From positions 6,185 to 70,184 of IMG/VR virus record IMGVR_UViG_3300006217_000029: a DNA stretch of 64,000 bases. One strand, 5' to 3'. The notes under the pieces were generated by a model. That model made no database searches and had not been told where the DNA came from. It was given only the letters and a program-made list of their open reading frames with translations. The position numbers were made by a program, and so were the translations under genes. Shown here piece by piece: positions 1 to 64,000 of this stretch. This DNA is from a virus. Taxonomy: Duplodnaviria; Caudoviricetes. Within the stretch, counting starts at the first letter, position 1. Each line of letters starts with the position of its first letter.

Positions 1-3000
1 CCTCTTCTTCAGCCCGCTTCTTGCGATACTCTTCCAATGTGCCGGTCATCGCGGCATACATTTCCTCGTCCGCTTCAAGGTCGGCATTGGCCGCTGTGGC
101 TTCGTTCCCCATAAGCAGGGCGTTGATCCAGTTCGCCTTGCCCTTGAGCATCTGCTGCCGGTATTCGTCGAAGGTGCCCTTCCCGACGTAGTAAAAAATA
201 TCGACCGAATCCACCTTGTTGCCCTGCCGAACACCACGACCGTTGCGCTGATTGATGCTGGCAGGTGTCCAGGGCAGAGTGAGATGGTGAATGGCTGTTG
301 TGCCTTTTTGCAGGTTCACGCCCACTTCCGCTTTCTTGTTGGCAATGACGATCTTGATGTCGCCGGCGTTGTATGCCTTGGAGATTTTATCCAGCTTGTC
401 CCCGGAGGCATCTTCAGCATTGATAATCGCCACTTGGTTATCCGTTATGGGCAGATTATGAACCAGAATACGCTTGATTTTGGCGTGTTGCGTCTTTTCT
501 TCGGTGAAGACGAGTTGCTTTCCGCCCGCGTCCAGGTGTTTTTTGAGGTTTTCAATCAGCTTGGCATACTTGGGCGAGAGAGGATGATTCACATCATTCA
601 GGTTGATTCCGGCTCGCTGCATGGCTGCTATGACCACGCCTTCCAACTCTTCGGGTACGGACATGGACACGGAATCGCCGCCTTCGTCAATCACTCTGGC
701 ATTGACACTGATCGTTGAGGAAACAGCCTTGCCTTCCTCATCCTCCGTCTTGATCTTGTGCTCTCCCGATATGGCGTTGGCTACCTCTTCCAGCTTGTTT
801 TTTTTGTCTCTGGCAATAGAATAGGTAATCCGGTGGTAATAGAGATCAAGGTCGGTTGTGCAGCGATCCATATCGCGCATGACCGAGAAGAGACCGCCAT
901 TTTTTGCCTCACTGACTTCCTGCTTCAATTGCTCATAAACTGCGGTCTGGTTGTCGGACATGGGAACTTCATCAATGACTTCCACGGCATCCGGCACATG
1001 AATCTCATCATCCACGTCTTCCACGGTCTTGATATTGACGTACTTTCTGAAAAGGTTCCTCAACCCGGAAAGGTTCTTGAAACCCACCAGAGTATCCTGT
1101 TCTTTCAGTTCACCGTCAACGCCGGCTCGTGTACGCAGCTCAATCTTGCCGAAAACACGGATGAAATCATCCACGGTGTAAATGCCACGCTCCTCAAAGT
1201 CATGCTTGTCCGCCACCAGATTGAGCATGTTGAATATCTCAATCGGAGAGTTGGTTACAGGCGTGGCCGTCAAGCCGTATACGCCGCGTCCGCCGTTCTT
1301 CTGCCGGATGTAGTGGCTCTTGAGGGACATATCCACGGCGATATTTGCCGGGTCAGCGTTCGGGATATAGGCGATGCCCTGAGTTGATTCGCCTCCGCCC
1401 AGAGAATTTTTGAAGAAGTGGGATTCATCGGTCACGATGCTGTCAAAGCCCATATCTTCCAGATAGGGCAATTCCCCTTTCTTTTTTGATCCCGTGTCGC
1501 TGTATCGCCCCCGCAGCCCCTCAATTTTTTTGGCGAGGTCGTAGCCCTTCGGCTTTTTTTTCCCCTTGCCTTTATCCTCACCCTGAGCGGCCTCGTCGCT
1601 CATCATGTGCCGGTTGACCATTTCATCGGTGTAGGCGTCCACGGATTCTGGCCGCATCGGGATTGAGGCGAACTTTTCCTTGGTCATCACAACCAGGGAA
1701 CAATTAGACTGCGGGATGCGCCACATCTGCTCGAAAATGTCTTCCGGGGAATTGGTAAAGCGAATCACGTCCTGCATGAGCGGTTGGCCGCTTTTGCTCG
1801 TGCGGGGTTGCCCCTGTTCGTCCACAAGCGCCCGGCGTTCAACCACGCCTTCCCTGTTGGTCTTGGGTTCAAGCCCCACAAAAAGCACATTGGAACGGAA
1901 ATACCCATCATTATAGAACATTCTGGCTTCGTGATACCAGTTTTCCAGCACGGACGAGGGGACAACCACACAGGTGCGTTTCGCCTTGTTGTGCTTGTGG
2001 TTGTATGCGGCCATGGCCAGAGCGGTGAAACTCTTGCCAAGCCCAACGCCAAAACCGCAGATACCCGATCCGATGTCTGAAAGACGGCGTACTTCGGCGG
2101 CCTGGTAATCATGGGGCACAATTTCGCCCGAAATATATTCATCAATGTCCAGAGCCGCCTTTGCATATTCCGGCTCAACATAGCTGTTGAAGCGCAAATT
2201 GTACTGTTCTGCCAGATCGTCAACGTCAATGTGTGTTTTCATGAAGTTATCGAACATGCTTTCCAGCTTGTCCGCTTCGTTCTTGTATGCTTCGGCGATT
2301 TCCCTCTTTGACGAGGTGATATTCCCTCCGTTCAAATACCTTTCAATCTGTTTGCTGAACTCTTTGGGCCTTCCGGCAGGGCCTTCAATAAAAAGCGTCC
2401 CATCTTTGGCATTAAAATCCTCGACAAAGGATTGCACAACTTCCTTTTTGCCGTCCGGCCCTTCGGTTTCAATGTTTTCCATTCTGCCGTATGTAGCGTG
2501 GGAATAACCGTTGTCGCGCAAAAATTCGATCAGATACTTTCTTGGGAACCATTGCGCTTGCATATTGAACGTGATGTCCTCAATTTTCGAACGGGGAATC
2601 CGCCGGTTCATCTCGTCAATCTGCTTGCGAAACTTGGTCTTGAGCCGTTCATCGTCGGTCTGCTCAATGGATTTTGCCATGGCCGCCATTTTGGGCAGCA
2701 CACTCCCCGAACAGTAGCTTGCCATTGTTTCAATCATGCCGTCTTCGGTAATGGCAATACTGTCAATTTCCGCGATGTCCCCAAGACTGTTGATCTTGAT
2801 TGCCCCCTTATAAAGAGCCTTCACGTCTTCGAGTTCTATGCCTTCTTGTGTGCGAGAGAGGTGGGCAACGATGTCGGCGATGTCATCCTCGCGGTAACCG
2901 CCGCCTGTGGACTTGTCCAACGTGCCGGCCAGCATGGCGGAAAATTCACCCTTGACATTGACACAGTTCACGAAAACGCCAAAAGCGCGGGCGTCCGGAC

Positions 3001-4633
3001 CAGAGACGGAGAGCCTGGGGTTATTTGCCGGGTGCCCGTATTTTTCAATCTCAGCTACGACAAGCTCTTGCAGGGCCTTGCGGCGTTCGGAAACATCCTC
3101 GCCCTGGGCCTCGTCGCTTGCCATCCTGGCAAGCATGGCTCCGATCATGGACCCCCGATAGACCTGTAACCGCACTTCTTCGCGCGGCTGGCTCATGGCG
3201 AATTTCACGGCGTCTTTTTGCTGCTGGCCCATAAGGTGAGGGTAGGACACCAGTGCGGAAAAAGCCGCGTCCAGAGGCATATTCATAGCTGTACGCGGGT
3301 CGGCAAGTACGGATTCAAGCTCCTGAACGGTACTTACCCCATAGGTTGCGGGGTCAATCTCCGTCTGCTCCAAGGCGGTTTCCAGCTTGTTCCATTGCCC
3401 GTTGCGGAGCTCGTAAGGTTCACCGTTTATGTACCGCTGATCGCCCTCGCTGTAAGCTCGGTCAATGGGTTCTTCCAGTTCCAGCATATCCCAGTCGATC
3501 CGGCTATGGAACTTGATCGCCAGCTTGCGCTTCATGGCTTCGCCGGTAATTGGGCCTTCGGCTTCCACGCGCTCGCGTGAAAAGCGGTCCTTGGCGTCCT
3601 TCGGGATGTATCGGCCCTGAATAAACCGTCTGCCTTCGCCCATCCAGTATTTGCCATCGATAAACTCATCCCAGAATACCTTGGACGCTTCCAGGGTTTG
3701 GGTTGAAATTTCGTCTTTCTTGAGCTTGTCCAGCAGGTCTTTGGGGTGTTTGCGGAAAACCACAAGGTCAACAACGGCATCCGTACCCTGCGCGGCGAAT
3801 GTCCCGGAAGGCAGTTTGTGGGCGCCCAGAAATTCAGCTTTGCGGGACACGGCCTGTCGGAACTGCGTCCATTTGCCGCTGCGCGTACCCACGATATTCG
3901 TTGGTACAATCAGGCAGGCCAGCTTGCCGGGGCGTATTTTGTCCAGAATACGCAGAATGAAATAGCGTTCAATGTGTTTTTCGTTCTTGTACGCTTGGTC
4001 GATATGTTTGTAGGCCCCGCGCTGATCCCCGAACGGGACGTTGGTGATACAGCCGTCAAAGGTATCGTCGGGCGTATCCATGACCACCTGTTCAAAGGGC
4101 GCATTGATAATCTTGTCTTCCGGGTTGAGCAGCGCCGCTACCTTGGAACTCGTGGGATCAAGGTCATTACCGCTGACAACGACTCCGCCAGGCTTCGTAC
4201 CGGACATAACGCCCGCGCCACAGCACGGGTCCATGACGTTGCCGTTCTCAAAGCCGTTGGCCTTCATGGCCTCCCAAAGCCCTTCGGCTACGGGCGTGGG
4301 CGTATAGTATTCGTATTGGCTTCCTTCGGCGAGGCCGCCGCGTCCACTGTATTGGAGCAGCACGGCGCGGTCTTCGGCGGTCAATTCTTCCGGCGATGTA
4401 ACGCGGGAAAGGATTTCCCGGCATTGGGCGTTGAGCTTTTCCCGCGCCTCCTTGCCGCGAACTTTCAGTCCGTAATCGGAGCCGGCGGCCTTGTAGGCGT
4501 CCGGATCGCCTGGCAATGCAACATTGAACAGACGGAAAAAGAGCTTCTCAATGTCTTTGAAAGACGTTGCCGCGAGAACCTCTTTCTCCACAATACCATC
4601 CAGCGGGGCGCGCTCAAAAATAGCGTTTCGCAT
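1..4633 (-). CDS. darB: DarB-like giant N6-adenine methyltransferase / SF2 helicase (antirestriction); runs off left edge, >1540 aa
   Basis: Manual translation from ATG 4633 (absent from ORF track, no stop in window; frame spot-checked, not read in full): MTase motif I DPCCGAG, motif IV NVPF (4031-4042), helicase Walker A GVGLGKS (~2030-2050), Walker B DESH (~1420-1440). Confidence 0.85.
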   Translation of the reverse strand, partial: MRNAIFERAPLDGIVEKEVLAATSFKDIEKLFFRLFNVALPGDPDAYKAAGSDYGLKVRGKEAREKLNAQCREILSRVTSPEELTAEDRAVLLQYSGRGGLAEGSQYEYYTPTPVAEGLWEAMKANGFENGNVMDPCCGAGVMSGTKPGGVVVSGNDLDPTSSKVAALLNPEDKIINAPFEQVVMDTPDDTFDGCITNVPFGDQRGAYKHIDQAYKNEKHIERYFILRILDKIRPGKLACLIVPTNIVGTRSGKWTQFRQAVSRKAEFLGAHKLPSGTFAAQGTDAVVDLVVFRKHPKDLLDKLKKDEISTQTLEASKVFWDEFIDGKYWMGEGRRFIQGRYIPKDAKDRFSRERVEAEGPITGEAMKRKLAIKFHSRIDWDMLELEEPIDRAYSEGDQRYINGEPYELRNGQWNKLETALEQTEIDPATYGVSTVQELESVLADPRTAMNMPLDAAFSALVSYPHLMGQQQKDAVKFAMSQPREEVRLQVYRGSMIGAMLARMASDEAQGEDVSERRKALQELVVAEIEKYGHPANNPRLSVSGPDARAFGVFVNCVNVKGEFSAMLAGTLDKSTGGGYREDDIADIVAHLSRTQEGIELEDVKALYKGAIKINSLGDIAEIDSIAITEDGMIETMASYCSGSVLPKMAAMAKSIEQTDDERLKTKFRKQIDEMNRRIPRSKIEDITFNMQAQWFPRKYLIEFLRDNGYSHATYGRMENIETEGPDGKKEVVQSFVEDFNAKDGTLFIEGPAGRPKEFSKQIERYLNGGNITSSKREIAEAYKNEADKLESMFDNFMKTHIDVDDLAEQYNLRFNSYVEPEYAKAALDIDEYISGEIVPHDYQAAEVRRLSDIGSGICGFGVGLGKSFTALAMAAYNHKHNKAKRTCVVVPSSVLENWYHEARMFYNDGYFRSNVLFVGLEPKTNREGVVERRALVDEQGQPRTSKSGQPLMQDVIRFTNSPEDIFEQMWRIPQSNCSLVVMTKEKFASIPMRPESVDAYTDEMVNRHMMSDEAAQGEDKGKGKKKPKGYDLAKKIEGLRGRYSDTGSKKKGELPYLEDMGFDSIVTDESHFFKNSLGGGESTQGIAYIPNADPANIAVDMSLKSHYIRQKNGGRGVYGLTATPVTNSPIEIFNMLNLVADKHDFEERGIYTVDDFIRVFGKIELRTRAGVDGELKEQDTLVGFKNLSGLRNLFRKYVNIKTVEDVDDEIHVPDAVEVIDEVPMSDNQTAVYEQLKQEVSEAKNGGLFSVMRDMDRCTTDLDLYYHRITYSIARDKKNKLEEVANAISGEHKIKTEDEEGKAVSSTISVNARVIDEGGDSVSMSVPEELEGVVIAAMQRAGINLNDVNHPLSPKYAKLIENLKKHLDAGGKQLVFTEEKTQHAKIKRILVHNLPITDNQVAIINAEDASGDKLDKISKAYNAGDIKIVIANKKAEVGVNLQKGTTAIHHLTLPWTPASINQRNGRGVRQGNKVDSVDIFYYVGKGTFDEYRQQMLKGKANWINALLMGNEATAANADLEADEEMYAAMTGTLEEYRKKRAEEE

Positions 4634-4649
4634 TGTATCACCTCGCACT

Positions 4650-4943
4650 TTAGTCGATGAGGTTGCTTGGCACATCGCCATTCACGGCAAAATTCATTCC
4701 TTTGGAAGACAGAGCCTCATGGAGATGCCGCGGACTGAATCTCTGCATATCGAAAGCGTAGCCATACATGACATACGCTGTATTCAGGGTTCGCTTGAGC
4801 ATGAGGACTGACATTTCATCGCCAATATATTCTGGCGGGGCGTTGACAATTTCGTCCCATGCGTCCGATTCAAGCGACACAGATACATAACTTTCACCTG
4901 CCTCTGCGGGAGAGACATTGACGCTGAAAATGAATTTGCTCAT
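4650..4943 (-). CDS. Small hypothetical protein, positional analogue of P1 Hxr
   Basis: 97-aa ORF coupled to ddrB by a 4-nt overlap; synteny only. Confidence 0.6.
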   Translation of the reverse strand: MSKFIFSVNVSPAEAGESYVSVSLESDAWDEIVNAPPEYIGDEMSVLMLKRTLNTAYVMYGYAFDMQRFSPRHLHEALSSKGMNFAVNGDVPSNLID

Positions 4944-6775
4944 ATCTGAAGCCTTGGAAGTCCCTTTTCGACATCAAACCATGTCGGAACTGCATCGGAG
5001 CAGACAAAGGAGAAAAAATCGGTCGTGGCATCGCTCGCAGTTTCATAATGAACCGGAAGCTCACGCCGGTCGTTCATTATATGCAGATAGGCAAGGCGTG
5101 TGACTGAAGGAAGGGTGGCTTTGTAAAGCCCTCTCCACCATCCGTCATCGTTGATTTGATACAAAGTCCACTGGCTTTTCTTGCGGACGTTCTGCAAGAC
5201 AGCATATCCGGCAAACCCTTGCCGTGCTTTCAGAAGTTCGGAAAATCCATCCGGGATGGCATTGCGTAACGCCTTTTCCCATGGTCCACGCAATTCAGCG
5301 CGTTCACCCTTCGCCTTTTCCCTGTCAGCATATGCCTTTCTGGCCTCGCGTTCGACCTCTCGCATTTTTTGGGAAAGCTCTGGGCTTTGCCGCGCGCATA
5401 CCCCCAGGAACAACTTGAAATGCTCCGGGTCTTTTTCGATAAAATTTGCGAGATGCGCCGGTGAAGACATGTGCTGCAAGGCCATGGAGAAGACTTCCGA
5501 TGCTTCGCCCTGGTAGTCCTTCCCGACATAAGGGTTGATGAAAGAATCGGGAAAAGCTTTTTCCCCAGGCCCATACGCACCGCCTGTCATTGTTTTCAGC
5601 GACTTTGGTGCGCCTTGCGCCCTGCTCCTGATAAAGGAGAGGCTGGCTGCAAGCGCGGTGCGGTCCCAGCGCTCAACAAGGTGGCCGCACTCATGGAAGA
5701 GCGTTGTTTTGTTGAAGTCAGAATCAAGGCAAATTTGCGAACGTCCCCGCGCAAAGGCCCGTCGAGTGCCTTTTTGGAGGATAAACTCCACGGGGCCGAG
5801 TTTGCCCCCAAGATACTGATACACTTCGGCCATATCGTTAATAAACTGCTCCTTGGGATAGTTTATTTTTTTGAGCTTTCTGGCGACATTGGGGGCAATG
5901 TAAACATTTTCGTTTGCCCATTCCTGCGCCTCTTCTTTTGATATGGACGATATGGATTCGAGTGCTTTTTTTACACTTTCAAAAGTTTCCTTTTCTCGTG
6001 CTTCTATATCCTTTGCAAGGCTTTTCATACGGTTATACAATTCAGCGTATTCAGGATTATCCGCTCTTTCCTGCTCCATCAAGGCCGTTTTCATTTCAGA
6101 AATGCGCCTTATGAGTTCAGAAGCATTTTCTCCATATATCATATCTGATTTAGTAAACCGGTCTATACGTCCCTCAGTAATTTCAGAAATAACGTATCCC
6201 GGAACACGGAACATACCATCTTGACGTAATAAAGAAAAAATTCTTGCGTTTATTCTTTGTGTGACTTCTGCGAATTTTCCTGAATAAATATCCTTGTGCA
6301 GCTCATTCAAATTATTTTTGAGAGCCTTTGCTTCTTCCATCTTGGATATGATGTCAGAAAAATTATTTTGGATGATTGATGCACCCGATTCGATGATGAC
6401 CTTTCTCACTTCATCCGGCGTCGAGGATTCGGCCATTTCCAAGAGTTGCGCGTTTTGGGGCGAAGCGTCTCTGACGGCTGCCAGGGCGGCATCATTCCGG
6501 GCGATTCTTGCCATTGCGGCGAACTCGTAGAGAACATCGGCGGCCGGGCTGGGCGATGACTGAATCCGTTCTATGTATCGTTCCAGGGAGGCAACCAGTT
6601 CGGGGGTCTCGGAAGAAATGATCTCTCCATGGCGCGAGAAAACACTGAAGATGGCAACGATGTCGCCAAAACTCTTCGCATCTCGCACGGCCTGCGTTGC
6701 CGATTCCAGCGTGCTATAAAATGCCACAGTGCTATCCCGCGTTGTTGGCTTGCGCTTCTGCACCTCGGCGTTCAC
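4940..6775 (-). CDS. ddrB: DdrB-like protein with HEXXH zincin motif
   Basis: FHECGHLVE and SEVFSMALQ resemble the P1 DdrB C-terminal region as recalled; position in dar operon. Confidence 0.7.
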   Translation of the reverse strand: MNAEVQKRKPTTRDSTVAFYSTLESATQAVRDAKSFGDIVAIFSVFSRHGEIISSETPELVASLERYIERIQSSPSPAADVLYEFAAMARIARNDAALAAVRDASPQNAQLLEMAESSTPDEVRKVIIESGASIIQNNFSDIISKMEEAKALKNNLNELHKDIYSGKFAEVTQRINARIFSLLRQDGMFRVPGYVISEITEGRIDRFTKSDMIYGENASELIRRISEMKTALMEQERADNPEYAELYNRMKSLAKDIEAREKETFESVKKALESISSISKEEAQEWANENVYIAPNVARKLKKINYPKEQFINDMAEVYQYLGGKLGPVEFILQKGTRRAFARGRSQICLDSDFNKTTLFHECGHLVERWDRTALAASLSFIRSRAQGAPKSLKTMTGGAYGPGEKAFPDSFINPYVGKDYQGEASEVFSMALQHMSSPAHLANFIEKDPEHFKLFLGVCARQSPELSQKMREVEREARKAYADREKAKGERAELRGPWEKALRNAIPDGFSELLKARQGFAGYAVLQNVRKKSQWTLYQINDDGWWRGLYKATLPSVTRLAYLHIMNDRRELPVHYETASDATTDFFSFVCSDAVPTWFDVEKGLPRLQI

Positions 6776-7694
6776 GGATAGGCCTCCACTTCGGGAGACG
6801 GCTCTTGATGTCTTCCTCGCGTAGCCAAACCTCTTGGCCCTTGAGAACGTCCGCGATTTCCTCAGCAGTCAGAAAGCCGGAATACAGTTCATCGAACCAC
6901 TTCCTGAAATGCTTTTCCAGGAACGTACTTTGGGCCTTCATGTCGCCGACCTTTCCCCACGAAAACCCCGAAGCATTGTGAATCATCATGGTACAGTGGG
7001 GAGTGGTCTGAATCTCATCGCAGGACATGGCCACGATGGAGCCGGAGGAATAGGCCGTGATGATGCGCGCGATGGTCTTGGCCTTGCATTCCATGAGGGC
7101 TGCATAGACGGCCTGAGCCGAATCGGTGCGGCCTCCGTGGGAATTGATTTTGAGGGTGACAGTATCCACTTCGCGCGCCTGTTCAATGGCGCGGATGATG
7201 CCCCGGAAGGTTTCGGGAGACTCAAAATCGGTGTCGATGTCTATGATGATGTTCTGCGGAGCGCCGTATTCGAGGCCTTTTGGCAAGGAGCGAACGGCTC
7301 CATTTGCCTGATTTTTTGCGTCAAAAGGACGCACCGGTAAAAAAGAAGATACATCGGCGCTCTCGAACACGCCTTCTTCGCTATGGTGCTCCGCGAGGTA
7401 GGCGATAACCGGGTCTTGAATCATCTGAATATTGCCGTTCACCTCGGCCAGAGCCTTCTTCAGAATCGCAAGGAAGCGGGCCGGAACTTCCTTGAGAAAT
7501 TTTCCGGCAATAAGCTGCTCGAAGAGTGATTGGGAGTCACCCCCAGACACGCCTTTCAGCTTGTCCAGCGCTTCCTTTATCTGTCTTTGCGTGGCAAGCC
7601 GCTGCCGGATGTCTTTGATGCCTGACTTGAGCTTGTCGAGACCTTCCTTGACCGCCCGTTGAAGGGTCAGTTTTTCCTTGATATTCAACATCAT
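6732..7694 (-). CDS. DdrA-like N-terminal domain fused to a ClpP/S14-type serine protease domain
   Basis: INSHGG, AYSSGS (Ser), MMIHNAS (His) ClpP-type motifs; ~105-aa helical N-terminus in the ddrA slot between darA and ddrB. Confidence 0.75.
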   Translation of the reverse strand: MMLNIKEKLTLQRAVKEGLDKLKSGIKDIRQRLATQRQIKEALDKLKGVSGGDSQSLFEQLIAGKFLKEVPARFLAILKKALAEVNGNIQMIQDPVIAYLAEHHSEEGVFESADVSSFLPVRPFDAKNQANGAVRSLPKGLEYGAPQNIIIDIDTDFESPETFRGIIRAIEQAREVDTVTLKINSHGGRTDSAQAVYAALMECKAKTIARIITAYSSGSIVAMSCDEIQTTPHCTMMIHNASGFSWGKVGDMKAQSTFLEKHFRKWFDELYSGFLTAEEIADVLKGQEVWLREEDIKSRLPKWRPIRERRGAEAQANNAG

Positions 7695-8839
7695 GCGGCC
7701 TCCTTGGCCAGCAGATCGGTCAGGTGATTCGATGCGGCATCCAAGAGGGCTTGGAACTCTTCAAGCTTGCCGTCACTCTCCGCGGCCGTGATTGCCTGTT
7801 CGAGCAGGTCAAGCACCTTGCCGGAATCGGCATCGTATTTGCCGTCCAGAATGTCCCGAAGGTCGCGGGCATAGTGCGGTGTGCCACTACCATTGCCCGC
7901 AGTGTCACCCTTTTTACCTTTGCCATCGCCAGAGGTTCCGCCTGTTCCGCCGCCGGGCTTGGCCCTGCGCAGCGCGTCAATCTTCGCCTGCAATTCCGCG
8001 TTGATGGTCTTCTGTTTCTCCAGTAGGGAAAGCGTGTTGGAAAGCCGCGCTTCAATGGTTTCCGTCTCTTTGGCCTTGGCGGAAACCTGTTCCATCAGGG
8101 CGGACTGGCGTTCTTCCGCGTCCTTTACGGCCTCACGGGTTTCTTCAAGCTCTTTCCGCTCCGCTTGCGCCGCTTTCTGCTGGCGCTCAAACCTCGCCGA
8201 GTTCTTGACTACGAGTTGCGTGATACGCTTCGCAATGCTCTCCAGAGAGATTTCTTCCCCGTCTTCGGGGGCCACGACATGCGTAATGTCCCGCTTGTTG
8301 AGGAGCCAGCGGAAGGCAATAATGGCGTCACTTGGGCCGATGCGTTTTTTATCCCCTTCCGGCGAATGGAAGACGACATTCACCGTTTGTCCATCGGAGA
8401 AGGGAAGCTGCACGATAACATACGCAAAGGAACCGGATTTCTTCGGCTTCCCGACAACCGGAGGCAAGGCTTTGATTTCCGAATCGGAGAGGTGCCGGTT
8501 CAGTACCCGCACCACGGCGGCCATGCGGCGTTCCGTGCGCGAGAAGTGCTCAACGGTTATAGCCTCAAGAACATAGCCTTCCTCGACCTCATCCCTGCCG
8601 GGATTGTAGTAGTCCAGTTCGTCCAGGGAAGGCGATTCGAGCAAGAGACCAAGGTCGTGAACGTCATTGGCGAGGCTTGCATAGGTGGCATCAAGCTCGA
8701 CTTGAGAAAAGCCCTTCGGAAAGAGATCGTCCCTGTCCACGACACGATGCCCTTGCCAATACGGGTTGGGGGCGCTTACGGGAGTGGCACCGTCTTCGGA
8801 TGCAAGCGCAGGCTCAAAGAAATCAAAATCCCCGTTCAT
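7691..8839 (-). CDS. darA: DarA-like antirestriction/head protein
   Basis: LPFSDGQTVNVVFHSP, AFRWLLNKRDITHVVAP, KNSARFER and C-terminal AASNHLTDLL match P1 DarA motifs as recalled. Confidence 0.85.
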   Translation of the reverse strand: MNGDFDFFEPALASEDGATPVSAPNPYWQGHRVVDRDDLFPKGFSQVELDATYASLANDVHDLGLLLESPSLDELDYYNPGRDEVEEGYVLEAITVEHFSRTERRMAAVVRVLNRHLSDSEIKALPPVVGKPKKSGSFAYVIVQLPFSDGQTVNVVFHSPEGDKKRIGPSDAIIAFRWLLNKRDITHVVAPEDGEEISLESIAKRITQLVVKNSARFERQQKAAQAERKELEETREAVKDAEERQSALMEQVSAKAKETETIEARLSNTLSLLEKQKTINAELQAKIDALRRAKPGGGTGGTSGDGKGKKGDTAGNGSGTPHYARDLRDILDGKYDADSGKVLDLLEQAITAAESDGKLEEFQALLDAASNHLTDLLAKEAA

Positions 8840-9444
8840 GCTTGTGCCCCCTCCAGTTCTGTCAGTATGCGCTCCAGTTCGACGGTTTTATTTTGTTCCG
8901 CCTTGAGGGCTGCCACAGCCTTGTCCAACTCAGCCTGCTTCATTTGAACTGTGGTTTCCGTTGCGGAAATTTGGGCCTGAAGGTCTTCGTTGCTTGCAGT
9001 GAGTTCTGCAAGCTGGCCCTTGGCACGCTCAATCTTCTCCCGGCGGTTTGTGACCACTGGCGGCGGGTCGATATGCAGCTTGCGTCGACGTTCCCGTTGG
9101 AGCTTCGCACGCTCATACGCCTTCGCGTTTTCCTGGACGTAATCCACCATCTCGATGATGGCCTTGTCCATGTCATCCACATGCCGGATAGGGACGACCT
9201 TCTTGTTCAGCTTGACCTGAAAGACGGTACCATCAGACTTCACGCGAACGAGCATCTTTTGGCCGTCCTCGAAGACGAAGGTCACGTCTTTGAGCAAGAA
9301 GCCACTTTCCCGGCGCGCGCGATTCGGCGCATCCACGGACGTGACCTCCAAACCCCATTTTTCCATTTTTTTGATGATCGGGCGGAGATTCTGTTCCGTG
9401 AGCTTGTCAAATGGGAGCCGAACTTGCTTTGATGGTGCTGCCAT
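8836..9444 (-). CDS. hdf: Hdf-like protein (DarA-related)
   Basis: FDKLTEQNL...DGQKMLVRVKSDGTVFQVKLNKK plus coiled-coil tail; directly upstream of darA as in P1. Confidence 0.8.
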   Translation of the reverse strand: MAAPSKQVRLPFDKLTEQNLRPIIKKMEKWGLEVTSVDAPNRARRESGFLLKDVTFVFEDGQKMLVRVKSDGTVFQVKLNKKVVPIRHVDDMDKAIIEMVDYVQENAKAYERAKLQRERRRKLHIDPPPVVTNRREKIERAKGQLAELTASNEDLQAQISATETTVQMKQAELDKAVAALKAEQNKTVELERILTELEGAQA

Positions 9445-9550
9445 GCGTGGAACCTCGCAAAAGTATGGTTCCGCTCATGGTCGTAAAGCCATCAAGACCC
9501 GGCAAGAAGATTTTATGAATATGTGGCAGATATGCAGAGGTTCGATATTT

Positions 9551-10630
9551 TCACGCCATGCGTCCGCGTGGAGGGCGGACCAGGACAAGCTCGGAGAGAA
9601 CGCTTTCCGTTGTTCTGGTGGCGTCACAGTGCTTCATCTGGCCGCAGAATGAAGCCACTCGCGGGCGGATGTAGTCCAAATCTATTTTCCCTTCGGCGTA
9701 TTCTCGCGCAATCCTTCTGAAATCAAGCCTTGCCCGGCGTGTGTTGCGCTTTCTGGGCAAAGTATGTGTTGTCCAGTGTCTATATCCAGAAAAATCAATG
9801 CCGTGTGATATAGGAAAGATGGACGTTTTCGGATTTAGATTCAATTCAAGCTCTTCATTCAGAAAATTTTCAATAGATGCAAGAATTGATTTCAAAAATC
9901 GTTTATCTTCGCCAACGATTATAAAATCATCCATATATCTGACATAGAATTTGACCCCCAATTCATCTTTTACAAAATGGTCGAACTTATCCAGATAGAC
10001 ATTTGCAAAGAGTTGCGATGTCAATGCCCCGATGGGGAGCCCTGAATCGGTAAAGCCGTTTTTCAGGACGATTTTTCCGCAGAGATCAAGCACATTCACA
10101 TCGCCCAGTGTCCTTGCAATCTGGCGTAACAGAATGCCGTGCCGGATGTTGGGGAAGTAGCTTTTGATGTCCGCCTTGAGCGCATAGGGATGGAACCAGT
10201 TCGCGCTTGCGGTTGTGATAAAACTGCGGAGTCGTTTGCTGGCCTCGTGCGGCCCTTTGTCTTTCCGGCAGGCAAAGCTGTCCGGGATAAACCGCCGTTC
10301 AAAGAACGGTTCGATGACTTTCACAAGGGAACGATGGACGATGCGGTCTGCGAAAGTGGGCGCCTGGACAAGGCGGAGTTTGGGTTCTCGAATAACGAAC
10401 TCTCGACACGGAGAAGGGAACCACGTCCCGGCAATCAAGGCTCGTTGGATTTCAAGCAGGTTGTCTTCAAGGCGTCCGTAGAATCGGAGTACCTCATCAT
10501 AGTACCGTTTTCCACAACGCGCTCCATGCCATGCGGCGTATAGGTTGCCGAAGTCCACGACCTGCGGCCATAAATTTTTTGCGGGTTTTGGCATAGGCTC
10601 CAAAAAAGGACCGGAACCGCGTTCAGGCAT
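9551..10630 (-). CDS. DGR reverse transcriptase
   Basis: RT motifs PTFADRIVH, GLPIGALTSQ (DGR-type [LIV]GxxxSQ), YVRYMDD; no maturase or endonuclease domain; beside Avd and TR. Confidence 0.95.
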   Translation of the reverse strand: MPERGSGPFLEPMPKPAKNLWPQVVDFGNLYAAWHGARCGKRYYDEVLRFYGRLEDNLLEIQRALIAGTWFPSPCREFVIREPKLRLVQAPTFADRIVHRSLVKVIEPFFERRFIPDSFACRKDKGPHEASKRLRSFITTASANWFHPYALKADIKSYFPNIRHGILLRQIARTLGDVNVLDLCGKIVLKNGFTDSGLPIGALTSQLFANVYLDKFDHFVKDELGVKFYVRYMDDFIIVGEDKRFLKSILASIENFLNEELELNLNPKTSIFPISHGIDFSGYRHWTTHTLPRKRNTRRARLDFRRIAREYAEGKIDLDYIRPRVASFCGQMKHCDATRTTESVLSELVLVRPPRGRMA

Positions 10631-10752
10631 CTTACTTGCCGTTCCGGCCCCATTGTTGTTTCCCCGGCGCTGTTGGCCGAGGGGGACTACAACCCCAAAT
10701 CACTCGCGCTGTCCACGCCCCCGGTAGGGACATGGCCTCTGGCGGGTGCTGA

Positions 10753-10851
10753 TTTGCGAGACGGCCTCCAATGTTGATGTTTGCATTACTCGATGGATTA
10801 TTGAAATTCAGGCAAAAAGGGCCACAGTGCGCCCCATTATTCCAATTGCCG
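10753..10851 (-). repeat. DGR template repeat (TR)
   Basis: 99 bp aligning ungapped to 12410-12508; reads GNWNNGAHCGPFCLNFNNPSSNANINIGGRLA with 9 AAY codons; between avd and RT. Confidence 0.95.
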
Positions 10852-10856
10852 CCCTT

Positions 10857-11234
10857 TTAGGTTGTAGCCCTGCTATCTTGTGTCCCAGGTTTTGGGTCAC
10901 GAACATGTTTGAGCCATCCGCCAAGCATCCTTCCGACTTCGGAAACATGACCAGACCACACTTCATATTTATGGTCGTTGATGTAACCAAGGTTTCTGGA
11001 CATACGAATCAGAACACGAAGGTATTCAAGCTCTATGTCCATATCCTGCAATGTTGTCTTTTTGTAATAGCGTTTGGCGGAAGTGATTGTGAGGTGAATC
11101 AGAGTGGCAAGGGTATTGCGTATATCCTGCGCGAGAACATGCCTTTCTGACTTTGGAAAGAGCATAACGGTCTGATGAGAATACTGATTCAGTTCCTCCA
11201 GTTTCGTCAGGATTTGCAAGCTATCCAATGCCAC
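10857..11234 (-). CDS. avd: DGR accessory variability determinant (Avd, four-helix bundle)
   Basis: FPKSERHVLAQDIR...DIELEYLRVLIRMS...EVGRMLGGWLK; probable GTG start at 11234 (track start 11288). Confidence 0.9.
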   Translation of the reverse strand: MALDSLQILTKLEELNQYSHQTVMLFPKSERHVLAQDIRNTLATLIHLTITSAKRYYKKTTLQDMDIELEYLRVLIRMSRNLGYINDHKYEVWSGHVSEVGRMLGGWLKHVRDPKPGTQDSRATT

Positions 11235-11235
11235 G

Positions 11236-11259
11236 AAAAAGCCCCCTTTGTCAGGGGGC
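11236..11259 (-). terminator. Intrinsic terminator-like hairpin immediately before avd
   Basis: GCCCCCT-gacaa-AGGGGGC followed by TTTTT on minus strand. Confidence 0.65.
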
Positions 11260-11291
11260 AAGGTATCATTGGCCAAACAGACAGACAAGAG

Positions 11292-11639
11292 CTATTCGGG
11301 GCCGGCGCGAATATCAGGGGGCAAGTGCCGTCCCTCCCTCTCCGAAATGTACGATTCCCGGCAGTGGTTGATGTCACCCAGGCAGGCGGCCAGAAAATCC
11401 ACAACGACACGAGGCCACCGCCGCACACCGCTTATTTCCCAGCGCCAGCAATGGGCGCTGATAGTTTCATCGGCCCACCAATAACCCGCGGCGCGGGGGA
11501 GAAGGTATAGCAGGCCAAGAAGGCCCAGAAACAGCCCCAGAGAGGCGTTTCCGAGCTGGTCTGCCGCAATGAGGCATTGCTTCGCATTATGGCGAAATGC
11601 GGCCTTTCTGGGGCCAAATCGCCAGTCCCACGTTTTCAT
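11292..11639 (-). CDS. Small phage protein of the tail-fibre region
   Basis: 115-aa ORF, 4-nt overlap with upstream gene; QLGNA...DETISAHCWRW pattern. Confidence 0.65.
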   Translation of the reverse strand: MKTWDWRFGPRKAAFRHNAKQCLIAADQLGNASLGLFLGLLGLLYLLPRAAGYWWADETISAHCWRWEISGVRRWPRVVVDFLAACLGDINHCRESYISEREGRHLPPDIRAGPE

Positions 11640-12052
11640 GCCCCTGCTCCCGGAAGCGCATAGATGACTTCGATGGCCGCCACCTGTTCAGGAGTGGTAC
11701 AGGCGTCCAGCATATCCTCAAACTTCTGCCTCTGGCCGATGATTGCACCGGACGCGGCAGAAAAGGCTGTAGCTTTGACGATGACGCGATTACACAGGTC
11801 TTGCAGTTCTATGCCACGCGCTTGGGCAAGCGGGGCCAGAAGCGGGCATGGTTTGCTCTGGTCGGAGAGATATGCTTCCGCCTCCGTCTTTTGCTGGTCG
11901 AAGGTGAGGAGTTCGGAACCGGGGTAGCTCTTGGTCAGAACGCCCAGCATCATATCACACTGGTCGTTGATCTCGGCCAGTTTTTGGGCCTTGGCGTGTT
12001 CCACGCCTGACAGCCAGGTTTCAGGATTCACCCCTTGGTTACTTCTGGGCAT
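11636..12052 (-). CDS. Tail fibre assembly/chaperone-like protein (DUF4376-like)
   Basis: KAQKLAEIN...YPGSELLTFDQQKTEAEAY...LAPLAQARGIEL pattern typical of tail fibre chaperones. Confidence 0.7.
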   Translation of the reverse strand: MPRSNQGVNPETWLSGVEHAKAQKLAEINDQCDMMLGVLTKSYPGSELLTFDQQKTEAEAYLSDQSKPCPLLAPLAQARGIELQDLCNRVIVKATAFSAASGAIIGQRQKFEDMLDACTTPEQVAAIEVIYALPGAGA

Positions 12053-12302
12053 ACTTCACCCCCTCCGCGAGATAGATTCTTTTGCAGGATTTGCCGTCCT
12101 GCGTCATTTCCAGGTGGGCAAGCATGAGTGTATCGCCGATGGCACAGGCAGGGATGGGTTCGATTTCCCCGTTGGCCCATGTTGCGAGGTACAGGCCGTC
12201 ATCGCTGTAGTTTTCAGGTACTGCGTACAGCTTCACATGGCCGGAAAGCGGTACGGGCGTAGTGAACTCCTGTCCGCCATAAGAAAATTTGATTTCGGAC
12301 AT
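12039..12302 (-). CDS. Hypothetical protein downstream of tail fibre
   Basis: 87-aa ORF with AAGGAG RBS, overlapping next gene. Confidence 0.6.
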   Translation of the reverse strand: MSEIKFSYGGQEFTTPVPLSGHVKLYAVPENYSDDGLYLATWANGEIEPIPACAIGDTLMLAHLEMTQDGKSCKRIYLAEGVKYAQK

Positions 12303-12329
12303 ACGCTTTCTCCTTCAAAAATATTTTCG

Positions 12330-12369
12330 ACCGCCTTCGGCGGTAAAGCACGGCCGCCTCTCGGCGGCC
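12330..12369 (-). other. Two GC-rich hairpins downstream of VR (DGR target-recognition cruciform candidate)
   Basis: GGCCGCC-GAGA-GGCGGCC (12352-12369) and ACCGCC-GAA-GGCGGT (12330-12344). Confidence 0.7.
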
Positions 12370-12402
12370 TTTTCAGAAAGGCAGTGAACAGGACACAGTA
12401 GC

Positions 12403-14091
12403 CTAAATCTTTGCGAGACGGCCTCCAATGTCGATGTAGGCAAGACTCGATGGAGAAGTGAAATACAGGCAAAAAGGGCCACAGGGCGCCCCATCATTCC
12501 AAGTGCCGGCCTGATAACAAACACCATTAGCAACTGGCCCCCAAAAGCCGTCCGCGTATGTTGCGCTGTTTTCCGCCCCGGTAACAACTTCCGGCAGAAA
12601 AACATCATCGAAGTTGTAACCGTCACCCTTGCCGGAACGCATGGAAACCGGCCAGCCAGTGAGACCGCTGGAGTATGGCGGCATGGCAAATCCCGTGGAA
12701 ATCCACGCGCGTGTGCCGTCATTCTTGAAAATTTCCGTCTTCTTGTTGGAATCCGCCCGAACACCATCAAGCATCTTCCAGACGTTTCCGTAGAGGGCGT
12801 GGAAGCCGCGGTATGGGACATGGTTGACCAGGCTGTCGGTGTTGACGGCATAGCTCGTTTTCCCATCCCATGTCTTGTCCACATTGCCGCGACCCAACCT
12901 GGACTGAGCATCGGTCGTTGCAAGCTCAATGAGCATGAGCAGGGTCAAGGCCGACCACTGATAAACATCCCAGAGCATGAACCCCGACACACCGTTGACG
13001 TTTCTGTTGGCGCAGTAGGTCTTCATCGTATCAAAGTTCACATTGACGAAGGGGAGTTTGCCGGGCCGGGAACCGAGTTTCTTCGGGTTTCCGCCTTCAT
13101 CCGTGGCTTCGTAGCAGCCAAGCAGGTAGTAGGGAATCTGGGCGTTATTGTGCATGAACGCCGGATGAATGCGGAATCCCTCTTTCTGGCCCGGAGAAAT
13201 AAGCTTGCACGGCTTCCCCGCGAACATTCCTTCCGTGGGGGTGAAGTCCTTCATCCAGAACTGGGGAATCTTGCCCATGATTTGATCGTCCACAATCATG
13301 CGCCGGATGCCCCCGAAAACCGGATTATTGTCGAAGTAGGCGGTGTTGGGCGACACCGGATTCCCTTCTTCGTCAATGTTGAACCAGAGGCCGGCGCCGC
13401 CGCCTGTTGCCACACGGCAGATGCCGATAATGGGACTTGTATTGCCGACAAGGATATTCTCGAAGAGGGCGGCGTGGGCGGATTCGCTGGAATCGTGCGC
13501 GGAAACGGCAGCCTTCGCTTTTTTCTCCACAAACTCTGAAATGGAGGCCGTACCGCCATCTTCGGCCCCTCCCTCTTCACCAGGAAGAGAAAAGCCGGTG
13601 ATGTCGTCCATCGTATGATGGTGAGGCTTCGGATCGCGCGCGTCCGAAAGCCGGTCATCATTATCCGCTACGGCTCCGATGTCCGCAGGGGTGAGGGCAT
13701 CAGCGGCGCCTGCTGCATGTGTCTTGGCGTGTGCCACCAGATTGATTTGCCCGTCAGACTCACCGATTTTGTCATTGACGGCATTGGCAGCGGCGGCAGC
13801 AATCATCTGATACATGGCACTGTCGGGATTATCCAGACCATGCGCCAGGGGGCTTTCGTTATGGGCTGCAACAGCCTCGGCAATCTGGGAGGCGGATGCG
13901 CCGCCACCAATGGCCCCCCCGTGAGCGCTGGAATCGGCTTCGTGCTCCGCAAGTCGGGCAAGCGCCCTGGCTACATCGCCGCCAAGCTGTTCCTGGGCGG
14001 ACGCAAGCGCATCTGCCCCCTTATCCAGTTTATCGGCGACATCCTGCATCGTGGGCTGCATGTCGGGGATTTCGTTTTCGGGCATTGTCAT
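12403..14091 (-). CDS. Tail fibre / receptor-binding protein, DGR target with C-terminal C-type-lectin-like domain
   Basis: N-terminal AH..AH fibre repeats; C-terminal domain ending in VR (GTWNDG...IGGRLAKI). Confidence 0.9.
   Translation of the reverse strand: MTMPENEIPDMQPTMQDVADKLDKGADALASAQEQLGGDVARALARLAEHEADSSAHGGAIGGGASASQIAEAVAAHNESPLAHGLDNPDSAMYQMIAAAAANAVNDKIGESDGQINLVAHAKTHAAGAADALTPADIGAVADNDDRLSDARDPKPHHHTMDDITGFSLPGEEGGAEDGGTASISEFVEKKAKAAVSAHDSSESAHAALFENILVGNTSPIIGICRVATGGGAGLWFNIDEEGNPVSPNTAYFDNNPVFGGIRRMIVDDQIMGKIPQFWMKDFTPTEGMFAGKPCKLISPGQKEGFRIHPAFMHNNAQIPYYLLGCYEATDEGGNPKKLGSRPGKLPFVNVNFDTMKTYCANRNVNGVSGFMLWDVYQWSALTLLMLIELATTDAQSRLGRGNVDKTWDGKTSYAVNTDSLVNHVPYRGFHALYGNVWKMLDGVRADSNKKTEIFKNDGTRAWISTGFAMPPYSSGLTGWPVSMRSGKGDGYNFDDVFLPEVVTGAENSATYADGFWGPVANGVCYQAGTWNDGAPCGPFCLYFTSPSSLAYIDIGGRLAKI
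12410..12508 (-). repeat. DGR variable repeat (VR)
   Basis: 12 mismatches to TR, all at TR adenines; last 33 codons before the terminal Lys-Ile-stop. Confidence 0.95.
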
Positions 14092-14795
14092 CCTCTGTTT
14101 GCCGGGCTTGCCGGGCTATAGGTGTCTTCATCCCCCGCCGCCGCGCTTCCGGTAAGGGCGAGGGTCGTAAGCCGACGGGAAAGATGTATCATCCGCGTGG
14201 TGGATTCGGCGTGCAGGATGAGCGTTCTCCGGGTATGCCTTTCAAGCTGCTCGGAGAGCGCTTCCATCTGTCTGACTGTGGCAATGTCGGCGTTGGCCTT
14301 GTCAATTTCATCCGAAGAAATCATGTCCTCGGTGATGACCACCGCCTCACCGGGAGCCGACGCTTCCCCGTCACCATCGTCGCCCTCATCTTCTCCGGGT
14401 TCCGTCAATGGCATACCGGCTCTGACCTTGCCCAGCACGACATGGTGCGGTTCCGGCTGTTCCCGAACCACAATGCGCTGGTACCCTTGCTGCGTGGGGG
14501 CGTAGAACGCCTCAAGGCAGACGAACCATGTTCCCGTGGCCGGGATACGCACAAGGCCGGGATCGTCCATAACTACCGTGAGGGAATAACCGTTCCGCTC
14601 AACCACGGCTACGCTACGCGGATAGTCCGATCCGTGATCTACGAGAACTGACATGGTGCCGCCGGGTTTGAGTACAAAGCCATGATAGACGCCAGGCTTG
14701 ACGATTCCGGCCATCTTCATGTTCAGAGCGCGGGAAACATATTCTTCCCCCCAGCGGACACTCTGGCGCAACAAGGGGGCGTCATTCGTTGCCAT
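14088..14795 (-). CDS. Proximal tail-fibre protein resembling the N-terminal domain of P1 gpS
   Basis: EEYVSRALNMKMAGIVKPGVYHGFVLKPGG resembles the P1 S N-terminus as recalled; GGAGG RBS; ATGA overlap with fibre gene. Confidence 0.7.
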   Translation of the reverse strand: MATNDAPLLRQSVRWGEEYVSRALNMKMAGIVKPGVYHGFVLKPGGTMSVLVDHGSDYPRSVAVVERNGYSLTVVMDDPGLVRIPATGTWFVCLEAFYAPTQQGYQRIVVREQPEPHHVVLGKVRAGMPLTEPGEDEGDDGDGEASAPGEAVVITEDMISSDEIDKANADIATVRQMEALSEQLERHTRRTLILHAESTTRMIHLSRRLTTLALTGSAAAGDEDTYSPASPANRG

Positions 14796-15225
14796 CTGTG
14801 CGTTCCTCCTCACGCGGGAAGGTTATGGCCGGGAACGCCCGATAGACCTCGGCAGGCGTTACCCAGTCGGGAAGTGTGGAGCAAACGGCAATCAGATCCC
14901 CCTCATCATCGAAGATGCCGATAAGGTTGTGGCGTACCGGAGCGCCGACAGCGCCTTGCGGGATTTCGCATTTGCACAGAGCAATCCCGGCGCTGTAGGA
15001 TACGTCTACAAATCCCCGGTAAAATTCTCCGGGGATTTCCTTCATATCTGGGGGAATGTCCTGCAATTCCAGCTCAGATGGGCTGTATTCATCCACCAGT
15101 CCAAAGCCGGCGCGGAACTCCACGAAACGGGGACAACGCCCAATGCCCGCAGCGGCCATGCCTACCTTGTCATAGTACCGATTGAGCAGCTTTGCTCGTT
15201 GCCATACTTTCGGAGTTTCAGGCAT
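14782..15225 (-). CDS. P1 gpR-like tail/baseplate protein
   Basis: KLLNRYY and LIGIFDDEGDLIAVC patterns; synteny gp16-R-S. Confidence 0.65.
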   Translation of the reverse strand: MPETPKVWQRAKLLNRYYDKVGMAAAGIGRCPRFVEFRAGFGLVDEYSPSELELQDIPPDMKEIPGEFYRGFVDVSYSAGIALCKCEIPQGAVGAPVRHNLIGIFDDEGDLIAVCSTLPDWVTPAEVYRAFPAITFPREEERTDGNE

Positions 15226-16387
15226 ATGCACCTCCTACGGGCATATCCAGAGGGAATGTATCAGCGGGGATGTCATCGAAACGCGGATAGCGATCCAGAC
15301 GGTCCAGACCTTGAAATTTTACGGACATGGACACGTTCTTTTCGCCTGCCGCATCTATTTCCGACACGAACGGCGTGGGGCACGAGGGAAGCGTCGTCTT
15401 CTCCACATGGATTTCCAGTTCCCCCAGACTTTGACGGAAGATGATAGAGCGTTTTTTCTCAATCAGGTACAGGCCAAGAGGAATACAAGGCTCTCCTTCG
15501 TGTCCGGCCATATACCAATCAAGGGGCAACCAGTCGGGGGGAAAACCCTCTGGAGCGTGCCAATCCATGTGCCAGAAGCGCTCTTTCGGTCTGATAAAGG
15601 GGATGGCAATGCAAGGCTGCTCACGCTCCCATCGGCAAGACATCTTTTGCACGTCAAGCGGACAGGCATCGGCATCCGTTGAATCGAAATACGTCCCCTG
15701 AACGGCAAAATTCATTTCAAAAATACCGCAGTCGCGTTCCCAGGAAGCAACAGGATTGCCTTCAAACGGGAAGTCAAAACGCGCATACCAGAGAGTACCG
15801 TCAAAGACGATATGCAGCGGTTTGGCGCGCAGAAGAAGCGGAAGGGCCTTGTCGAGGAAAGTCTGTTTTGTCAGGCCAAGGGAGAGAAGGTGCGCGTGGT
15901 CGGTTCCCAGAAGGCCCCGTGAGGTAAGGAACATTCCCTCCGGCGGGACGTTTTTCTTTTCTGGCCATGGGCCATCGGCGGGGATGAAGCGCGTCCCGTA
16001 GGGTTCATCAAGAGGGGCAAACAGCGGGAACCAGGTGACGGGAAGGTCGCTGTAATGCCTGCGGAAGACAGAAGTGATAATCAGTTCGAGGTCTTTGTAC
16101 TCAAGTTCAAGACGCCTCCAGGCAACAGCAATGGGGCGGTCTTTCGACCGCGGCATGTCCGCCGCAAAATAGTCGCCCATTTCGCGCAGTTTGCGCGCCA
16201 GGTCGGCGTCATCAGCACTGAAATATGAGCGGAGAGCTTCAAGCCGTACAAGCTGCGGGTCAAAGTCCTGCTCCCAGATTGTCTGGGTGCTTTCGGCCAG
16301 CCCCAACCAGCGGTCTTCTTTTTGCTTGCGAGGCGTGAGCCTTTTGACGAGCCAATCTTTCATTTCGCGCCTGATTCCCGGCTTCAA
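15218..16387 (-). CDS. P1 gp16-like baseplate protein
   Basis: YGTRFIP, GMFLTSRG, KPLHIVFDG motifs; synteny. Confidence 0.75.
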   Translation of the reverse strand: MKPGIRREMKDWLVKRLTPRKQKEDRWLGLAESTQTIWEQDFDPQLVRLEALRSYFSADDADLARKLREMGDYFAADMPRSKDRPIAVAWRRLELEYKDLELIITSVFRRHYSDLPVTWFPLFAPLDEPYGTRFIPADGPWPEKKNVPPEGMFLTSRGLLGTDHAHLLSLGLTKQTFLDKALPLLLRAKPLHIVFDGTLWYARFDFPFEGNPVASWERDCGIFEMNFAVQGTYFDSTDADACPLDVQKMSCRWEREQPCIAIPFIRPKERFWHMDWHAPEGFPPDWLPLDWYMAGHEGEPCIPLGLYLIEKKRSIIFRQSLGELEIHVEKTTLPSCPTPFVSEIDAAGEKNVSMSVKFQGLDRLDRYPRFDDIPADTFPLDMPVGGAYA

Positions 16388-16475
16388 TGCACGGTGCGTA
16401 CATTTTTCGCCAAGGATAGAGGGCGATTATTGGCCGCATCAACGAAAACCAGCGCATATCTGGCATATTTGCAGT

Positions 16476-16505
16476 TTGCATAAATATAGCCTTTTGGCTA
16501 TATTT
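16476..16505 (+). promoter_or_regulatory. Sigma70-type promoter with perfect 10-bp operator palindrome for the TA-derived cassette
   Basis: TTGCAT-N17-TATATT overlapping AAATATAGCC-tttt-GGCTATATTT. Confidence 0.7.
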
Positions 16506-16510
16506 TCCGC

Positions 16511-16567
16511 ATGGAATGGGAAGTGGAGTACATGAAGGATGGATTATTGGATGGCCAGGAATTTTAA
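16511..16567 (+). pseudogene. 18-codon remnant of a RelE/HigB-type toxin (internal deletion)
   Basis: MEWEVEY joined to MKDGLLDGQEF*, overlapping the antitoxin start. Confidence 0.55.
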
Positions 16568-16868
16568 ACTGCTTGAAGCGAGAATGTCGCCGGAAGCCCT
16601 GGCGCGTTCAACGGCAAAGGCTGACGAAATGTTGAAAGAGATGCGGCTTTCCGAATTACGAAAAGCGCAAGGATTGACACAGAAAAACCTGGCGGAAATT
16701 CTTCATGTGCGCCAGCCGACTATCGCAAAGATGGAAAAAAAGACAGACATGTATATTTCCACGTTGAGAGAACATATTGAAGCGATGGGCGGCGAACTTT
16801 ATGTCATTGCCAAATTTCCCACTGGAAGCGTAAAAATAACCAATTTTTACGATATGGAGGTTATGTGA
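16551..16868 (+). CDS. XRE/HigA-type HTH antitoxin (orphan)
   Basis: LSELRKAQGLTQKNLAEILHVRQPTIAKMEK...STLREHIEAMGGEL. Confidence 0.85.
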   Translation: MARNFKLLEARMSPEALARSTAKADEMLKEMRLSELRKAQGLTQKNLAEILHVRQPTIAKMEKKTDMYISTLREHIEAMGGELYVIAKFPTGSVKITNFYDMEVM

Positions 16869-18267
16869 GATACGCGATTTGAATTTGTGAATTATCAAGG
16901 TCGAGACTCACCATCTGGTAAATGAGGTTGGCCTCAAAATGCCCTTCCGGGACAGCCTCGAACCATGCTCCGGTTTCTTTTTCAAAGTGCCCTGTGGACT
17001 GGATGCACTCGTAGATTTCGGAGACAAGCACCTTGTCGCGCCGATACAGCGAATCGCGGCCATATGCCCGCATGAGGGCCGCGCGAACGTCTTCATCGAC
17101 CTCCGAAAGCACCTTGTCCGACAAGACCCGTGCGGTAAGTCTCAGCGTGAAGGATACATGCTCCGGGTTGTACCATTGAAAGTTGCGGCATAGCATGGGA
17201 ACATCCGCAATGGCGTTCATCACGTCCTGCACTATGCCTTCTCGCGGGGCGTAGGCGCATATCCAGATTTTATTGATGTGTTCGAGCTTTGGCCCCCAAA
17301 GGCGTTCCGCTTCTTCTTCACCCCATGCCCGCACAAAAACCACTTCCGGGAATCGGCGGCGAATGAAATATTCGTAGTCGTTGTCCCAGACAAGCCGCTC
17401 GTTGTACACGGACCAATAGTGCAGGTTTCGGCGCATTTCTTCTGTTGATTCCTGCGCCTGACCGTTTTGGATGGTTGTTTCCACCTCAATATTGAGAGAT
17501 GCCGGGACACCGGCAACATCAACGATTTCTTCCAGGGGATAAAGGTATTGCCGCTCCAGAAGAAGCGTGTCCCCATCCGTGTACTTGATGTCAATCCGCA
17601 CCTGTGCGCCCTGTGGCGGAATTTTACCAAAGGTGCCATTGCCGAACCTGATGCCTATCTGATCGCTCACATGATAGAACTCGTCCCAGACAAAAGAATC
17701 CCGATATGCGTTCGTCAAGAGGCGGCTGTACTCCCATTTCCGGAATCCATCTCCGCTATCAACCCAGACTTCGAGGGCCATTACTTTCGGGGTTAGAGCC
17801 TTGTCGATAAGAATCTCATAAAACGGCTTTTCTTCGCTTACGGTATGAAGAATTGAGGTTTTTCCGTACTGTGTGACAGGAGCGGCCACCTTGCTCTGCG
17901 CGGGGACAAGCAGCTTGAGACCCAACGTATAGGGAAGCTGCGCATCGGACACGAACTCGCGCCCTCTCTTGAGCAGGACAGGGCGCGGCCCCGCATTGGT
18001 GAAAAGAACCGTCCCTTCGCTGGGTTTGGGCTTGCGGGGAAGATATTCACGGTCTTCGGCGTGGGCGACAAGGCTTGAACGATTCAGAGCCGTTCCGATG
18101 AACGCTTCCTGGCGTGCGCGCTCGATTTTGAAGTTTGCATCTTCGACGGTCCACCCCATGAAAATGGCAAGATGCTGTACGAATTGCGAATTTGTAAGAC
18201 TTTTCCACGAGGGGAGGGAAGACAGGAGCGTCTTCAGTTTATTTGCAACCTGTTCGTTCAGAATCAT
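16861..18267 (-). CDS. bplA: BplA-like baseplate wedge protein (baseplate J family)
   Basis: EAFIGTALNRSSL, GIRFGNGTFGKIPP, VWDNDYEYF, VRAWGE motifs. Confidence 0.8.
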   Translation of the reverse strand: MILNEQVANKLKTLLSSLPSWKSLTNSQFVQHLAIFMGWTVEDANFKIERARQEAFIGTALNRSSLVAHAEDREYLPRKPKPSEGTVLFTNAGPRPVLLKRGREFVSDAQLPYTLGLKLLVPAQSKVAAPVTQYGKTSILHTVSEEKPFYEILIDKALTPKVMALEVWVDSGDGFRKWEYSRLLTNAYRDSFVWDEFYHVSDQIGIRFGNGTFGKIPPQGAQVRIDIKYTDGDTLLLERQYLYPLEEIVDVAGVPASLNIEVETTIQNGQAQESTEEMRRNLHYWSVYNERLVWDNDYEYFIRRRFPEVVFVRAWGEEEAERLWGPKLEHINKIWICAYAPREGIVQDVMNAIADVPMLCRNFQWYNPEHVSFTLRLTARVLSDKVLSEVDEDVRAALMRAYGRDSLYRRDKVLVSEIYECIQSTGHFEKETGAWFEAVPEGHFEANLIYQMVSLDLDNSQIQIAYLT

Positions 18268-18276
18268 GATTTTCCC

Positions 18277-18624
18277 CTACAGGCGGATTTCCTCTGCCTG
18301 AAACCCGAATTGGTGCAGAATTTCAATACGGCACAAATCAATGTCCATCACAACGACATTCACGCCCTGCAAGATGATGCCCTCCACATCAATGGGCAAT
18401 TTCCGCGCGATTGCCATTTCCATGAGTACATCAAGGTCGCCGCCCTTGCTGAGAGGGTCATGCCTGAACGGGGTGAGGTTATGCCCCCACGCCGGATAGT
18501 GCGCCATTGTCCCTTCCGGGGTATCAAGCCATTCCCTGATACGCTCGCTCATGGCATCGCCATCGGAAAATCGCTCAACATCGTCCCCTGGTGAGGATTT
18601 GAGCATTCGCTGTGCTTCAATCAT
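18277..18624 (-). CDS. PmgA-like (gpW/gp25-like) baseplate protein
   Basis: REWLDTPEGTMAHYPAWGHNL pattern; synteny. Confidence 0.7.
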   Translation of the reverse strand: MIEAQRMLKSSPGDDVERFSDGDAMSERIREWLDTPEGTMAHYPAWGHNLTPFRHDPLSKGGDLDVLMEMAIARKLPIDVEGIILQGVNVVVMDIDLCRIEILHQFGFQAEEIRL

Positions 18625-18626
18625 GG

Positions 18627-21600
18627 TTATGCCCTATCGTGAGCGAGAGCCAGACAGAACGGATCGTCGTAGTCCATTGGAATATTCGGCGAACTCGCGT
18701 TTTCCGTATCTCGTTCCTTGCCTGTCGCATTTTGCCTGGTCACATCCACAAGCTGCGTGAGCAGCGCGATAACCTGCGAAAAATCAATTTGTTGCGGCGC
18801 GGCGAAAGGTTCAGGCCGAATCGGTTCCGGTTCTGGATAGCGTTGCGACGCCTGCGGCTGAACCTCTTGCACCGCCACAGTTTGCACTTCCTGCGGTGCG
18901 GCTGTGGCAGGAGAGGCGGAAGCAACAGAGGTCTGTTCCTTTTTCTCTGGGGACGCTTCGCGCGCTTCTGTGCCTGTTTGTCCCACGTCTGCAACGGTTG
19001 CACCTTCCGAGGGCTGAAATTGGCTTGCATCCGCAAGTTTTGTAATGTCTGTACCGTACAGATTGGCGCGTCCGTTCCACTTCTTGTACCATTCCTCATA
19101 ATCTGTAACGGTGACACCCTTGCGACTGCTGGATTCCGAAACCATCATCCTTCCGGTTTCGGCGTCCCGGTAGGTCTGGACAATATGGTCTATGCCGCCA
19201 AAACGGCCTCGGTCCCATCCCTTGTCGCCCGTGTCCATGCCAATCATCATGCCCTCGCGCACCCTGTCCGGCGCAAGAGCATCGTTGGACAAAAGTTCGC
19301 CTGTCGCTTCACTGACTGTCTGAATCAGGCCGGCGGCGCCACCATTAGCCCCCTTTCGCAAGACGGCCTGCGCTTCTTTTCCGTAGATTGGCTTACCGCT
19401 TTCGGCGTTCACCGCCTCCATCATGTTTCGGGTGTTCTCTGTCACCCAGCCTGAGCAATCAATGCCGCCAGAGCCAGAGTTTTTACTGCCGAAACTGTAG
19501 CGCACCCCACGGTCGATGGCTTCTTGTGTCCCAAGCTGCAAGGCCTGTGATGTCGCCTCCACGGCTGTTTGGGGCATTTGGGCAGCACCACGCCGCTCCC
19601 TTTGCAGCATTGCCAGAGCGACCTGACGTTCGTCGGCAAAACGGTTGCGAGCGGATTTCTGAACTTGGACAGTTGAAGAACTGAATTGCGTTGCCCGATC
19701 CGCATACAGGGCATTGATAAACTCTTCATCGCTCATGCCCTGCTTGAAGTTTCGGTTGATCAATTTTGCTGCGCCGCCCGCCCCATGCTGGACGGACGTG
19801 GACCATAGAACGTCCTGCAACGCCTTGGACCCTTCGACACGCTTCCGTAGTTCTTCACTTTGAATACCGGCAAATGCGGGATCAAAGTGAGTCGCCTTGA
19901 TGAAATCATGTTCCAGGGTTCCGAGCTTGCCTTCCCGCTCAAGGCTCCGCCATGTATCCACAGCCGCGCCTGATTTGCTTCCCGTGTTCAAGGGGCCGGA
20001 GGAGCGCATTCTGGCTGCGACTTCTTTTCCGTTTTCTCCACCATTTCGTTCGGCCCAGCGGAGAAAGGCATCCATTGTGCCGGTATTGGATGCAATTTGG
20101 TATTTTCCGTATGATGTACCGCCGGTACGATCATGGCCTATGGCGTCGCTGCCGTGGGCGCCACTCTCGTACTGTGCGGACAGCGCGCCAAGCTCCTTGC
20201 CCATGATGGCTTGCGCCCGTCTGGTTGCCCCCGTGTCCGAGCGTGTGCTCCGGTCGCCATCGCTGCTGCGGCTCCCGCTGTTGTCACCCCCGAAAAAGCG
20301 GGAGAAGAAGCCGCCCGCAGAAGCAATGATACCCGGCTTTTCTTTTTCCCTGATGTCATCATCAATCGTGTCTGTAAGTTCGGAAATGGCTTCGGTGAGC
20401 TTGCCGAAAAGCCCTTCCGAGCCTTCTTCATCGTCCGAAGAGAAGAGCGAGGTCACACCGCCCCACGCATCGGACAAGGTGGAGCCAATGGAATCGCCGA
20501 AGTCAAAAATACCCCTGGCAATATCAGACGTGGAAACCTCGAAGCCGAACAACCCCGCCGCCCCGGTGAGCAGACCTCCCATATCGAGGATATTTGCCGC
20601 CGCCGCGCTCGCCTTCTGCCCTGTGGAGGCCTCTTGCCCATCTTCAAGGCCGAACGCCTCCCGGTGCATGTCGGCATCATTCCAGCCGGATACGCCGTCA
20701 TAAAGCGCCATACCCGCGGCAAGGACCTGTCCTGCAATGGGAATGGCTTTCGCGGCCCCCAAGGCTCCTTTTGCGCCAAGCCCCAGGGCTTTTCCTGCCG
20801 CGCCTGCGGCCTTCCCGGCGCCGGGCGCGGACAATGCCGCGCTGCCAATATCAATGGCGGAACTCACGGGATCGCCGTTGAAAACCGACGCGCCCCCCAA
20901 CAGCGCCGCACCCGCTCCCGCAAGAAGCCCGAATTTTCCTCTCCGCCCCGGCATCCTGCCCGGTTTTGACGTTCCTGCTCCGCGCGCGCCACGCCTGCGG
21001 CCCATGCGGTCAACAAGACCGTCTTCCCCGAAGATGCCGCCTCCGCCATGCTTTGGCCCTTGCTTGACAGCCTCCACCAGTTCATCATGGCGCTTTTTAC
21101 CTTCCCGCGCTTCCTGCGATGCCAGAGCCAGAGTTTTTTCCGCAATTTTGGATTCTTTGCCTGCCCCCTTGATGAAGCGGCCCTGTTTGTCGCGGTTGCC
21201 CCGTTTCGGAGCGTCAACTTTTCCCCCGGCCCATGTCACCACTTTTGCCCGTGCTGTCTCTGCGGCGCGGTCTATCCTTTCCCTTGCGGCAGTGACGCCC
21301 GTTTTTTGCGCGATGGTCTTTTTCAGGACGCCGGCAAGGCTGTCATCCTCCTTGTCGTTTTCCGGGATAACCTCTTTCAGTTCCTTGAGTGCCGACCAGA
21401 GCGGACCTCCAGCGGCCAGACCCGCCGCGTCCTGCATGTCGGATTTGTCGGAGGAGGCAACGGAACCGTCCCACGAAGCAAGGTTTTGCTTCAATGCCCC
21501 CAAAATGCCCTTGGATTGCTTCTGGGCAATCGCTTCTTCGCGTTTTTGCGCGAGGGCTTCCTGGCTTTTGGTGGGGAGAGGAAGCGGGGCGTCGGGTTCT

Positions 21601-22058
21601 TTTTGCTTCCGGGCCGCGTGCGGGCCAGTTCCACCCCCAAGACCGTCGTCTTGGTTTTTCCCTTTTCCGGCAGGGTGTGGAGCTTTGGTTGCGGAGCGCC
21701 CACCAAGAGGGCTGCTGGAAGCGGCTTTCTCCTGGTGAGCGGGCGGCGAGGGGATAATACTGCGGGATGGGCGACGTTCAGCGGGAGCCGTGCGGGCAGT
21801 CGTTCGCATTGCTGCATTGCTGTGGGCGGCACCTGGGCCGCCAGCCTGCTTCTTTCCCGCCTTCGCTTCTTCCTTCGGACGTGCGGGCGTGGCCACCGCT
21901 GCCGCTGACAATCCCCGGCCAGCGCCGCCACGGGTGTTGGCCTCGATTTGTTCAAGAAGTTCCGCGATATGCGCCCAGAATTGTTCCCCTTGGGCATCGT
22001 CCTGTTTTTGATTGAGTTCCGGCACGTCCTGGAAGGGCAGTCTTTTGTCTTCGTCCAT
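18627..22058 (-). CDS. Tape-measure-like protein (Sit position) with lysozyme-like and NlpC/P60-like domains
   Basis: Ala/Gly-rich, >1100 aa; LSAQYESG..SYGKYQI and GIDCSGW..DHIV motifs; ATG 22058 with GGAGG RBS. Confidence 0.8.
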   Translation of the reverse strand: MDEDKRLPFQDVPELNQKQDDAQGEQFWAHIAELLEQIEANTRGGAGRGLSAAAVATPARPKEEAKAGKKQAGGPGAAHSNAAMRTTARTAPAERRPSRSIIPSPPAHQEKAASSSPLGGRSATKAPHPAGKGKNQDDGLGGGTGPHAARKQKEPDAPLPLPTKSQEALAQKREEAIAQKQSKGILGALKQNLASWDGSVASSDKSDMQDAAGLAAGGPLWSALKELKEVIPENDKEDDSLAGVLKKTIAQKTGVTAARERIDRAAETARAKVVTWAGGKVDAPKRGNRDKQGRFIKGAGKESKIAEKTLALASQEAREGKKRHDELVEAVKQGPKHGGGGIFGEDGLVDRMGRRRGARGAGTSKPGRMPGRRGKFGLLAGAGAALLGGASVFNGDPVSSAIDIGSAALSAPGAGKAAGAAGKALGLGAKGALGAAKAIPIAGQVLAAGMALYDGVSGWNDADMHREAFGLEDGQEASTGQKASAAAANILDMGGLLTGAAGLFGFEVSTSDIARGIFDFGDSIGSTLSDAWGGVTSLFSSDDEEGSEGLFGKLTEAISELTDTIDDDIREKEKPGIIASAGGFFSRFFGGDNSGSRSSDGDRSTRSDTGATRRAQAIMGKELGALSAQYESGAHGSDAIGHDRTGGTSYGKYQIASNTGTMDAFLRWAERNGGENGKEVAARMRSSGPLNTGSKSGAAVDTWRSLEREGKLGTLEHDFIKATHFDPAFAGIQSEELRKRVEGSKALQDVLWSTSVQHGAGGAAKLINRNFKQGMSDEEFINALYADRATQFSSSTVQVQKSARNRFADERQVALAMLQRERRGAAQMPQTAVEATSQALQLGTQEAIDRGVRYSFGSKNSGSGGIDCSGWVTENTRNMMEAVNAESGKPIYGKEAQAVLRKGANGGAAGLIQTVSEATGELLSNDALAPDRVREGMMIGMDTGDKGWDRGRFGGIDHIVQTYRDAETGRMMVSESSSRKGVTVTDYEEWYKKWNGRANLYGTDITKLADASQFQPSEGATVADVGQTGTEAREASPEKKEQTSVASASPATAAPQEVQTVAVQEVQPQASQRYPEPEPIRPEPFAAPQQIDFSQVIALLTQLVDVTRQNATGKERDTENASSPNIPMDYDDPFCLALAHDRA

Positions 22059-22060
22059 CG

Positions 22061-22232
22061 TCACCTCCGGCCACCCTTGCGGTTCCTCGTGGCATTTTTG
22101 ATGGCCTTGTGGCGCTTTATTGCGTTTTCGTGGAGTGCAAGCACCCGGCGAGCCGGACACGCAAGCAGACTGCCAAGGCTTTGGCTGTCATTCAGGCATA
22201 GATTGCTCAGAATCGTATCCCACGCACGGGGA
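22061..22232 (-). CDS. Start-less ORF in +1 frame after the tail chaperone (putative frameshift extension)
   Basis: Open frame YSPRAWDTILSNLCLNDSQ...KGGRR* without in-frame ATG, filling the gap between chaperone and tape measure. Confidence 0.5.
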
Positions 22233-23048
22233 CTATACCCGCGGAATGTAGTCGAAAGCCCGAAAGGGAAACTGAAGCCGGATTCCCGGCCCCTCCTTGT
22301 CCCTGCCCTCCGGGCACCGCACCGGAGGAGTTTCGAGCAGGATTCGCCCGTCTTTGAAGACAGATTGCAACCCGTGTCGCATTTCGGCGAGGGCGTTCAT
22401 CACCTTGCTGCTGAAACCTTGAAACTCGCTGGTGGACATGCTCAGAATGAATTTTTCGACCGGTTTTCGGCGTTCCTGCTCTGTTTTGCCTTCCATGGCC
22501 GGAATGTCGATGCAGGAAAGAATGCGGAGCAGGGCAAGCTGGCTGCGTTCCTTTCTGGCGATGGCGTTCTTTTCCTGCTCCAGGGCTATGATGCCCATGC
22601 GGGTTTTCTCGATGATTTCCGCGTCCACGCCCAACAGAGGATGAACGATGACGGCGTGTCCCTCATGCACCACGTCTCGTAGAGGCTTTCCGGCAATGGG
22701 GGTGTATTCTTCGGCCATGGCCGCCAGTTTGACGGATACGGTATGTGTCACTTCATGTCCCGCCGCCTCCGAACACGGCTGGCAGGCATAAGTAAGGGGA
22801 AGATCAGCGAACTGCGTTGTGTGCAGGTGGTACATGAAGAGCGCATAGCGTCTGTCCTCGACCGTCCACTGTCTGGGATCGGTGTATTTTTCCTTCGCCT
22901 GAAGACGCTCCAGAAAAAGGCTTGTGGCTTCCTCTTCGCAAAGCGGGTCAACCCCGGAAAAATCAATGGCGTCGGCCACTGTCGCTTCGGCGAGACGGAC
23001 GCTCCTTGCGGGGTCGGATGGAAGGCAGAAATCTGGAAGAAACGACAT
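22233..23048 (-). CDS. PmgB-like tail assembly chaperone
   Basis: Between tube and tape measure genes; GAGG RBS before ATG 23048. Confidence 0.7.
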   Translation of the reverse strand: MSFLPDFCLPSDPARSVRLAEATVADAIDFSGVDPLCEEEATSLFLERLQAKEKYTDPRQWTVEDRRYALFMYHLHTTQFADLPLTYACQPCSEAAGHEVTHTVSVKLAAMAEEYTPIAGKPLRDVVHEGHAVIVHPLLGVDAEIIEKTRMGIIALEQEKNAIARKERSQLALLRILSCIDIPAMEGKTEQERRKPVEKFILSMSTSEFQGFSSKVMNALAEMRHGLQSVFKDGRILLETPPVRCPEGRDKEGPGIRLQFPFRAFDYIPRV

Positions 23049-23055
23049 GGATACC

Positions 23056-23577
23056 TCACAGGAATTGAGCGGGGCTTGTTGCCGTGCTGAACTGAACAAA
23101 GGCTACGGGAAATTCCTTGTAAGCGCCGTTCTCGCGGGAGCGGCTCGTTTCTCCCGGTGTGGTGGCGTACATTTCCCATTCACCGGCCAGGGTTTCCGAG
23201 CCGTCATCACGCTGCTCATAGACCCGAACCTTGCGGACATATCCATCGGCGCCGTAGGGCAGACCCACGGTTCCATCAGCATGGACGGCTTTCTCGCACC
23301 ATTCACAGACGAATGCGCTTATCCTGCGGTCCGAGTTGTCCCGCATGGTGGCGGTGATTTTTACCGGCACACGTCCTGTTGGCCACGACATGGTGACCCC
23401 GCCATAGTTTTCTTCATCCGTTGTGATTTCGAGCGGGTTGTAGGCGATGTCCTTGACGTACAAATCAAGGTCGGCAGGTTCCCCCTCGACTTCGAGCCGA
23501 AAGAGCCAGTCCTTTTGAAAATCAGTGGCTACCAGCTTCCGGGCCAGCATCCGCAACTTGTTGAAATCCTCCGCCAC
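23056..23577 (-). CDS. tub: Tub-like tail tube protein
   Basis: FQKDWLFRLEVEG...VKDIAYNP...ITATMRD...ADGT; synteny. Confidence 0.7.
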   Translation of the reverse strand: MAEDFNKLRMLARKLVATDFQKDWLFRLEVEGEPADLDLYVKDIAYNPLEITTDEENYGGVTMSWPTGRVPVKITATMRDNSDRRISAFVCEWCEKAVHADGTVGLPYGADGYVRKVRVYEQRDDGSETLAGEWEMYATTPGETSRSRENGAYKEFPVAFVQFSTATSPAQFL

Positions 23578-23587
23578 GGCCCCTCCA

Positions 23588-24139
23588 TCAGCAAATAACC
23601 AGGCTCACCGGCAAAATCGCGCGGCTTTCTTCCATCTGCTGTTCGAGTTCTGTCAGGCGCGCCCGCAATTCCTGCATCGAGGGCAGGTCTGGAATGGGAC
23701 CGTCCATGCCGTGATAGGCGTCACGGGTGCGCGAAGTGTTCGGGATGTCGATGAGCGCTTCGAGGTAGTCGCCCACCAGGCCGACACAGCCGTAGGGAAG
23801 CGGACGGTCATCCGGCCAGTCACGAAGCCGTGCCAGCCAATAAAGCGTCAGGGGACCGGATGCGGCTTCCGGCGAAAACACAAGCTTCCCCTCTGCATCG
23901 TCCACAAACACCGGGACGTGCCGAAGCATTTCGTCCTGGCATTCCGCAATGGTGAGGTAGAGTTCCGGGAGTTCGGCCTCTGTCGTTCCCGCGGGGTATC
24001 TGGTCTGAAGAAGAACACCCGCCTTGTCCTGATATTTGCCAAGGGATTGCCGCAAAAGGCGTCGCAGTGCCGCATCATTATTGTGATACAGCACCACGAA
24101 ACGCCCCTTCACTTCTTCGAGCAGTTCCAGAGGGGTCAT
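23588..24139 (-). CDS. Head-tail connector-like protein (PmgC position)
   Basis: MTPLELLEEVKGRF...YQDKAG...DYLEALIDIPNT; synteny. Confidence 0.6.
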   Translation of the reverse strand: MTPLELLEEVKGRFVVLYHNNDAALRRLLRQSLGKYQDKAGVLLQTRYPAGTTEAELPELYLTIAECQDEMLRHVPVFVDDAEGKLVFSPEAASGPLTLYWLARLRDWPDDRPLPYGCVGLVGDYLEALIDIPNTSRTRDAYHGMDGPIPDLPSMQELRARLTELEQQMEESRAILPVSLVIC

Positions 24140-24152
24140 AGGTGCCCGTCAA

Positions 24153-24680
24153 TCAGAGGGAAAGGGTTCCGTCCTGGTCGTCGTCCAGCCAGCTAATCCA
24201 GTTGGCGTGGAGCGTACCCGCCGGTCGCACGAGGCTTGCGCCGTCCTCAACGGACAGGTCGGCGCCTTCAAGTTCCAGCCAGCAATCTTCCAGAACAACA
24301 GTGGTGTTCCTGTTGGACGTGGGGAAGGACTCCCCGGCCAGACCGATTTTGACGTTCAGGTACTTCTTGTTTTTCACCCAGTCCCGAACCGCCTTGTAGG
24401 CTTCTCCCGAAATCACCTCCTTGAAGGTGATGGGAACGTCCTGCGCGTTTTTATAGCGGCCCTGCTGGTTGAACTGCACCCCTTGCGGGCCGTAGCTTTC
24501 GATGTTTTCGCGCATGAGCGCCGGAAGCTGCGTGGACTGGCACAGATAGCGAAGGTTCGGGTAGCCTTCGATGGTCAGAATGAACTCATCGGAAGCCACA
24601 CCTTCGCCCAGAGCGAGCAGCCTGCGGTATCCGGCGCGAATCTTGGGAATGTTCCCCGCCACATCCGATATGTTTGCCAT
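24153..24680 (-). CDS. bplB: BplB-like tube-fold baseplate protein
   Basis: STQLPALMRENIESYGPQGVQFNQQG resembles P1 BplB as recalled. Confidence 0.75.
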   Translation of the reverse strand: MANISDVAGNIPKIRAGYRRLLALGEGVASDEFILTIEGYPNLRYLCQSTQLPALMRENIESYGPQGVQFNQQGRYKNAQDVPITFKEVISGEAYKAVRDWVKNKKYLNVKIGLAGESFPTSNRNTTVVLEDCWLELEGADLSVEDGASLVRPAGTLHANWISWLDDDQDGTLSL

Positions 24681-24839
24681 GTTGTTTCCCCTTTAGAGCA
24701 TTTTGCTTTTGAAATTGGACAATTTCAAAAGCGGCGCTGCCCTCATTTCGCCTGAAAAGCGTGGTTTTCAGGCTCATTCGGCGCGGGCGTCCGCTTTCGC
24801 GGCCGCCAGAGCGGCTGTCGTTTTCAACGGCAAACCGCT

Positions 24840-25421
24840 CTAGGCTTGTTGGCCGTAGCCTTTTCGCAGCATGTCCTTGCTTATCATGGTAAGCGTGGAA
24901 AGCTGGATATTCAGTGTCGCCCGGACAAATCTGCCCTGGGAGTCAATTTCCTTGTCGAAGGGCTGCGAAATGGAATCTATCACCATGTCGGTGAAAATAT
25001 GGCGCGTCCCGATATTCACGCACACCCGGTCGGGGATTCGTCCCCCCGCCGGTTGCATGTCATTCACGTCCGGCGCGGCCATGAACTCAAGCGCACGAAT
25101 GGGCTGCATAACCTCGGTTTCCGGGTCTTCAAGAGCATAGAGCTTCAATTCGATGTTGAAGGTTGTGGGCCTGTTCCCCTCCCATGTCTGGCGGGAGTTC
25201 AGCGTCGTCACGGTGGTCATGTCCGTGGCGGCCTGCGCCACTCCGCCCGCAAGGGGAATCTTGTTGCCTATGCTCTCTCCCTCAAACGGCGAAGTCCAGT
25301 TCGCCGTCAGTTCCTTGGATGTGCCTGTACCCCAGACACCGACAACCGTGGCCTCGCTCCCCTGTATCCAGCACTTGCGGAACAGGGAAATACGGGTATC
25401 ACGGTTGCCGATGCCTTCCAT
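24840..25421 (-). CDS. pmgG: PmgG-like tail tube initiator
   Basis: WTSPFEG, TWEGNRPTTF, GGRIPDRVCVNIG motifs. Confidence 0.7.
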   Translation of the reverse strand: MEGIGNRDTRISLFRKCWIQGSEATVVGVWGTGTSKELTANWTSPFEGESIGNKIPLAGGVAQAATDMTTVTTLNSRQTWEGNRPTTFNIELKLYALEDPETEVMQPIRALEFMAAPDVNDMQPAGGRIPDRVCVNIGTRHIFTDMVIDSISQPFDKEIDSQGRFVRATLNIQLSTLTMISKDMLRKGYGQQA

Positions 25422-25430
25422 GTCGCGGAC

Positions 25431-26156
25431 CTACATGCCGCGCCGTGCGCGGAGACGCATGGATTTTTTGCGATGAAGCCGGGCCGCCGCCGTGTTGGCC
25501 TTGCGCCGGGCCTTGCGAAGCCCGGCCTTCTGTGCGGCGGAAAGGCGCACCTTGCCGGAAATGCGCTTGTTGATTTTCACCACCTTGCCGTCGCGGACGA
25601 CCTTCTGCTTGCGATAGGTGGCTTCCAGAATCATGTGACGGCCTTCGGGGTCGTCGGAGGCATTCTCGAAAACGGCGTCTTCACCGAGCGCGAACCCGGC
25701 AATGATTTCGTCGTCATCAGCTTCCAGTTCATCAAGGCGTTCTTTCAGAGCCTTGCCGACGCGAGCGGCCGCATCGGCGCTGGCCTTGCCTTCGCCGTTC
25801 ACGAAGTCGTTGGCATCGGCCTCGGTAGCGCCGAGGCTCAGAAGAGCGTCAGGAACTTCGGCCCAGACGGCGTTGTAGATAGCCTCTTCCTCGTCGCTGA
25901 TTTCAAAATCGCCGTCGAGGTCGGCCATGCCGATGATGTACTCATCCAAGGCGTTGTAGTTGTACTCGCCATCCTCGACCCACGCGAGAACGGCGGACAT
26001 GGCCTGTGTGCGCGTCTGCTGTCGGGCAAAGACCTGTACCGCGTCTGTGCCTGTTTTCGGTTTGTCCGCGGATTCCAGAACGCCGGAAAGAGCCTGCCCG
26101 CGCCGTGTGGCCGGAAAGGTGAAGTCATCGTCAAAGGTGAAGGATTGTTTATTCAT
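25431..26156 (-). CDS. P1 gp21-like structural protein
   Basis: Acidic body; basic tail VRLSAAQKAGLRKARRKANTAAARLHRKKSMRLR. Confidence 0.75.
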   Translation of the reverse strand: MNKQSFTFDDDFTFPATRRGQALSGVLESADKPKTGTDAVQVFARQQTRTQAMSAVLAWVEDGEYNYNALDEYIIGMADLDGDFEISDEEEAIYNAVWAEVPDALLSLGATEADANDFVNGEGKASADAAARVGKALKERLDELEADDDEIIAGFALGEDAVFENASDDPEGRHMILEATYRKQKVVRDGKVVKINKRISGKVRLSAAQKAGLRKARRKANTAAARLHRKKSMRLRARRGM

Positions 26157-26165
26157 TTCCGTTCC

Positions 26166-27896
26166 TTACCGCATGAGGCGGGGTTGCCCGGCAATGCGCC
26201 GCGCCGCGCCGGTGATGCAGACGGCCCATTCGCAGTGCCAGAGGTCGATTTCGACTTGTGTGATGGTGATGATGTACGGCTTCGTACCGTCCTTGTCCGG
26301 CTCTCGCGGCGAAACCAGCGCGCCGGAAGTGACAAGTTCATCCATGATGGTTTTGAGCAGGTCGTAGAGGATTTCGCGCGTCAGGCCATCCGGCTCGAAC
26401 TTGGCGATCCGCGCCGCCTCCACGAAGCGCTGGTCGATGTAGTCCAGCACATCGTTTATCCAGCCGAAGCGGAGGTAGGATTCGCGGAAGAACTGCGTCA
26501 GGTCGTCATCGGCGCAGGCTCCGCCCGATGTCATGTCGATGATGGGGTTGAGCCGTGCGGTGTAGAAGGTATCCCGGTTGATGTTCTGCTCCGGGAACAG
26601 CGGGGCGACACCCGTGCGCGAAAGGTAGCCGCGTTTCTCTCCGGCGGGGGAGTAGTGTATGCCCGGCACGTTCTTCGTGAATATGGCGTTCCCGCGGGCC
26701 TTTGCGGCGGCCATGGCCCCGGAAACGCCCCACACTGTCTTGCCGCCGCGCCACGGGTCCGACGCCTCATAGGGAGCATAGTAGGCCCGCGAATGACGGG
26801 AGTTGAGGCCCAGTTCCTTGAGCCATTCAAGGGCGCTGTCCTGCGGGAGGTAGGAAGGCACGTCGAAGAAAAAGCCGATATGGCGGAAATCCGCGATTTC
26901 CGCCAGGCGGGCGATGATGTCCTGCTCCGCAATGCCTGCCGCAAAAATCATGTTCAGCGGCATGGATTCGCGGCGAAGGAGTTCCACGGCCTTGAACCAG
27001 TCATCATTTTCGGGCTGGCCGCCGGACGTGCCGCCTTCAAAGCCGAAGCTCCGCGGCATGGCCTTCTTGTCTTCAAGGGCAAGCAGAACCGATTCGAGGT
27101 CTTCCCACGCTGTTCCTTCAAGGAAGTCACACCGAAAGCGTTTGGACTGTGTTTCAAGAACGGTTTCGATGTAGGCCGGACGCCCCATATCGTCCTTGTC
27201 ATCCTCGTTGATGCCGACAAGATGTGATTCGAGGGCGTATTCATAGCCGGTATCATCCACATCGTAGAACACCAGCCTGAAGCGGCGCCGCTCCTTGTCC
27301 ACATCCTCGAAACGGAGCGTGCGCCGGATACTGGCATCGCCGTCAATGGGATATACCACGAGCCAGAAGCCGTCATCGCCAACAATGACGCTTTCATTGT
27401 GACGGTGCGCGTCCTTCTCAACGGGGCCGGTGTATTCCAGCCATTCCCCGGTTCCGGTTGCGGGGGGCGTCGCCGATGCGGCCACATCAGTCGCGGCAAT
27501 GTACTTCCTGCCATCACAGGAAACGACATCGCCGGGCGCATAATCCGTTTTGGAATCCCATTCGCCGCATTCCCTGAACATGAGGAAGCCGAGGGACGGA
27601 TAACGGTATTCCTGCTGGTTCACCACTCGCACAGCCTGAACCCAGTTGCATTCCCTGGCTGCTTCGGAGAGATGCCGCAGTCCTTCCATGCCGTAGGCTT
27701 TCTTCGGCAGGGGAGAGCCAAAGGTGTCTTCCTGGCTTGTGCCCACGCCGAATATTTCATGTACGGTGAAGGGGCGTCCCTTGCCGGCAAGGATGACGCA
27801 TCCCCCGACACTGACCGGCCCGCCGCCTGTCTTGTAGGTGTTGTCGATTGGCTCAAGGACGGTGATTTCCGCCGCATTGGTGATGACGCTCTTCAT
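26166..27896 (-). CDS. Contractile tail sheath protein (gp22-like)
   Basis: 576 aa; C-terminal ELVTSGALV...ITITQVEIDLW...TGAARRI; directly after capsid genes. Confidence 0.8.
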   Translation of the reverse strand: MKSVITNAAEITVLEPIDNTYKTGGGPVSVGGCVILAGKGRPFTVHEIFGVGTSQEDTFGSPLPKKAYGMEGLRHLSEAARECNWVQAVRVVNQQEYRYPSLGFLMFRECGEWDSKTDYAPGDVVSCDGRKYIAATDVAASATPPATGTGEWLEYTGPVEKDAHRHNESVIVGDDGFWLVVYPIDGDASIRRTLRFEDVDKERRRFRLVFYDVDDTGYEYALESHLVGINEDDKDDMGRPAYIETVLETQSKRFRCDFLEGTAWEDLESVLLALEDKKAMPRSFGFEGGTSGGQPENDDWFKAVELLRRESMPLNMIFAAGIAEQDIIARLAEIADFRHIGFFFDVPSYLPQDSALEWLKELGLNSRHSRAYYAPYEASDPWRGGKTVWGVSGAMAAAKARGNAIFTKNVPGIHYSPAGEKRGYLSRTGVAPLFPEQNINRDTFYTARLNPIIDMTSGGACADDDLTQFFRESYLRFGWINDVLDYIDQRFVEAARIAKFEPDGLTREILYDLLKTIMDELVTSGALVSPREPDKDGTKPYIITITQVEIDLWHCEWAVCITGAARRIAGQPRLMR

Positions 27897-27898
27897 GG

Positions 27899-28375
27899 CT
27901 ATTCACCCGTGCCCTGGCCTTCGAGGTATTTGGCGTAGGCCATTTCAAGGGCGTTCACCTCGCTTTTGGCGGAACGCACCTTGATGTCCCTGATGCCTTC
28001 AACGGATACCGTCCACCACCCCGCTTCGCCCTCCGTCACCCTGGCGCGGGATGCGAAGTCTTCCGCGCTCATCGGTTCGGCGCCGTCTTCCGCCTCTCCG
28101 GCGAGGGAACCGGAGAGGGTGGCGGAAGCGGAAGACGCATTGGGGGTGTCATGGGCGCCGGAGGGTACGGCGACGACCGGAGGCTGGGCACTTTTCCTCT
28201 CCACGAGCACACGCATCGCGGGATACTCTCGCCGCAGGCGCTGGAGCATATTCGCGCTGCCGGGCGTATCGGGCAGTTCCACGTTCACGGTGGAGTGTGC
28301 GCCGATATGGAAGCTGTGGCGGCCCTTGATGGAAAGACTGGCGGAACCCTTGTTTTCAATGGTCACTTTCAGCAT
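27899..28375 (-). CDS. Hypothetical protein between capsid and sheath genes
   Basis: 158-aa ORF with GGAG RBS; two small domains joined by an Ala/Ser linker. Confidence 0.65.
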   Translation of the reverse strand: MLKVTIENKGSASLSIKGRHSFHIGAHSTVNVELPDTPGSANMLQRLRREYPAMRVLVERKSAQPPVVAVPSGAHDTPNASSASATLSGSLAGEAEDGAEPMSAEDFASRARVTEGEAGWWTVSVEGIRDIKVRSAKSEVNALEMAYAKYLEGQGTGE

Positions 28376-28387
28376 CGACGTTTCCTC

Positions 28388-30022
28388 CTATTCATCGGTT
28401 TTGCCGGAATCGGATGTATCGCCGCCCGCTGCATTGCTGCCGGACACCATCTTGAGCTTCATCAGGTAGTCACGCCCATCGAAGGGCTGAAGATCGCGGT
28501 AAGCCAGGTCCCACATCGTGGAACTGGTGATGAGGTCGCCCAGAACGGCATGACGGAACGTAAGGGCGGGCACGGCATCGCCGCAGACGTAGCCGGTCTG
28601 GCCGTGTTCCGAGCCGCGGGCGAAGGCGAGGCAGGTGTATTCTTCCTGATTGGGATCGCAGTAGAGGTCAAACTGGCCGAAGACGCGCCCCACATAATGG
28701 GGCTGCGGCACGCTGCGATAGCCCGGCGCGGCCTGGAAGAACGGGGCCGGAAGGTAGCGGAAGACATTGACGGCAAAATTGTCGCCCACAAGACCGACAA
28801 GACCGCTGATGCCGTTGCGCTTCATCAGGGCGGAATCGAGTTCCAGAAGCGCCGAGTTCAGGCTTTCGTAATGCTCGCGCAAAGTGAGGTTTTCGTTCGG
28901 GGTTCGATTCCACTCCACCACATCACGCGCGAAGAAGTACATATCCCGCAGTATCTTGCGGTCCTTGTCTGCCGCCAGAAGGTTACGCATCCCCGACATG
29001 GCGAGGTTGTCCGCATCAAGCCCGAACTCGCGGCGCAGTCCCCAGAGGGCTTGCAGGGTAACGCTGCCCGTAATGGCCGATTCGTGCGGAACGAGCACAC
29101 GGGATTCCATCTGGTGGTCGATTTTGGGGATGAGCTTGTAGTCCTTCTCGATGTCCACATCATAGCCGATGTGGACTTCAATGCCCGCCGCCGGGGCGAC
29201 AGTGAAGTCAGCCGTAACCTTGCCGCTCGCGTAGTCAACGGAACCGCTGACATTGATGGTCGCGCCATCAAGGGCGAATACGCCGAGGATGTGGCCGTTG
29301 TTGTCATCATGGGCCACCATGTTGCGGTCGTGGAGGATTTTCACCGAGCCGGGCTTGATGGGCATCAGTTTGCCGCCGTCCGTGGCGCTGTCGAAGACGA
29401 ATTGCTTCCTGCTCGCATCGCCAATGTACGGCGCGGACATCTGATCCATGACGGCGTAACGCCCATTGTAGCGGAAGTCGATGCGGTCTCCGGCCTGAAG
29501 GTCTCCGAAGGTGCTCCCTGCCACGCGATGGACGCGGAACATCTCCGAGCGGTTGAACTGGCCGGGAATCAGGGTCGTCATCTGGGCGGTGACGGACTGC
29601 AAGAGAACCGGCAGAATGAGGGACACCATGCGGTCTCGCATCATGATGCCCTCGGTCGTGCTCATGTCGGCGGATTCAAAGACGCCGGGCAGGCCGTTGC
29701 CCGCCTTGCCGACAATCATGGCGTTTTCAATGGCCTGATGGGCGCTCGCCAGAAGCTCGTCGCCGGGGAGGCGTCCATACTGTTGACAGAACGCCTGAAG
29801 CGCCCGGCTGTGCGCGCCGAGAATCATGGGCGCGCTTTCGCCGGTGCTTTCATACACCGAATTGGACACCGCCCCTTTCAGGCGTTCGGCCCTGGCCTTG
29901 CTGTCCGAGATGAACTTGCCGCTGTCGTCAAGGATGGGATCAAGCAGGGCGGCGCGCATCTGGTGCGCGCGCGTTACGATGTTGGTAACCTGCTGCTTGT
30001 ACCCGTCAAGATTTTTGCTCAT
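28388..30022 (-). CDS. Major capsid protein (P1 gp23-like)
   Basis: 544 aa; VFESADMSTTEGIMMRDRMVSLILPVLL, FDIDIEK-type and ALWGLRREFG motifs. Confidence 0.85.
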   Translation of the reverse strand: MSKNLDGYKQQVTNIVTRAHQMRAALLDPILDDSGKFISDSKARAERLKGAVSNSVYESTGESAPMILGAHSRALQAFCQQYGRLPGDELLASAHQAIENAMIVGKAGNGLPGVFESADMSTTEGIMMRDRMVSLILPVLLQSVTAQMTTLIPGQFNRSEMFRVHRVAGSTFGDLQAGDRIDFRYNGRYAVMDQMSAPYIGDASRKQFVFDSATDGGKLMPIKPGSVKILHDRNMVAHDDNNGHILGVFALDGATINVSGSVDYASGKVTADFTVAPAAGIEVHIGYDVDIEKDYKLIPKIDHQMESRVLVPHESAITGSVTLQALWGLRREFGLDADNLAMSGMRNLLAADKDRKILRDMYFFARDVVEWNRTPNENLTLREHYESLNSALLELDSALMKRNGISGLVGLVGDNFAVNVFRYLPAPFFQAAPGYRSVPQPHYVGRVFGQFDLYCDPNQEEYTCLAFARGSEHGQTGYVCGDAVPALTFRHAVLGDLITSSTMWDLAYRDLQPFDGRDYLMKLKMVSGSNAAGGDTSDSGKTDE

Positions 30023-30214
30023 TGCTGCACTCCGTTGTCAGGTTGGTTTGCTCGCCTCGCAGCGGAGGCTTCCCAAGTCTGGCAACAGGTCGGCACGCGA
30101 GTACACAACTTTTCGTGCAGATGTAGCGCATATAGATTTGTCGCCACAAAATTGGCTTTGGATTTGACTTTATATCAAAATTGACATATTTTGGTTTTGG
30201 GTGAGAGGTGATCG

Positions 30215-30568
30215 ATGTCTGAAAAGCAACTGTTTTGGCTTGGCTCATCCTATAATGATTTGAAGGAGATGCCTGAACATATTCAGGATATTTTTGGCTA
30301 TGCGCTTGATTTGGCGCAAAACGGCAAACGTCACCCCAAGGCCAAGCCCTTCAAAGTGAAGGGGGAATCAGGGATCATTGAGGTAGTGGGGGATTATGAT
30401 GGCGATACGTTTCGGGCTATCTATACCGTCCGCTATGATGATGCCATCTATGTAATCCATTGTTTTCAAAAAAAATCAACTATCGGTATAAAAACACCAC
30501 AAAAAGATGTGACGTTGGTCACTGAACGATTGAAAAGGCTCAAATCTATTTTGAAAAAGGAGATGTAG
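30215..30568 (+). CDS. higB: RelE/HigB-family toxin (Gp49-like)
   Basis: FWLGSSYNDL...GDTFRAIYTVRYDDAIYVIHCFQKKS..KTPQKD. Confidence 0.85.
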   Translation: MSEKQLFWLGSSYNDLKEMPEHIQDIFGYALDLAQNGKRHPKAKPFKVKGESGIIEVVGDYDGDTFRAIYTVRYDDAIYVIHCFQKKSTIGIKTPQKDVTLVTERLKRLKSILKKEM

Positions 30569-30569
30569 C

Positions 30570-30881
30570 ATGGATGATTTTATCAAAAAAGGCTCAGGGA
30601 ATGTCTATGAAGACTTGGGGTATAATGATGCTGAATCCATGAAGATAAAATCCGCCATTGTTTCACGCATCAGCGGTATTATTGAAGAAAGGAAAATGAC
30701 ACAGAAAGAAGTCTCCAAACTTACAGGGATTCCGCAAAGCAGGATTTCCAACATCCTGAATGGGCAGTTCCGTGGTGTCAGTGAGTTCCGCTTGCTGGCC
30801 TGTCTCTCCCTGCTCGGAAATGATTTGGAAATAAGGGTCAAGCCGACAGGCGGGCATCAGGGAAAGATTGTTTTTGCATAG
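30570..30881 (+). CDS. higA: XRE-family antitoxin
   Basis: GSGNVYEDLG...MTQKEVSKLTGIPQSRISNILNGQFRGVS; directly after toxin. Confidence 0.85.
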   Translation: MDDFIKKGSGNVYEDLGYNDAESMKIKSAIVSRISGIIEERKMTQKEVSKLTGIPQSRISNILNGQFRGVSEFRLLACLSLLGNDLEIRVKPTGGHQGKIVFA

Positions 30882-30904
30882 CCGGAGAGAAAACCATTCC
30901 GAAG

Positions 30905-31735
30905 TCAATGCGAGTGGTGATTCGTATTCCCGCCCGCATCATTCACACAGCCGGCGACATTGGCATCGCCGCTTATACTTACATCCTTGTCAAAGCTGGC
31001 AGGCCCGGAGAAGGCAAGGCCGCCGGGGCCAGTCATCTTGCCTTCCTTTGCGGCGGAAAGATTCAGGCTTTCGGCGGAGCTTCCGAGGGTCATATTCCCC
31101 TGCGATTGAACGGTCCCTGCCCCCTGGGATAGCATATCCATTGCTCCGGCAACGAGCAGCTTGAAATCCCCCTTCACATCCACAAGGTAGTCCCCCTGTA
31201 CGCTCTGATAGCAGTTTTTTTCACAGTGGATAATCACGTCGCCGTCAGGCGCGATTTCCGCCGCCGTTCCGCTTGCCAGATTGGTTATCCGAGCCGCGCC
31301 GGGCTTTGTGATCTGGACGAGAACGCCGTTCTGCTGAAACACGATGTCTTCATGGTACACGGGAGCCGCGGGCGTGGGTTCATTCGGGGTGCGCTTATGT
31401 TCGAATTGGCCCGGCCCGGCCCATGCTTCGGGCGGCATGTTCGGATTGCCTTCCGGCGCATGGTGGACGCCTCCGGTGATGCGCGGACGGCGGGTATCAC
31501 CATTGAAAGGAAAATCCACCCAGACCAGATCGCCGACCTTTACCGGAACAAGGCCTCCGTCTGACGGGCGCACTCCAAGGGGGAGCCGGTAAGTGGCCCA
31601 CGGCAGGTCAGCCACGGGAACATCGTCAAAAATATCGAAGACGCGCACCTGGACGCGCATCATCCGCTTTGGATCATCGAGATTCACCACTTGGGAGACA
31701 TACTCCCCGCTGTATATCTTAGGCTGTTGGCTCAA
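30905..31735 (-). CDS. Baseplate central spike (gp5/gpV-like)
   Basis: DDPKRMMRVQVRV OB-fold, GDLVWVDF, C-terminal beta-helix and HHSH tip. Confidence 0.85.
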   Translation of the reverse strand: MSQQPKIYSGEYVSQVVNLDDPKRMMRVQVRVFDIFDDVPVADLPWATYRLPLGVRPSDGGLVPVKVGDLVWVDFPFNGDTRRPRITGGVHHAPEGNPNMPPEAWAGPGQFEHKRTPNEPTPAAPVYHEDIVFQQNGVLVQITKPGAARITNLASGTAAEIAPDGDVIIHCEKNCYQSVQGDYLVDVKGDFKLLVAGAMDMLSQGAGTVQSQGNMTLGSSAESLNLSAAKEGKMTGPGGLAFSGPASFDKDVSISGDANVAGCVNDAGGNTNHHSH

Positions 31736-32732
31736 AGGGAACCGCCCCCTTTACGCGGCAGTAATACTTTTGGGCCGAATAGTAGTGTGCCACGGAGCTT
31801 ATCACCACCTTATCCGGCAGGGATTCATCCAGCGGCCTGTCCGGGGTTGCCATGTGCCACCACAACTTGAGCACCATCCCCGGTGTGAGAAAGCCGTTGC
31901 CGTGCGTCTGAAAATCAATGGCAATGCGGGAAGATGTCGGACGGTTCCCCAGAGTCCGCACGTTTTGCGATGCGTTCAGGCTTGGGGCGTACCTGTGAGC
32001 TTTGGAAAGCACCGGACCAGCAGAGGGCGCTCTGACGCGCCCCAGAACGTCATTCCACCCGGAAAAGCCTCTCACGGCCCGCTCCTGAATCTGCGACTGC
32101 TGGCTTGGCCGTGTAAAACTGATTATCTGAAAGTCGGCGCCGGGCTTCCCGTAGTGGTACTCGAACGCCGGTTCTTCGGCGAAGAGAGCGGCAAGCGTTT
32201 TGACGTGCCATCCCTCGCGCCCGAACCAGAGATGCCCGCCCTGCTCCCCCGCAATTTGGCGCAGCATGGCGCTTGGGCGTTCTCCCGCAATGCAGTGGTA
32301 GTCTTCCACCACGGGAAACTTCCCCGCGTCGATCCTGAAGCCCGCGGAAACCGCTCCGATAATCTCCGCCACCCCCCGTTGCCTGAAAATGCGTGTCTTG
32401 TCAGACAGCGTTTTGAGCTTGAACACTGGGGAAGCCATGAGATTGAGCTTGAGGAATCTGTCGGCGGACGGGTCGACCATAACCGTGAACTTCTGCTTTA
32501 CGTTCATTCCGTCCATAGCCCAGTCATCCGAGAGGTGCGCCTCTATCTCGTCCTGCTCCCTGATTTGAAGTTCATCCTTGAGATAACGGTTGGGGTCATC
32601 CCAACTCATAATGAGCTTCGGACCGTCCAGACCGAGGGTTTCAATATAGTTCGATTCGCGCAGAAACCCGATGTCGAACTCCTTGCCGGAACGGACGTGG
32701 ATGAATTTTTTGAACAGAGTGTCATCAGCCAT
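31719..32732 (-). CDS. Baseplate hub (P1 gp6-like)
   Basis: GPKLIMSWDDP, GERPSAMLRQIA, YYCRVKG; upstream of spike. Confidence 0.7.
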   Translation of the reverse strand: MADDTLFKKFIHVRSGKEFDIGFLRESNYIETLGLDGPKLIMSWDDPNRYLKDELQIREQDEIEAHLSDDWAMDGMNVKQKFTVMVDPSADRFLKLNLMASPVFKLKTLSDKTRIFRQRGVAEIIGAVSAGFRIDAGKFPVVEDYHCIAGERPSAMLRQIAGEQGGHLWFGREGWHVKTLAALFAEEPAFEYHYGKPGADFQIISFTRPSQQSQIQERAVRGFSGWNDVLGRVRAPSAGPVLSKAHRYAPSLNASQNVRTLGNRPTSSRIAIDFQTHGNGFLTPGMVLKLWWHMATPDRPLDESLPDKVVISSVAHYYSAQKYYCRVKGAVPFEPTA

Positions 32733-32744
32733 GAATTTTGCCCT

Positions 32745-33425
32745 TCAAATCAGTCGCACCTGGCCGAGCGCCGTTATTTCGTCCACGGGCTGCACTTCGC
32801 GCCCATAGAGGACTTGCGTGTTTACCTCCACAAGCGCACGGGCGGCCCACAAGCGGCCTTCGGCCTGCTCTCCGCTCGCATTGTCCGCCTGGATTTCCCT
32901 CGGCACCGAGATGGAAGCCGGAATCTCTATTGGCTCGCTGCCGAGCCTGTAGGGGACGCTGAACCGGCTGTACTTGCGTCCACGGTGCGCCACATAGGCA
33001 AACCAGGCCAGGGTGATTTTATCCAGTGTGGGTTTGTCCCACGCGCACCAGAGAAGCGAATATGACAGCGTGACAGGGATTGAACTCAACCGCATGGCCC
33101 GCGGCGTATCATCAATGTGCCGTTCCACATCCAGTACGACAGGCTTTTCGTTCTGATTGCCGACGATGCCGGGGGAGCGGTAGTAGGCAACGACAGGGAG
33201 ATCAGGCACCTTCTTTTTGCCGGGATTATGCCGGGCAATCCGCCGTATGAGCGAAGGAGGGTCTTCATTTTCCGCCCTGAAAATTTTGTCCCTGGCCGGG
33301 CGGTTCAGGAAGCGCCGGAAAGCCTCTGGCTTGTCGTCCCGAAGTCCGTCATACGCGCCGACAATGACGCCGCCCACGGCGAAATCAACAGCCTGGAGGT
33401 CACTGATCGCGTTTGCTTCGGCCAT
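32745..33425 (-). CDS. P1 gp24-like tail completion protein
   Basis: FRRFLNRP, LPVVAYYRSP, IPVTLSYSLL; synteny. Confidence 0.65.
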   Translation of the reverse strand: MAEANAISDLQAVDFAVGGVIVGAYDGLRDDKPEAFRRFLNRPARDKIFRAENEDPPSLIRRIARHNPGKKKVPDLPVVAYYRSPGIVGNQNEKPVVLDVERHIDDTPRAMRLSSIPVTLSYSLLWCAWDKPTLDKITLAWFAYVAHRGRKYSRFSVPYRLGSEPIEIPASISVPREIQADNASGEQAEGRLWAARALVEVNTQVLYGREVQPVDEITALGQVRLI

Positions 33426-33988
33426 TACAGCACCCCCACGCAATCATCTTCGGGTGTATCCGGCTCCCTGTCTTCTGTTTCCTGTTCAGGCGTGTTCGGT
33501 ACCTCCCCAAGCGCGGGTAATGGCGCACAGACATAGACAGTTCCCGCCCCGGACACCCGGCCAACAGCCTTGCTGTTCAAAACGTACACTGTGCGGATTT
33601 CCGGCTCATCGGCGTCAGGCGTGGCGTATTCGCTCCACTGGATGAGGGAGTAGTTATGCACGGGCATGGAGAGGAGGATATTCATTGGAGCGGTGGCGCC
33701 GAGAAAGCTGTTTGCCACTTCACCTGCCAGCACCTCAAATCCGAGGCCTTCCTCCGGCACAATCATGGCCCGGCCAAGCACAGGCTCCCCATACTTCTGC
33801 GCGCGCTCCCCGGCATCAAGGCTGCCCACAGGGTCGTCCGCAACGGCAACCGTTTCTTCGTCGCCCGGAATCGCCGGGAAGATGAGGCAGTCAAACGCCT
33901 TCGGGTCGTGTGTAAGCATGGTTTGCAGGTCTTCGGCCAGTATTCGGGCCGGCGCACGGAAATCCCGCGGATTCAGCTTCTCAATCAT
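33425..33988 (-). CDS. P1 gp7-like tail/head-closure protein
   Basis: HDPKAFDCLIFPA pattern; synteny. Confidence 0.6.
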   Translation of the reverse strand: MIEKLNPRDFRAPARILAEDLQTMLTHDPKAFDCLIFPAIPGDEETVAVADDPVGSLDAGERAQKYGEPVLGRAMIVPEEGLGFEVLAGEVANSFLGATAPMNILLSMPVHNYSLIQWSEYATPDADEPEIRTVYVLNSKAVGRVSGAGTVYVCAPLPALGEVPNTPEQETEDREPDTPEDDCVGVL

Positions 33989-35109
33989 GCAATGCCTTCC
34001 TTTTGCATCATGCCCTTGAGGTCAGCCACCGAGACAGAAAACTCTTTGGCGAGGTTCTCCAGCCCGGTCTTGAGGTCGAACCCCGGAAGATTGAATTTTA
34101 CAGCAACAGAGAGATTGTGGAGGCTTTCAACAATCTTTTTTCTTTGTACTTCGGTCATCGCTCCATGCAATTTTTTTTGTTTGTGCCTTGGCTTGAGCTT
34201 TCCCTGCATTTCCTTGACGCTCTTTTTCTTTTTCGCATCGGTAATGAACTCTTGCGCTTCACGGAGGAATTTTTGTTGCGCCTGTCTGGCCTCTGTCGGA
34301 TTTCGCGCCACGCCGCGGGCAAGAGATACGCGCCGGAGTTCGTCAGCCTTGAGGAAGCGAGAACGAACGGTGTCCGCAAAGCCAATGGTGGCCGATTGGC
34401 GCTCAATTTCGCCCGCCAGCACAGTATGGATCGTATTGCTCTTGAGAACCCGGAGCACCTTGAGAACATGCTTGCAGCAGCAACCCTTGAGGCCGGGATT
34501 CCGTATCTTGGGGAAGTCCTGCTCTTTGGGCGGATTCACGTCAAAGCCGCCGATGGAAGTCAGGTAGCGATACCAGTATTGATGCCGCCCGCATGAGCAG
34601 TCGAAGGAGATGCGGCCCGTGGCAACGGTACGCGCCGAAACCAGAGGCATTGCCGTTGAATGGAGGGCCATATCCCAGTCTTCGAGCCGCACCCGCACCT
34701 GATAATGCGCCCTGGTGTTCCCGGTTACGCTGAAAAAGAGGAGGTTTTTGTTTACCTTGTAAAGCATGGCGGAGCGTACATTACGGCTGCGCTGAATGTC
34801 TGCGGGATCGGATGACTTCTCAAGCTGGATAAGAGGAACGCCCCGGACTTCACGCCGGAAATTCTTCTGCGCGCGTTCATTGGCGGCCACAAAGCGCTTG
34901 AGGTCGTCGATGGTGAACTCAACCGTGTGGCCCTTGCGTCCATAGGCAAGCACAAGACCGGTTCCTGCCCTGACATGTTTACGGAGCAACGCCGGAGTGA
35001 GAAGGCCTACCGCGTCTTCACGCAACTCGCGGGCCTCCCGCCTTTCGGCAGTGGCCTCTTTCTCAAACTCCTTGAGCTGGCGAAGGATGTCCTGCTTGTT
35101 TTCGGCCAT
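33985..35109 (-). CDS. P1 gp25-like protein with SWIM-type zinc finger
   Basis: FDCSCGRHQYWYRY...GCCCKHVLKVL. Confidence 0.75.
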   Translation of the reverse strand: MAENKQDILRQLKEFEKEATAERREARELREDAVGLLTPALLRKHVRAGTGLVLAYGRKGHTVEFTIDDLKRFVAANERAQKNFRREVRGVPLIQLEKSSDPADIQRSRNVRSAMLYKVNKNLLFFSVTGNTRAHYQVRVRLEDWDMALHSTAMPLVSARTVATGRISFDCSCGRHQYWYRYLTSIGGFDVNPPKEQDFPKIRNPGLKGCCCKHVLKVLRVLKSNTIHTVLAGEIERQSATIGFADTVRSRFLKADELRRVSLARGVARNPTEARQAQQKFLREAQEFITDAKKKKSVKEMQGKLKPRHKQKKLHGAMTEVQRKKIVESLHNLSVAVKFNLPGFDLKTGLENLAKEFSVSVADLKGMMQKEGIA

Positions 35110-35114
35110 ATCGC

Positions 35115-35438
35115 CTACCTGCCGATGCGTTCAAACTCTTGATAGTGCTTGATGCGCTCTCGAATCCATGCTGTTGACGGCAAGAAAATCCTGTTTCCGG
35201 GGGCAAGCCTTTCTCTTGGATTGTCGAGCGCTGCGGCTACCATGACGACCCATTTCAGCGTGTCCAGTCTGTACACCTTGTAAGCTATGAGTTCCGGCAT
35301 AAGTGCATCCGCAGGCTGAATTTCATACTCTGTCCAGTCCGCGCCGGGCCTTTCGGATTGGGCCTGTCGAATTTCACGGTACAACTCGACCCGCACAAGA
35401 GGATCTTCGATATTGAGAGGAGAAAGTCGGTCATTCAT
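35115..35438 (-). CDS. P1 gp26-like (LysM-like) baseplate protein
   Basis: ELIAYKVY...LKWVVMVAA...IFLPSTAWIRERIK. Confidence 0.7.
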   Translation of the reverse strand: MNDRLSPLNIEDPLVRVELYREIRQAQSERPGADWTEYEIQPADALMPELIAYKVYRLDTLKWVVMVAAALDNPRERLAPGNRIFLPSTAWIRERIKHYQEFERIGR

Positions 35439-36072
35439 GACCGCCTCGCAATTCTCTGGCCCTGTCGGCGTCCCGCTGCATGGTGATGGCCTGCCAGGAC
35501 GAGAAGGGCGAGGGTGAAACGGGATTTCTCTTTGCTACAGCGGCAAGCATGGTATCAACCCAGCGCCCGGACAGCGGCTCCTCAAGCATGGCGGCGGCCA
35601 CGCACAACAGCATGGCCTTGTGCCCGCCGTGGAACTGCATCCAGTTCGGGTGATACACGATGCGGCCCTTTTCATCGTGCCTGATGTCGATGAGAGAGCC
35701 TTCTTCCCCTGCCTTCATGTCATACCGCGTGACAGATGCGTCCAGAAGCAAGTTACCGGAGTTCTTCAAGGAGAACCACCAGTCAAAAGACTGCTGGAGA
35801 AGTGTGCGCCCGTCCTCAACATCGTCAAAACAGACTGATGCCGCATGGGAGGAGAACGCCCCGGAGCGGTCTTCAACGGCAATAGCGAACCCGGCGGCGG
35901 CTTTCGTTTCCATGTCAGCAAGCATTTTGTTCCGCCACTGTGAGGGAGGGCCGGCAACAGGTACGCAGTGGGTGATGGCGAGCCGGTTCCCTTCAAAGAG
36001 GATAGCCGAGGCCATGTGCCGGTTTTCGCTGTCCAGGGACAGTGTGAAAATCTTCTTTTTCTCGTTATCCAT
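35431..36072 (-). CDS. Hypothetical protein heading the baseplate operon
   Basis: ATG 36072 with GGGAG RBS; track extension to 36255 runs through AT-rich intergenic DNA. Confidence 0.65.
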   Translation of the reverse strand: MDNEKKKIFTLSLDSENRHMASAILFEGNRLAITHCVPVAGPPSQWRNKMLADMETKAAAGFAIAVEDRSGAFSSHAASVCFDDVEDGRTLLQQSFDWWFSLKNSGNLLLDASVTRYDMKAGEEGSLIDIRHDEKGRIVYHPNWMQFHGGHKAMLLCVAAAMLEEPLSGRWVDTMLAAVAKRNPVSPSPFSSWQAITMQRDADRARELRGGHE

Positions 36073-36290
36073 GCGCTGCTTCTCCCAACTTTGGTATGAA
36101 ATGAGGGCATGGCGGATAATTGGCAAGAAAAAAACGTATATATGTGATGAATATAGACAAGGCTTGTCTTTGGAGAAGTCTTCATAATAACTATGTAAAT
36201 TAATTATAAAAAATAAATATTGCATAATTTGGTAAATTTGGTAAAAAATGTGCATTACATAATTTGGTCAACTTCAACCAGGAGATACAT

Positions 36291-36614
36291 ATGAGTAAAC
36301 TCCCTTCGCTCCTCCCCAGTTTTTTAACCAACGTGGGTGCAGACCCTGAAGATTCGGTCGTCGTAGAATACCAGAAGGGCTTCGCCCAAGCGACAGTACG
36401 AAAACCGGACGGTCGAGTGCTGACACAACGAGTCTATTCTCGCGGTGGATTTCAAGCATTTACGGCATTCGATCCAAATTCTATGAGCCGAGATGAAATG
36501 AAGCACCTTGTCCGTGAAATGAGGGCTACGGAGCGTACCACGCAGGCAGAAATAGCGCGGAAACTCGGCATCTCCCAGTCCACAGTGTCAAATTACTTGC
36601 GGAGCAAAGACTAA
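36291..36614 (+). CDS. Small protein with C-terminal HTH
   Basis: TTQAEIARKLGISQSTVSNYL; AGGAG RBS before ATG 36291. Confidence 0.75.
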   Translation: MSKLPSLLPSFLTNVGADPEDSVVVEYQKGFAQATVRKPDGRVLTQRVYSRGGFQAFTAFDPNSMSRDEMKHLVREMRATERTTQAEIARKLGISQSTVSNYLRSKD

Positions 36615-36688
36615 AAAACGGCTTGGCCCGGTGCTACCAACACCGGAACCAAGCCTAACCACAACCGACCTTCACAGGAGGTACGATT

Positions 36689-37360
36689 ATGACTGAGCTT
36701 ATTATCAACCCATCCATTTCCTTGGTCAATGGTAAACCTACCGTAACCAGCCTTGATATTGCAGACCACTTTCAAAAGCGACATGCTGATGTTCTTGAAG
36801 CGATACGCCGTGTTTCTTCCGAATGTCCGCCGGAGTTCATTGAACGGAATTTTTCGTTGAATAAATATTCCGATGACATAGGTCGTGAACTCCCCATGTA
36901 CCACCTCACCCGTGACGGTTTCTCGCTTCTGGCCATGGGGTTCGCAGGCAAAAAAGCTCTGGCTTGGAAAATTCGGTACATCCAGGCGTTCAACGCGATG
37001 GAGGCGGAACTGCTCAATAAGGCCAAACCCTCCCCCCGACAGAGGCGTTCCCGCAAGGCATTGCCCGCGTCGGAGCAGCTTGCCTTGCCCACATCTCCTA
37101 CTGTTCTCGATGAACAGACGCAGAAAATTCAATCGCTTATGAATGAGGTGAAGCAGCGAGGGAACGAGTTCATGTCCTCCATGTTCATGCTGCAATCTGC
37201 CTTGCGCTTTCGCCCGATCAAGATGAACCCAGCCGTGCCTGACCTGCCCAAGGCCTTGGAACGCACTCTGCCGCAGTTCGTCACCGCCATCGGTATGAAT
37301 GTATCCGCGTTGTCCGACCTGCTGGACGTGTACTCCACCACGCTGGCCGCCACGGAATAA
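36689..37360 (+). CDS. rha: Rha-family phage regulatory protein
   Basis: VTSLDIADHFQKRHADVLEAI...MYHLTRDGFSLLAMGFAGKKALAWKIRYIQAFNAME. Confidence 0.9.
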   Translation: MTELIINPSISLVNGKPTVTSLDIADHFQKRHADVLEAIRRVSSECPPEFIERNFSLNKYSDDIGRELPMYHLTRDGFSLLAMGFAGKKALAWKIRYIQAFNAMEAELLNKAKPSPRQRRSRKALPASEQLALPTSPTVLDEQTQKIQSLMNEVKQRGNEFMSSMFMLQSALRFRPIKMNPAVPDLPKALERTLPQFVTAIGMNVSALSDLLDVYSTTLAATE

Positions 37361-37371
37361 CCTTTTCACAT

Positions 37372-38916
37372 TCATCGCCTCACCTCCGGCCCCCGCTCTA
37401 CGCGGGGGCTTTTGGTTTCTTCACCGTCCCGCAAGCGGGAAAGCTCTCTTGCGAGGCGCAAGAGTTCGGCTTCTTCCCCAACTATGGTGGCATCCTGGTC
37501 GGCGGGGATGTAGTCAACGATGAAGGCGAAACAGCAGGTGTCGGATATGTCGGGGCTTTTTATGCCTTGCGCTTTCATCTGGTCCTTGGGGAGCATCTGG
37601 TAGCGCCCGCGTTCATCAATTTTGTAAGGGAGCCGGGAGGCCTGCTCGACAAATTTTTTGAGGTCCGGCCCCCTGAACCGCTCTTCAAAGATGGCTTCCC
37701 GCAGCTTGCAGTGGGCATACGACCGCAAGTTGAAATAGCGCCGCTGGTCTGCCGCCGCATGACAGGGCAAGCCCCAGTGGATGCGGGATACGGGGATGCC
37801 CATTTCTTCGAGTTCAAGGACAACGGTTCTCCCTGCACCGTCCGCGTCAACGGCTATCGTGAGCGCCGGCAGTTCGTGGTATTTTGCCGCAATACACCGT
37901 GCGAACCGCTTTTCATCCAGGTCGAGGTATTCATCGCATGAAACGGTTTCCACCATGCGCCGCGGGCCGCTCCCGGACACGCGACAAATGGTCATCACCG
38001 ATGAATCCCTGTGGACACCTTCGGCAACGTCCGCGAGCAGAACCCAGCCCCACGCCTCTTCATGGACAATCTTGTTCGATACGCACTGGACGCACCAGCT
38101 TCGGGGTATGAGGTAGCCGGAAAGGTTGTCGGGAAGATTGCCCAGAACACGAATCTGGTACTCCGGGGAGTGATGTCCGCCGTACTCTATGAGCTTGTCC
38201 CGGATAAACTGCTTCGAGACGAGCGGGCTCAATTCCGAGTTCATGGTGATTGCGGTGTAAATGCCATTCCCGCCACCTTCCTTCACCGCGAGCTTGGTCA
38301 TGGCCTCCGCGAAATGTCCTGTTGCTCTGGTCGGCTGTGAGGTCATGACGTACCGGTTCCGCTCATTGGTGAGCGCGCCCTTCAGGACATCGTGAATCAC
38401 ATCATCCACGCCGGAGGCCTCATCCACCACAACCAGGTAGTTGATGTTGTGCTGCCCCGCGAGGTTTTCCGGTTTGGCCTTGCTCGCCGTTTTCGGCATG
38501 ACATACCATGAATCCTTGTGAAGCACCGAGAAATAGCGGCGGGTTTCCTTTACGAAATACCCGGCCTGCCACGGATACATGGCTTCCACGTCCGCAATCA
38601 CGTCGTCGAGATACTTCCAGACCACAGAGCGGGCCTGTTCGATATTCGTGGCGGTGAGCATGGCATTGGAGAAATGGAAGACGCGGAGGTGCCAGTCCAG
38701 AATCCACGCGAGCATCGCGCTTTTGCCCGTGCCATGCCCTGATGAAACGGCCACGCGGCAACCGGGCTTGCTCACCGCTTCAAGAAATTCCATCTGCTGC
38801 CATGTCGGCTGGTAGCGGGAGTTGTCCAGCACATACGCAACCAGATTGTCGTAGTAGCGGTTTTGGAACTCGACATACCGCGGGTCGCGGAGGATTTCAC
38901 GAACCTTTTTCGCCAT
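37372..38916 (-). CDS. pacB: Terminase large subunit (P1 PacB-like)
   Basis: PTWQQ, SSGHGTGKS Walker A, VVDEASGV Walker B, DVAEG and SPDISD nuclease motifs. Confidence 0.92.
   Translation of the reverse strand: MAKKVREILRDPRYVEFQNRYYDNLVAYVLDNSRYQPTWQQMEFLEAVSKPGCRVAVSSGHGTGKSAMLAWILDWHLRVFHFSNAMLTATNIEQARSVVWKYLDDVIADVEAMYPWQAGYFVKETRRYFSVLHKDSWYVMPKTASKAKPENLAGQHNINYLVVVDEASGVDDVIHDVLKGALTNERNRYVMTSQPTRATGHFAEAMTKLAVKEGGGNGIYTAITMNSELSPLVSKQFIRDKLIEYGGHHSPEYQIRVLGNLPDNLSGYLIPRSWCVQCVSNKIVHEEAWGWVLLADVAEGVHRDSSVMTICRVSGSGPRRMVETVSCDEYLDLDEKRFARCIAAKYHELPALTIAVDADGAGRTVVLELEEMGIPVSRIHWGLPCHAAADQRRYFNLRSYAHCKLREAIFEERFRGPDLKKFVEQASRLPYKIDERGRYQMLPKDQMKAQGIKSPDISDTCCFAFIVDYIPADQDATIVGEEAELLRLARELSRLRDGEETKSPRVERGPEVRR
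37389..37413 (+). terminator. Intrinsic terminator after rha
   Basis: GCCCCCGC-tctac-GCGGGGGC-TTTT. Confidence 0.75.
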
Positions 38917-39721
38917 CGCTGACGCGCTCCGGTTGGAATGAGCCTCCGCCCATTTCGTCTTTCATCTGTCGAACCTCTTCTGCCCTGGCCGGGACAAATC
39001 CTGTCCGTTGCGCTTCTGCCGCTTCCATTCGGGCCTTGGCCCTCTCTGCCATTTCTTCCGGGCTGATGGTTGCGTATGCCCCGTTGTCATCGGAGGGTGG
39101 CTCCGGTTCCGCCTTGGCGAGCAGCAGGCGCAGGGATTCGGGAAGGGGGTAGCCTTCGGCCTCAAGCGTAAGCGCCGCTTCTGTCGGGTCTATCTTCTTG
39201 TCCCGCACGTCGGTAAGGATTTGCCGTGTGAAATCGCTCTGGCGCGTCTGGCGCTGCCGATGCCGCTCGAACATTCCAAGGTGCCGGGCGAGCTTATCCA
39301 GCGCGGAAATCTTGTCATGCAACACCAGTTTTACATTTTTATCTTCGCCTTCCGTGAGCTCCTTTATCAAGGCGATTTTTTCGGGCGGAATTTCATCCAT
39401 GTCGCGTAGCCTTACGCCGTTGTGGTCGAAATGCAGGTAGTCCCCGATGTTCGACTGAGCGATTTCCGCGAGTTTGAGAAGCACATAGTCCTGGGTGATA
39501 TGCAGGCGCGCCACACGGTCTGCGATGCCTTTGTCTATGGCCTCCTGGATATGGGGCTTGGAAAGAAGCTCGCTCGCGGTGCAACGCGGATTCCTGGTCT
39601 GGTATCCGGCTGCACGGACGGCATCGGCGCCGTTCATGGAAATGAGGTAGTGCTCCACAAACAGCTTTTGCCGCCCCGTGGGTATGGGCTTGCGAGACTT
39701 GGGCGTCTTTTTCACGCGCAT
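38897..39721 (-). CDS. Terminase small subunit
   Basis: RQKLFVEHYL..NGADAVRAAGY...ASELLSKP N-terminus; overlaps large subunit start. Confidence 0.85.
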   Translation of the reverse strand: MRVKKTPKSRKPIPTGRQKLFVEHYLISMNGADAVRAAGYQTRNPRCTASELLSKPHIQEAIDKGIADRVARLHITQDYVLLKLAEIAQSNIGDYLHFDHNGVRLRDMDEIPPEKIALIKELTEGEDKNVKLVLHDKISALDKLARHLGMFERHRQRQTRQSDFTRQILTDVRDKKIDPTEAALTLEAEGYPLPESLRLLLAKAEPEPPSDDNGAYATISPEEMAERAKARMEAAEAQRTGFVPARAEEVRQMKDEMGGGSFQPERVSDGEKGS

Positions 39722-39951
39722 ACCCCGGAGGCCCTGGCGGCCTCTGCCTCCGCTTCGCGTGTTATCCTGTTTGCAAAATTCAATACGCTCATGGAATCCA
39801 CGCGCATTTCAATAGTTTCGTGGGTTTCTCCGCAGGTAAGACATACACGCCTGCGCGTAATGTGGTTATCAAACGACATCGTGTTGCGAACACATGTTGT
39901 CGGTTGTCCGCAACGTGGGCATTGATAGCTTCCATACTCTTTTTCTGTCAT
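39712..39951 (-). CDS. Ogr/Delta- or NrdR-like zinc-ribbon protein (candidate late activator)
   Basis: CPRCG...TRRRVCLTCGETHETIE. Confidence 0.7.
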   Translation of the reverse strand: MTEKEYGSYQCPRCGQPTTCVRNTMSFDNHITRRRVCLTCGETHETIEMRVDSMSVLNFANRITREAEAEAARASGVCA

Positions 39952-40145
39952 CCGTTCGCCTCTCTCTGTCGCAAAAGTTCAGCCTTTTGCTTTGAACACT
40001 CATTGAGTTGAAATTCCAGGAGTGACACGCGCTCCTTCAGAGCATCGTTTTCGCACAAAATGCAGAATCCGTTTTCAGGATTGATGAGGCGCACCCTTTT
40101 ACAAGATTTGCATCTTGCCATTACCCCCATAGTTCGTGGCATCAA
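39948..40145 (-). CDS. Small Cys-rich hypothetical protein
   Basis: CKSC and CILC motifs plus coiled coil; 4-nt overlap. Confidence 0.55.
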   Translation of the reverse strand: MMPRTMGVMARCKSCKRVRLINPENGFCILCENDALKERVSLLEFQLNECSKQKAELLRQREANG

Positions 40146-40155
40146 CTATCCTCCC

Positions 40156-40509
40156 TTACGAAAACACATGCAGAAAATAGAGTAGAAAACCAGCTACAGC
40201 AGATAATGTCCATAAAAATGCAAAACAGCTACTTGATGCAGCCAAACCGCATTTCCCCCGCCGCAGCCCGGAAGGGGCGAGGCCAAGGCCACTGAAAAAA
40301 CCCCATTTCCAGCAGGCGCAGCCTACGCCCAAGCACCGCGATGGATATGAGGCCTGCCCCTGGTCTTGTGAGCCAGGGGCGTAGATGACGACCCTGTTGA
40401 AGGCGCCACACTTCACGACTTCGAGGTGCGGCTTGTCTGAGCCTTGCTGAATGGAAATGCGCCCCATCGGACACCAGTAGTCCCCGGCCTCTATTTCTTT
40501 CACATACAC
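40156..40509 (-). CDS. Hypothetical protein with C-terminal hydrophobic segment
   Basis: WCPMGR...CLGVGCACWKW...KCGLA; AT-rich TM-like tail. Confidence 0.55.
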   Translation of the reverse strand: MYVKEIEAGDYWCPMGRISIQQGSDKPHLEVVKCGAFNRVVIYAPGSQDQGQASYPSRCLGVGCACWKWGFFSGLGLAPSGLRRGKCGLAASSSCFAFLWTLSAVAGFLLYFLHVFS

Positions 40510-40512
40510 CTC

Positions 40513-40866
40513 TTAATGCTGTGCGGTTATTTTGAGGAGAGACTTGATGTCCGCCCGGATTTCCGAGAAATCGTCTCGCAAGCCGCTCAAAACGGTTTCC
40601 AGATGCGTCAGTCTTCGCTCCTGGTCGTCTGTCCGTTGCGCGTTCTGGACGCTCGCGCCTTCCATGCGCTTCAGGTCTTCCTTGATGGTGGTTTCATGTC
40701 GGGCCACATCTCGCTCCAGCACGTCAAGCCGCCCCTCAATCCGAATCATCATTGTCCAGCCGGTGAGTGCCGCGCTGCCTATGCCCACCAAAACAGCAAT
40801 GGCAATTCCAGCCACGACTTGCGCGGTAACAGTCTGAATCCCGCTTTTTGGGGTTTCATTGCTCAT
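40513..40866 (-). CDS. Single-TM coiled-coil lysis-cassette protein
   Basis: N-terminal hydrophobic helix then coiled coil; ATGA overlap with holin. Confidence 0.6.
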   Translation of the reverse strand: MSNETPKSGIQTVTAQVVAGIAIAVLVGIGSAALTGWTMMIRIEGRLDVLERDVARHETTIKEDLKRMEGASVQNAQRTDDQERRLTHLETVLSGLRDDFSEIRADIKSLLKITAQH

Positions 40867-41426
40867 TGCTTTCTTCCTTCCGGCCTGGTGAGGCTCTGCT
40901 GGAGGGGGGTGGAATGGTAAAGCAGTGCTTCGCTGTTCTGGCTCGAACGGGATGCCCCAAACCAAAAAGCGATAATGATGCCCAAAAGTGTGCCCATTGA
41001 GCCAAGAAGGCGGTCAACCATTCCAGAGTCAATGTTGTCTCCGACACCCCAGAAGAATACCGCATAATGAAATGCGAAAATCACGGCCACAAGAAATATT
41101 GTGAGCCAGTAAAGGCGCGTCCTGTCCCCGCCATCAATGGATGCCTGCCGGGCGCTCACGCGGTCGGCAACTTCGGCTTCAATCTGGGCGGTTTTCCATT
41201 TCAGAATGTCCGCCCGGTGCTGCACTTCAAGCTCCTTGAGGCGAATCATTGCCTGTGGATCACTCTGGATTGCCTGCATGACAGCCGCAGGGTCATCTTC
41301 GCAACCGAAGAGAGAAGCAATGAGAGACGCCGCCCCGCCAGCGGCGGCGCCAATCGGGCCGCCCAGGATGGTGCCAAGGATGGGGGCCGCTTTGGAGATC
41401 GTCTTGCCAACGTCTTTCCAGTCCAT
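40863..41426 (-). CDS. Putative holin
   Basis: MDWKDVGKTISKAAPILGTILGGPIG, DRVSARQ, two C-terminal TM helices ending FWFGASRSSQ. Confidence 0.75.
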   Translation of the reverse strand: MDWKDVGKTISKAAPILGTILGGPIGAAAGGAASLIASLFGCEDDPAAVMQAIQSDPQAMIRLKELEVQHRADILKWKTAQIEAEVADRVSARQASIDGGDRTRLYWLTIFLVAVIFAFHYAVFFWGVGDNIDSGMVDRLLGSMGTLLGIIIAFWFGASRSSQNSEALLYHSTPLQQSLTRPEGRKQ

Positions 41427-42046
41427 CACGCCACCCCCTGTTGCTGCCCTGCTGCTGCGGTATCGGCAATGAGCTTGCGGCAATCGGCGGTGCGATTCAG
41501 CCACCCCTTGAGAAAGGCCGCGGACTGCGGCTTCGCTTTTGCCAGTCTGCGATACCATGCCTCGCGCCTGTCGAGGTAGGCGTACACGAGGTCTGCCTCG
41601 CGGCCCATGCTGGCGAGGTTGTTGCTGTAGGAGCGGGTAAGGGGGCCGACATTGGCCGCCAGCTTTTTGATGGCGTCGGGGCACAGTACGTTGATGGCTT
41701 CCTGCAAGACGATTGCGGCGCGTCCGGCTCCGGCGTTGACCGCAAAATCATAGAAAGCCATTGCCACCAGAGGCGGCAGTTGCGGCGCGCGCGGGATTTC
41801 CCAGAAGTGTTTGCGGAAGATCTGTTTGGCTGTGGCCTTGGTGATGGCAAGGACATCATCCCTGTCGATGTCGCCATCGCCGTCAATGTCCCCTTCAATC
41901 AGGCCAAGGGATTTCAAAAACATCAGGCTGACGCCGTACATGGTGACGCCGCCGGGGTCGTTTGGATGGTCGAAGTATCCTCCCTCCCATTTGGCAACAT
42001 GGGCGTGAACGAGTTCAAAGGCCGTTTCATGGCAAAGGGCTGACAT
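41426..42046 (-). CDS. Endolysin, glycoside hydrolase family 108
   Basis: WEGGYFDHPNDPGGVTMYGV, YDFAVNAG, FLKGWLNR; GGAGG RBS before ATG 42046. Confidence 0.9.
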   Translation of the reverse strand: MSALCHETAFELVHAHVAKWEGGYFDHPNDPGGVTMYGVSLMFLKSLGLIEGDIDGDGDIDRDDVLAITKATAKQIFRKHFWEIPRAPQLPPLVAMAFYDFAVNAGAGRAAIVLQEAINVLCPDAIKKLAANVGPLTRSYSNNLASMGREADLVYAYLDRREAWYRRLAKAKPQSAAFLKGWLNRTADCRKLIADTAAAGQQQGVA

Positions 42047-42258
42047 CGGAGCCTCCTTGTGCTGATTGTCGTTCTTTGCCAAAAAATCGCGGACGGAATC
42101 CTTGGGTGCAAGAAAAGCCCCCGCAAATGCGATATATTTAGCGCCTGAGAACATTTTTGTGGCCCTTGCACTCCAACCCGTGAGGGGAAAGATGATGTAT
42201 GGTTTTGTATGGCTCTCGCACGACCCTTGTGTGAGAAGAACCGTGCGAGACACACGAA

Positions 42259-42549
42259 TTACGGATTCATAGTTTCTTTCAGTGTCTTGCTCATGCTGAA
42301 CACCACTTTCCGTGACGCGGGAAGCTCCATGGCCTCGCCTGTTCTGGGATTACGCCCCTGGCGGGCGGGTACCTCTTTGATTTTCAGCTTGCCGAGACCC
42401 GGCAACGAAATCTCCCCGCCATCCAGCAGTTCGGCAGAGGCCACATTGCACAGCGTATGAAGGGCTGTTTCCATGTCTGCTTGAGTCAGCGGTCGCCCGT
42501 ATCCTTTTGTTTCCGCCGCAGCTTTTGCAATCAACTCCTGTTTTGTCAT
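42259..42549 (-). CDS. HU-family DNA-binding protein
   Basis: MTKQELI...LPGLGKL...ARQGRNPRTGE. Confidence 0.92.
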   Translation of the reverse strand: MTKQELIAKAAAETKGYGRPLTQADMETALHTLCNVASAELLDGGEISLPGLGKLKIKEVPARQGRNPRTGEAMELPASRKVVFSMSKTLKETMNP

Positions 42550-42598
42550 GGCATACTCCTTTCTTGTTTTTTGTATGGGTTGCGTTCAGTGGACACAA

Positions 42599-42805
42599 TC
42601 ATGCGTCTTCCCTCCATTTTTCCATGCCTGTTCCGGTATGCTTCACGCGATCCGCAACCTCGGCGCGCTTGGCGTTGTTGAAGCGCTCCATTGTGCCCAC
42701 CAGGTAGCCGGTAATCCGGCGAATGCGCTCAAACCTGACGCCATCGCCGATTATGCCGTCAACAACAGGCAGCTGCAGATCAACCGGTGTTCACGATTCG
42801 TTCAT
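42599..42805 (-). pseudogene. Small NrdD-C-terminal-like protein with in-frame TGA at codon 5
   Basis: GDGVRFERIRRITGYLVGTMERFNNAKRAEVADRVKH; frame reads ATG AAC GAA TCG TGA ACA... Confidence 0.6.
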
Positions 42806-43233
42806 ATCGTTTCGCCCTCCATCATTTCGCGTATGCACACTTCCCAGCGGCCTGTTTCGCCATAGCGTTTTTCGCACGCCAGGCGGACCACCTGCCGGTC
42901 GTCATGCCAGAATTGCAGGCGCGTCATGGCGTCTTTCAACTGTTTCGTGAGGTTATCCAAGTCCGGCTTTTTCGTGTGCGGCTCGATTCCGCGCAGCATG
43001 GCCGCCCGCGCTTTTTTGCTCGCGCTCTTTGGCGGTGGAAACACGGCCCGAAACTCCAACACCACCGCCCCGGAAAACGGAGAGGCAGGCGCATAAGACG
43101 CCAGCAGAGCGTCCAGTGTTTGCTCGTTGGCCGCCTGCCGGTCGGACTTGAACGTCATGCTGTGGCCGTTGACCACGCCGTGCCGGGCGCGTGCCTGTGC
43201 TGTGGGGATGCAGGGCAGGGTAAAAGCAATCAT
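42802..43233 (-). CDS. rusA: RusA-family Holliday junction resolvase
   Basis: HTKKPDLDNLTKQLKDAM...WHDDRQVV. Confidence 0.9.
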   Translation of the reverse strand: MIAFTLPCIPTAQARARHGVVNGHSMTFKSDRQAANEQTLDALLASYAPASPFSGAVVLEFRAVFPPPKSASKKARAAMLRGIEPHTKKPDLDNLTKQLKDAMTRLQFWHDDRQVVRLACEKRYGETGRWEVCIREMMEGETI

Positions 43234-43829
43234 GACACAAGCGCTCCTTGTTTTCCGGTTTCGCTCAGCGCCTTCAGCAGGCCATTGGGAAGGGCCGCGC
43301 CCACACGCACAAAACCGCCATGAGTTTGTGCAATAGCCCTCTGTACCTCCTCAGCCCCCAGAGCCAGCGCATCCGTTTTGCCATGCGCTTGCGTCCAGAG
43401 TTCGCAGAAATCCTTGTGCTTGAAATCAAGGCTTCGCGTCTCCCAATGACAAACCGCTTCCCAACCGCCCATGACACGCACAACATGCGCCGTGGTGGGG
43501 TGCATGTGGGGCTGCTTGTAAATGCCAAGGCGCGCAATGTTTTCCCGGAGCAGCACCCATTCGGCTTCTGCCTGCAAGGCCATTGCCTGCTCGCTTGTGC
43601 CCGAGAGGTTGTCCAGTTCGTGCTTCAACACGGCGAACGGCGGCAGGGTCTTGTATTCATAGCCCTCAATAACCGCTCGAACGGCGGCCTGAACGTGAGC
43701 AGCATCATACGGGGCAAGCAGATCAAGCCACAGTGACGCAAGCGCGGGCGAGAGTTCCTTGCCGAAGTTCTCGGCCAGGACGGTGATTGCGAGGGCCTTC
43801 TGGCCTTCCGTCGCGTCATACTCGTTCAT
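43230..43829 (-). CDS. Replication accessory protein (DUF6475-like; lambda P position)
   Basis: Directly after initiator; YKTLPPFA, VVRVMGGWEAVC. Confidence 0.6.
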   Translation of the reverse strand: MNEYDATEGQKALAITVLAENFGKELSPALASLWLDLLAPYDAAHVQAAVRAVIEGYEYKTLPPFAVLKHELDNLSGTSEQAMALQAEAEWVLLRENIARLGIYKQPHMHPTTAHVVRVMGGWEAVCHWETRSLDFKHKDFCELWTQAHGKTDALALGAEEVQRAIAQTHGGFVRVGAALPNGLLKALSETGKQGALVS

Positions 43830-44856
43830 TTCCAGCCCTCCCCTTTTGCCGTGCGGCGAGTACCGCCGCCATTGTCTGCGCGTTTTTGCCCATGAGCTGC
43901 CCCACGGCATGATCCGTCCGCATCGGGCCGTTCACCGGGAAGATCCCCTGCCAGCCGTTCATGGTCGATTGCTCGACGATGGCAACCTGCATCGCTTCAT
44001 TGCCCGGCGCGAGCTCATGCAATTTGCCAAACAGGAGTTCCAGTCCCCGCCCGGTGAGAGGCTTTCGTATTCGCTCCCGCATGACCCGAAAGTCTTCCAG
44101 CGCCTTGCGCAAGGGTTCGTGTGCCGTGAATTTGGCTATGGTCTGCCGGAGTTCCGGCAAAGTGTTGCCGGTAGGGTCGCGTTTGCGACGTTCCGGTTTC
44201 GACGCGCCCTCCGGCACATCGGGCTGTTCCGGTATCGGCTGGGGGGGAATTTGCTCAGTCTCTCCCACAGCGTTTCCCCCCGTGGGGGGTAAGGGGGGTG
44301 TATTTATGCCTTTTGGATCAGGATCAGGAAGAGGAAGAGGGGCATTGCGTTGAGCATGGTCGAGCATTGCCGCTTCATGCTGCGGGCAATGCTGTTCGCA
44401 TAAATCAGCATTGCTGTTGGCATGGGCTTCCGATGCTGCTCGCATACCATCAGCATTGCTCATCGCATCGTCCGGCATTGCCGATTGCACACCGCGCATC
44501 TTCTTCCAGCGTTTTTCAGCAGCGTCCCTTGCCTGCGCCTTGCGGAGCTCCTTCTTGCTGACGTATGCCTGCCGCTCTTCCCAGCCGTGCAGTGCGTATG
44601 TGCCGTCCTGAAGCTGTTCAAGCCAGTTCCCGGACAAAAGAAGCTCAACAAGAAGGCCAGGTTCACCCCGCCAGTCCGCCGCGATTTCGATGTCGTCAAC
44701 GTCCATGCCGTCCAGAATGCCGGTTGTCCGCTCCTGGGCGCAAAAGCACCACAAGATTTGCAGGCTGCGCACGGCCTCAAGGCCGCCCTTGCGGGTCAGC
44801 TTGATCGTTTTCGGGTGCTGCCAGAAATTGACTGAAAAGCGTATATCGTCAGCCAC
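43816..44856 (-). CDS. Phage replication initiator (lambda O-like architecture)
   Basis: NFWQHPKTIKL..., YALHGWEERQ, PLPLPDPDP linker, C-terminal EQSTMNGWQGIF; GTG start with GGAGG RBS. Confidence 0.75.
   Translation of the reverse strand: MADDIRFSVNFWQHPKTIKLTRKGGLEAVRSLQILWCFCAQERTTGILDGMDVDDIEIAADWRGEPGLLVELLLSGNWLEQLQDGTYALHGWEERQAYVSKKELRKAQARDAAEKRWKKMRGVQSAMPDDAMSNADGMRAASEAHANSNADLCEQHCPQHEAAMLDHAQRNAPLPLPDPDPKGINTPPLPPTGGNAVGETEQIPPQPIPEQPDVPEGASKPERRKRDPTGNTLPELRQTIAKFTAHEPLRKALEDFRVMRERIRKPLTGRGLELLFGKLHELAPGNEAMQVAIVEQSTMNGWQGIFPVNGPMRTDHAVGQLMGKNAQTMAAVLAARQKGRAGNERV
44342..44481. repeat. Iteron-like repeats inside the initiator gene (putative ori)
   Basis: GCATTGC at 44342, 44364, 44408, 44453, 44475 and inverted at 44386. 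Confidence 0.55.
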
Positions 44857-45490
44857 GGCACGCCTCCCTTGCTTCGTCCCAGGAAATGCGATGAAAAGAC
44901 GCCGCCCATACCCACGGATTGACGTTCCATGCGTGGGGGCCACTGTCATACAGTTGTTGCCAGATATGCTTGAAACCCAGGAAATACGTGCTTGTTGGAC
45001 AGCGTTCACCCTTGATGAAATCAGCCGCATTCATCTCAAATTCCGGCATACTTCCTTCGGCCTGTGCTTCCGGCTCGGAAATGTCCTGAACCCGAATCAG
45101 CTTCACGTCTGTTACTCGGAGCAGCAGTCGGGCGCACTTCCTGGGCATGTGAATGCCGGGTCTCCACCGGACTTCGGACAAAGCCTCCTCTGTCCATTGG
45201 TTTCCAAGCATATCAATCCCATCAGCGCGATAAACAGGGGGGAATGCCGCGTTTTCCTGTGACCACGCCTCTCTCACCCAGATGACATCGCCAGGGCGCA
45301 CCGGAGCACGAAAGATGTTGCCATCCACATCCTCCCACACCCATTCTCCTTTTCTTTTGGCCACGTCCTCCACTGGCTGTTTGCGTAACGGCCAGCGTGT
45401 GGCGGTTTTGTGGCCGGAAAGAACGGCGCGGACCATTTCTCCCGTCAAAAGTCGGGGATACCATTTGACCTTGTTGCTATTCTGGTTCAT
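44849..45490 (-). CDS. ASCH/PUA-like domain protein
   Basis: EMVRAVLSGHKTATR, PGDVIWVREAW, WRPGIHMPR, NPWVWA. Confidence 0.7.
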   Translation of the reverse strand: MNQNSNKVKWYPRLLTGEMVRAVLSGHKTATRWPLRKQPVEDVAKRKGEWVWEDVDGNIFRAPVRPGDVIWVREAWSQENAAFPPVYRADGIDMLGNQWTEEALSEVRWRPGIHMPRKCARLLLRVTDVKLIRVQDISEPEAQAEGSMPEFEMNAADFIKGERCPTSTYFLGFKHIWQQLYDSGPHAWNVNPWVWAASFHRISWDEAREACRG

Positions 45491-45556
45491 ACTTACCTCG
45501 TTCTGGTTTCTTTCGGCTTTACGTCGAGCAAGCCCGGTTGCAGCCGGGCTTTTCTT

Positions 45557-46240
45557 TTATTTCCCGTACACCTTTGCCTTTGTTGCTTCGGTCTGGCATT
45601 GCTTCGAGCAATACTTTTGCGCGGACGCCTTCGGCGTGAAAGGCCGCTTGCACTGTTTGCACAGCTTGTCGCCCGGTTCCAGCACAAGCGGCGATTTTGT
45701 ACCCGTGATGCGCTCACAGCCCTGGCATTCTCCGCGTTCCCCACAGGGCAGACGCCGCGCCCGCAGGTTCATCCGTCGGCAGAAATCCCAATCGCTCGTG
45801 TCGATGTTTACGGCAGTGGAAGGCGCGGGGCCTGTTACGGCAGAAGCGGGAGCCTTTTCTTCCGCCGGGGCGGGTTCGGCGGACGCCTGGCGCATCACCT
45901 CCAGTTCCGCCTTCAGCTTCTTCGTCTCCAGGGCATGTGCGGCGCACATAGCCATCGCAAGCGCTTCTGTTTCTCTGCGTCGGGCCTCATACCGGCAGTT
46001 GAGCCACTCCAGTTCGGCCCATGCTTCATCCAGCGATGTCAGCAGATCCAGCAGATACTTTTTACGCCTGGCTCTGGTACGGGCTCCCGTCTGCCGCTTT
46101 TGCCCGCGTCTGCGTTCCGCCGCGCATTTTGCGGAGCAGGTAATGTGCGCTGGATGGCTGGCTTCAAAAGTCTGCCCACACTGAAGGCATTTCCGCTTTC
46201 CGTATGCTCGTTCAGGCATGGTTCCTCCCATTTCTTGCAT
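45557..46240 (-). CDS. Hypothetical protein with several CxxC / CS..C zinc-finger motifs
   Basis: KCLQCG..TCSAKC and CKQCKR..YCSKQC. Confidence 0.6.
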   Translation of the reverse strand: MQEMGGTMPERAYGKRKCLQCGQTFEASHPAHITCSAKCAAERRRGQKRQTGARTRARRKKYLLDLLTSLDEAWAELEWLNCRYEARRRETEALAMAMCAAHALETKKLKAELEVMRQASAEPAPAEEKAPASAVTGPAPSTAVNIDTSDWDFCRRMNLRARRLPCGERGECQGCERITGTKSPLVLEPGDKLCKQCKRPFTPKASAQKYCSKQCQTEATKAKVYGK

Positions 46241-48006
46241 TTTGTTCTTGTGCGGCCATGGCCCGCATTATCCTCTGACCTATCCAGTGCATGACGTTGA
46301 CAGCCATGCTGTTTCCGATTGCCCGGTAGCGTGGCCCGTCAGCGCACTTGAGGAGGTCTGCCAAAGAGAGCGGTTCCTTGCATTGCCGCGCCATTCTGCG
46401 GAGATAGCGCCGATAGGAACGCAGTACGATTCGTTTGGGCAATTTGCGGGTTCGGTAAGGGATCAACCGTGTAGTCGTCGGGAAATCCCTGGAGGCGTTC
46501 GCATTCACGCGGGGTGAGGCGACGTACCTGAAGCTGCGGCGTCATTATCTGCCGTGAATGAGTGCGTCCGCCGCTGCCGGGATTCGTCAGGCAGTAAGCC
46601 TGTTCTTCAAGGTATTCGAGCGTTCGGCCTTCCGTTCGACCACGCTCGGTAAATGCGAGGCATGGATTCTCAATGGCGACATAGGTCCGCTGCTTCATCC
46701 CCTCGTCGGCCCCAAGAGCGCCGCTTATCTGCCCATCGCCGCCTTGCAGCCGCACCTCATTGCGTGAGTTTTGGGTAAAGGCCATACAGCCCACCAGATT
46801 GTGATGTTCATCTCCGGCGGGGCCGCTTGTCCCCTTGCTCCATTTGCAGGATATGGCCTGGCTGACGATTTCCGGGGCGTAGCAGATACAGGTCTCCGCT
46901 CCGTTATTTCGCCCGCATGGGTGCGTGACTTCGCCGGAAACATCCGGGTCCTGTGAACCGTGAAAGGCAATGACCGCCTGCCCGTTCGCACGGTCGAGAG
47001 TATGGGAAACCTCTTGGGCAATGCCATTGCCGTTGGCGGAGGTTTGCGCGGTTCGCACGGCCAGGACTGTAGGGCCTCTGTCGGCGCATGGTGAAGCATC
47101 GGCGCCTTCTGCCGTCAATGACGCCGCTACAGCGCCATACTGTGAGCATGGAAGCATGTAGCCCGCAGCGGCCATCTCCACATTGTTCTTCCAGCTACCA
47201 GCCTTTTGGGGCGGGACGACTGCGTAAAACCCGGCCTGGGCCTTGTTGTCGTCTGGCCCACCGCCTCCAAAGCTTCCTGTCAGAGCTTGGCAGACATCGA
47301 CACAGGCTCCGGGGGCAGTTCCCGCGCCACGACTTCTTGCAAGGCTCGCATCAAGGGTTCCGGCAATGTCCTCCGGCGTTTGTCGGCTCGGCGGAGTATC
47401 CCGGCGCAGGCCGTCGAACTCAAAAAGTATCGTTCGGGGATCGGGGCCGTTTCGAGGACATCCGACAACAAAGACACGGCGGCGGCGTTGGGCCAAGCCG
47501 AAATATTGGGCGTCAAGGATACGCCAGCAGATTGACCTTTTGGGTCCAAGCACATAACCAGCGTCCGCCCACCTTCCCCCTGGCGGGAGAAGCGGCGCGT
47601 CTTCACCGGCCAGTCCTCCAAGAATACATCCGAAAGCGTTTCCCCTGTCGGAGAGAACGCCCGGTACGTTTTCCCAAACAACGAAAGTTGGATCGCACTC
47701 ATCGGCCAACCTCACAAATTCAAGGGCCAGATTGCCCCGTTCATCATCAAGCCCGCGCCGCAGCCCGGCCACGCTGAAACTTTGGCAAGGCGTGCCGCCT
47801 ACCAGGACATCGACAATGCCGCGGTAGTTCGTGCCGTTGATTTTCGCCATGTCCCCAAGGTTCGGGACTTGCGGGTAGTGGTAAGCAAGGACGGCGCACG
47901 GGTATGGCTCAATCTCCGAAAAGGCCACTGGTTCCCATCCAAGGGGCGACCACGCCACGGACGCGGCCTCAATGCCGGAGCAGACGGACAGATAGCGCAC
48001 GTTCAT
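46212..48006 (-). pseudogene. C5-cytosine DNA methyltransferase, frameshifted near 46467
   Basis: SVCSGI, GGTPCQSFS, WENVPG, QRRRRVF, RECERLQGFP; motif X (RYRAIGNSMAV) lies in a different frame after an extra base. Confidence 0.8.
47280..47702 (-). CDS. Overlapping alternative-frame ORF, putative MTase beta polypeptide
   Basis: LLSDVLETAPIPERYFLSSTACAGILRRADKRRRTLP, nested on the same strand in the MTase gene. Confidence 0.6.
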   Translation of the reverse strand: MSAIQLSLFGKTYRAFSPTGETLSDVFLEDWPVKTRRFSRQGEGGRTLVMCLDPKGQSAGVSLTPNISAWPNAAAVSLLSDVLETAPIPERYFLSSTACAGILRRADKRRRTLPEPLMRALQEVVARELPPEPVSMSAKL

Positions 48007-48893
48007 GCCGCACTCCGCCGGTATTCCGTCCACGGCACAGTTTTGAAGATGGCCTTGTGATTTACCCACCGCGCGAAGTCGCGTAGATGCTTTGCAGGTA
48101 GGGCCTTGGAACCAGGCTCGCGATATGGTTGAGCGAAAGGATCAACCTTCAGGGTGCGGAGAAACTCGACCCGCTCCAGGGCATCATCTACATCCTGCAC
48201 CAAAACGTAGCACGAGAAATTGTATTGTTTGTTGCCGTGGCGGCGGATTGCTTTGACCGCCGCTTCAACAGCGGGCATCTGTGATTTGTGGTCGCAGGCA
48301 AGTCGAATGCTTTTCAGCCAGTGAACCCGCGAAAGTAAATGGGCAAGGGCGTCGTCAGCGGCAATGAGCCGGGCGTCCAGCCCTTGATTGCAATCAATGC
48401 GCAGGTTGCGGGTTATGGACCTCTCCAACTGCATGATCCCATGCTCATGCGCGAGGATGTTGTTATCCATGAGCACCACGTCACGGCAGTCAGGGCGCAA
48501 GAACTCTTCCAGTTCGGCATGGGCGTGGATTTTTCCTTCCTTGCCGGGTACGACGCACCATGGACAAGAACGGATGCAGCCCCGCGTGGTAAAGCCAAGG
48601 CTTGCTTTGAAACCGGGGTACAACGAGTAGTCCGGCATGATGTGTTCAATTTCATCAGGTAAATCTGAGTCAATTCCATACCCGGTGCCGCCCCGAATTA
48701 CGCCGCGCGGAAGATTCGGCTCTTCTGCGGTAAAGGAGAAGACCTTGGAGGAATACACGCGGTCATAGCTGTCGTTCATCAAAGGGATGAATCGTTCAAC
48801 GGTATCCTTCTGTGTTCGATGCCACGCCGAGAGCTTCATCAACGGCAAGTTCGGAAAACGTGTCCGGTCTGAATCATGGAGGGCGATTTTCAT
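48003..48893 (-). CDS. Radical-SAM-like protein
   Basis: TTRGCIRSCPWC (CxxxCxxC); VLMDNN. Confidence 0.8.
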   Translation of the reverse strand: MKIALHDSDRTRFPNLPLMKLSAWHRTQKDTVERFIPLMNDSYDRVYSSKVFSFTAEEPNLPRGVIRGGTGYGIDSDLPDEIEHIMPDYSLYPGFKASLGFTTRGCIRSCPWCVVPGKEGKIHAHAELEEFLRPDCRDVVLMDNNILAHEHGIMQLERSITRNLRIDCNQGLDARLIAADDALAHLLSRVHWLKSIRLACDHKSQMPAVEAAVKAIRRHGNKQYNFSCYVLVQDVDDALERVEFLRTLKVDPFAQPYREPGSKALPAKHLRDFARWVNHKAIFKTVPWTEYRRSAA

Positions 48894-49870
48894 TCGCACA
48901 GCCCTCCCGCATAGGAAGTCGGCGGCGCTGTATACGCAAGCATGTCGAACTGATGACCGCCGCGCCTGGTCATGGACCAGCGCACGACTTCATCAATGTC
49001 TGCCGGTATATCGCTGCCTGTGGTGTCTTGGTGGAAAAACGTAGCCTGTCCCGAACGGCTGGAAGTCCGCACAATGCGTTCCCACTTGTGAATTTTGGCG
49101 ATGTGTTCGGGGAACAACCTTGAAATGAGACGGATGTCCCGCTTGTTTGACTGGATGCAGGGCATACAGCCGACACGGGAAAAGCCCATGCCGTAAAGAG
49201 GATTGAGCTTGAGATCATGCCGCCAGTGTATGGAGTCCACATTCTCAAGCGACCACCCCATGAGTGGGCGGTAAATCGTCATGGATTCCGAATCGGGCGA
49301 AAGCTCCCACATAGGGTAACAGGAGCGTCGGCGGAATTCCTCCGCGCGGATGCCCTGCCAGGAAATGACGTGAAAGCCAGCATTGATCAGAGGCTCGTGA
49401 GCTTGCTCGTGCAAAACCAGGCGCTTCAGAAACCGAGAGCAGAATGCGTGGTTACGACGGGGGAAAAATCCCATCATCCGGCACAAATCAAGAAACGGAA
49501 CCCCGGAAGGCGCAAGCCCAGCCGCAAGCACGTCTCGCACCCGCTCCTCTGTCCAGGGATTCACGGCTCTGGACGTGGCCTTCCCGTACTGCAAATACGC
49601 CCGCTTTCGTGCCAGTTCCCGCGAAAAATCGGCCTTCACTGTCTGTACTTTTGGGCCACCGGTACGCTCATGCAGCCGCGCGACATACTCATACGTTTCT
49701 TTATGTTCATTGCCGGTGTCCGCGAACACCGCGTCAAAGTCCCCTCCGGTTTTTTCCAGGGCTAGCAAATAGGTTGCCGTGCTGTCTTTGCCGCCGGAGA
49801 CGGAGACGACATGCCGTATGGGGCGGCCTTTAGCTTGCTCAAGAATGCGCGAAGGCAGACAAATACTCAT
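48890..49870 (-). CDS. PAPS-reductase-family (PP-loop) protein
   Basis: VSVSGGKDS, FADTGNE, WQGIRAEE, YGMGFSRVGCMPC. Confidence 0.85.
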   Translation of the reverse strand: MSICLPSRILEQAKGRPIRHVVSVSGGKDSTATYLLALEKTGGDFDAVFADTGNEHKETYEYVARLHERTGGPKVQTVKADFSRELARKRAYLQYGKATSRAVNPWTEERVRDVLAAGLAPSGVPFLDLCRMMGFFPRRNHAFCSRFLKRLVLHEQAHEPLINAGFHVISWQGIRAEEFRRRSCYPMWELSPDSESMTIYRPLMGWSLENVDSIHWRHDLKLNPLYGMGFSRVGCMPCIQSNKRDIRLISRLFPEHIAKIHKWERIVRTSSRSGQATFFHQDTTGSDIPADIDEVVRWSMTRRGGHQFDMLAYTAPPTSYAGGLCE

Positions 49871-50256
49871 GCCGTTTCCTCCTCTCGGAAAGACGCCTGC
49901 TGCGGGCCGTGTGGCCGCGCATTGGCGATACGCCGTTCGGCCATGGCCACATATTCCGGGTTCAGTTCGATACCAAGGAAATTACGCCCTTCCTCAATGC
50001 AGACCTGCCCGACCGTGCCAGAGCCGAAAAACGGATCGAGGACGGCGCCGCCTTGTGGACACCCTGCCAAGATGCAGGGACGAATGAGATCGGGAGGGAA
50101 CGTGGCGAAATGGGCATCAGGAAATCCCCGTGTAGCCACAGTCCAGACATCACGACGGGCGCGTGTCGGGCCGCAGGTCACACAGCAATGCACGGACTCG
50201 TCGGGCAGAGTGCGGAGCATGGACAGCGCGTCGCCGGTGAGAATGGTTCCGTTCAT
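49867..50256 (-). pseudogene. Internally deleted N4/N6 DNA methyltransferase lacking the catalytic SPPY motif
   Basis: DESVHCCVT runs directly into ..RRDVW..HFATFP..VLDPFFGSGT. Confidence 0.7.
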
Positions 50257-50516
50257 GCGCCCCTCCGCGCTTTCCAGTCCCACCACGATGGGGCCGCTGA
50301 AGCTATGTGCCGCATGTGCGGCGGCAGTTTCCAGTCCGGCACATACATGGCTTCAAACTGACGCGGGGACAGCCGTGTCATTTCGCCCGTCTCGCTGTCA
50401 AAAACTTCGTAATCCGACCTGGCGTTGCCACACTGCCGGTAATACGCAACGCGCGACGTGCGGAGAGAAACGGCTTTCTGGCATGCTTCGCTCATGTGAC
50501 TCTTCTCACGGCTCAA
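50253..50516 (-). CDS. Hypothetical protein
   Basis: 87-aa ORF with 4-nt overlaps on both sides. Confidence 0.55.
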   Translation of the reverse strand: MSREKSHMSEACQKAVSLRTSRVAYYRQCGNARSDYEVFDSETGEMTRLSPRQFEAMYVPDWKLPPHMRHIASAAPSWWDWKARRGA

Positions 50517-50980
50517 TTTTCTTTATCGCGGCGGGCCATCGCTGCGGTCTGCCGAAGATCAAGGAGTGCGCCCTCAAGTCGCGCCAGGACGGTTTCATAC
50601 TTGACCGTTCCGCGCCGGAAGTCTTGGACGGCCTCATGGAAAGCCACGACTGCCGGGTAGTCCTGAAGCATTTCTGCTTCAATGGTAGGAGCGTCTGGCT
50701 CCACCGTTGAAAGTGCTGTCAGGCTGTAACCGAAAAAGGCGGCCATGAAGTGGAGAGCCTTGTAGTCCCCAGTAATGGACATGGCGTCCATCAGGTCTTT
50801 CACTTTGAGCTTGCCGGCGCTGGATGGGTTGGGGTTGAAGTCGCCATACAGCGCCGACTCAGAACGATGTGTATTACCGTCACGTTCCCGAAGTATGGAG
50901 AAAACAGCCCGCAAGCCTCCAGGGTATTGGGCACAGGCTTGACTGATAAGCCTTGTAACGGTCTGCGAAGGGTTTTCCAT
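50513..50980 (-). CDS. Phage regulatory CII-family protein
   Basis: FNPN...KLKVKDLMDAMSITGDY..LHFMAAFFGY; downstream of cro-like gene. Confidence 0.7.
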   Translation of the reverse strand: MENPSQTVTRLISQACAQYPGGLRAVFSILRERDGNTHRSESALYGDFNPNPSSAGKLKVKDLMDAMSITGDYKALHFMAAFFGYSLTALSTVEPDAPTIEAEMLQDYPAVVAFHEAVQDFRRGTVKYETVLARLEGALLDLRQTAAMARRDKEN

Positions 50981-51301
50981 CTTATGATTCCTTGCCGGAC
51001 TGCGACCGGGTATCTCTTTTTACATGAATATTTGCTGTGCATTTGCGCTTGTCACACTCCGAAGCACAGAAAAGGGGTTGTCGGCGCTCGTGCGGATTAC
51101 AGCGCCGGGGCAAATCATTTGGCGACGATACCGCCTTGCAAGGCTACCGACGCCCGATGATTTGCAGGCCGTAGCGAGGACGGCGGCACGGCACCTTGCG
51201 CCGAACGGCGGGTGCGTTCGCCTGTGCCTGCAAGGCTCGCTTCTGGGTTACGGTACCGTACAGCAGAACGGTGAGCAGCAATGAGAGTACTTGTTTCCTT
51301 C

Positions 51302-51496
51302 TCATGCCACGCCTTCCTCAGCGGCTTTAAGCAAAAGAAGTTCTTTCATCCGTTCTGTCAGTTTCGCCCGACCGTTCCGAATATCCCGGTAGTACGAAAT
51401 ATTGATGGAGAGTGCCCGTGCTGCCGCCGAATGGCTGCCATGCTTCTTGCGAAGGGCTTCAAAGGCTTCACGGATGGTCATTTCATCAGGGGCCAT
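51302..51496 (-). CDS. Cro-like HTH protein
   Basis: GSHSAAARALSINISYYRDIRNG; divergent from repressor across operators. Confidence 0.75.
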   Translation of the reverse strand: MAPDEMTIREAFEALRKKHGSHSAAARALSINISYYRDIRNGRAKLTERMKELLLLKAAEEGVA

Positions 51497-51526
51497 GTCA
51501 TCCTCCTGTTTGGTACAGAGAAAAGA

Positions 51527-51591
51527 TAGCGCAAATTACGCTAAGAAAGCAAGCGTAATTTGCGCGGTTGAAGGTAGCGGATTTTCCGCTA
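51527..51591. promoter_or_regulatory. Three 17-bp operators (OR-like), consensus TAGCG-N7-CGCTA
   Basis: TAGCGCAAATTACGCTA 51527, AAGCGTAATTTGCGCGG 51551, TAGCGGATTTTCCGCTA 51575. Confidence 0.8.
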
Positions 51592-51601
51592 TTATCCTTA
51601 A

Positions 51602-51955
51602 GTGGAGGTGGGGATGTTTACGAGATGCCTGATTGAGACAATAGACGAAGCCGCCCTCGACAAATTCGGTGACTACTCCAAATTTTCACGGGCAGCATGG
51701 CCTGGCTACAAAAACCAGGCCGGAACATGGCGTGCAATTAGAAACCCACGGAAAAACGGAAAAGCACGGGCATTATATATTGAGGATTTGATTTGCATTT
51801 CAACTGCCTTGGAAATTCCACTATCAGAGCTTTTTTTTCGGGTTGAGCAACGCTTAAAGATGGGCTGGAAACCGTCCGGCGAAGTTAACGATATTGCCCC
51901 AGCGCGATCTGAGGTAATTAATGATGTGCCCCAGAAGCAAGAAAAGATCGCATAA
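51602..51955 (+). CDS. Putative phage repressor (XRE-like)
   Basis: Divergent from cro; C-terminal EDLICISTALEIPLSELF pattern; position. Confidence 0.6.
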   Translation: MEVGMFTRCLIETIDEAALDKFGDYSKFSRAAWPGYKNQAGTWRAIRNPRKNGKARALYIEDLICISTALEIPLSELFFRVEQRLKMGWKPSGEVNDIAPARSEVINDVPQKQEKIA

Positions 51956-52064
51956 AGTCGGAAGTTGAAACTGTAGTTCTTCCAAGCGGGTGTATATTAC
52001 ATCGATTGCCAAGAGTGCCTAAAAGGCGGCCTAGCCCCAGAAAGCATTAGATACAGGAGTAGCC

Positions 52065-52625
52065 ATGCAGGAAAAGGCAAAAGAGCTGGAAGATCACCTT
52101 CGCGATGCGATCAAGAATTGCGACTATGGCTCGATTGAAGAACTTTCTCGCAATTCTGGCGTAGGTATCCCCACCATTCAAAAGTTTCTGGACGGTAGGG
52201 ATATTCTTTTTTCCGATGCCGCACAGCTTATTGCGACAAGCGATGGCAGGATTGTCTTTGAAAATGAATGGCTTGATATGAGGAAACAACTGCTTGAGGA
52301 GATTGATTCCTATAATTGCCTGTATGTTTCCCTCGGTGAGAACAAGTATCCACAAGATGAAATATATTTTGATGAGATATATCCCAATATAGAAATAGAA
52401 ATTGCCAATGGAAAAACAAGTGGGGCGTATTTGCTTACAGGGATTACAAACACTTCCATGAAAAAAATCAGAAACTATGTTGGTGCAGGCAAAACATTTG
52501 AAGTTACGGTAGCTTATGATAGTGTTTTTCATGTAAAAAAATGTCATTTTGTTGAGCCGAATATATACTCCAAGACGGTAGAGCTTTTTCTGGAAGAAAT
52601 TTCTGATGAAAATGATGGAAAATGA
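52065..52625 (+). CDS. HTH-containing protein with AT-rich C-terminal domain
   Basis: SIEELSRNSGVGIPTIQKFLDG HTH; AGGAG RBS. Confidence 0.65.
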   Translation: MQEKAKELEDHLRDAIKNCDYGSIEELSRNSGVGIPTIQKFLDGRDILFSDAAQLIATSDGRIVFENEWLDMRKQLLEEIDSYNCLYVSLGENKYPQDEIYFDEIYPNIEIEIANGKTSGAYLLTGITNTSMKKIRNYVGAGKTFEVTVAYDSVFHVKKCHFVEPNIYSKTVELFLEEISDENDGK

Positions 52626-52944
52626 TGAGAGGTAATGTCCATGTTACTGAATTCTGAAATGTATACGCTGACTGTTATTATAGCCGGAAAGATTATCGGG
52701 ATAAAATTTCAAATATGGATGGACGGTATTATCTGTGTACTTCTCCTGGGTATCCATCTCAGTCACCTCTTTAGCGGTTTACATTTGCCCACGTTACAGG
52801 AAAATTATTTCAGTAGGAGTTGATCCATTAAAGCAGATAGACGCCATAGCGGCACAGGTCGTCAAATTTCTAAAAAAAGGTGTTCCCATATTGTAAAAAT
52901 GGGTTGACCGGATTGCTCCAAGTCAACCCGTGCATGTTTAGAAA

Positions 52945-53478
52945 TTACACCTTCGGCGGCACATGGAAGCCAACCTGAATGCCAGTTGGCTTGTCGCTTA
53001 TTTGTCCTTGCGCGGTCAAATGGATATGGCAGTCAATTCCGTCAGCGTCGCGTAATCCCCAAAGTGCCCCAGTTTCATTGCGTGGCATATCCTTGCCAAT
53101 GGTAAGGGATGCTGCTTCCTGCATCATTTTTATAAATTCGATCACGCTCATTGTGCCGGATTTTTCTGTTTGGGCGTTGAAAGACCCTTTATTTATTATT
53201 GTTACACCATAAGCAACACACGCCTCATATTCGATCCTGCATCCCCGCGCCTTCTCCCATCCTTCCATGAAATAGACGGCATCTACACCGGCAATCGCTT
53301 GGAGCGCCTTGCCCAGATACCATAGAGCTTGGCTGCCATTCTCTGGCGGCGTATCAGTGAGCAGGGTATCCACCACCTCATGGCCGTCTGCTTCCAGCTT
53401 GGCGACAACTGCCACCCTCCGCTCCCGAATTTCCTCCGCCGATAGCCCCTTCATGGGCTGAGAAATCATCACTCGCAT
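52945..53478 (-). CDS. DUF4406-like (nucleoside deoxyribosyltransferase-like fold) protein
   Basis: MISQPMKG...DAVYFMEGWEKARGCRIEY; AAGGAGG RBS. Confidence 0.7.
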   Translation of the reverse strand: MRVMISQPMKGLSAEEIRERRVAVVAKLEADGHEVVDTLLTDTPPENGSQALWYLGKALQAIAGVDAVYFMEGWEKARGCRIEYEACVAYGVTIINKGSFNAQTEKSGTMSVIEFIKMMQEAASLTIGKDMPRNETGALWGLRDADGIDCHIHLTAQGQISDKPTGIQVGFHVPPKV

Positions 53479-53501
53479 ACGTTTTTCCTCCTTAAATTTT
53501 T

Positions 53502-53556
53502 TAGCGTAATTTACGCTATTTTATGCTTGACGTAATAGCGCAATTTACGCTAGTTT
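53502..53556 (+). promoter_or_regulatory. Two 17-bp operators (OL-like) overlapping the early rightward promoter
   Basis: TAGCGTAATTTACGCTA 53502, TAGCGCAATTTACGCTA 53536; TTGACG 53527 ... TAGTTT 53551. Confidence 0.8.
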
Positions 53557-53625
53557 GTTTTTGCCAACGGAAAAGAGGGAACGAACTCCGCCGGAACTGG
53601 AGCGGAATAAACAAAGGAGACGGAC

Positions 53626-53844
53626 ATGGCTCAGATTTCATTGGACAACGGATTGACCTTTTATGGCCCCGAAGACGTGCAAGACCTCAATCCCAAATCC
53701 CTGTCTGACCTGTGGCCCCAAATAGTGGATCACATGCAGAGGGACATCCGCGAGTTCGTCCACGACGAAATCGCGCCCTGCACGGAAAAAGAGTTCCTGC
53801 GCCGCTATCTGAAGCGCGCGGGGATTGACATCATTATCGGCTGA
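53626..53844 (+). CDS. Small early protein
   Basis: 72 aa, AAGGAG RBS, first gene after the promoter. Confidence 0.65.
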   Translation: MAQISLDNGLTFYGPEDVQDLNPKSLSDLWPQIVDHMQRDIREFVHDEIAPCTEKEFLRRYLKRAGIDIIIG

Positions 53845-53887
53845 CAAGGCAGTTCTGTACGAACCTTCAAAAAAGCGAGTAGCTTCC

Positions 53888-54154
53888 ATGACAATGACAA
53901 ACCTGTCGCCTACCAAAGGCCAAGTTCGTGTGCGCTACATCGGGGCCGATTCGTGGGGCCGTCCTGTCTTCAGGGATGAAGAGGGAAACTATTACAAGTC
54001 CACGGAACTTGATCCCGATGGGGGCTTTCCGAGCGCATCACCGGAAGAAAAAGGGGGGATCTGGCTGAATCTCTGCACGTCAGAGCCCTGCGATGACCCG
54101 GAAGGCGAGCCCGGTTACATCGTGGCTTCCAGCATGTTTGTGCTGGTGGAATAG
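53888..54154 (+). CDS. Small early hypothetical protein
   Basis: YIGADSWGRPVFRDEEGNYYK pattern; start uncertain. Confidence 0.5.
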   Translation: MTMTNLSPTKGQVRVRYIGADSWGRPVFRDEEGNYYKSTELDPDGGFPSASPEEKGGIWLNLCTSEPCDDPEGEPGYIVASSMFVLVE

Positions 54155-54166
54155 GTGGGCGACACC

Positions 54167-54241
54167 CGGAGTGTAGCGCAGCGGTAGCGCACCTGTTTTG
54201 GGAACAGGGGGAGGCGGGTTCGATTCCCGCCACTCCGACCA
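54167..54241 (+). tRNA. tRNA-Pro(UGG), phage-encoded
   Basis: Acceptor CGGAGTG/CACTCCG, anticodon arm CCTGT-TTTGGGA-ACAGG, T loop TTCGATT, encoded CCA. Confidence 0.92.
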
Positions 54242-54268
54242 AACAAGGAATCTGTAAAAGGAAAACCA

Positions 54269-54589
54269 ATGAAGCTGAAGCTCATGATCCGTTACAACGG
54301 CGCAGAGTATTTCGACTGCGGCCCATTCGACGAAGTGATGGCCCGGCTCCGCGTCGCCTGCCCGAACGGACGGATCGTGGAAGCTGTTCAACCGGCGGAG
54401 GAGAAGGCCATGAATCAGGTTGTCGGCGAATTGAAGCACGTTGTGCGCGACGCCACCAGGCATGGGCAGTTTCAACTGGCAGAAACGGCGCAAGCTCTCC
54501 TTCACCATATCCAGGAGAAGGGCTGCGTTTCCATGCAGGATGCGGACGCAGCGTCGTTTCTCGCAGAAGCTTTGGATTTGGTGGCCTGA
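54269..54589 (+). CDS. Hypothetical protein
   Basis: 106-aa ORF after tRNA. Confidence 0.6.
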   Translation: MKLKLMIRYNGAEYFDCGPFDEVMARLRVACPNGRIVEAVQPAEEKAMNQVVGELKHVVRDATRHGQFQLAETAQALLHHIQEKGCVSMQDADAASFLAEALDLVA

Positions 54590-54590
54590 C

Positions 54591-54749
54591 ATGGACACCA
54601 TAATTGGAATACTCCGCCGAGAGATGACCATCCATCTTCGCGATGGAGTACGAAACGGCATTAGCGAGGCGCTGCGCATGGCGGCTACCATCATCGTTGT
54701 AGGCGCTACTATTCTGATTTGCGCCTGCATCAGCGTCCTGTTGAGGTAG
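54591..54749 (+). CDS. Small membrane protein
   Basis: 52 aa with C-terminal hydrophobic helix. Confidence 0.45.
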   Translation: MDTIIGILRREMTIHLRDGVRNGISEALRMAATIIVVGATILICACISVLLR

Positions 54750-54752
54750 TTT

Positions 54753-54938
54753 ATGTGTTACAACGCCTGCCCCCATTTTGAACGATTCGCCGAGTTATGC
54801 CGCCTCCCGAAGGGAATGCCTTGTCCGCAGGCCTACGAATCAGAAAACGACTATCAAGAAGCCCTTGCGGAAGCGGAAGCTCTCCGTGAGGAAAGCGCGG
54901 CTTTTACCCACGATGCAAACCAATGGAGTTTGAGATGA
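54753..54938 (+). CDS. Small Cys-rich protein
   Basis: CYNAC..CRLPKGMPCP; GAGG RBS; ATGA overlap with next gene. Confidence 0.55.
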   Translation: MCYNACPHFERFAELCRLPKGMPCPQAYESENDYQEALAEAEALREESAAFTHDANQWSLR

Positions 54939-56296
54939 GCGCACATCAGACCATGCCGGCCCCTCTCGCTGATCGGGCCAGGGATGCCTTTTCTCGTATG
55001 GCCGCGGCCTGCCCGGAGGACGGGAAGGTGCTGGGGCAGTACATGGCCGCCCTGCACAAGAAAAACGTCATCGCTCTGGGCGAGGGAGAAGCCTTTGCCC
55101 TCACCGATGCGGAAGGCAGAGCTATCAAAGCCACCAAGCGCATGGTGCGCCTGAGCGCGGAAAACGGCGGTCTGACGCAGCCGGTCTATAACGGTCCGTA
55201 TGTCATATCCGCCCCCGGCTATGCCATGCTGGCCCATGCCGCCGGGGCCGTTGTGATGAACGCACCTACTGTCACCGTTGATGGTGTGGCGCAACAGAAT
55301 CCGTATGTCCGTCGCGGGCCGGACGGAAGCATCATTGAAGTTCACTGCCGGGCCATGGCTTTCCGTTACAACGAGCACGGCCAGCCCATGGTGAGCGACC
55401 GAACTACCATTTTCGACACGGCCACCTACACCCTGGCTGATATGGTGGGCAAGGCGAAAAGGCAGAAAGACGCCTTCAAACTGCTCCCCGCCGGAATGCC
55501 CGCACCGAAACCTGCGGAAGAATGGGCCTGCTACCGGGTGGATGAGGCCGTCAACCTGTGGATGAAAATCACCCACGAGGAAGTCATCAATTTTCTGGGC
55601 CAGGTGCTCAACCGCAAGAAAAAGGCGCTGGAGTTCGCCCAAACCTTTGCCCAGAGAAACGCCTTGAAGCATCTTTTTGGCCTGGCCGTGGTGCCAGGGC
55701 AGGAAAAGAACCATTCCATCAGCGTGTGGGATGTGCCGGTCGTGTGCTGGGCGCCGAGTGACGGCGGATTCATCCGCTTCGACACCTCGCGCTATGCGGC
55801 CTCCACGCAGATCATCGAAGCACTGACCGAAGGCAAACCGGTCGCCCTGCCCGAAGCGCAGCAGCCCATTGTTATCTCTCGCGGCACAGAAGAGGTGCAG
55901 GGCAGTGATATGGACGATGAAGCCGATCCGCTCGAAAATCCCGACCGCTATGAAACGCCGCAGACAGCCGCCGTAATGCCCATGCCCGATCCCATGCCCG
56001 AAGAACAGCCCATGCCGACAGCGGAAGCGCGGCCTCTCCCGACGCCGACAGTTGCCGAACCGCCCCAGGAAGCCCGAACGCAAGCGGATCAGGTGGATCA
56101 GAACCAAAGGGATCACGACTGGACAGAGCGGGAACTGAAGGCGTGGAACAACCTGCGCGTCGCCCGTGAGGAGTTCCCGTCCGAATACGCCGACGCCCTG
56201 ACGGAATGCGGCCTGCTCGACACGGAAGTGAATCCCGGCAACGCGGGCGAAGTGCTGCACACGCTCAACCGGATTCTTGATGGGGGAGAAGCATGA
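54935..56296 (+). CDS. Putative recombination (single-strand annealing-like) protein
   Basis: Position before ATPase/helicase; ALEFAQTFAQRNALKHL helix; Pro/acidic C-terminal tail; family not certain. Confidence 0.45.
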   Translation: MSAHQTMPAPLADRARDAFSRMAAACPEDGKVLGQYMAALHKKNVIALGEGEAFALTDAEGRAIKATKRMVRLSAENGGLTQPVYNGPYVISAPGYAMLAHAAGAVVMNAPTVTVDGVAQQNPYVRRGPDGSIIEVHCRAMAFRYNEHGQPMVSDRTTIFDTATYTLADMVGKAKRQKDAFKLLPAGMPAPKPAEEWACYRVDEAVNLWMKITHEEVINFLGQVLNRKKKALEFAQTFAQRNALKHLFGLAVVPGQEKNHSISVWDVPVVCWAPSDGGFIRFDTSRYAASTQIIEALTEGKPVALPEAQQPIVISRGTEEVQGSDMDDEADPLENPDRYETPQTAAVMPMPDPMPEEQPMPTAEARPLPTPTVAEPPQEARTQADQVDQNQRDHDWTERELKAWNNLRVAREEFPSEYADALTECGLLDTEVNPGNAGEVLHTLNRILDGGEA

Positions 56297-57228
56297 TCAC
56301 CCGTATCTACGCACGCGGCTTTAAAGGCATGGATTTTGACCAGTCCCTCGCGCTGCGCACCGTGATCACAGGGCGTATCGGGAGCGGCAAAAGTTCCCGC
56401 GCCCTCGCCCTGGCTCTGCTGGTAACGGGAAGCCTGCCGGGAACCGGTATCGCCAAATCCAACAGCGATATTCTCAACGCCGTGGGCAACGGCGACAGTC
56501 TGACTGTCGGGCTGGAATTTGATGACGGCGTGACGCTGGAACGCGCATACAAGCGCAAAAAAAACGGCGCGGTGGGCTGCGAATACCGCAACGCCGGAGA
56601 ATCCGTCCCCAAAAACCTGTTTGAACTGGAATTGGATCGCCGGGGGGTGAGCATTGCCGATGTGTCCGCCTTTCTCGCTCTCTCTGACGCGAAAAAGGTG
56701 GACGAATTGTTCCGCCTGTTCCCTCCGGCAGGGGATGTGCGGGGACTTGGCGCGGCCATTACCCGCGCCAAGGAACGCATTTCAGAGCTTGAAAGTGCGA
56801 TCAGGGGCAAGGAGCAATCCTGCCGGAGCATCACCGAATCCCTTGCGGACATGCAGGTACCGGCGGGCACTCTGCCGGAAGTGCAGGCGGCCATTGTGCG
56901 GACTGAACGCGAGTACCAGGCGGCCCGCGACGAACTGACGCGGGAACGCGCGCGACTGGAGCAGGCACAGGTGCGGCCGGAGAGGGAAAAGCCGAATACG
57001 GCACAGCAAAGCACGCTGTTTTCACAACCGCAAGGCGCAATTCAGACCCCGATCCAGAGCGAACAGGACAATACTCAGCCCGCTTTCGTCCACGGCCCCG
57101 GCATTGCCGTCGCCGCTCTGGAACGGGTGCTGTCAGCGCTTCGCCGGGCAGGCTGCGAGGGCTGCGCGGCGCAAATGGTGCTGCGACGCGAACTGAAACA
57201 ACTTCGGACGGAGGCGACCAATGGATAA
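56293..57228 (+). CDS. SbcC/Rad50-like ATPase, N-terminal half
   Basis: ITRIYARGFKG, GRIGSGKS Walker A, coiled coil ending in CEGC. Confidence 0.75.
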   Translation: MITRIYARGFKGMDFDQSLALRTVITGRIGSGKSSRALALALLVTGSLPGTGIAKSNSDILNAVGNGDSLTVGLEFDDGVTLERAYKRKKNGAVGCEYRNAGESVPKNLFELELDRRGVSIADVSAFLALSDAKKVDELFRLFPPAGDVRGLGAAITRAKERISELESAIRGKEQSCRSITESLADMQVPAGTLPEVQAAIVRTEREYQAARDELTRERARLEQAQVRPEREKPNTAQQSTLFSQPQGAIQTPIQSEQDNTQPAFVHGPGIAVAALERVLSALRRAGCEGCAAQMVLRRELKQLRTEATNG

Positions 57229-57808
57229 CGTGGGTATCCTGGAGCAACGGGTTTCCGGCCTTCGGGCGCAACTGGACACGCTACGCGCCGACGAACGCCT
57301 TTTTCAGCGCGCGGCAGGGCTTGAGACCCAGAGAGAAAAAGATCACGCCACAAAGCTGGACCTGGAGGCGGAACTTGAAGCCGCCAAAAAAGCCCTGAAC
57401 GACCTGCGAGACAAAAAGTCCGCGGCCATGCAGGGTACGGCAACGGCCATTGCCGAAAAAATGGGGCGAGTGCTCCCGTATGGGGAAGCCCGGTTCAGCG
57501 TGGATGATGATGGCACTGTTTTTCTTGGTTGGGACATCCCGCGGCACGGCGTCGTGTCCTACGGCGGCTTGTCCGGTGGACAGCGTGTGCTTTTTGAATC
57601 CGCATTGGCCTACGCGTTGACACAACAGGATCGCCCAAATGCGGTCATTCTGATTGAAGGCGCGGAACTTGGTCGGGAAATCGACCTGCTCCTGGAAAGC
57701 GTCGCCAGGGCGAACGTGGACACGCAAATCATCGCCTGCACCTGCCATGAAGTGACCGCCGTCAGCGATGGATGGACGGCTGTGCATGTTCGGGAGGTTG
57801 CGCAATGA
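57221..57808 (+). CDS. SbcC/Rad50-like ATPase, C-terminal half
   Basis: Coiled coil, LSGGQ signature, degenerate Walker B VILIEGAE, TCH H-loop; own GGAGG RBS. Confidence 0.75.
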   Translation: MDNVGILEQRVSGLRAQLDTLRADERLFQRAAGLETQREKDHATKLDLEAELEAAKKALNDLRDKKSAAMQGTATAIAEKMGRVLPYGEARFSVDDDGTVFLGWDIPRHGVVSYGGLSGGQRVLFESALAYALTQQDRPNAVILIEGAELGREIDLLLESVARANVDTQIIACTCHEVTAVSDGWTAVHVREVAQ

Positions 57809-58071
57809 CATACTGCGAAACCTTGCCCGCTTTGCCCGGAGGCGTGGGCGCTCTCTCGGACAGACTTGCGGCTCTGTCCAGGCGCATCGCTGAAACGGGC
57901 GATCTGATCGCGGACTACCGCTTCACGCTGGCCCGTGCCCGGAAACTCGGTATCCCGCTGCCCCGACAGGCCCGGAGAGAAGCTCGGCGAGCCATGCGTC
58001 CCATAGAAAAGGCACACACTATGGCCCTCCTGCGACTGAAAATCATCATGATTGAACACGGGTGGAACTGA
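57805..58071 (+). CDS. Hypothetical protein
   Basis: 88 aa, ATGA overlap. Confidence 0.5.
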   Translation: MTYCETLPALPGGVGALSDRLAALSRRIAETGDLIADYRFTLARARKLGIPLPRQARREARRAMRPIEKAHTMALLRLKIIMIEHGWN

Positions 58072-58072
58072 T

Positions 58073-59848
58073 ATGAGCTTTCATGAACTGAACGCGGAAC
58101 AGCAGGCCGCCGTGCTGGCGGATGAAAAGCGCGTGCTGGTGCTCGCCGGAGCCGGAAGCGGCAAAACCCGCACTTTGGTGGAACGAGTGGCGCACCTCGT
58201 GAAAAACGGTGTCAGTGGCTATGAAATCGTCTGCACTACCTTCACCCGCGCCGCTGCCGGTGAAATGCGGGCACGGCTTGAGGCCCGCATCGGCAGGGAG
58301 GCCCGCAAGGTCACGGTGTCCACGTTCCACGGCCTTGGGCTTGGTCTGTTGAAACGCTACGGCCAGCACATCGGCCTGCGCTACGGCAACCTGACGGTGT
58401 ACACGCCGCTGGAAACGGACATCATGCTCCGCCACCGCGGGGAAATGCTGGGTATGTACAAGGATGGCAAATGGGCAAAGCCGGGTAAACGCGCACTGGA
58501 CGCTTTCATGGCGGCGGTCGAACGCGGCGAAGACGAAACGCTCAAGGATTCACCATTCGCGCCTCTGCGCACGACCTTTGAAGCCGCCTGCCGCCAGAAC
58601 AACGCCCTGCCGTATTACGGACTGATCCACGGGCTTGTGCAACTGGCGGAAGCCGGGAAGGTGCGCGAGTTTACCAGTTGGAAATACCTGTTGGTCGATG
58701 AAGTGCAGGACCTTGACCGGATGCAGTGGCGCGCTCTGGACGCCATGCTTGAACACACGGAAGGCTCCGAACTGTACGCCGTGGGCGATATTTCCCAGTC
58801 CATTTACGGGTTTCGCGGCGCTGTGCCGGAGCATCTGCAATCCCTCATCAATGCGGGCGCATTGACCGTGTATGAACTGCGCTCCAACTATCGCAGTTCC
58901 CCGGCCATTGTGGCGGCCGCAAACGACCTGATCCGCCACAACACCAGCCACCGTGTACTGGAAATGCAGGCCATGCGAGAGACAGAAGGCATACTGCATT
59001 GCCTTGCAAAACTGGGTGAGGCGGATAGCGCCGTGCTGGCGAACATGATTGCGAAATGGCGCGGGCCAACGCCGCCCGTTGTCCTGTGCCGCAACAACCG
59101 GATGCTGGACAAGCTCAGCGAGGAACTGACGGCCCGCGACGTGTCGCACAAGCGCATTGGCAAGCGCACGTCGGCCCTGCATTCTCCCCTGTTTGTCAAG
59201 GCGCACGCGGTGCTGAAGTGCTTCGTCAATCCCCATGACGAAACGGCGTTTCTGCTGGCCCATGAGGGGCTGGGCGTGGATGCGGCGGAATACGCGCAAC
59301 TCCGTGTGGCCGCGGTGGAACGGGGCAAGTCCGGCTTTGAGGTTTTCCGCGAAAATCTGCCCGTGGAACGTCTGGAAACCATGCCCTCGGAAGACGACGC
59401 CACGGCAAACGCTCTCGAATGGTTCGCATCCGGCGGATACCTCTTTGATCCGGCGGACGGGGACAGCCAGTCCTTTCTTGATTGGTTGGGCGACTACATT
59501 TCGGAACATCCTCTGGACACCATCGCCGACTATCTGGATTGGCTGGCGCTTGTCGACGTGCAGGACGAGATGCCCGGCAGGGACGAAGAGCCGGCTATCC
59601 TGCTTATGACCTGCCATGCTTCCAAGGGGCTGGAGTTCCCGTGTGTCATCATCGCGGGCTGCAATGAGAGCGTTCTGCCGGGCAAGCAGGCCGTCGCCGC
59701 CGAAAAGAAAGGCGACACCGCGGCCATCGAAGACGAACGCCGCCTCATGTATGTGGCCGTCACCCGCGCCAGAGATACCCTGATCCTCGCCGTCAGACCG
59801 GAAGACGATGAGCGTTCGTCCCGCTTCCTTGCCGAACTCGGCATGTAA
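58073..59848 (+). CDS. UvrD/PcrA-like SF1 helicase
   Basis: LNAEQ, AGAGSGKT, LLVDEVQD, VGDISQSIYGFRGA, NYRS, TCHASKGLEF, ERRLMYVAVTRA. Confidence 0.92.
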   Translation: MSFHELNAEQQAAVLADEKRVLVLAGAGSGKTRTLVERVAHLVKNGVSGYEIVCTTFTRAAAGEMRARLEARIGREARKVTVSTFHGLGLGLLKRYGQHIGLRYGNLTVYTPLETDIMLRHRGEMLGMYKDGKWAKPGKRALDAFMAAVERGEDETLKDSPFAPLRTTFEAACRQNNALPYYGLIHGLVQLAEAGKVREFTSWKYLLVDEVQDLDRMQWRALDAMLEHTEGSELYAVGDISQSIYGFRGAVPEHLQSLINAGALTVYELRSNYRSSPAIVAAANDLIRHNTSHRVLEMQAMRETEGILHCLAKLGEADSAVLANMIAKWRGPTPPVVLCRNNRMLDKLSEELTARDVSHKRIGKRTSALHSPLFVKAHAVLKCFVNPHDETAFLLAHEGLGVDAAEYAQLRVAAVERGKSGFEVFRENLPVERLETMPSEDDATANALEWFASGGYLFDPADGDSQSFLDWLGDYISEHPLDTIADYLDWLALVDVQDEMPGRDEEPAILLMTCHASKGLEFPCVIIAGCNESVLPGKQAVAAEKKGDTAAIEDERRLMYVAVTRARDTLILAVRPEDDERSSRFLAELGM

Positions 59849-59872
59849 CCAGCTATTCCAAGGAGTTTTGCC

Positions 59873-61318
59873 ATGCCTCACGACGATATGATCACCATCC
59901 ATGCCGACATCCTGCAAGTCACTGACGCCGCTGTGCTGATTACTTGCGGAGGCGAGGAAGTCTGGCTGCCCCTCTCGCAAATCGACTTCGACGGAGAGCG
60001 TGGCGATATGAATGTATCTATTTCACTCCCCGAATGGCTGGCCGATGAAAAGGGCTTGTCCGATGGCGACGGCATGAAGCGGGCCGTTGTGACGACGCTT
60101 TCTCCCACACAGAACGTCTACCGTTCATGCCAGAAGTGCGTCCACTATAGTGACAATGAAAACTACATGCCTGATGTGTGCTATGGATGTTCTCAGGCCA
60201 ACGGAGATGCGACGGAAGACCACTGGGAGGAGGCCCCCACGAACCCGGAGCAGCCTGAAACGGTGACACTGACCGGCTCCGTCATGAACTACAACGAAGT
60301 CAAAAACGGTGAGGCCAGGGAAGTCATCTTCGCCATAGGCCATGAGGACGAATACGGAAATTATGACGAAACGGAATACACCATTCCGCTGAACAAAGTG
60401 CTGTCCAAAGAACTCAACGAAGATGATGTAGACAAGATCACGCTTGCCCGTGCCTACGCTGTGGTGCTTGGCCTGGTGCAGTCAACCGAAGATGACGAAA
60501 GCGACCACGCTTTGCCCCGGCCTGCGGAAGCCTCTTTCCTGAAAACGGAGTTCATCACTGTCTCCGTACCTCTTGATCCTGCCGAGCGCGAGTCTGTCGG
60601 GGATCGCATGGCGAGCGCCTTGGAAAAAATCTCCGAACTGGAAGACGACCTCGACAGCTACCGCAAAAGCATCAACGCTCAGATCAAATCTCTCCAAAAG
60701 GACGCCGAAGCCGCCCGCAAGGAATGGCAGGAAGGCAAGACGGAGCAGGAAGTTTACTGCGATGTCATGGCCGACTACGGCCAGGAAGCGATTATCTGGC
60801 TCGATCATGATACCGGTGACGAGATGAAGCGTCGTCCCATGACAGCGGAAGAACGCCAGTACCGCCTGCCCATTCCCCGCCCCGGAGACAGTACCTCCAC
60901 AACGTCTCCCGACCTCGACGACGGACAAACCGCCCCGCCCCCGATGGGTGAAACCATTGGCACACCTCACGCCACCAACCGTCATACCTGCCTTGATTGC
61001 GGCCACATGCTCGACAACGAAGACGGCAGGCAGGCCGAAGAGTGCGCGTCATGCAACCAGTCCGGCAGCGGTGAGGCGGACAACTGGACGCCCCGACGGG
61101 AATGCCGCACCTGCTCTCACAGCCACGCCACCATAGACCTGCCGCCCTGCAAGGGGTGCGCGCTCAACGTCATGCCGGAACATCGCGGCGACGAAGATCG
61201 TTGGGAATGGACGGACGCCACCAGGGAAAGCGCGGATATTTCCGGCCCCACTTGCGATGCTGGAAGCACCGACAACGCGCCGGGTGCGACGGAGCAGGAA
61301 GCCTATGCCTCCGTATGA
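59873..61318 (+). CDS. Hypothetical multidomain protein with several CxxC motifs
   Basis: N-terminal EEVWLPLSQI..LPEWLA domain, coiled coil, multiple Cys pairs. Confidence 0.7.
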   Translation: MPHDDMITIHADILQVTDAAVLITCGGEEVWLPLSQIDFDGERGDMNVSISLPEWLADEKGLSDGDGMKRAVVTTLSPTQNVYRSCQKCVHYSDNENYMPDVCYGCSQANGDATEDHWEEAPTNPEQPETVTLTGSVMNYNEVKNGEAREVIFAIGHEDEYGNYDETEYTIPLNKVLSKELNEDDVDKITLARAYAVVLGLVQSTEDDESDHALPRPAEASFLKTEFITVSVPLDPAERESVGDRMASALEKISELEDDLDSYRKSINAQIKSLQKDAEAARKEWQEGKTEQEVYCDVMADYGQEAIIWLDHDTGDEMKRRPMTAEERQYRLPIPRPGDSTSTTSPDLDDGQTAPPPMGETIGTPHATNRHTCLDCGHMLDNEDGRQAEECASCNQSGSGEADNWTPRRECRTCSHSHATIDLPPCKGCALNVMPEHRGDEDRWEWTDATRESADISGPTCDAGSTDNAPGATEQEAYASV

Positions 61319-61502
61319 CGACCCGAACCGCCCGGAGTTTACTGGCAAACGCAAGCCCAAAAACTTCGCCCACATCTATGCAAGTTGCAAGGGCGAACGC
61401 CTGAGCGACGGCAAGCCCAACAGACAATGCGCCAAGTGTGGGATGGTCAGTAAAAAGAAAAAGTGCCCCGGCTGCGGATGCACTGTGTTCAACAAAGTGT
61501 AG
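61305..61502 (+). CDS. Small zinc-ribbon protein
   Basis: CAKCG...CPGCGC. Confidence 0.5.
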   Translation: MPPYDDPNRPEFTGKRKPKNFAHIYASCKGERLSDGKPNRQCAKCGMVSKKKKCPGCGCTVFNKV

Positions 61503-61511
61503 GTGAATCCA

Positions 61512-62321
61512 ATGAATAACCCGATAGGCTGGTGCGATATCACCATCAATCCGTTTGTGGGCTGCTCCAAGTGCTCGCCCGGCTGCGATAACTGCTATGC
61601 CGAGCGGTTCGCGGCCCGGATGGCAAAGAACCCGGCCACAACAAAGAAGTATGCCGGAGTGGTGAATGAAAGCGGGGAGTGGACGGGGTGGATATCAGAA
61701 CTGGACATGACATGCTTTGATAAGCTGCCTAAAAAGCCCTGCCGTGTCTTTGTGGGCAGCATGACAGATTTTTTTCATAAAAACGCCGACTTTGACGACC
61801 AAGGGAAAGTCCTAAATCGGATAGCTCATACTGAGCAACACACATTTCTCCTGCTCACAAAGCGCCCGGAGAATGCCTGGAAACGCTATCATACCATGTT
61901 GCCGAATGTATGGCTTGGCGTGACGGTCTGCAACCAGGAAGAGGCGGATGCCAAGATTCCCGTGTTGCTTGATATCCCTGCCGCCAAACGGTTCGTGTCT
62001 ATCGAACCGATGCTGGGGCCGGTGGATTTGACGCACCATTTCTTTTCAGAGCCAACCGGCAAATTCCGAACCAAAAACGGAAAGAGGCAAATGGAGTGCG
62101 TAACGCCGCCTGACGGTGCAATTTCATGGGTCATCTGCGGCGGCGAAACCGGCCTCGGAGCGCGTCCGATGCACCCGGATTGGGCGCGGAGCCTGCGCGA
62201 CCAGTGTGCGGCGGCGGGCGTCCCGTTTTACTTCAAGGGGTGGGGCGGCAGCGGCAAAAAATCTGCACCTTTGCTGGACGGCAGGGAATGGCATCAGTTC
62301 CCGGAGGTATCCAATGCCTGA
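61512..62321 (+). CDS. DUF5131 (phage Gp37/Gp68) radical-SAM-like protein
   Basis: NPFVGCSKCSPGCDNCYAE, FVGSMTDFFH, LLTKRPE, FVSIEPMLG, WVICGGETG. Confidence 0.88.
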   Translation: MNNPIGWCDITINPFVGCSKCSPGCDNCYAERFAARMAKNPATTKKYAGVVNESGEWTGWISELDMTCFDKLPKKPCRVFVGSMTDFFHKNADFDDQGKVLNRIAHTEQHTFLLLTKRPENAWKRYHTMLPNVWLGVTVCNQEEADAKIPVLLDIPAAKRFVSIEPMLGPVDLTHHFFSEPTGKFRTKNGKRQMECVTPPDGAISWVICGGETGLGARPMHPDWARSLRDQCAAAGVPFYFKGWGGSGKKSAPLLDGREWHQFPEVSNA

Positions 62322-62556
62322 TGAATCCTACGCCTTCGTAGATCGTAAATGTCCACGCTGTAACGGCGATGGCACGTTGAAACTCGCCCTACCTGTCACG
62401 CTGTGCCCCCTCTGTAGGGGTACGGGGATAGTGGGCAGCTATGAGCCGGTTCCTGACATGCCCAAGCTCAATTCTACGCTATTTTGTACGTGCCCGGTGC
62501 ATGACAGCTGTTTTGAAAAATTTCGTGACGTTAAAGCTGTAAATAATCACCAATAA
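62314..62556 (+). CDS. Small protein with DnaJ-like CxxCxGxG repeats
   Basis: CPRCNGDG and CPLCRGTG. Confidence 0.55.
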   Translation: MPDESYAFVDRKCPRCNGDGTLKLALPVTLCPLCRGTGIVGSYEPVPDMPKLNSTLFCTCPVHDSCFEKFRDVKAVNNHQ

Positions 62557-62571
62557 TTGATCCGGGAAGTT

Positions 62572-62922
62572 ATGATGGACACCGAACTCCTGACGGCTGA
62601 TGAAATGTGCGAGAGGCTAAAAACCAACTTTGACACGTTTCGCAGGACTTGGAAGCGCTGGAAGCACGAGCGCGTGGGCGTTGGCAATACGCTCCGCTCC
62701 ATGCGCTTCTACTGGCAGTCTGGGCCGGTCAGGGCGGAGGCGACGAACGATGGCGGTATCGAAGTATCAGACAAAGAACGGACCGCGCTGGATTGCCGAC
62801 GTGTATCAGGACGGAATACGCATCGGAAGGAAGGCGGGGTTTCGGACAAGGCGCGACGCACTGGCGTGGGAAGAGGAGCAGAAAACTTGTCGGACGCAGC
62901 CCGAAGATTTGGGCTTGCGTGA
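62572..62922 (+). CDS. Excisionase-like HTH protein
   Basis: ELLTADEMCERLKTNFDTFRR; immediately before and overlapping the integrase. Confidence 0.55.
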   Translation: MMDTELLTADEMCERLKTNFDTFRRTWKRWKHERVGVGNTLRSMRFYWQSGPVRAEATNDGGIEVSDKERTALDCRRVSGRNTHRKEGGVSDKARRTGVGRGAENLSDAARRFGLA

Positions 62923-63922
62923 TGTGTGTACAGCACATCTGCTCTACTGTGAAAGCAGGCTGAAGCCAAACACAATTTCTTACAAAAAAACTGCATACCG
63001 ACGATTCATTGAATATACAGGCGCGATGACTCTGTTTAGGGAAATAGACAAAGCCGCAATAGACAGCTTTGTGGAAGCGGTGGCGAAGATGATAAGCAAG
63101 AAGACAGCAAACAAATACAAGACAGAACTTTCCTCGCTCTGGGCTTGGGCAGGGAAAGAAGGGTATACCATTGGCAACCCCCCACGGCAGATTGATGCCT
63201 ATGCTGTCAAAAAGGCCGTGAAATACATCCCACCAGCCGCGGATATAAAAAGTCTGCTCTCCGTTGCGAAGCCAGGCTTTGAGCACGACTTCCTGACCTG
63301 CCTGCTGCATACCGCAGCCCGTATTTCTGAAATACGGGTTCTGACATGGGAAGACGTTGACCTCGACCGGCGCATCATCACGCTTTGGACCTCAAAGAGG
63401 CGCGGCGGCAACATGGAGGCAAGAAAAATCGCCATGTCCGAGACGCTGGACTCGGTATTGAGCCGCTTGCGCTCAATCAGGGCCAGAGATGAGCGATACG
63501 TCTTCACTGACCCAAAGACAGGCACGGCTTACACACGCACCAGCAACCGCATCAAATATTTCATGCGCGATTTGTGTCTGCGAGCCGGGGTGCCTCATTT
63601 CGGGGCGCACAGCCTGCGACACTTCATCGCTACCGGTTTTCACGATCCATACCGGGCGCAGAAGGTGCTCGGACACCAGAATCTGAAAACCACGGAAATC
63701 TACCTCCACGACTTGGGCGTGGACAGAGAGGCGGCCACTATTTTTGAAGACATCACCAATCGCATCACCAATGAAAAAAAATCGGTGCCGGAAGTCGTCG
63801 TCCGCAAGGGGAAAAATGCCCCTGAAAACGACCCTTTTATAAATTCCACCAATGGAATCACCAATGAAATCACCAATGGCGCAAATTCCACCAATGAAAA
63901 AAGGGGCTACCTTTTACAGTAA
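62750..63922 (+). CDS. int: Tyrosine recombinase (phage integrase)
   Basis: HTAARISE (R), HSLRH, LGH, TTEIY (Y); GGAGG RBS before ATG 62750. Confidence 0.93.
   Translation: MAVSKYQTKNGPRWIADVYQDGIRIGRKAGFRTRRDALAWEEEQKTCRTQPEDLGLRDVCTAHLLYCESRLKPNTISYKKTAYRRFIEYTGAMTLFREIDKAAIDSFVEAVAKMISKKTANKYKTELSSLWAWAGKEGYTIGNPPRQIDAYAVKKAVKYIPPAADIKSLLSVAKPGFEHDFLTCLLHTAARISEIRVLTWEDVDLDRRIITLWTSKRRGGNMEARKIAMSETLDSVLSRLRSIRARDERYVFTDPKTGTAYTRTSNRIKYFMRDLCLRAGVPHFGAHSLRHFIATGFHDPYRAQKVLGHQNLKTTEIYLHDLGVDREAATIFEDITNRITNEKKSVPEVVVRKGKNAPENDPFINSTNGITNEITNGANSTNEKRGYLLQ
63754..63896 (+). repeat. Arm-type integrase-binding repeat candidates (CACCAAT x6)
   Basis: Copies at 63754, 63766, 63847, 63859, 63871, 63889. 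Confidence 0.65.
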
Positions 63923-63928
63923 CCCCTT
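63897..63928 (-). terminator. Terminator-like hairpin downstream of tRNA-Ser
   Basis: Minus strand AAGGGGTTAC...GTAGCCCCTT then T-run. Confidence 0.6.
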
Positions 63929-63934
63929 GAAATC

Positions 63935-64000
63935 TGGCGGAGAGGGGGAGATTCGAACTCCCGGTGCGCTGTTAACGCACACACGATTTCCAATCGTGCT
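63935..64000 (-). tRNA. tRNA-Ser(GGA), 3' part (truncated by window); probable att site
   Basis: Reverse complement: GCACGATTGGAAATCGTGT anticodon arm, long variable arm, GTTCGAATC, CTCTCCGCCA end. Confidence 0.9.

Follow-up and report, generated by a model that had tools for sequence, protein, structure and literature searches.

A DdrA-like module joined to a ClpP-fold protease in the dar operon of a distant P1 relative, with a capsid maturation motif at the junction

In phage P1 the Dar proteins need DarA and Hdf to be packaged and leave the head together with the DNA (PMC12810830), and the gene order hdf-darA-ddrA-ddrB includes a DdrA of 121 aa, a Dar protein present in the virion (PMC9024508). 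The virus studied here, an uncultured distant P1 relative from gut sulfate-reducing bacteria, has in the corresponding place a protein of 320 aa that ends in a ClpP-type protease domain. This raises the question of what a protease of this type is doing in a dar operon, and of where in the infection cycle it would act. The window analysed is a stretch of 64,000 nucleotides, positions 6,185 to 70,184 of IMG/VR record IMGVR_UViG_3300006217_000029; a megablast search with 8 kb of it against phage genomes gave no match. A sequence-only reading of the window had singled out this gene as a DdrA-like protein fused to a protease and had suggested that it might be packaged or injected.

The gene was found where that reading had placed it, between darA and ddrB, with the Hdf-like and DarA-like genes upstream on the minus strand (the strand had not been given before) and the DdrB-like gene downstream (Table 1). 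Since the P1 order is hdf-darA-ddrA-ddrB, the fusion gene lies in the ddrA slot. Its start codon overlaps the stop codon of the DarA-like gene as ATGA. The protease-like HEXXH motif that had been noted in DdrB is present and aligns with its P1 counterpart, and the true start of this gene may be a GTG at 6727 instead of the one tabulated. A 97-aa ORF (orf97) of the operon showed no similarity to P1 Hxr. The DarB-like gene extends past the window edge and is continued in L005, where Ulx-like, portal and Pro homologues come after it. The order hdf-darA-fusion-ddrB-(orf97)-darB-ulx-portal is kept in related viral contigs, with 44-58% identity of the fusion protein; a search for the same fusion in other dar operons had been proposed as a check.

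Table 1 Coordinates of the fusion gene, its parts, its neighbours and the related capsid motif in the window (a slash in a motif marks a known or predicted cleavage position)
Feature	Coordinates	Strand	Basis
DdrA-ClpP fusion gene (320 aa, P0001)	6732..7694	-	ATG-initiated ORF
DdrA-like helical N-domain (aa 1-111)	7362..7694	-	phrog_1855 match; hhalign and iterated HMM against P1 DdrA; model
Junction motif GVFE/SAD (aa 108-114), predicted Pro cut E111/S112	7353..7373	-	heptapeptide identical in capsid protein
Variable linker (aa 112-146), mostly disordered	7257..7361	-	pLDDT <50 for aa 107-130; length and sequence vary in alignment
ClpP-fold serine protease domain (aa 147-320), predicted	6735..7256	-	Pfam CLP_protease 1e-10; phrog_1827 5e-42; Foldseek
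Ser216 codon, probable nucleophile	7047..7049	-	invariant 27/27; invariant Gly at +2
His239 codon, catalytic His by alignment	6978..6980	-	invariant; aligned to ClpP MIHQP His
Glu288 codon, candidate third triad residue	6831..6833	-	GQ(D/E)xWL motif; Asp in most homologues
DarA-like gene (382 aa)	7691..8839	-	Pfam DarA_N 4e-30; phrog_1926 6e-57; 35% identity to P1 DarA
Hdf-like gene (202 aa)	8836..9444	-	phrog_1620 8e-37; DarA_N 4.5e-13
DdrB-like zincin metallopeptidase gene	4940..6775	-	BLASTP 1e-11 against C-terminal metallopeptidase region of P1 DdrB; HECGH aligned to HELGH
DarB-like methyltransferase/helicase gene	2..4681	-	phrog_1685, phrog_11801, phrog_10089
GVFE/SAD in major capsid protein (aa 113-119)	29666..29686	-	gp23 homologue at 28388-30022, homology 2e-62

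In the AlphaFold2 model of the fusion protein (mean pLDDT 83.9), a helical part (aa 5-104) is followed by a disordered stretch (aa 107-130) and then by an alpha/beta part, with N-domain helices at residues 5-24, 29-47, 57-62, 71-84 and 89-104, in line with the helical N-terminus of about 105 aa that had been likened to DdrA. Profile similarity to DdrA, the lack of which had been named as grounds for giving up this likeness, was found. Residues 1-140 scanned alone matched phrog_1855 (PHROG 1855) with an E-value of 4.3e-4, residues 3-103 aligning to profile positions 3-110 of 114, and 22 of 27 family members matched the same profile, the best at 2.7e-8. An HMM iterated via standalone relatives scored P1 DdrA at 23.6 bits (E 2.6e-9 in this targeted test) and aligned its residues 1-116 end to end. 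The N-domain alignment gave only a weak hhalign match to a DdrA alignment of little depth (probability 24.5%, E 8e-4), BLASTP of the fusion protein against P1 DdrA found nothing, pairwise identity being undetectable, a Foldseek search of BFVD with a model of the N-domain only (pLDDT 69.9) gave no match below E 0.28, and an ESM Atlas look-up returned generic helical matches only. On these profile grounds residues 1-111 are assigned to the DdrA family as a helical domain. Like P1 DdrA, the module sits between darA and ddrB and is a helical domain, about 110 residues long, that shows profile homology over its full length. The P1 protein, described in the earlier reading as small and free of any protease domain, is indeed so, and its chain ends two residues past a Glu (...IKEAA), whereas the present chain runs on through a linker, predicted to be cleavable, and then forms a ClpP-fold protease of 174 residues. 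Compared with the standalone DdrA family (~120 aa), the N-terminal product of the predicted cleavage would measure 111 aa.

The C-terminal part of the protein, residues ~147-320, is modelled as a ClpP fold with Ser216 and His239, and the ClpP/S14-type domain recognised earlier by a Ser in AYSSGS (aa 214-219) and a His in MMIHN (aa 236-240) is thus borne out, both motifs being present and Pfam CLP_protease (PF00574) scoring 42.2 bits against a gathering cut-off of 20.2. Top Foldseek matches in the PDB were ClpP chains (E 2.6e-8, TM 0.62-0.73 normalised to the target). The Ser and the His fall on the ClpP catalytic motifs, with a register for the Ser that differs by one among alignments: in HMMER alignments to PDB sequences Ser216 stands at the ClpP nucleophile in one of three and Ser217 in two. 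Ser217 is replaced by Ala in at least four homologues, and Ser216 is followed at +2 by a Gly as in the S-M/A-G motif of ClpP. Position 288 carries an acidic residue, Asp or Glu, in every one of the 27 members, and Glu288 is a candidate for the triad acid by motif analogy to ClpP RD171RFL. No substitution occurs at Ser216, Gly218 or His239 or in an INSxGG motif among the 27 aligned members, even at identities as low as 38%, which argues for selection on catalysis.

Compared with bacterial ClpP (MEROPS S14; Staphylococcus aureus, Thermus thermophilus), the domain has the same fold and the INSPGG-like, Ser-x-Gly and MIH motifs, but identity is only 16-22%, scores are far under the NCBIfam ClpP cut-offs, the linker and the DdrA module stand in place of the N-terminal axial-loop region, and no ATPase gene was found adjoining the fusion gene. 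The closest PHROG, phrog_1827, groups ClpP-like phage proteins of a non-structural kind and occurs beside phoH in an Ounavirinae phage. Weaker matches were obtained to phrog_1684 (1e-27), phrog_94 (2e-23) and the NCBIfam ClpP-related head maturation protease NF045542 (1e-22), the last at 80.6 bits, under its cut-off of 120.

What is new here is that the junction between the two domains, GVFE/SAD, is common to the fusion protein and the major capsid protein of the same virus. GVFESAD is the sole shared 7-mer in the genome (82,177 aa of six-frame ORFs), and the wider pattern V[FL]ESAD is confined to the fusion protein, the capsid protein, Pro and a late protein of 241 aa. In a pairwise alignment the capsid heptapeptide lies within three residues of the position aligned to E120/S121 of P1 gp23, where that protein is cut (PMC9024508). 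E111 is invariant in the fusion family, and the motif co-varies in related phages, one relative having GVYE in both proteins; the DarA-like protein has LLLE/SPS at about aa 68. The earlier idea of a packaged protease is better founded than before because the junction carries the capsid maturation motif, and we infer from the sequence that the fusion protein is such a protease.

The fusion family comprises about 37 full-length homologues with 44-88% identity, and the fusion also turns up, at 46-87% identity, in assemblies of Bilophila, Desulfovibrio and Syntrophorhabdaceae; in cultured phages and plasmids, tblastn recovered the ClpP domain only and never the fusion. In a further protein (P0038) the same ClpP domain is joined to an Hdf/DarA_N-like module, with GIFESA in between. 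A search of 1.84 billion proteins for DdrA-like modules gave standalone proteins in 86 of the best 150, and others were fused to InPase, ddrB-ParB, PBECR nuclease, RelA_SpoT or SNF2 domains. In 69 of 134 cases the DdrA-like module is followed by a hydrophobic-E-[SA]-A motif. Because DdrA-like modules elsewhere carry pyrophosphatase, nucleases, RelA/SpoT and helicases, ClpP looks like one interchangeable cargo among several. For a domain inserted in the L011 and L015 variants, an assignment to DUF2958 was considered and given up, as the domain had no Pfam match.

The explanation that we favour, with a probability of about 0.58, is that the protein is Dar cargo, loaded by its DdrA module and cut by Pro, which would free a ClpP-like protease in the head that is likely co-ejected to act against host proteins. 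By homology to P1 DdrA, the module would carry the protein into the procapsid, and the prohead protease Pro would cut after E111 within the junction motif, probably freeing inside the head a ClpP-fold serine protease of ~209 aa with Ser216, His239 and acidic residue 288. This fragment would then most likely enter the host alongside the DNA and the remaining Dar proteins and act on host proteins early in infection, and host defence proteins are the obvious candidate targets. Ejection of the protease appears likely because other DdrA-like modules carry enzymes whose place of action is the host cytoplasm and because Pro already covers head maturation. Several points count against this explanation. 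The N-domain has no pairwise similarity to P1 DdrA, a weak hhalign match and an uninformative fold search; the PDB alignments differ by one residue on the nucleophile; and the capsid motif stands three residues away from the P1 site in the pairwise alignment. An F-E-S-P sequence also lies within the protease domain (aa 157-160) and, if cut, would leave a truncated protease; and ClpP active sites are normally enclosed in a tetradecameric barrel, into which an AAA+ partner usually feeds folded substrates, whereas no ATPase gene adjoins the fusion gene.

A packaged protease could also do its work within the procapsid only, as an accessory maturation or clean-up enzyme that trims Dar proteins (the DarA N-terminus, DdrB, DarB) or degrades scaffold-like fragments. 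The junction and capsid motifs imply packaging here too, the domain also matches the ClpP-related head maturation families (phrog_1684, phrog_94, NF045542), and P1 DarA and DdrB undergo processing (PMC12810830, PMC5512222). P1, however, does all such processing without a ClpP, Pro is kept in the present virus and Pro-type motifs suffice for the capsid protein, the DarA-like and DdrB-like proteins and Pro itself, the NCBIfam head maturation score stays under its cut-off, and the sister DdrA fusions bear enzymes of cytoplasmic type; we regard a role confined to the procapsid as unlikely, if worth keeping in mind. The plainer proposal of an ordinary head maturation protease that came to lie in the dar operon by chance, which the sequence-only reading had itself allowed for, shares the ClpP-related fold with many prohead proteases and is rejected here with hardly any probability left to it. 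The genome has a P1 Pro homologue (33% identity) immediately behind the portal gene, which is its place in P1 too, and therefore the fusion protein is not taken to be the head maturation protease; the P1 capsid site is also of the E/S type without any ClpP, and the fusion gene is not beside the portal or capsid genes. The ClpP-related head maturation proteases (NF045542; phrog_1684/94/133) belong to the same protease superfamily and presumably work inside proheads without an ATPase, but the fusion lies outside the portal-protease-capsid position, coexists with a separate Pro and has its closest PHROG elsewhere.

That the protein might never enter the head is decidedly improbable. It would then be a late cytoplasmic protease with the DdrA-like domain as a substrate adaptor or regulator, perhaps acting with a host AAA+ unfoldase during assembly, and the nearest PHROGs (1827, 5410), both non-structural 'ATP-dependent protease' families, are consistent with this. 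A capsid maturation heptapeptide that co-varies in relatives is, however, hard to explain in a protein that does not meet the prohead protease, the N-domain has a homologue known from virions, and the gene is translationally coupled inside the dar operon. Less probable still is a ClpP domain that has lost its catalytic function or has a structural role alone, as a bulky protein inside the head or as a decoy: the assignment of the third triad residue is not firm, and the first beta-strand region and N-terminal loops are unlike those of cellular ClpP, but the invariance of the nucleophile, the His and the neighbouring motifs across all 27 members speaks against a loss of activity.

Returning to the favoured reading of a packaged and ejected protease, a similar course is followed by the internal proteins and Alt of phage T4, in which an N-terminal capsid targeting sequence is removed by gp21 with a cut after Glu and the cargo is ejected. 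P1 DarB likewise has a capsid targeting signal (PMC9024508). The likeness is in an N-terminal targeting element that leads into the prohead, a protease cut after Glu and ejection of the cargo, the whole of it predicted in the present case; the difference is that here the element is an entire folded domain of ~110 aa, itself a Dar component, and that the cargo is a protease. A second comparison is with the polyvalent proteins of Iyer et al. (2017), multi-domain proteins delivered with the DNA and often having embedded peptidases (PMC5512222). The fusion protein combines two unrelated domains in a product of the late dar operon and would likewise travel with the DNA; among the domains that the survey defined, InPase, PBECR and ddrB-ParB are found in the sister DdrA-like fusions. 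The peptidase superfamilies given there are zincin MPTase, assemblin-like, DD and LonC, and, in contrast to the present protein, neither ClpP nor DdrA is mentioned (PMC5512222). A literature search for a ClpP that is packaged or encoded by a phage and linked to antirestriction yielded no relevant work.

One may go further and suppose that the ejected ClpP-like fragment reassembles in the host and breaks down defence proteins such as type I restriction enzymes, possibly by coupling to the host unfoldase ClpX or ClpA. This extension is quite unlikely as it stands; cells apply ClpXP-dependent restriction alleviation to their own HsdR (PMC11109961). If it were true, the phage would supply the protease arm of that alleviation, and DdrA would serve more widely as a modular adaptor for capsid loading, its end cleavable by a protease and its injected enzymes swappable.

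DdrA has been a poorly defined part of the P1 Dar system, and the present data suggest a portable module for head loading with a prohead-protease site at its end, on which phages have apparently hung different enzymes. The cleavage motif common to the fusion and capsid proteins yields a definite prediction, open to a check by mass spectrometry, and the modular design could serve to load foreign proteins into P1-like capsids. A ClpP-type cargo would add a peptidase class absent from those listed for phage-delivered polyvalent proteins, and would be a candidate injected protease for disarming host defences.

The 70,184-bp IMG/VR record, of which the window represents bases 6185-70184, has direct terminal repeats, and the fusion gene takes exactly the place of ddrA in what is a distant P1-like phage, since the P1 order hdf-darA-ddrA(121 aa)-ddrB matches that of the window (see table). 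The sequence-only reading had placed the gene between darA and ddrB, and DarA-like and DdrB-like genes indeed lie on both sides, the darA-like stop and the fusion ATG overlapping as ATGA. The HEXXH motif claimed for the next gene was likewise recovered, as HECGH of the DdrB-like protein aligned with HELGH in the metallopeptidase domain of P1 DdrB (BLASTP, 1e-11). If the ddrB-like gene begins at its listed start, a GTG at 6775, it shares 44 nt with the fusion gene; an alternative GTG at 6727, preceded by GGGA and just past the fusion stop, would yield MAFYSTLE-SATQ, in which a Pro-type site falls eight residues into the protein. The 97-aa ORF had no match in Pfam and PHROG scans and no similarity to P1 Hxr; a related phage (L006/L007) has a counterpart with 39% identity in the corresponding position. 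Outside the window, the other 6.2 kb of the record (L005) carry the end of darB, followed by Ulx-like, portal and P1 Pro homologues. A region with Avd-like and reverse transcriptase genes (9551-14091, minus strand) immediately precedes the dar operon; two related viral contigs (L008, L009) likewise carry both genes on the upstream side of dar.

Genes of the dar region and related head genes (window positions unless a locus is named)
Feature	Position	Strand	Remarks
Avd-like gene	10857-11288	(-)	Part of diversity-generating retroelement (DGR), dar operon downstream
Reverse transcriptase	9551-10630	(-)	DGR part, immediately upstream of dar operon
Hdf-like gene	8836-9444	(-)	phrog_1620, 8e-37
DarA-like gene	7691-8839	(-)	Pfam DarA_N, 4e-30; 35% identity to P1 DarA
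Fusion gene	6732-7694	(-)	ATG-initiated ORF, 320 aa
DdrB-like gene	4940-6775	(-)	Match to P1 DdrB metallopeptidase domain
97-aa ORF	4650-4943	(-)	Between ddrB-like and darB-like genes
DarB-like gene	extends past window edge	(-)	End in L005
241-aa late protein	25431-26156	(-)	phrog_1053, function unknown; motif at ~26070-26090
P1 gp23 capsid homologue	28388-30022	(-)	Homology to gp23
P1 Pro homologue	L005:916-1992, outside window	(-)	358 aa; 33% identity over 83%

About 37 full-length homologues of the fusion occur in public data (44-88% identity), the only source name among them being 'ATP-dependent protease ClpP'. A search for the same fusion in other dar operons, as the sequence-only reading had proposed, found it in related viral contigs, with the order hdf-darA-fusion-ddrB-(orf97)-darB-ulx-portal kept and a DGR usually upstream. 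Among genome assemblies it is present in Bilophila at 87% identity, Desulfovibrio desulfuricans at 58% and a Syntrophorhabdaceae MAG at 46%, in agreement with a Bilophila/Desulfovibrio host; it was not found in any cultured phage or plasmid record searched.

BLASTP detected no pairwise similarity between the N-terminal part of the fusion and P1 DdrA. With residues 1-140 alone, the best PHROG was the DdrA-like phrog_1855 (E 4.3e-4), the match spanning residues 3-103 and almost all of the profile; 22 of the 27 fusion-family members match this PHROG, at best with 2.7e-8. The N-domain of the fusion also served to collect standalone relatives, and an iterated HMM made from these aligns end to end with P1 DdrA and its enterobacterial homologues at 23.6-28 bits (E 1e-10 to 3e-9 for a comparison targeted at these proteins). 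The proposed profile similarity to DdrA thus holds, and the N-domain is, judged from these profiles, a member of the DdrA family.

The C-domain is a member of the ClpP superfamily. Pfam CLP_protease matches aa 168-263 (42.2 bits vs. a threshold of 20.2), and phrog_1827 ('ATP-dependent protease') matches aa 151-318 at 5e-42, better than several head-maturation-protease PHROGs. In an AlphaFold2 model based on 27 homologues (mean pLDDT 83.9), aa 5-104 form five helices, 107-130 are disordered and an alpha/beta domain begins at ~134; the model's top PDB Foldseek matches were ClpP chains only (E 2.6e-8, TM 0.62-0.73 normalised to ClpP). The reported union of a DdrA-like N-terminus with a ClpP domain is therefore confirmed, and as far as architecture goes its interpretation is supported. 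Ser216, Gly218, His239 and an INSxGG motif are invariant in 27 aligned fusion-family sequences (identity down to 38%), and position 288 is Asp or Glu in all of them. In the PDB alignments His239 falls in the column of the ClpP catalytic His, and the nucleophile column holds Ser216 in one alignment and Ser217 in two. Ser216 is favoured as the putative nucleophile: it is invariant and the next residue but one is Gly, as in ClpP, while at least four homologues have Ala in place of Ser217. The first residues of the ClpP core include F-E-S-P (aa 157-160; 7215-7226, minus strand), a sequence with invariant Pro160 that resembles LLESP of the DarA-like protein; it may be buried, and would truncate the protease domain if the prohead protease reached it.

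The DdrA-like domain ends in EEGVFE-SADVSS, in which E111 is invariant and S112 nearly invariant in the fusion family. The capsid protein contains LPGVFE-SADMST at most three residues from the position aligned with E120|S121 of P1 gp23, a cleavage site established by N-terminal sequencing (PMC9024508). GVFESAD is the sole 7-mer common to the fusion and any of the 599 six-frame ORFs of the genome (82,177 aa). Besides the fusion and the capsid protein, only the Pro homologue and one late protein have V[FL]ESAD. This late protein, 241 aa long, shows the motif near residue 27 (LSGVLE-SADKP) and is therefore probably another prohead protease substrate with a short propeptide. Capsid and fusion motifs track each other in four related phages, being respectively GVFESAD and GVFESAE in a Bilophila assembly (G004), GVYESAD and GVYENAG in G001, GIFESAE and GVLESAD in G002, and LILEAAN and SIMESAL in G003. 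In the DarA-like protein, LLLE-SPS lies around residue 68, close to the point at which the N-terminus of P1 DarA is removed (PMC12810830).

The main new argument for packaging is that a capsid maturation site is kept in the fusion, as would be expected only of a protein that meets the prohead protease. On this sequence evidence the fusion is probably packaged and then cut, yielding a DdrA-like fragment of 111 aa and a ClpP-like one of ~209 aa. By analogy, the enzyme for this cut is likely to be Pro and not the ClpP domain, because P1 has the same type of E|S site without any ClpP. T4-style internal proteins carry an N-terminal targeting element that the prohead protease removes after Glu, and the fusion would follow the same logic; in this it also resembles the capsid-targeting signal of P1 DarB (PMC9024508).

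The possibility that the fusion is itself an ordinary head protease, raised by the sequence-only reading, is hardly credible and was rejected: the portal gene is directly followed, as it is in P1, by a separate P1 Pro homologue, so that the ClpP-type protein is an additional protease. The fusion differs from ClpP-related head maturation proteases in gene context and in NCBIfam score (80.6 bits, under the 120-bit cut-off), and also falls short of the NCBIfam scores for bona fide ClpP. The Pro homologue contains three hydrophobic-E-S-[AV] motifs (YVLESAD, GILESVA and AIFESAS), which suggests that it would process itself; prohead proteases often bear their own cleavage sites. The 'tail fiber protein' label of its family, phrog_1801, looks like a mis-annotation, since P1 Pro falls in the same family.

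In the favoured reading, the DdrA-like module would bring the fusion into the procapsid, the Pro cut would free the ClpP-like protease in the head, and this protease would be ejected along with the DNA and its fellow Dar proteins and act on host proteins. P1 DdrA is a virion protein (PMC9024508), and packaging of P1 Dar proteins needs DarA/Hdf (PMC12810830). An accessory protease working inside the capsid is a real, if unlikely, alternative; action in the host is favoured because sister fusions carry cytoplasmic-type enzymes, because Pro is there for all maturation cuts, and because the nearest PHROG is a non-structural phage ClpP-like family, a member of which adjoins phoH in an Ounavirinae phage. 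A cytoplasmic protease that is never packaged is improbable beside the retained maturation site, and a catalytically dead domain, beside the invariant Ser and His, somewhat more so. ClpP enzymes normally require a 14-mer, plus an unfoldase for folded substrates.

A profile of the N-domain only, run against 1.84 billion representative proteins (E <= 0.001), matched 217 representative proteins or clusters (P0075-P0221 listed). Among the best 150 of these 217, 86 are standalone (<=160 aa), seven have a ClpP domain and 46 exceed 260 aa, most of the latter without a ClpP domain. The extra sequence in the proteins above 260 aa is either appended to the module or placed within its central loop, and the recognisable cargo comprises InPase, ddrB-ParB, PBECR2/3 nucleases, RelA_SpoT, SNF2 helicase and eCIS_core. 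Module-bearing proteins reach 5165 aa, and most cargo segments have no Pfam family. Several of the cargo domains were defined in a survey of phage-delivered polyvalent proteins, which lists four peptidase superfamilies, ClpP not among them, and does not mention DdrA (PMC5512222); no description of a ClpP-type Dar component was found in the literature searched. Of 134 cases, 69 have a hydrophobic-E-[SA]-A motif after the module. The C-terminus reads ...ELEAA in many standalone or loop-insertion proteins and ...IKEAA in P1 DdrA.

Two fusion relatives (L011:8056-9813 and L015:8398-9858) are three-part proteins: the central loop of their DdrA-like module is interrupted by an additional 150-270 aa, which contain LHYFKGGSDWYITE...AFGYAILNGD and give no Pfam match, and the ClpP domain comes after the usual IMESAL junction. 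The same ClpP domain, preceded by GIFESA, occurs in a 403-aa metagenomic protein (P0038) on an Hdf/DarA_N-like and not a DdrA-like module (phrog_1620, 1e-19), an independent link of the ClpP-like protease with capsid-internal Dar modules. Because of these proteins and the other enzymes on DdrA-like modules, ClpP behaves, at the sequence level, as one interchangeable cargo carried on capsid-internal Dar modules via a predicted cleavable junction. A specific and testable prediction is that the fusion is cleaved at E111|S112 and found in virions. DdrA may be a general capsid-loading adaptor.

Follow-up and report, generated by a model that had tools for sequence, protein, structure and literature searches.

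A DGR cassette at the tail-fibre locus of a distant P1 relative, in the interval that holds the Cin switch in P1

The window analysed here, a 64,000-nucleotide stretch of the Caudoviricetes record IMGVR_UViG_3300006217_000029, very probably comes from a distant, integrating relative of P1 that carries a standard DGR receptor-binding cassette in the interval where P1 has Cin, the interval itself being a three-state hotspot of module exchange. In the arrangement that we propose, the tail-fibre operon ends in a self-contained receptor-binding cassette, comprising the last 350 residues of the distal fibre, three small ORFs, avd, the template region (TR) and the reverse transcriptase (RT) gene. The cassette would be set between bplA-16-R-S N-domain and the Dar antirestriction operon (hdf-darA and following genes), where P1, P7 and D6 hold the S tip, U, the alternative S'-U' copy and cin. 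Across P1-like phages, the junction would take one of three states: a plain fibre with a chaperone, a fibre with a DGR, or an invertible fibre with Cin.

The source contig is circular (70.1 kb) and appears to represent a temperate myovirus, distantly related to P1, that would integrate by means of the tyrosine integrase encoded at positions 62630-63922. Its ends carry a 77-bp terminal repeat, which was considered as a prophage att duplication and set aside; because 77 is a standard assembler k-mer size, an assembly overlap of the circular contig is the likelier origin. The probable host, judged by MAG binning, is a gut bacterium of the Desulfovibrionaceae, either Bilophila or a relative such as Desulfovibrio. 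A megablast search of GenBank phages with 16 kb of the window returned no match, and tblastn detected no counterpart of the P1 rep, par, cre and c1 regions in the window phage. On its gene content, the phage appears to be a distant integrating relative of P1 and not a Punavirus, the elements of the plasmid prophage lifestyle (repA/parAB, cre-lox, c1 immunity) not having been detected in it.

Searches against PHROGs and Pfam, together with tblastn against P1 (AF234172), resolved the minus-strand order as bplA, gp16, R-like, S N-domain, distal fibre, three small ORFs, avd, TR, RT, hdf and a darA-like gene. This bears out the order gp16-R-(S N-domain)-fibre-[DGR]-hdf-darA given by the sequence-only reading, which overlooked the three small ORFs between fibre and avd. 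The flanking genes are all P1 homologues, with 26-37% amino acid identity, the exceptions being S (52% over a 44-residue N-terminal match) and R, which is weak. The left anchor of the slot is a gp16-like baseplate/tail-tube protein of 389 aa (15218-16387, minus strand; phrog_2015, E 5e-40; tblastn to P1 gene 16, 30% identity, E 5e-19). It is followed on the same strand by a 149-aa R-like protein (14782-15231) of the size and position of P1 R, which is 44-95% conserved in relatives and matches phrog_2032 (E 4e-4) and, weakly, the P1 R profile in hhalign (probability 54%, E 1e-4, collinear from end to end, over 120 columns). The S N-terminal domain, the baseplate-proximal fibre adaptor, forms a separate 241-aa protein (14088-14813, minus strand) with matches to the P1 S N-terminus and to tail-fibre PHROGs; its stop overlaps the start of the distal fibre gene, and this split is kept in related loci L004, L026, L046, L017 and L018. 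The right anchor is the first gene of the Dar operon, a 202-aa hdf homologue (8836-9444, minus strand; phrog_1620, E 8e-37; PF18788; tblastn to P1 Hdf, E 9e-22), followed by a 382-aa protein with a darA_N-like domain (7691-8839, minus strand; PF18788, E 4e-30; tblastn to P1 darA, 35% identity, E 3e-29).

The tblastn comparison yielded 13 collinear P1 homologues, with pacB, dmt, mat and gp7/25/26 elsewhere in the window phage genome. The structural and Dar genes follow P1 order (sit-pmgA-bplA-16-R-S ... hdf-darA-ddrB-darB, prt, pro, pacB), and the PHROG families of BplA, gp16, PmgA and Hdf are all matched. By this collinear gene set the backbone can be classed as P1-like (Punavirus-like), and the P1-like family would now extend to phages that integrate in sulfate/sulfite-reducing bacteria of gut and sediment and retain the whole Dar antirestriction operon. 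In P1 itself the annotated order is 16-R-S-U-[U'-Sv']-cin-lydC-lydA-lydB-hdf-darA, with an identical layout in D6, so that R-S-U-cin-lyd does lie between gp16 and hdf, as the sequence-only reading had it.

The DGR in this interval is canonical. The 359-aa RT (9551-10630, minus strand; PF00078, E 2e-20; phrog_1423, E 1e-123) contains the (I/L)GxxxSQ motif, as IGALTSQ at residue 200, and the YxDD motif, as YMDD at residue 232, and its nearest phage counterparts are annotated as DGR RTs, among them the one beside Avd in BalMu-1. The accessory variability determinant gene, avd, adjoins TR and RT (10857-11288, minus strand) and matches PF22296 (E 4e-29, 101.8 bits against a cut-off of 40), phrog_3206 (E 2e-36) and NF033474 (E 9e-31, 106 bits against a cut-off of 80). 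Its true start is probably near 11234, just downstream of a terminator-like hairpin and T run detected by consensus scan (11241-11259, minus strand); in L026 the gene is called as a 125-aa Avd with its start beyond the equivalent point, and an exact-match look-up of the 143-aa product returned nothing, probably because the real start gives 125 aa. The TR (10753-10855, minus strand) begins 1 nt past the avd stop and leaves 122 nt between its end and the start of RT; it spans 103 nt with 29 adenines and nine AAY codons in the frame of the variable region (VR). The VR occupies the last 34 codons of the fibre gene (12410-12512, minus strand) and is likewise 103 nt long and 87% identical to the TR. 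Of the 13 mismatches between them, 12 fall at TR adenines (hypergeometric p = 3.7e-7), the sole exception lying at the 5' edge. The last 22 nt at the 3' ends of TR and VR are identical, a GC-rich stretch that includes GGAGGCCGTCTCGC and is a candidate IMH.

Roughly 35 nt downstream of the VR lies a GC-rich hairpin with a 7-bp stem and a GAGA loop (12352-12369, minus strand; DNA fold z = -2.3), which may act as a DGR target-recognition cruciform or as a terminator, and a second hairpin is found at ~12330-12344. Three small minus-strand ORFs fill the space from here to avd. The first, o87 (12039-12302), has no family match and no useful Atlas match, and its homologues lie beside the same fibre tip and DGR in L004, L046, L040, L043 and L049. 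The second, o138 (11636-12052), belongs to the HI1402_helical family (phrog_2618, E 1e-30; PF27318 on near-identical and related copies), has a 54% identical copy in the non-P1 cassette of L040, and is a candidate fibre chaperone or accessory protein. The third, o115 (11292-11639), is a small protein with one hydrophobic segment (phrog_3342, E 6e-12) and a 55% identical copy in L040. The three were considered as equivalents of LydC, LydA and LydB, an assignment dropped after tblastn gave no match to the P1 Lyd proteins, and against which it also counts that they accompany the fibre/DGR cassette outside P1-like settings. A plus-strand ORF at 11931-12401 was likewise rejected as a gene: it has no family match, and its conservation is explained by o87 and o138 on the opposite strand, of which it is an antisense shadow.

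No trace of the invertible fibre switch typified by Cin, Gin and Hin, with its serine invertase, inverted fibre 3' duplicate and cix sites, was found. A search for resolvase-family genes (PF00239) gave no match anywhere in the circular contig (positive controls matched in 12 of 14 genomes), and the TR/VR pair is the only repeat above 50 bp in the circular genome besides the 77-bp assembly overlap, leaving no inverted fibre duplicate. P1 Cin, U and Lyd have no tblastn match in the window phage genome. Both absences had been claimed from the letters of the window and hold for the complete circle.

Surveying phages with darA and hdf for cin or a DGR RT at this locus resolved the slot into three states. 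Relatives were retrieved from IMG/VR with an Hdf alignment, a single-sequence Hdf scan having given nothing; metagenomic fragments make up most of these related loci. Of the 22 P1-like lineages, 11 have a DGR in the slot, two have cin (P1 and D6) and the remaining nine have neither. Besides the window, a DGR with an adenine-biased TR/VR pair occupies the same slot in L004, L046, L005, L006, L009, L017, L018, L021, L049 and the Moritella plasmid pMR24a. A plain fibre, accompanied by a chaperone or by a small gene resembling a fibre gene, is found in L020, L022, L023, L024 and an Acinetobacter plasmid, and L007, L013, L050 and a Vibrio plasmid have neither DGR nor invertase. No surveyed relative's locus gave a Cin match in the 10 kb around the slot, and PF00239 was not detected in four full-length relatives; the invertase check covered +/-10 kb for most loci and the whole record for six. 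No lineage among the 22 carries both cin and a DGR, and the flanks of the window are homologous to P1 hdf and gp16, and weakly to R, so that neither of the findings named beforehand as fatal to the proposal was made.

The cleanest case is pMR24a (NZ_CP056124.1), a plasmid prophage of the cultured gammaproteobacterium Moritella sp. 24. Like the window, it has a P1-like sit-pmgA-bplA-16-R-S-fibre(VR)-avd-TR-RT arrangement, with a 116-nt TR/VR pair in which 11 of 13 mismatches fall at adenines. Unlike the window phage, it retains the lyd genes and has a non-Cin serine recombinase far from the fibre; it also stands nearer to P1 on the backbone tree, and its RT shares only 37% identity with that of the window. 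Its order, R-S-fibre(VR)-avd-TR-RT-o117-lydA-lydB-hdf-darA, places the DGR where P1 has U, the C-segment and cin. We considered the serine recombinase as a second invertase-type switch and dropped it, given its distance from the fibre, the lack of similarity to Cin at E < 1e-3 and the absence of inverted repeats nearby. PGAP annotates Avd in the pMR24a record, and we found no paper discussing it; Moritella sp. 24 pMR24a offers a cultured test system for a DGR in a P1-type backbone.

The history of the cassette departs from that of the backbone. The nearest RTs to that of the window, 52% and 48% identical, lie in L040 and L043, where the similarity to the window is limited to the cassette (fibre residue 213 to RT) and the P1-like flanks are missing; the three known non-P1 RT contexts were defined from 6-17 kb of flank. 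The closest backbone relatives, L005 and L006, show 55-65% identity on Hdf, DarA and BplA and RTs that are only ~27% identical. The RTs of P1-like loci are interleaved with those from non-P1 contexts, and a single clade for them is rejected (AU test p = 0.0003). On a tree of Hdf plus DarA_N, two short proteins with some rows partial, the DGR state needs at least four changes, the direction of each of which, gain or loss, we infer. Since the RTs do not form one clade and the unit from fibre tip to RT recurs in non-P1 phages, we favour modular exchange, with DGR cassettes, common to unrelated phage backbones, having probably entered the junction several times. The proposal of one P1-like chassis with two interchangeable host-range diversifiers is upheld in that sense, as exchange of modules at a receptor-binding hotspot; 'one chassis' is generous for a phage with 26-37% identity to P1 and a tyrosine integrase.

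A quite plausible alternative, to which we give somewhat less than an even chance, is that the shared location is coincidental: a plain ancestral fibre locus would have gained Cin in the enterobacterial P1 phages and, separately, DGRs elsewhere, the one never being exchanged for the other. Co-location is largely expected, because both systems can act in cis only from the fibre gene's 3' end; 'neither' is the commonest neighbour state of both cin and DGR on the backbone tree, where the Acinetobacter plasmid (neither) is sister to D6 (cin) and L007 (neither) to L009 (DGR), and the surveyed lineages include no close relatives of which one has cin and the other a DGR. This account fits most of the data and differs from the modular-exchange reading only in the word interchange. 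It sits less easily with pMR24a, which groups on the backbone tree with P1, D6 and the Acinetobacter plasmid and has lydA-lydB-hdf-darA right after its RT, so that all three states share the same interval within that one clade.

A single ancient acquisition, with a DGR in the ancestor of the non-enterobacterial P1-like phages followed by vertical inheritance and repeated loss, would require no swap site at all. It could account for the presence of DGRs in all five lineages of the Desulfovibrionaceae backbone clade and in all three of the L017/L018/L049 clade, and for the clustering of DGR presence on the backbone tree relative to shuffled labels (only 3 of 500 shuffles were as low). We consider it unlikely in view of the interleaved RTs, the divergence of RTs within the very clade in which every member has a DGR, and the reappearance in L040, away from all P1-like flanks, of the whole cassette with its small ORFs and fibre tip.

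The variable protein itself is a 562-aa distal tail fibre (12403-14091, minus strand; phrog_5302, E 2e-32). Searches of Pfam, NCBIfam and PDB with the whole fibre sequence gave nothing useful, and a profile and a structure model were required. Residues 1-212 are specific to the window phage lineage, and residues 213-562 form an exchangeable C-type-lectin/FGE-like tip, whose AF2 model (pLDDT 94) retrieved TaqVP (5VF4, E 8e-13), TvpA (2Y3C), FGE and Mtd in Foldseek; a profile also matches 5VF4 (E 5e-12). The tip is accordingly modelled with the C-type-lectin fold of known DGR variable proteins, with the VR at its C-terminus. The position of the gene, the S-like adaptor and the fold similarity together point to a fibre. 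Phage DGRs directed at proteins other than fibres do exist, for example at Hoc-like proteins in Toutatisvirus (10.1101/2024.10.15.618418), and the protein might by that token be a decoration or adhesin for non-host ligands and its DGR no host-range device. We regard this as improbable, since the gene comes after R and the S N-domain in a P1-type fibre operon and encodes a fibre-like N-terminal part, and since other phages carry this tip on a range of N-termini, collagen-repeat and Phage_fiber_2 ones included.

The DGR looks active, as judged from three natural variants that differ mainly at TR-adenine positions. Comparison of the window with L026, whose fibre gene is 97.8% identical in nucleotides, and L004 placed 17 of 22 variable VR columns at TR adenines; L004 has copied its own non-adenine TR substitutions into its VR, and several short-read contigs break at TR or VR. 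That it is a decaying relic with a fibre no longer diversified is very improbable, the one non-adenine mismatch at the 5' edge being nothing specific, all ORFs and catalytic motifs being intact, VRs of 98%-identical isolates differing at TR-adenine sites, and TR and VR of L004 co-varying at non-adenine sites.

Under the modular-exchange reading, the DGR would act in the manner standard for its kind: a complex of RT and Avd would reverse-transcribe TR RNA with misincorporation opposite adenines, and the resulting cDNA would replace the VR, the last 34 fibre codons. About ten positions, mostly encoded by AAY, would be randomised on the ligand-binding face of the C-type-lectin-fold tip, altering receptor specificity, and VR variation may in this way change host range. 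No new mechanism is revealed; what the comparison adds is a map of the unit that can be exchanged, which runs from fibre residue ~213 to the RT end. More speculatively, and with something close to an even chance of being right, the fibre-adaptor/Dar junction could be a hotspot of cassette exchange, conserved in P1-like phages from two or more bacterial phyla, into which whole modules (fibre tip, small accessory ORFs and diversifier) are recurrently imported from unrelated phages. Separate acquisitions of DGR modules would number at least three or four, the P1 Cin/C-segment would be just one such import, and o87, o138 (HI1402_helical) and o115 would be new fibre-assembly or DGR accessory factors.

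The DGR of Bordetella phage BPP-1 (mtd-avd/bbp7-TR-brt) shares with the window a target gene ending in the VR and followed by avd, TR and RT, as well as adenine-specific TR-to-VR differences, AAY codons, a seemingly invariant GC-rich VR 3' end and a C-type-lectin-fold receptor-binding tip, Mtd being among the Foldseek matches. The window differs in its P1-like myovirus backbone, BPP-1 being a podovirus, in a tip whose best structural match is TaqVP and not Mtd, and in three extra small ORFs between target gene and avd, which set VR and TR 1.66 kb apart. The C-segment of P1, P7 and D6 with its Cin switch occupies the same interval, between 16-R-S(N) and (lyd)-hdf-darA, and has the same presumed purpose, to change the receptor-binding C-part of the S fibre behind a constant N-part. 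The mechanisms are unrelated: site-specific inversion in P1, P7 and D6 offers two pre-made alternatives, whereas mutagenic retrohoming in the window would offer very many variants. The window also differs from these phages in having no serine recombinase, cix sites or inverted S'/U' copy, and from P1 in the absence of lydA/B/C from the interval.

Phage Mu has gin and the G-segment beside its fibre genes. The Mu-like BalMu-1 carries an FGE-type target, then avd and RT, after its tail genes. RTs 37-38% identical to that of the window occur in the Vibrio myovirus VHML, which we take to be P2-like, and in several Burkholderia phages of unverified backbone type. Mu-like prophages of D. piger have DGRs on GpH-like fibres (PMC12724379), and the receptor-binding protein hotspot of P2-like phages often holds invertases (10.1101/2024.10.15.618418; see also KS14, PMC3091744). 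The either/or of invertase and DGR at a fibre locus is already visible in Mu-like and P2-like phages, which are different families; in the literature searched, we found no report of the DGR alternative in the P1-like family. To these two groups the P1-like phages can now be added, as a family with inversion, retro-mutagenesis or neither at the same receptor-binding locus.

The 64-kb window forms part of a 70,184-bp IMG/VR virus record whose ends overlap by 77 bp, indicating a circular assembly of ~70.1 kb. Translated comparison (tblastn) with the P1 reference AF234172 revealed collinear matches at 26-37% amino-acid identity to pro, prt, ulx, darB, a ddrB-like gene, darA, hdf, S (N-terminus), gene 16, bplA, pmgA, sit and pmgB, with S reaching 52% over a 44-residue N-terminal match; P1 gp7, gp25, gp26, mat, pacB and dmt were matched elsewhere in the same genome. 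This collinearity, together with the lack of matches to P1 rep, par, cre and c1 in the same comparison and the presence of a tyrosine integrase (62630-63922), defines a distant, integrating P1 relative. Megablast identified no nucleotide-level relative among GenBank phages. The terminal overlap (window 63924-64000 and the 77 bp upstream of the window) holds a tRNA-like 3' segment adjoining the integrase, suggesting a circular genome whose attP lies within part of a tRNA gene, and hence an integrating lifestyle unlike that of P1.

The region under study runs on the minus strand through bplA (16861-18267), a gp16-like gene (15218-16387), an R-like gene (14782-15231), the S N-domain gene (14088-14813), the distal fibre gene (12403-14091), three small open reading frames, o87 (12039-12302), o138 (11636-12052) and o115 (11292-11639), the diversity-generating retroelement (DGR) accessory gene avd (10857-11288), the template region (TR; 10753-10855), the reverse transcriptase (RT; 9551-10630), hdf (8836-9444) and a darA_N-like gene (7691-8839), followed by a ClpP-like protease, a ddrB-like gene, o97 and darB. 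Family searches back every gene name in the region, the weakest being R (phrog_2032, E 4e-4), for which a six-member clade profile matched P1 R collinearly end to end (probability 54%, E 1e-4). The P1 record reads 16-R-S-U-[U'-Sv']-cin-lydC-lydA-lydB-hdf-darA-ddrA-ddrB, and the layout of D6 is identical. These family searches and the P1 comparison bear out the gene order proposed for the window in the sequence-only reading, which omitted the three small open reading frames between fibre and avd, and the P1 annotation agrees with the order it gives for that phage. The 320-aa ClpP/S14-like protease-domain protein between the darA-like and ddrB-like genes (6732-7694; PF00574, E 1e-10; phrog_1827, E 5e-42) is kept in most relatives of the window's clade and is not in the P1 darA operon. 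A 109-aa HTH/Xre-like regulator on the opposite strand (16539-16868, +) breaks the late structural operon between bplA and gp16, a site where P1 has nothing.

The absence of an invertase and of an inverted fibre duplicate, also claimed from sequence inspection, held in three analyses: a resolvase-family search returned no match across the whole genome (the same search was positive in 12 of 14 control genomes), tblastn with P1 Cin, U and LydA/B/C gave no match in the genome, and the sole internal repeat above 50 bp is the TR and its variable region (VR).

The DGR itself is canonical, of the standard BPP-1 type. TR and VR span 103 nt with 13 mismatches, 12 of them at TR adenines (hypergeometric p = 3.7e-7); the TR carries nine AAY codons in the fibre reading frame, and the final 22 nt, which include GGAGGCCGTCTCGC, are the same in both copies. 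The RT has the DGR-type IGALTSQ and YMDD motifs, and Avd scores above the NCBIfam cut-off. Fibre residues 213-562 were modelled with AlphaFold2 from a 37-sequence alignment (mean pLDDT 94). The top Foldseek match of the model was TaqVP, the DGR variable protein of Thermus aquaticus (5VF4, E 8e-13), also recovered by a sequence profile; Treponema TvpA, formylglycine-generating enzymes and Bordetella phage Mtd were also among the best matches. Two GC-rich hairpins lie 3' of VR, the first a candidate DGR target-recognition cruciform or terminator. A strong, terminator-like GC hairpin with a T run (11241-11259, -) lies inside the longest avd open reading frame, just 5' of the probable avd start (a related gene call gives an Avd of 125 aa), and is a candidate for attenuating read-through from the fibre operon into avd-TR-RT.

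A comparison across three natural variants argues for DGR activity: the window itself, L026, whose fibre gene is 97.8% identical, and L004, a MAG contig binned as Bilophila (~89% identical). Variable VR columns fall at TR-adenine positions in 17 of 22 cases; four of the other five are substitutions in a strain's own TR mirrored in the same strain's VR, the pattern expected if VR receives copied TR information, and the remaining one is the single window mismatch outside TR adenines, at the 5' edge. Several short-read contigs stop exactly at TR or VR, among them L027, L028 and L030 (Logan contigs), which are independent assemblies of the same phage; such breaks fit the TR/VR repeat and VR heterogeneity in the population.

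To survey this slot, Hdf homologues were aligned and the alignment served to retrieve loci, each with 10-kb flanks, from genomes, metagenomes and IMG/VR; the search extended to GenBank phages and PLSDB plasmids. Slots were classified with a detector of adenine-biased TR/VR pairs together with tblastn of proteins from the window and from P1. Three states emerged (DGR, cin and neither), with both systems together at no surveyed locus. A same-slot DGR was found in L004/L026, L046, L005, L006 (= L015, L016), L009, L017, L018, L021, L049 and the Moritella sp. 24 plasmid pMR24a. The cin state was found in P1 and D6, the sample's enterobacterial records with an inspected slot. Neither system was present in L007, L019/L020, L022, L023, L024, L013, L050 or phage-plasmids of Vibrio parahaemolyticus and Acinetobacter venetianus; where annotated, such slots hold a fibre gene with a Tfa-like chaperone or small fibre-like gene. 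P1 Cin had no match at any DGR-bearing locus, and four full-length IMG/VR relatives had no resolvase-family gene. The most telling case is pMR24a (sit-pmgA-bplA-16-R-S-fibre(VR)-avd-TR-RT-o117-lydA-lydB-hdf-darA), in which the DGR lies exactly in P1's U/C-segment/cin interval, directly upstream of the lyd-dar operon. Its one resolvase-family gene was rejected as a fibre invertase, being far from the fibre, not Cin-like and with no inverted repeats nearby. PLSDB holds 656 plasmids with a DarA match, and pMR24a is the sole record common to the DarA and RT searches among the matches listed (40 of 656 for DarA). At one V. parahaemolyticus plasmid locus (L044; NZ_CP046830.1, 72174-73441), hdf comes immediately after a short (184-aa) S N-domain-like gene and the slot lacks a distal fibre gene; any receptor-binding part must lie elsewhere or be missing. 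Two DGR-bearing loci (L017:6338-9848 and L018:7247-9876) have extra genes between RT and hdf, among them one for a 941-aa 'virion structural' protein and one for a small protein resembling tail fibres, so the slot also gathers other cargo.

Several lines of evidence indicate that the cassette is mobile and that DGR cassettes have been taken up repeatedly, as modules. The RT nearest to the window's in a library of 1.8 billion proteins (P0115, 52% identical) and the next (P0116) are located in L040 and L043, loci of other phages that have only the cassette in common with the window: L040 shares fibre residues 213-562 (49%), o87, o138, o115, avd and RT, L043 shares the fibre tip (40%), avd, RT and an o87-like gene, and neither has P1-like flanking genes. 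The same tip was seen joined to further N-termini, collagen-repeat and Phage_fiber_2 among them. A maximum-likelihood tree was built from nine P1-like RTs and three from non-P1 contexts (L040, L043, BalMu-1); in it the RTs of the window, L004, L017, L040 and L043 form a clade (support 100/99), and monophyly of the P1-like RTs is rejected by the AU test (p = 0.0003). The closest backbone relatives after L046, L005 and L006 (55-65% identity on BplA/R/Hdf/DarA), have RTs only ~27% identical to the window's, and the window's avd and fibre tip are undetectable there by tblastn. On an Hdf+DarA_N tree of 22 lineages, built from two short proteins with some rows partial and with gain indistinguishable from loss, DGR state requires at least four changes; close pairs differ in state (L009 with a DGR versus L007 with none; L021 with a DGR versus L050/L013 with none), and pMR24a, with its DGR, is sister to the group formed by P1 and D6 (cin) and Acinetobacter (none).

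The small genes o87/o138/o115 (window 11292-12302; L040:6321-7298; L046:7047-8042) move with the fibre-tip/DGR cassette between unrelated phage backbones (47-55% identity). The o138 family is the uncharacterised HI1402_helical (PF27318), o115 has one hydrophobic segment, and the three may be fibre chaperones or DGR accessories. A few kb downstream of its cassette, L040 encodes a 4441-aa polyvalent protein (L040:16202-17059) with ddrB-ParB, N6_Mtase, helicase and MuF_C domains, another capsid-delivered antirestriction-type giant near a DGR.

The observation that a DGR occupies P1's Cin slot is confirmed, and its interpretation, that one P1-like chassis may use two interchangeable host-range diversifiers, is supported with caveats. 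The resemblance of the backbone to P1 is only distant. The surveyed loci included no pair of close relatives in which cin had been exchanged directly for a DGR, and the shared position of the two systems largely follows from the requirement that each work in cis at the 3' end of the fibre gene.

As a principle, a DGR or invertase beside fibre genes has precedent. In phage Mu, gin adjoins the fibre genes. The Mu-like Bacillus phage BalMu-1, the best GenBank-phage match to the window RT (40%; best 40 of 159 RT records), has its tail genes followed by an FGE-type target, avd and RT; the 24 phage records in GenBank that encode a P1-type BplA include no genus prominent among these RT matches (best 40 of 159). 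GpH-like fibre proteins of Mu-like Desulfovibrio piger prophages are DGR targets (PMC12724379), and a Gin/Cin-like invertase occurs in KS14 (PMC3091744). P2-like phages often have invertases in their receptor-binding hotspot, and 68% of Toutatisvirus members have a DGR in a hotspot of theirs (10.1101/2024.10.15.618418). Our literature search found no publication naming both 'P1-like' and DGRs. To this background the analysis adds a three-state picture of the slot, evidence that DGR cassettes were acquired repeatedly and as modules, the limits of the unit that is exchanged, and one cultured example, pMR24a.
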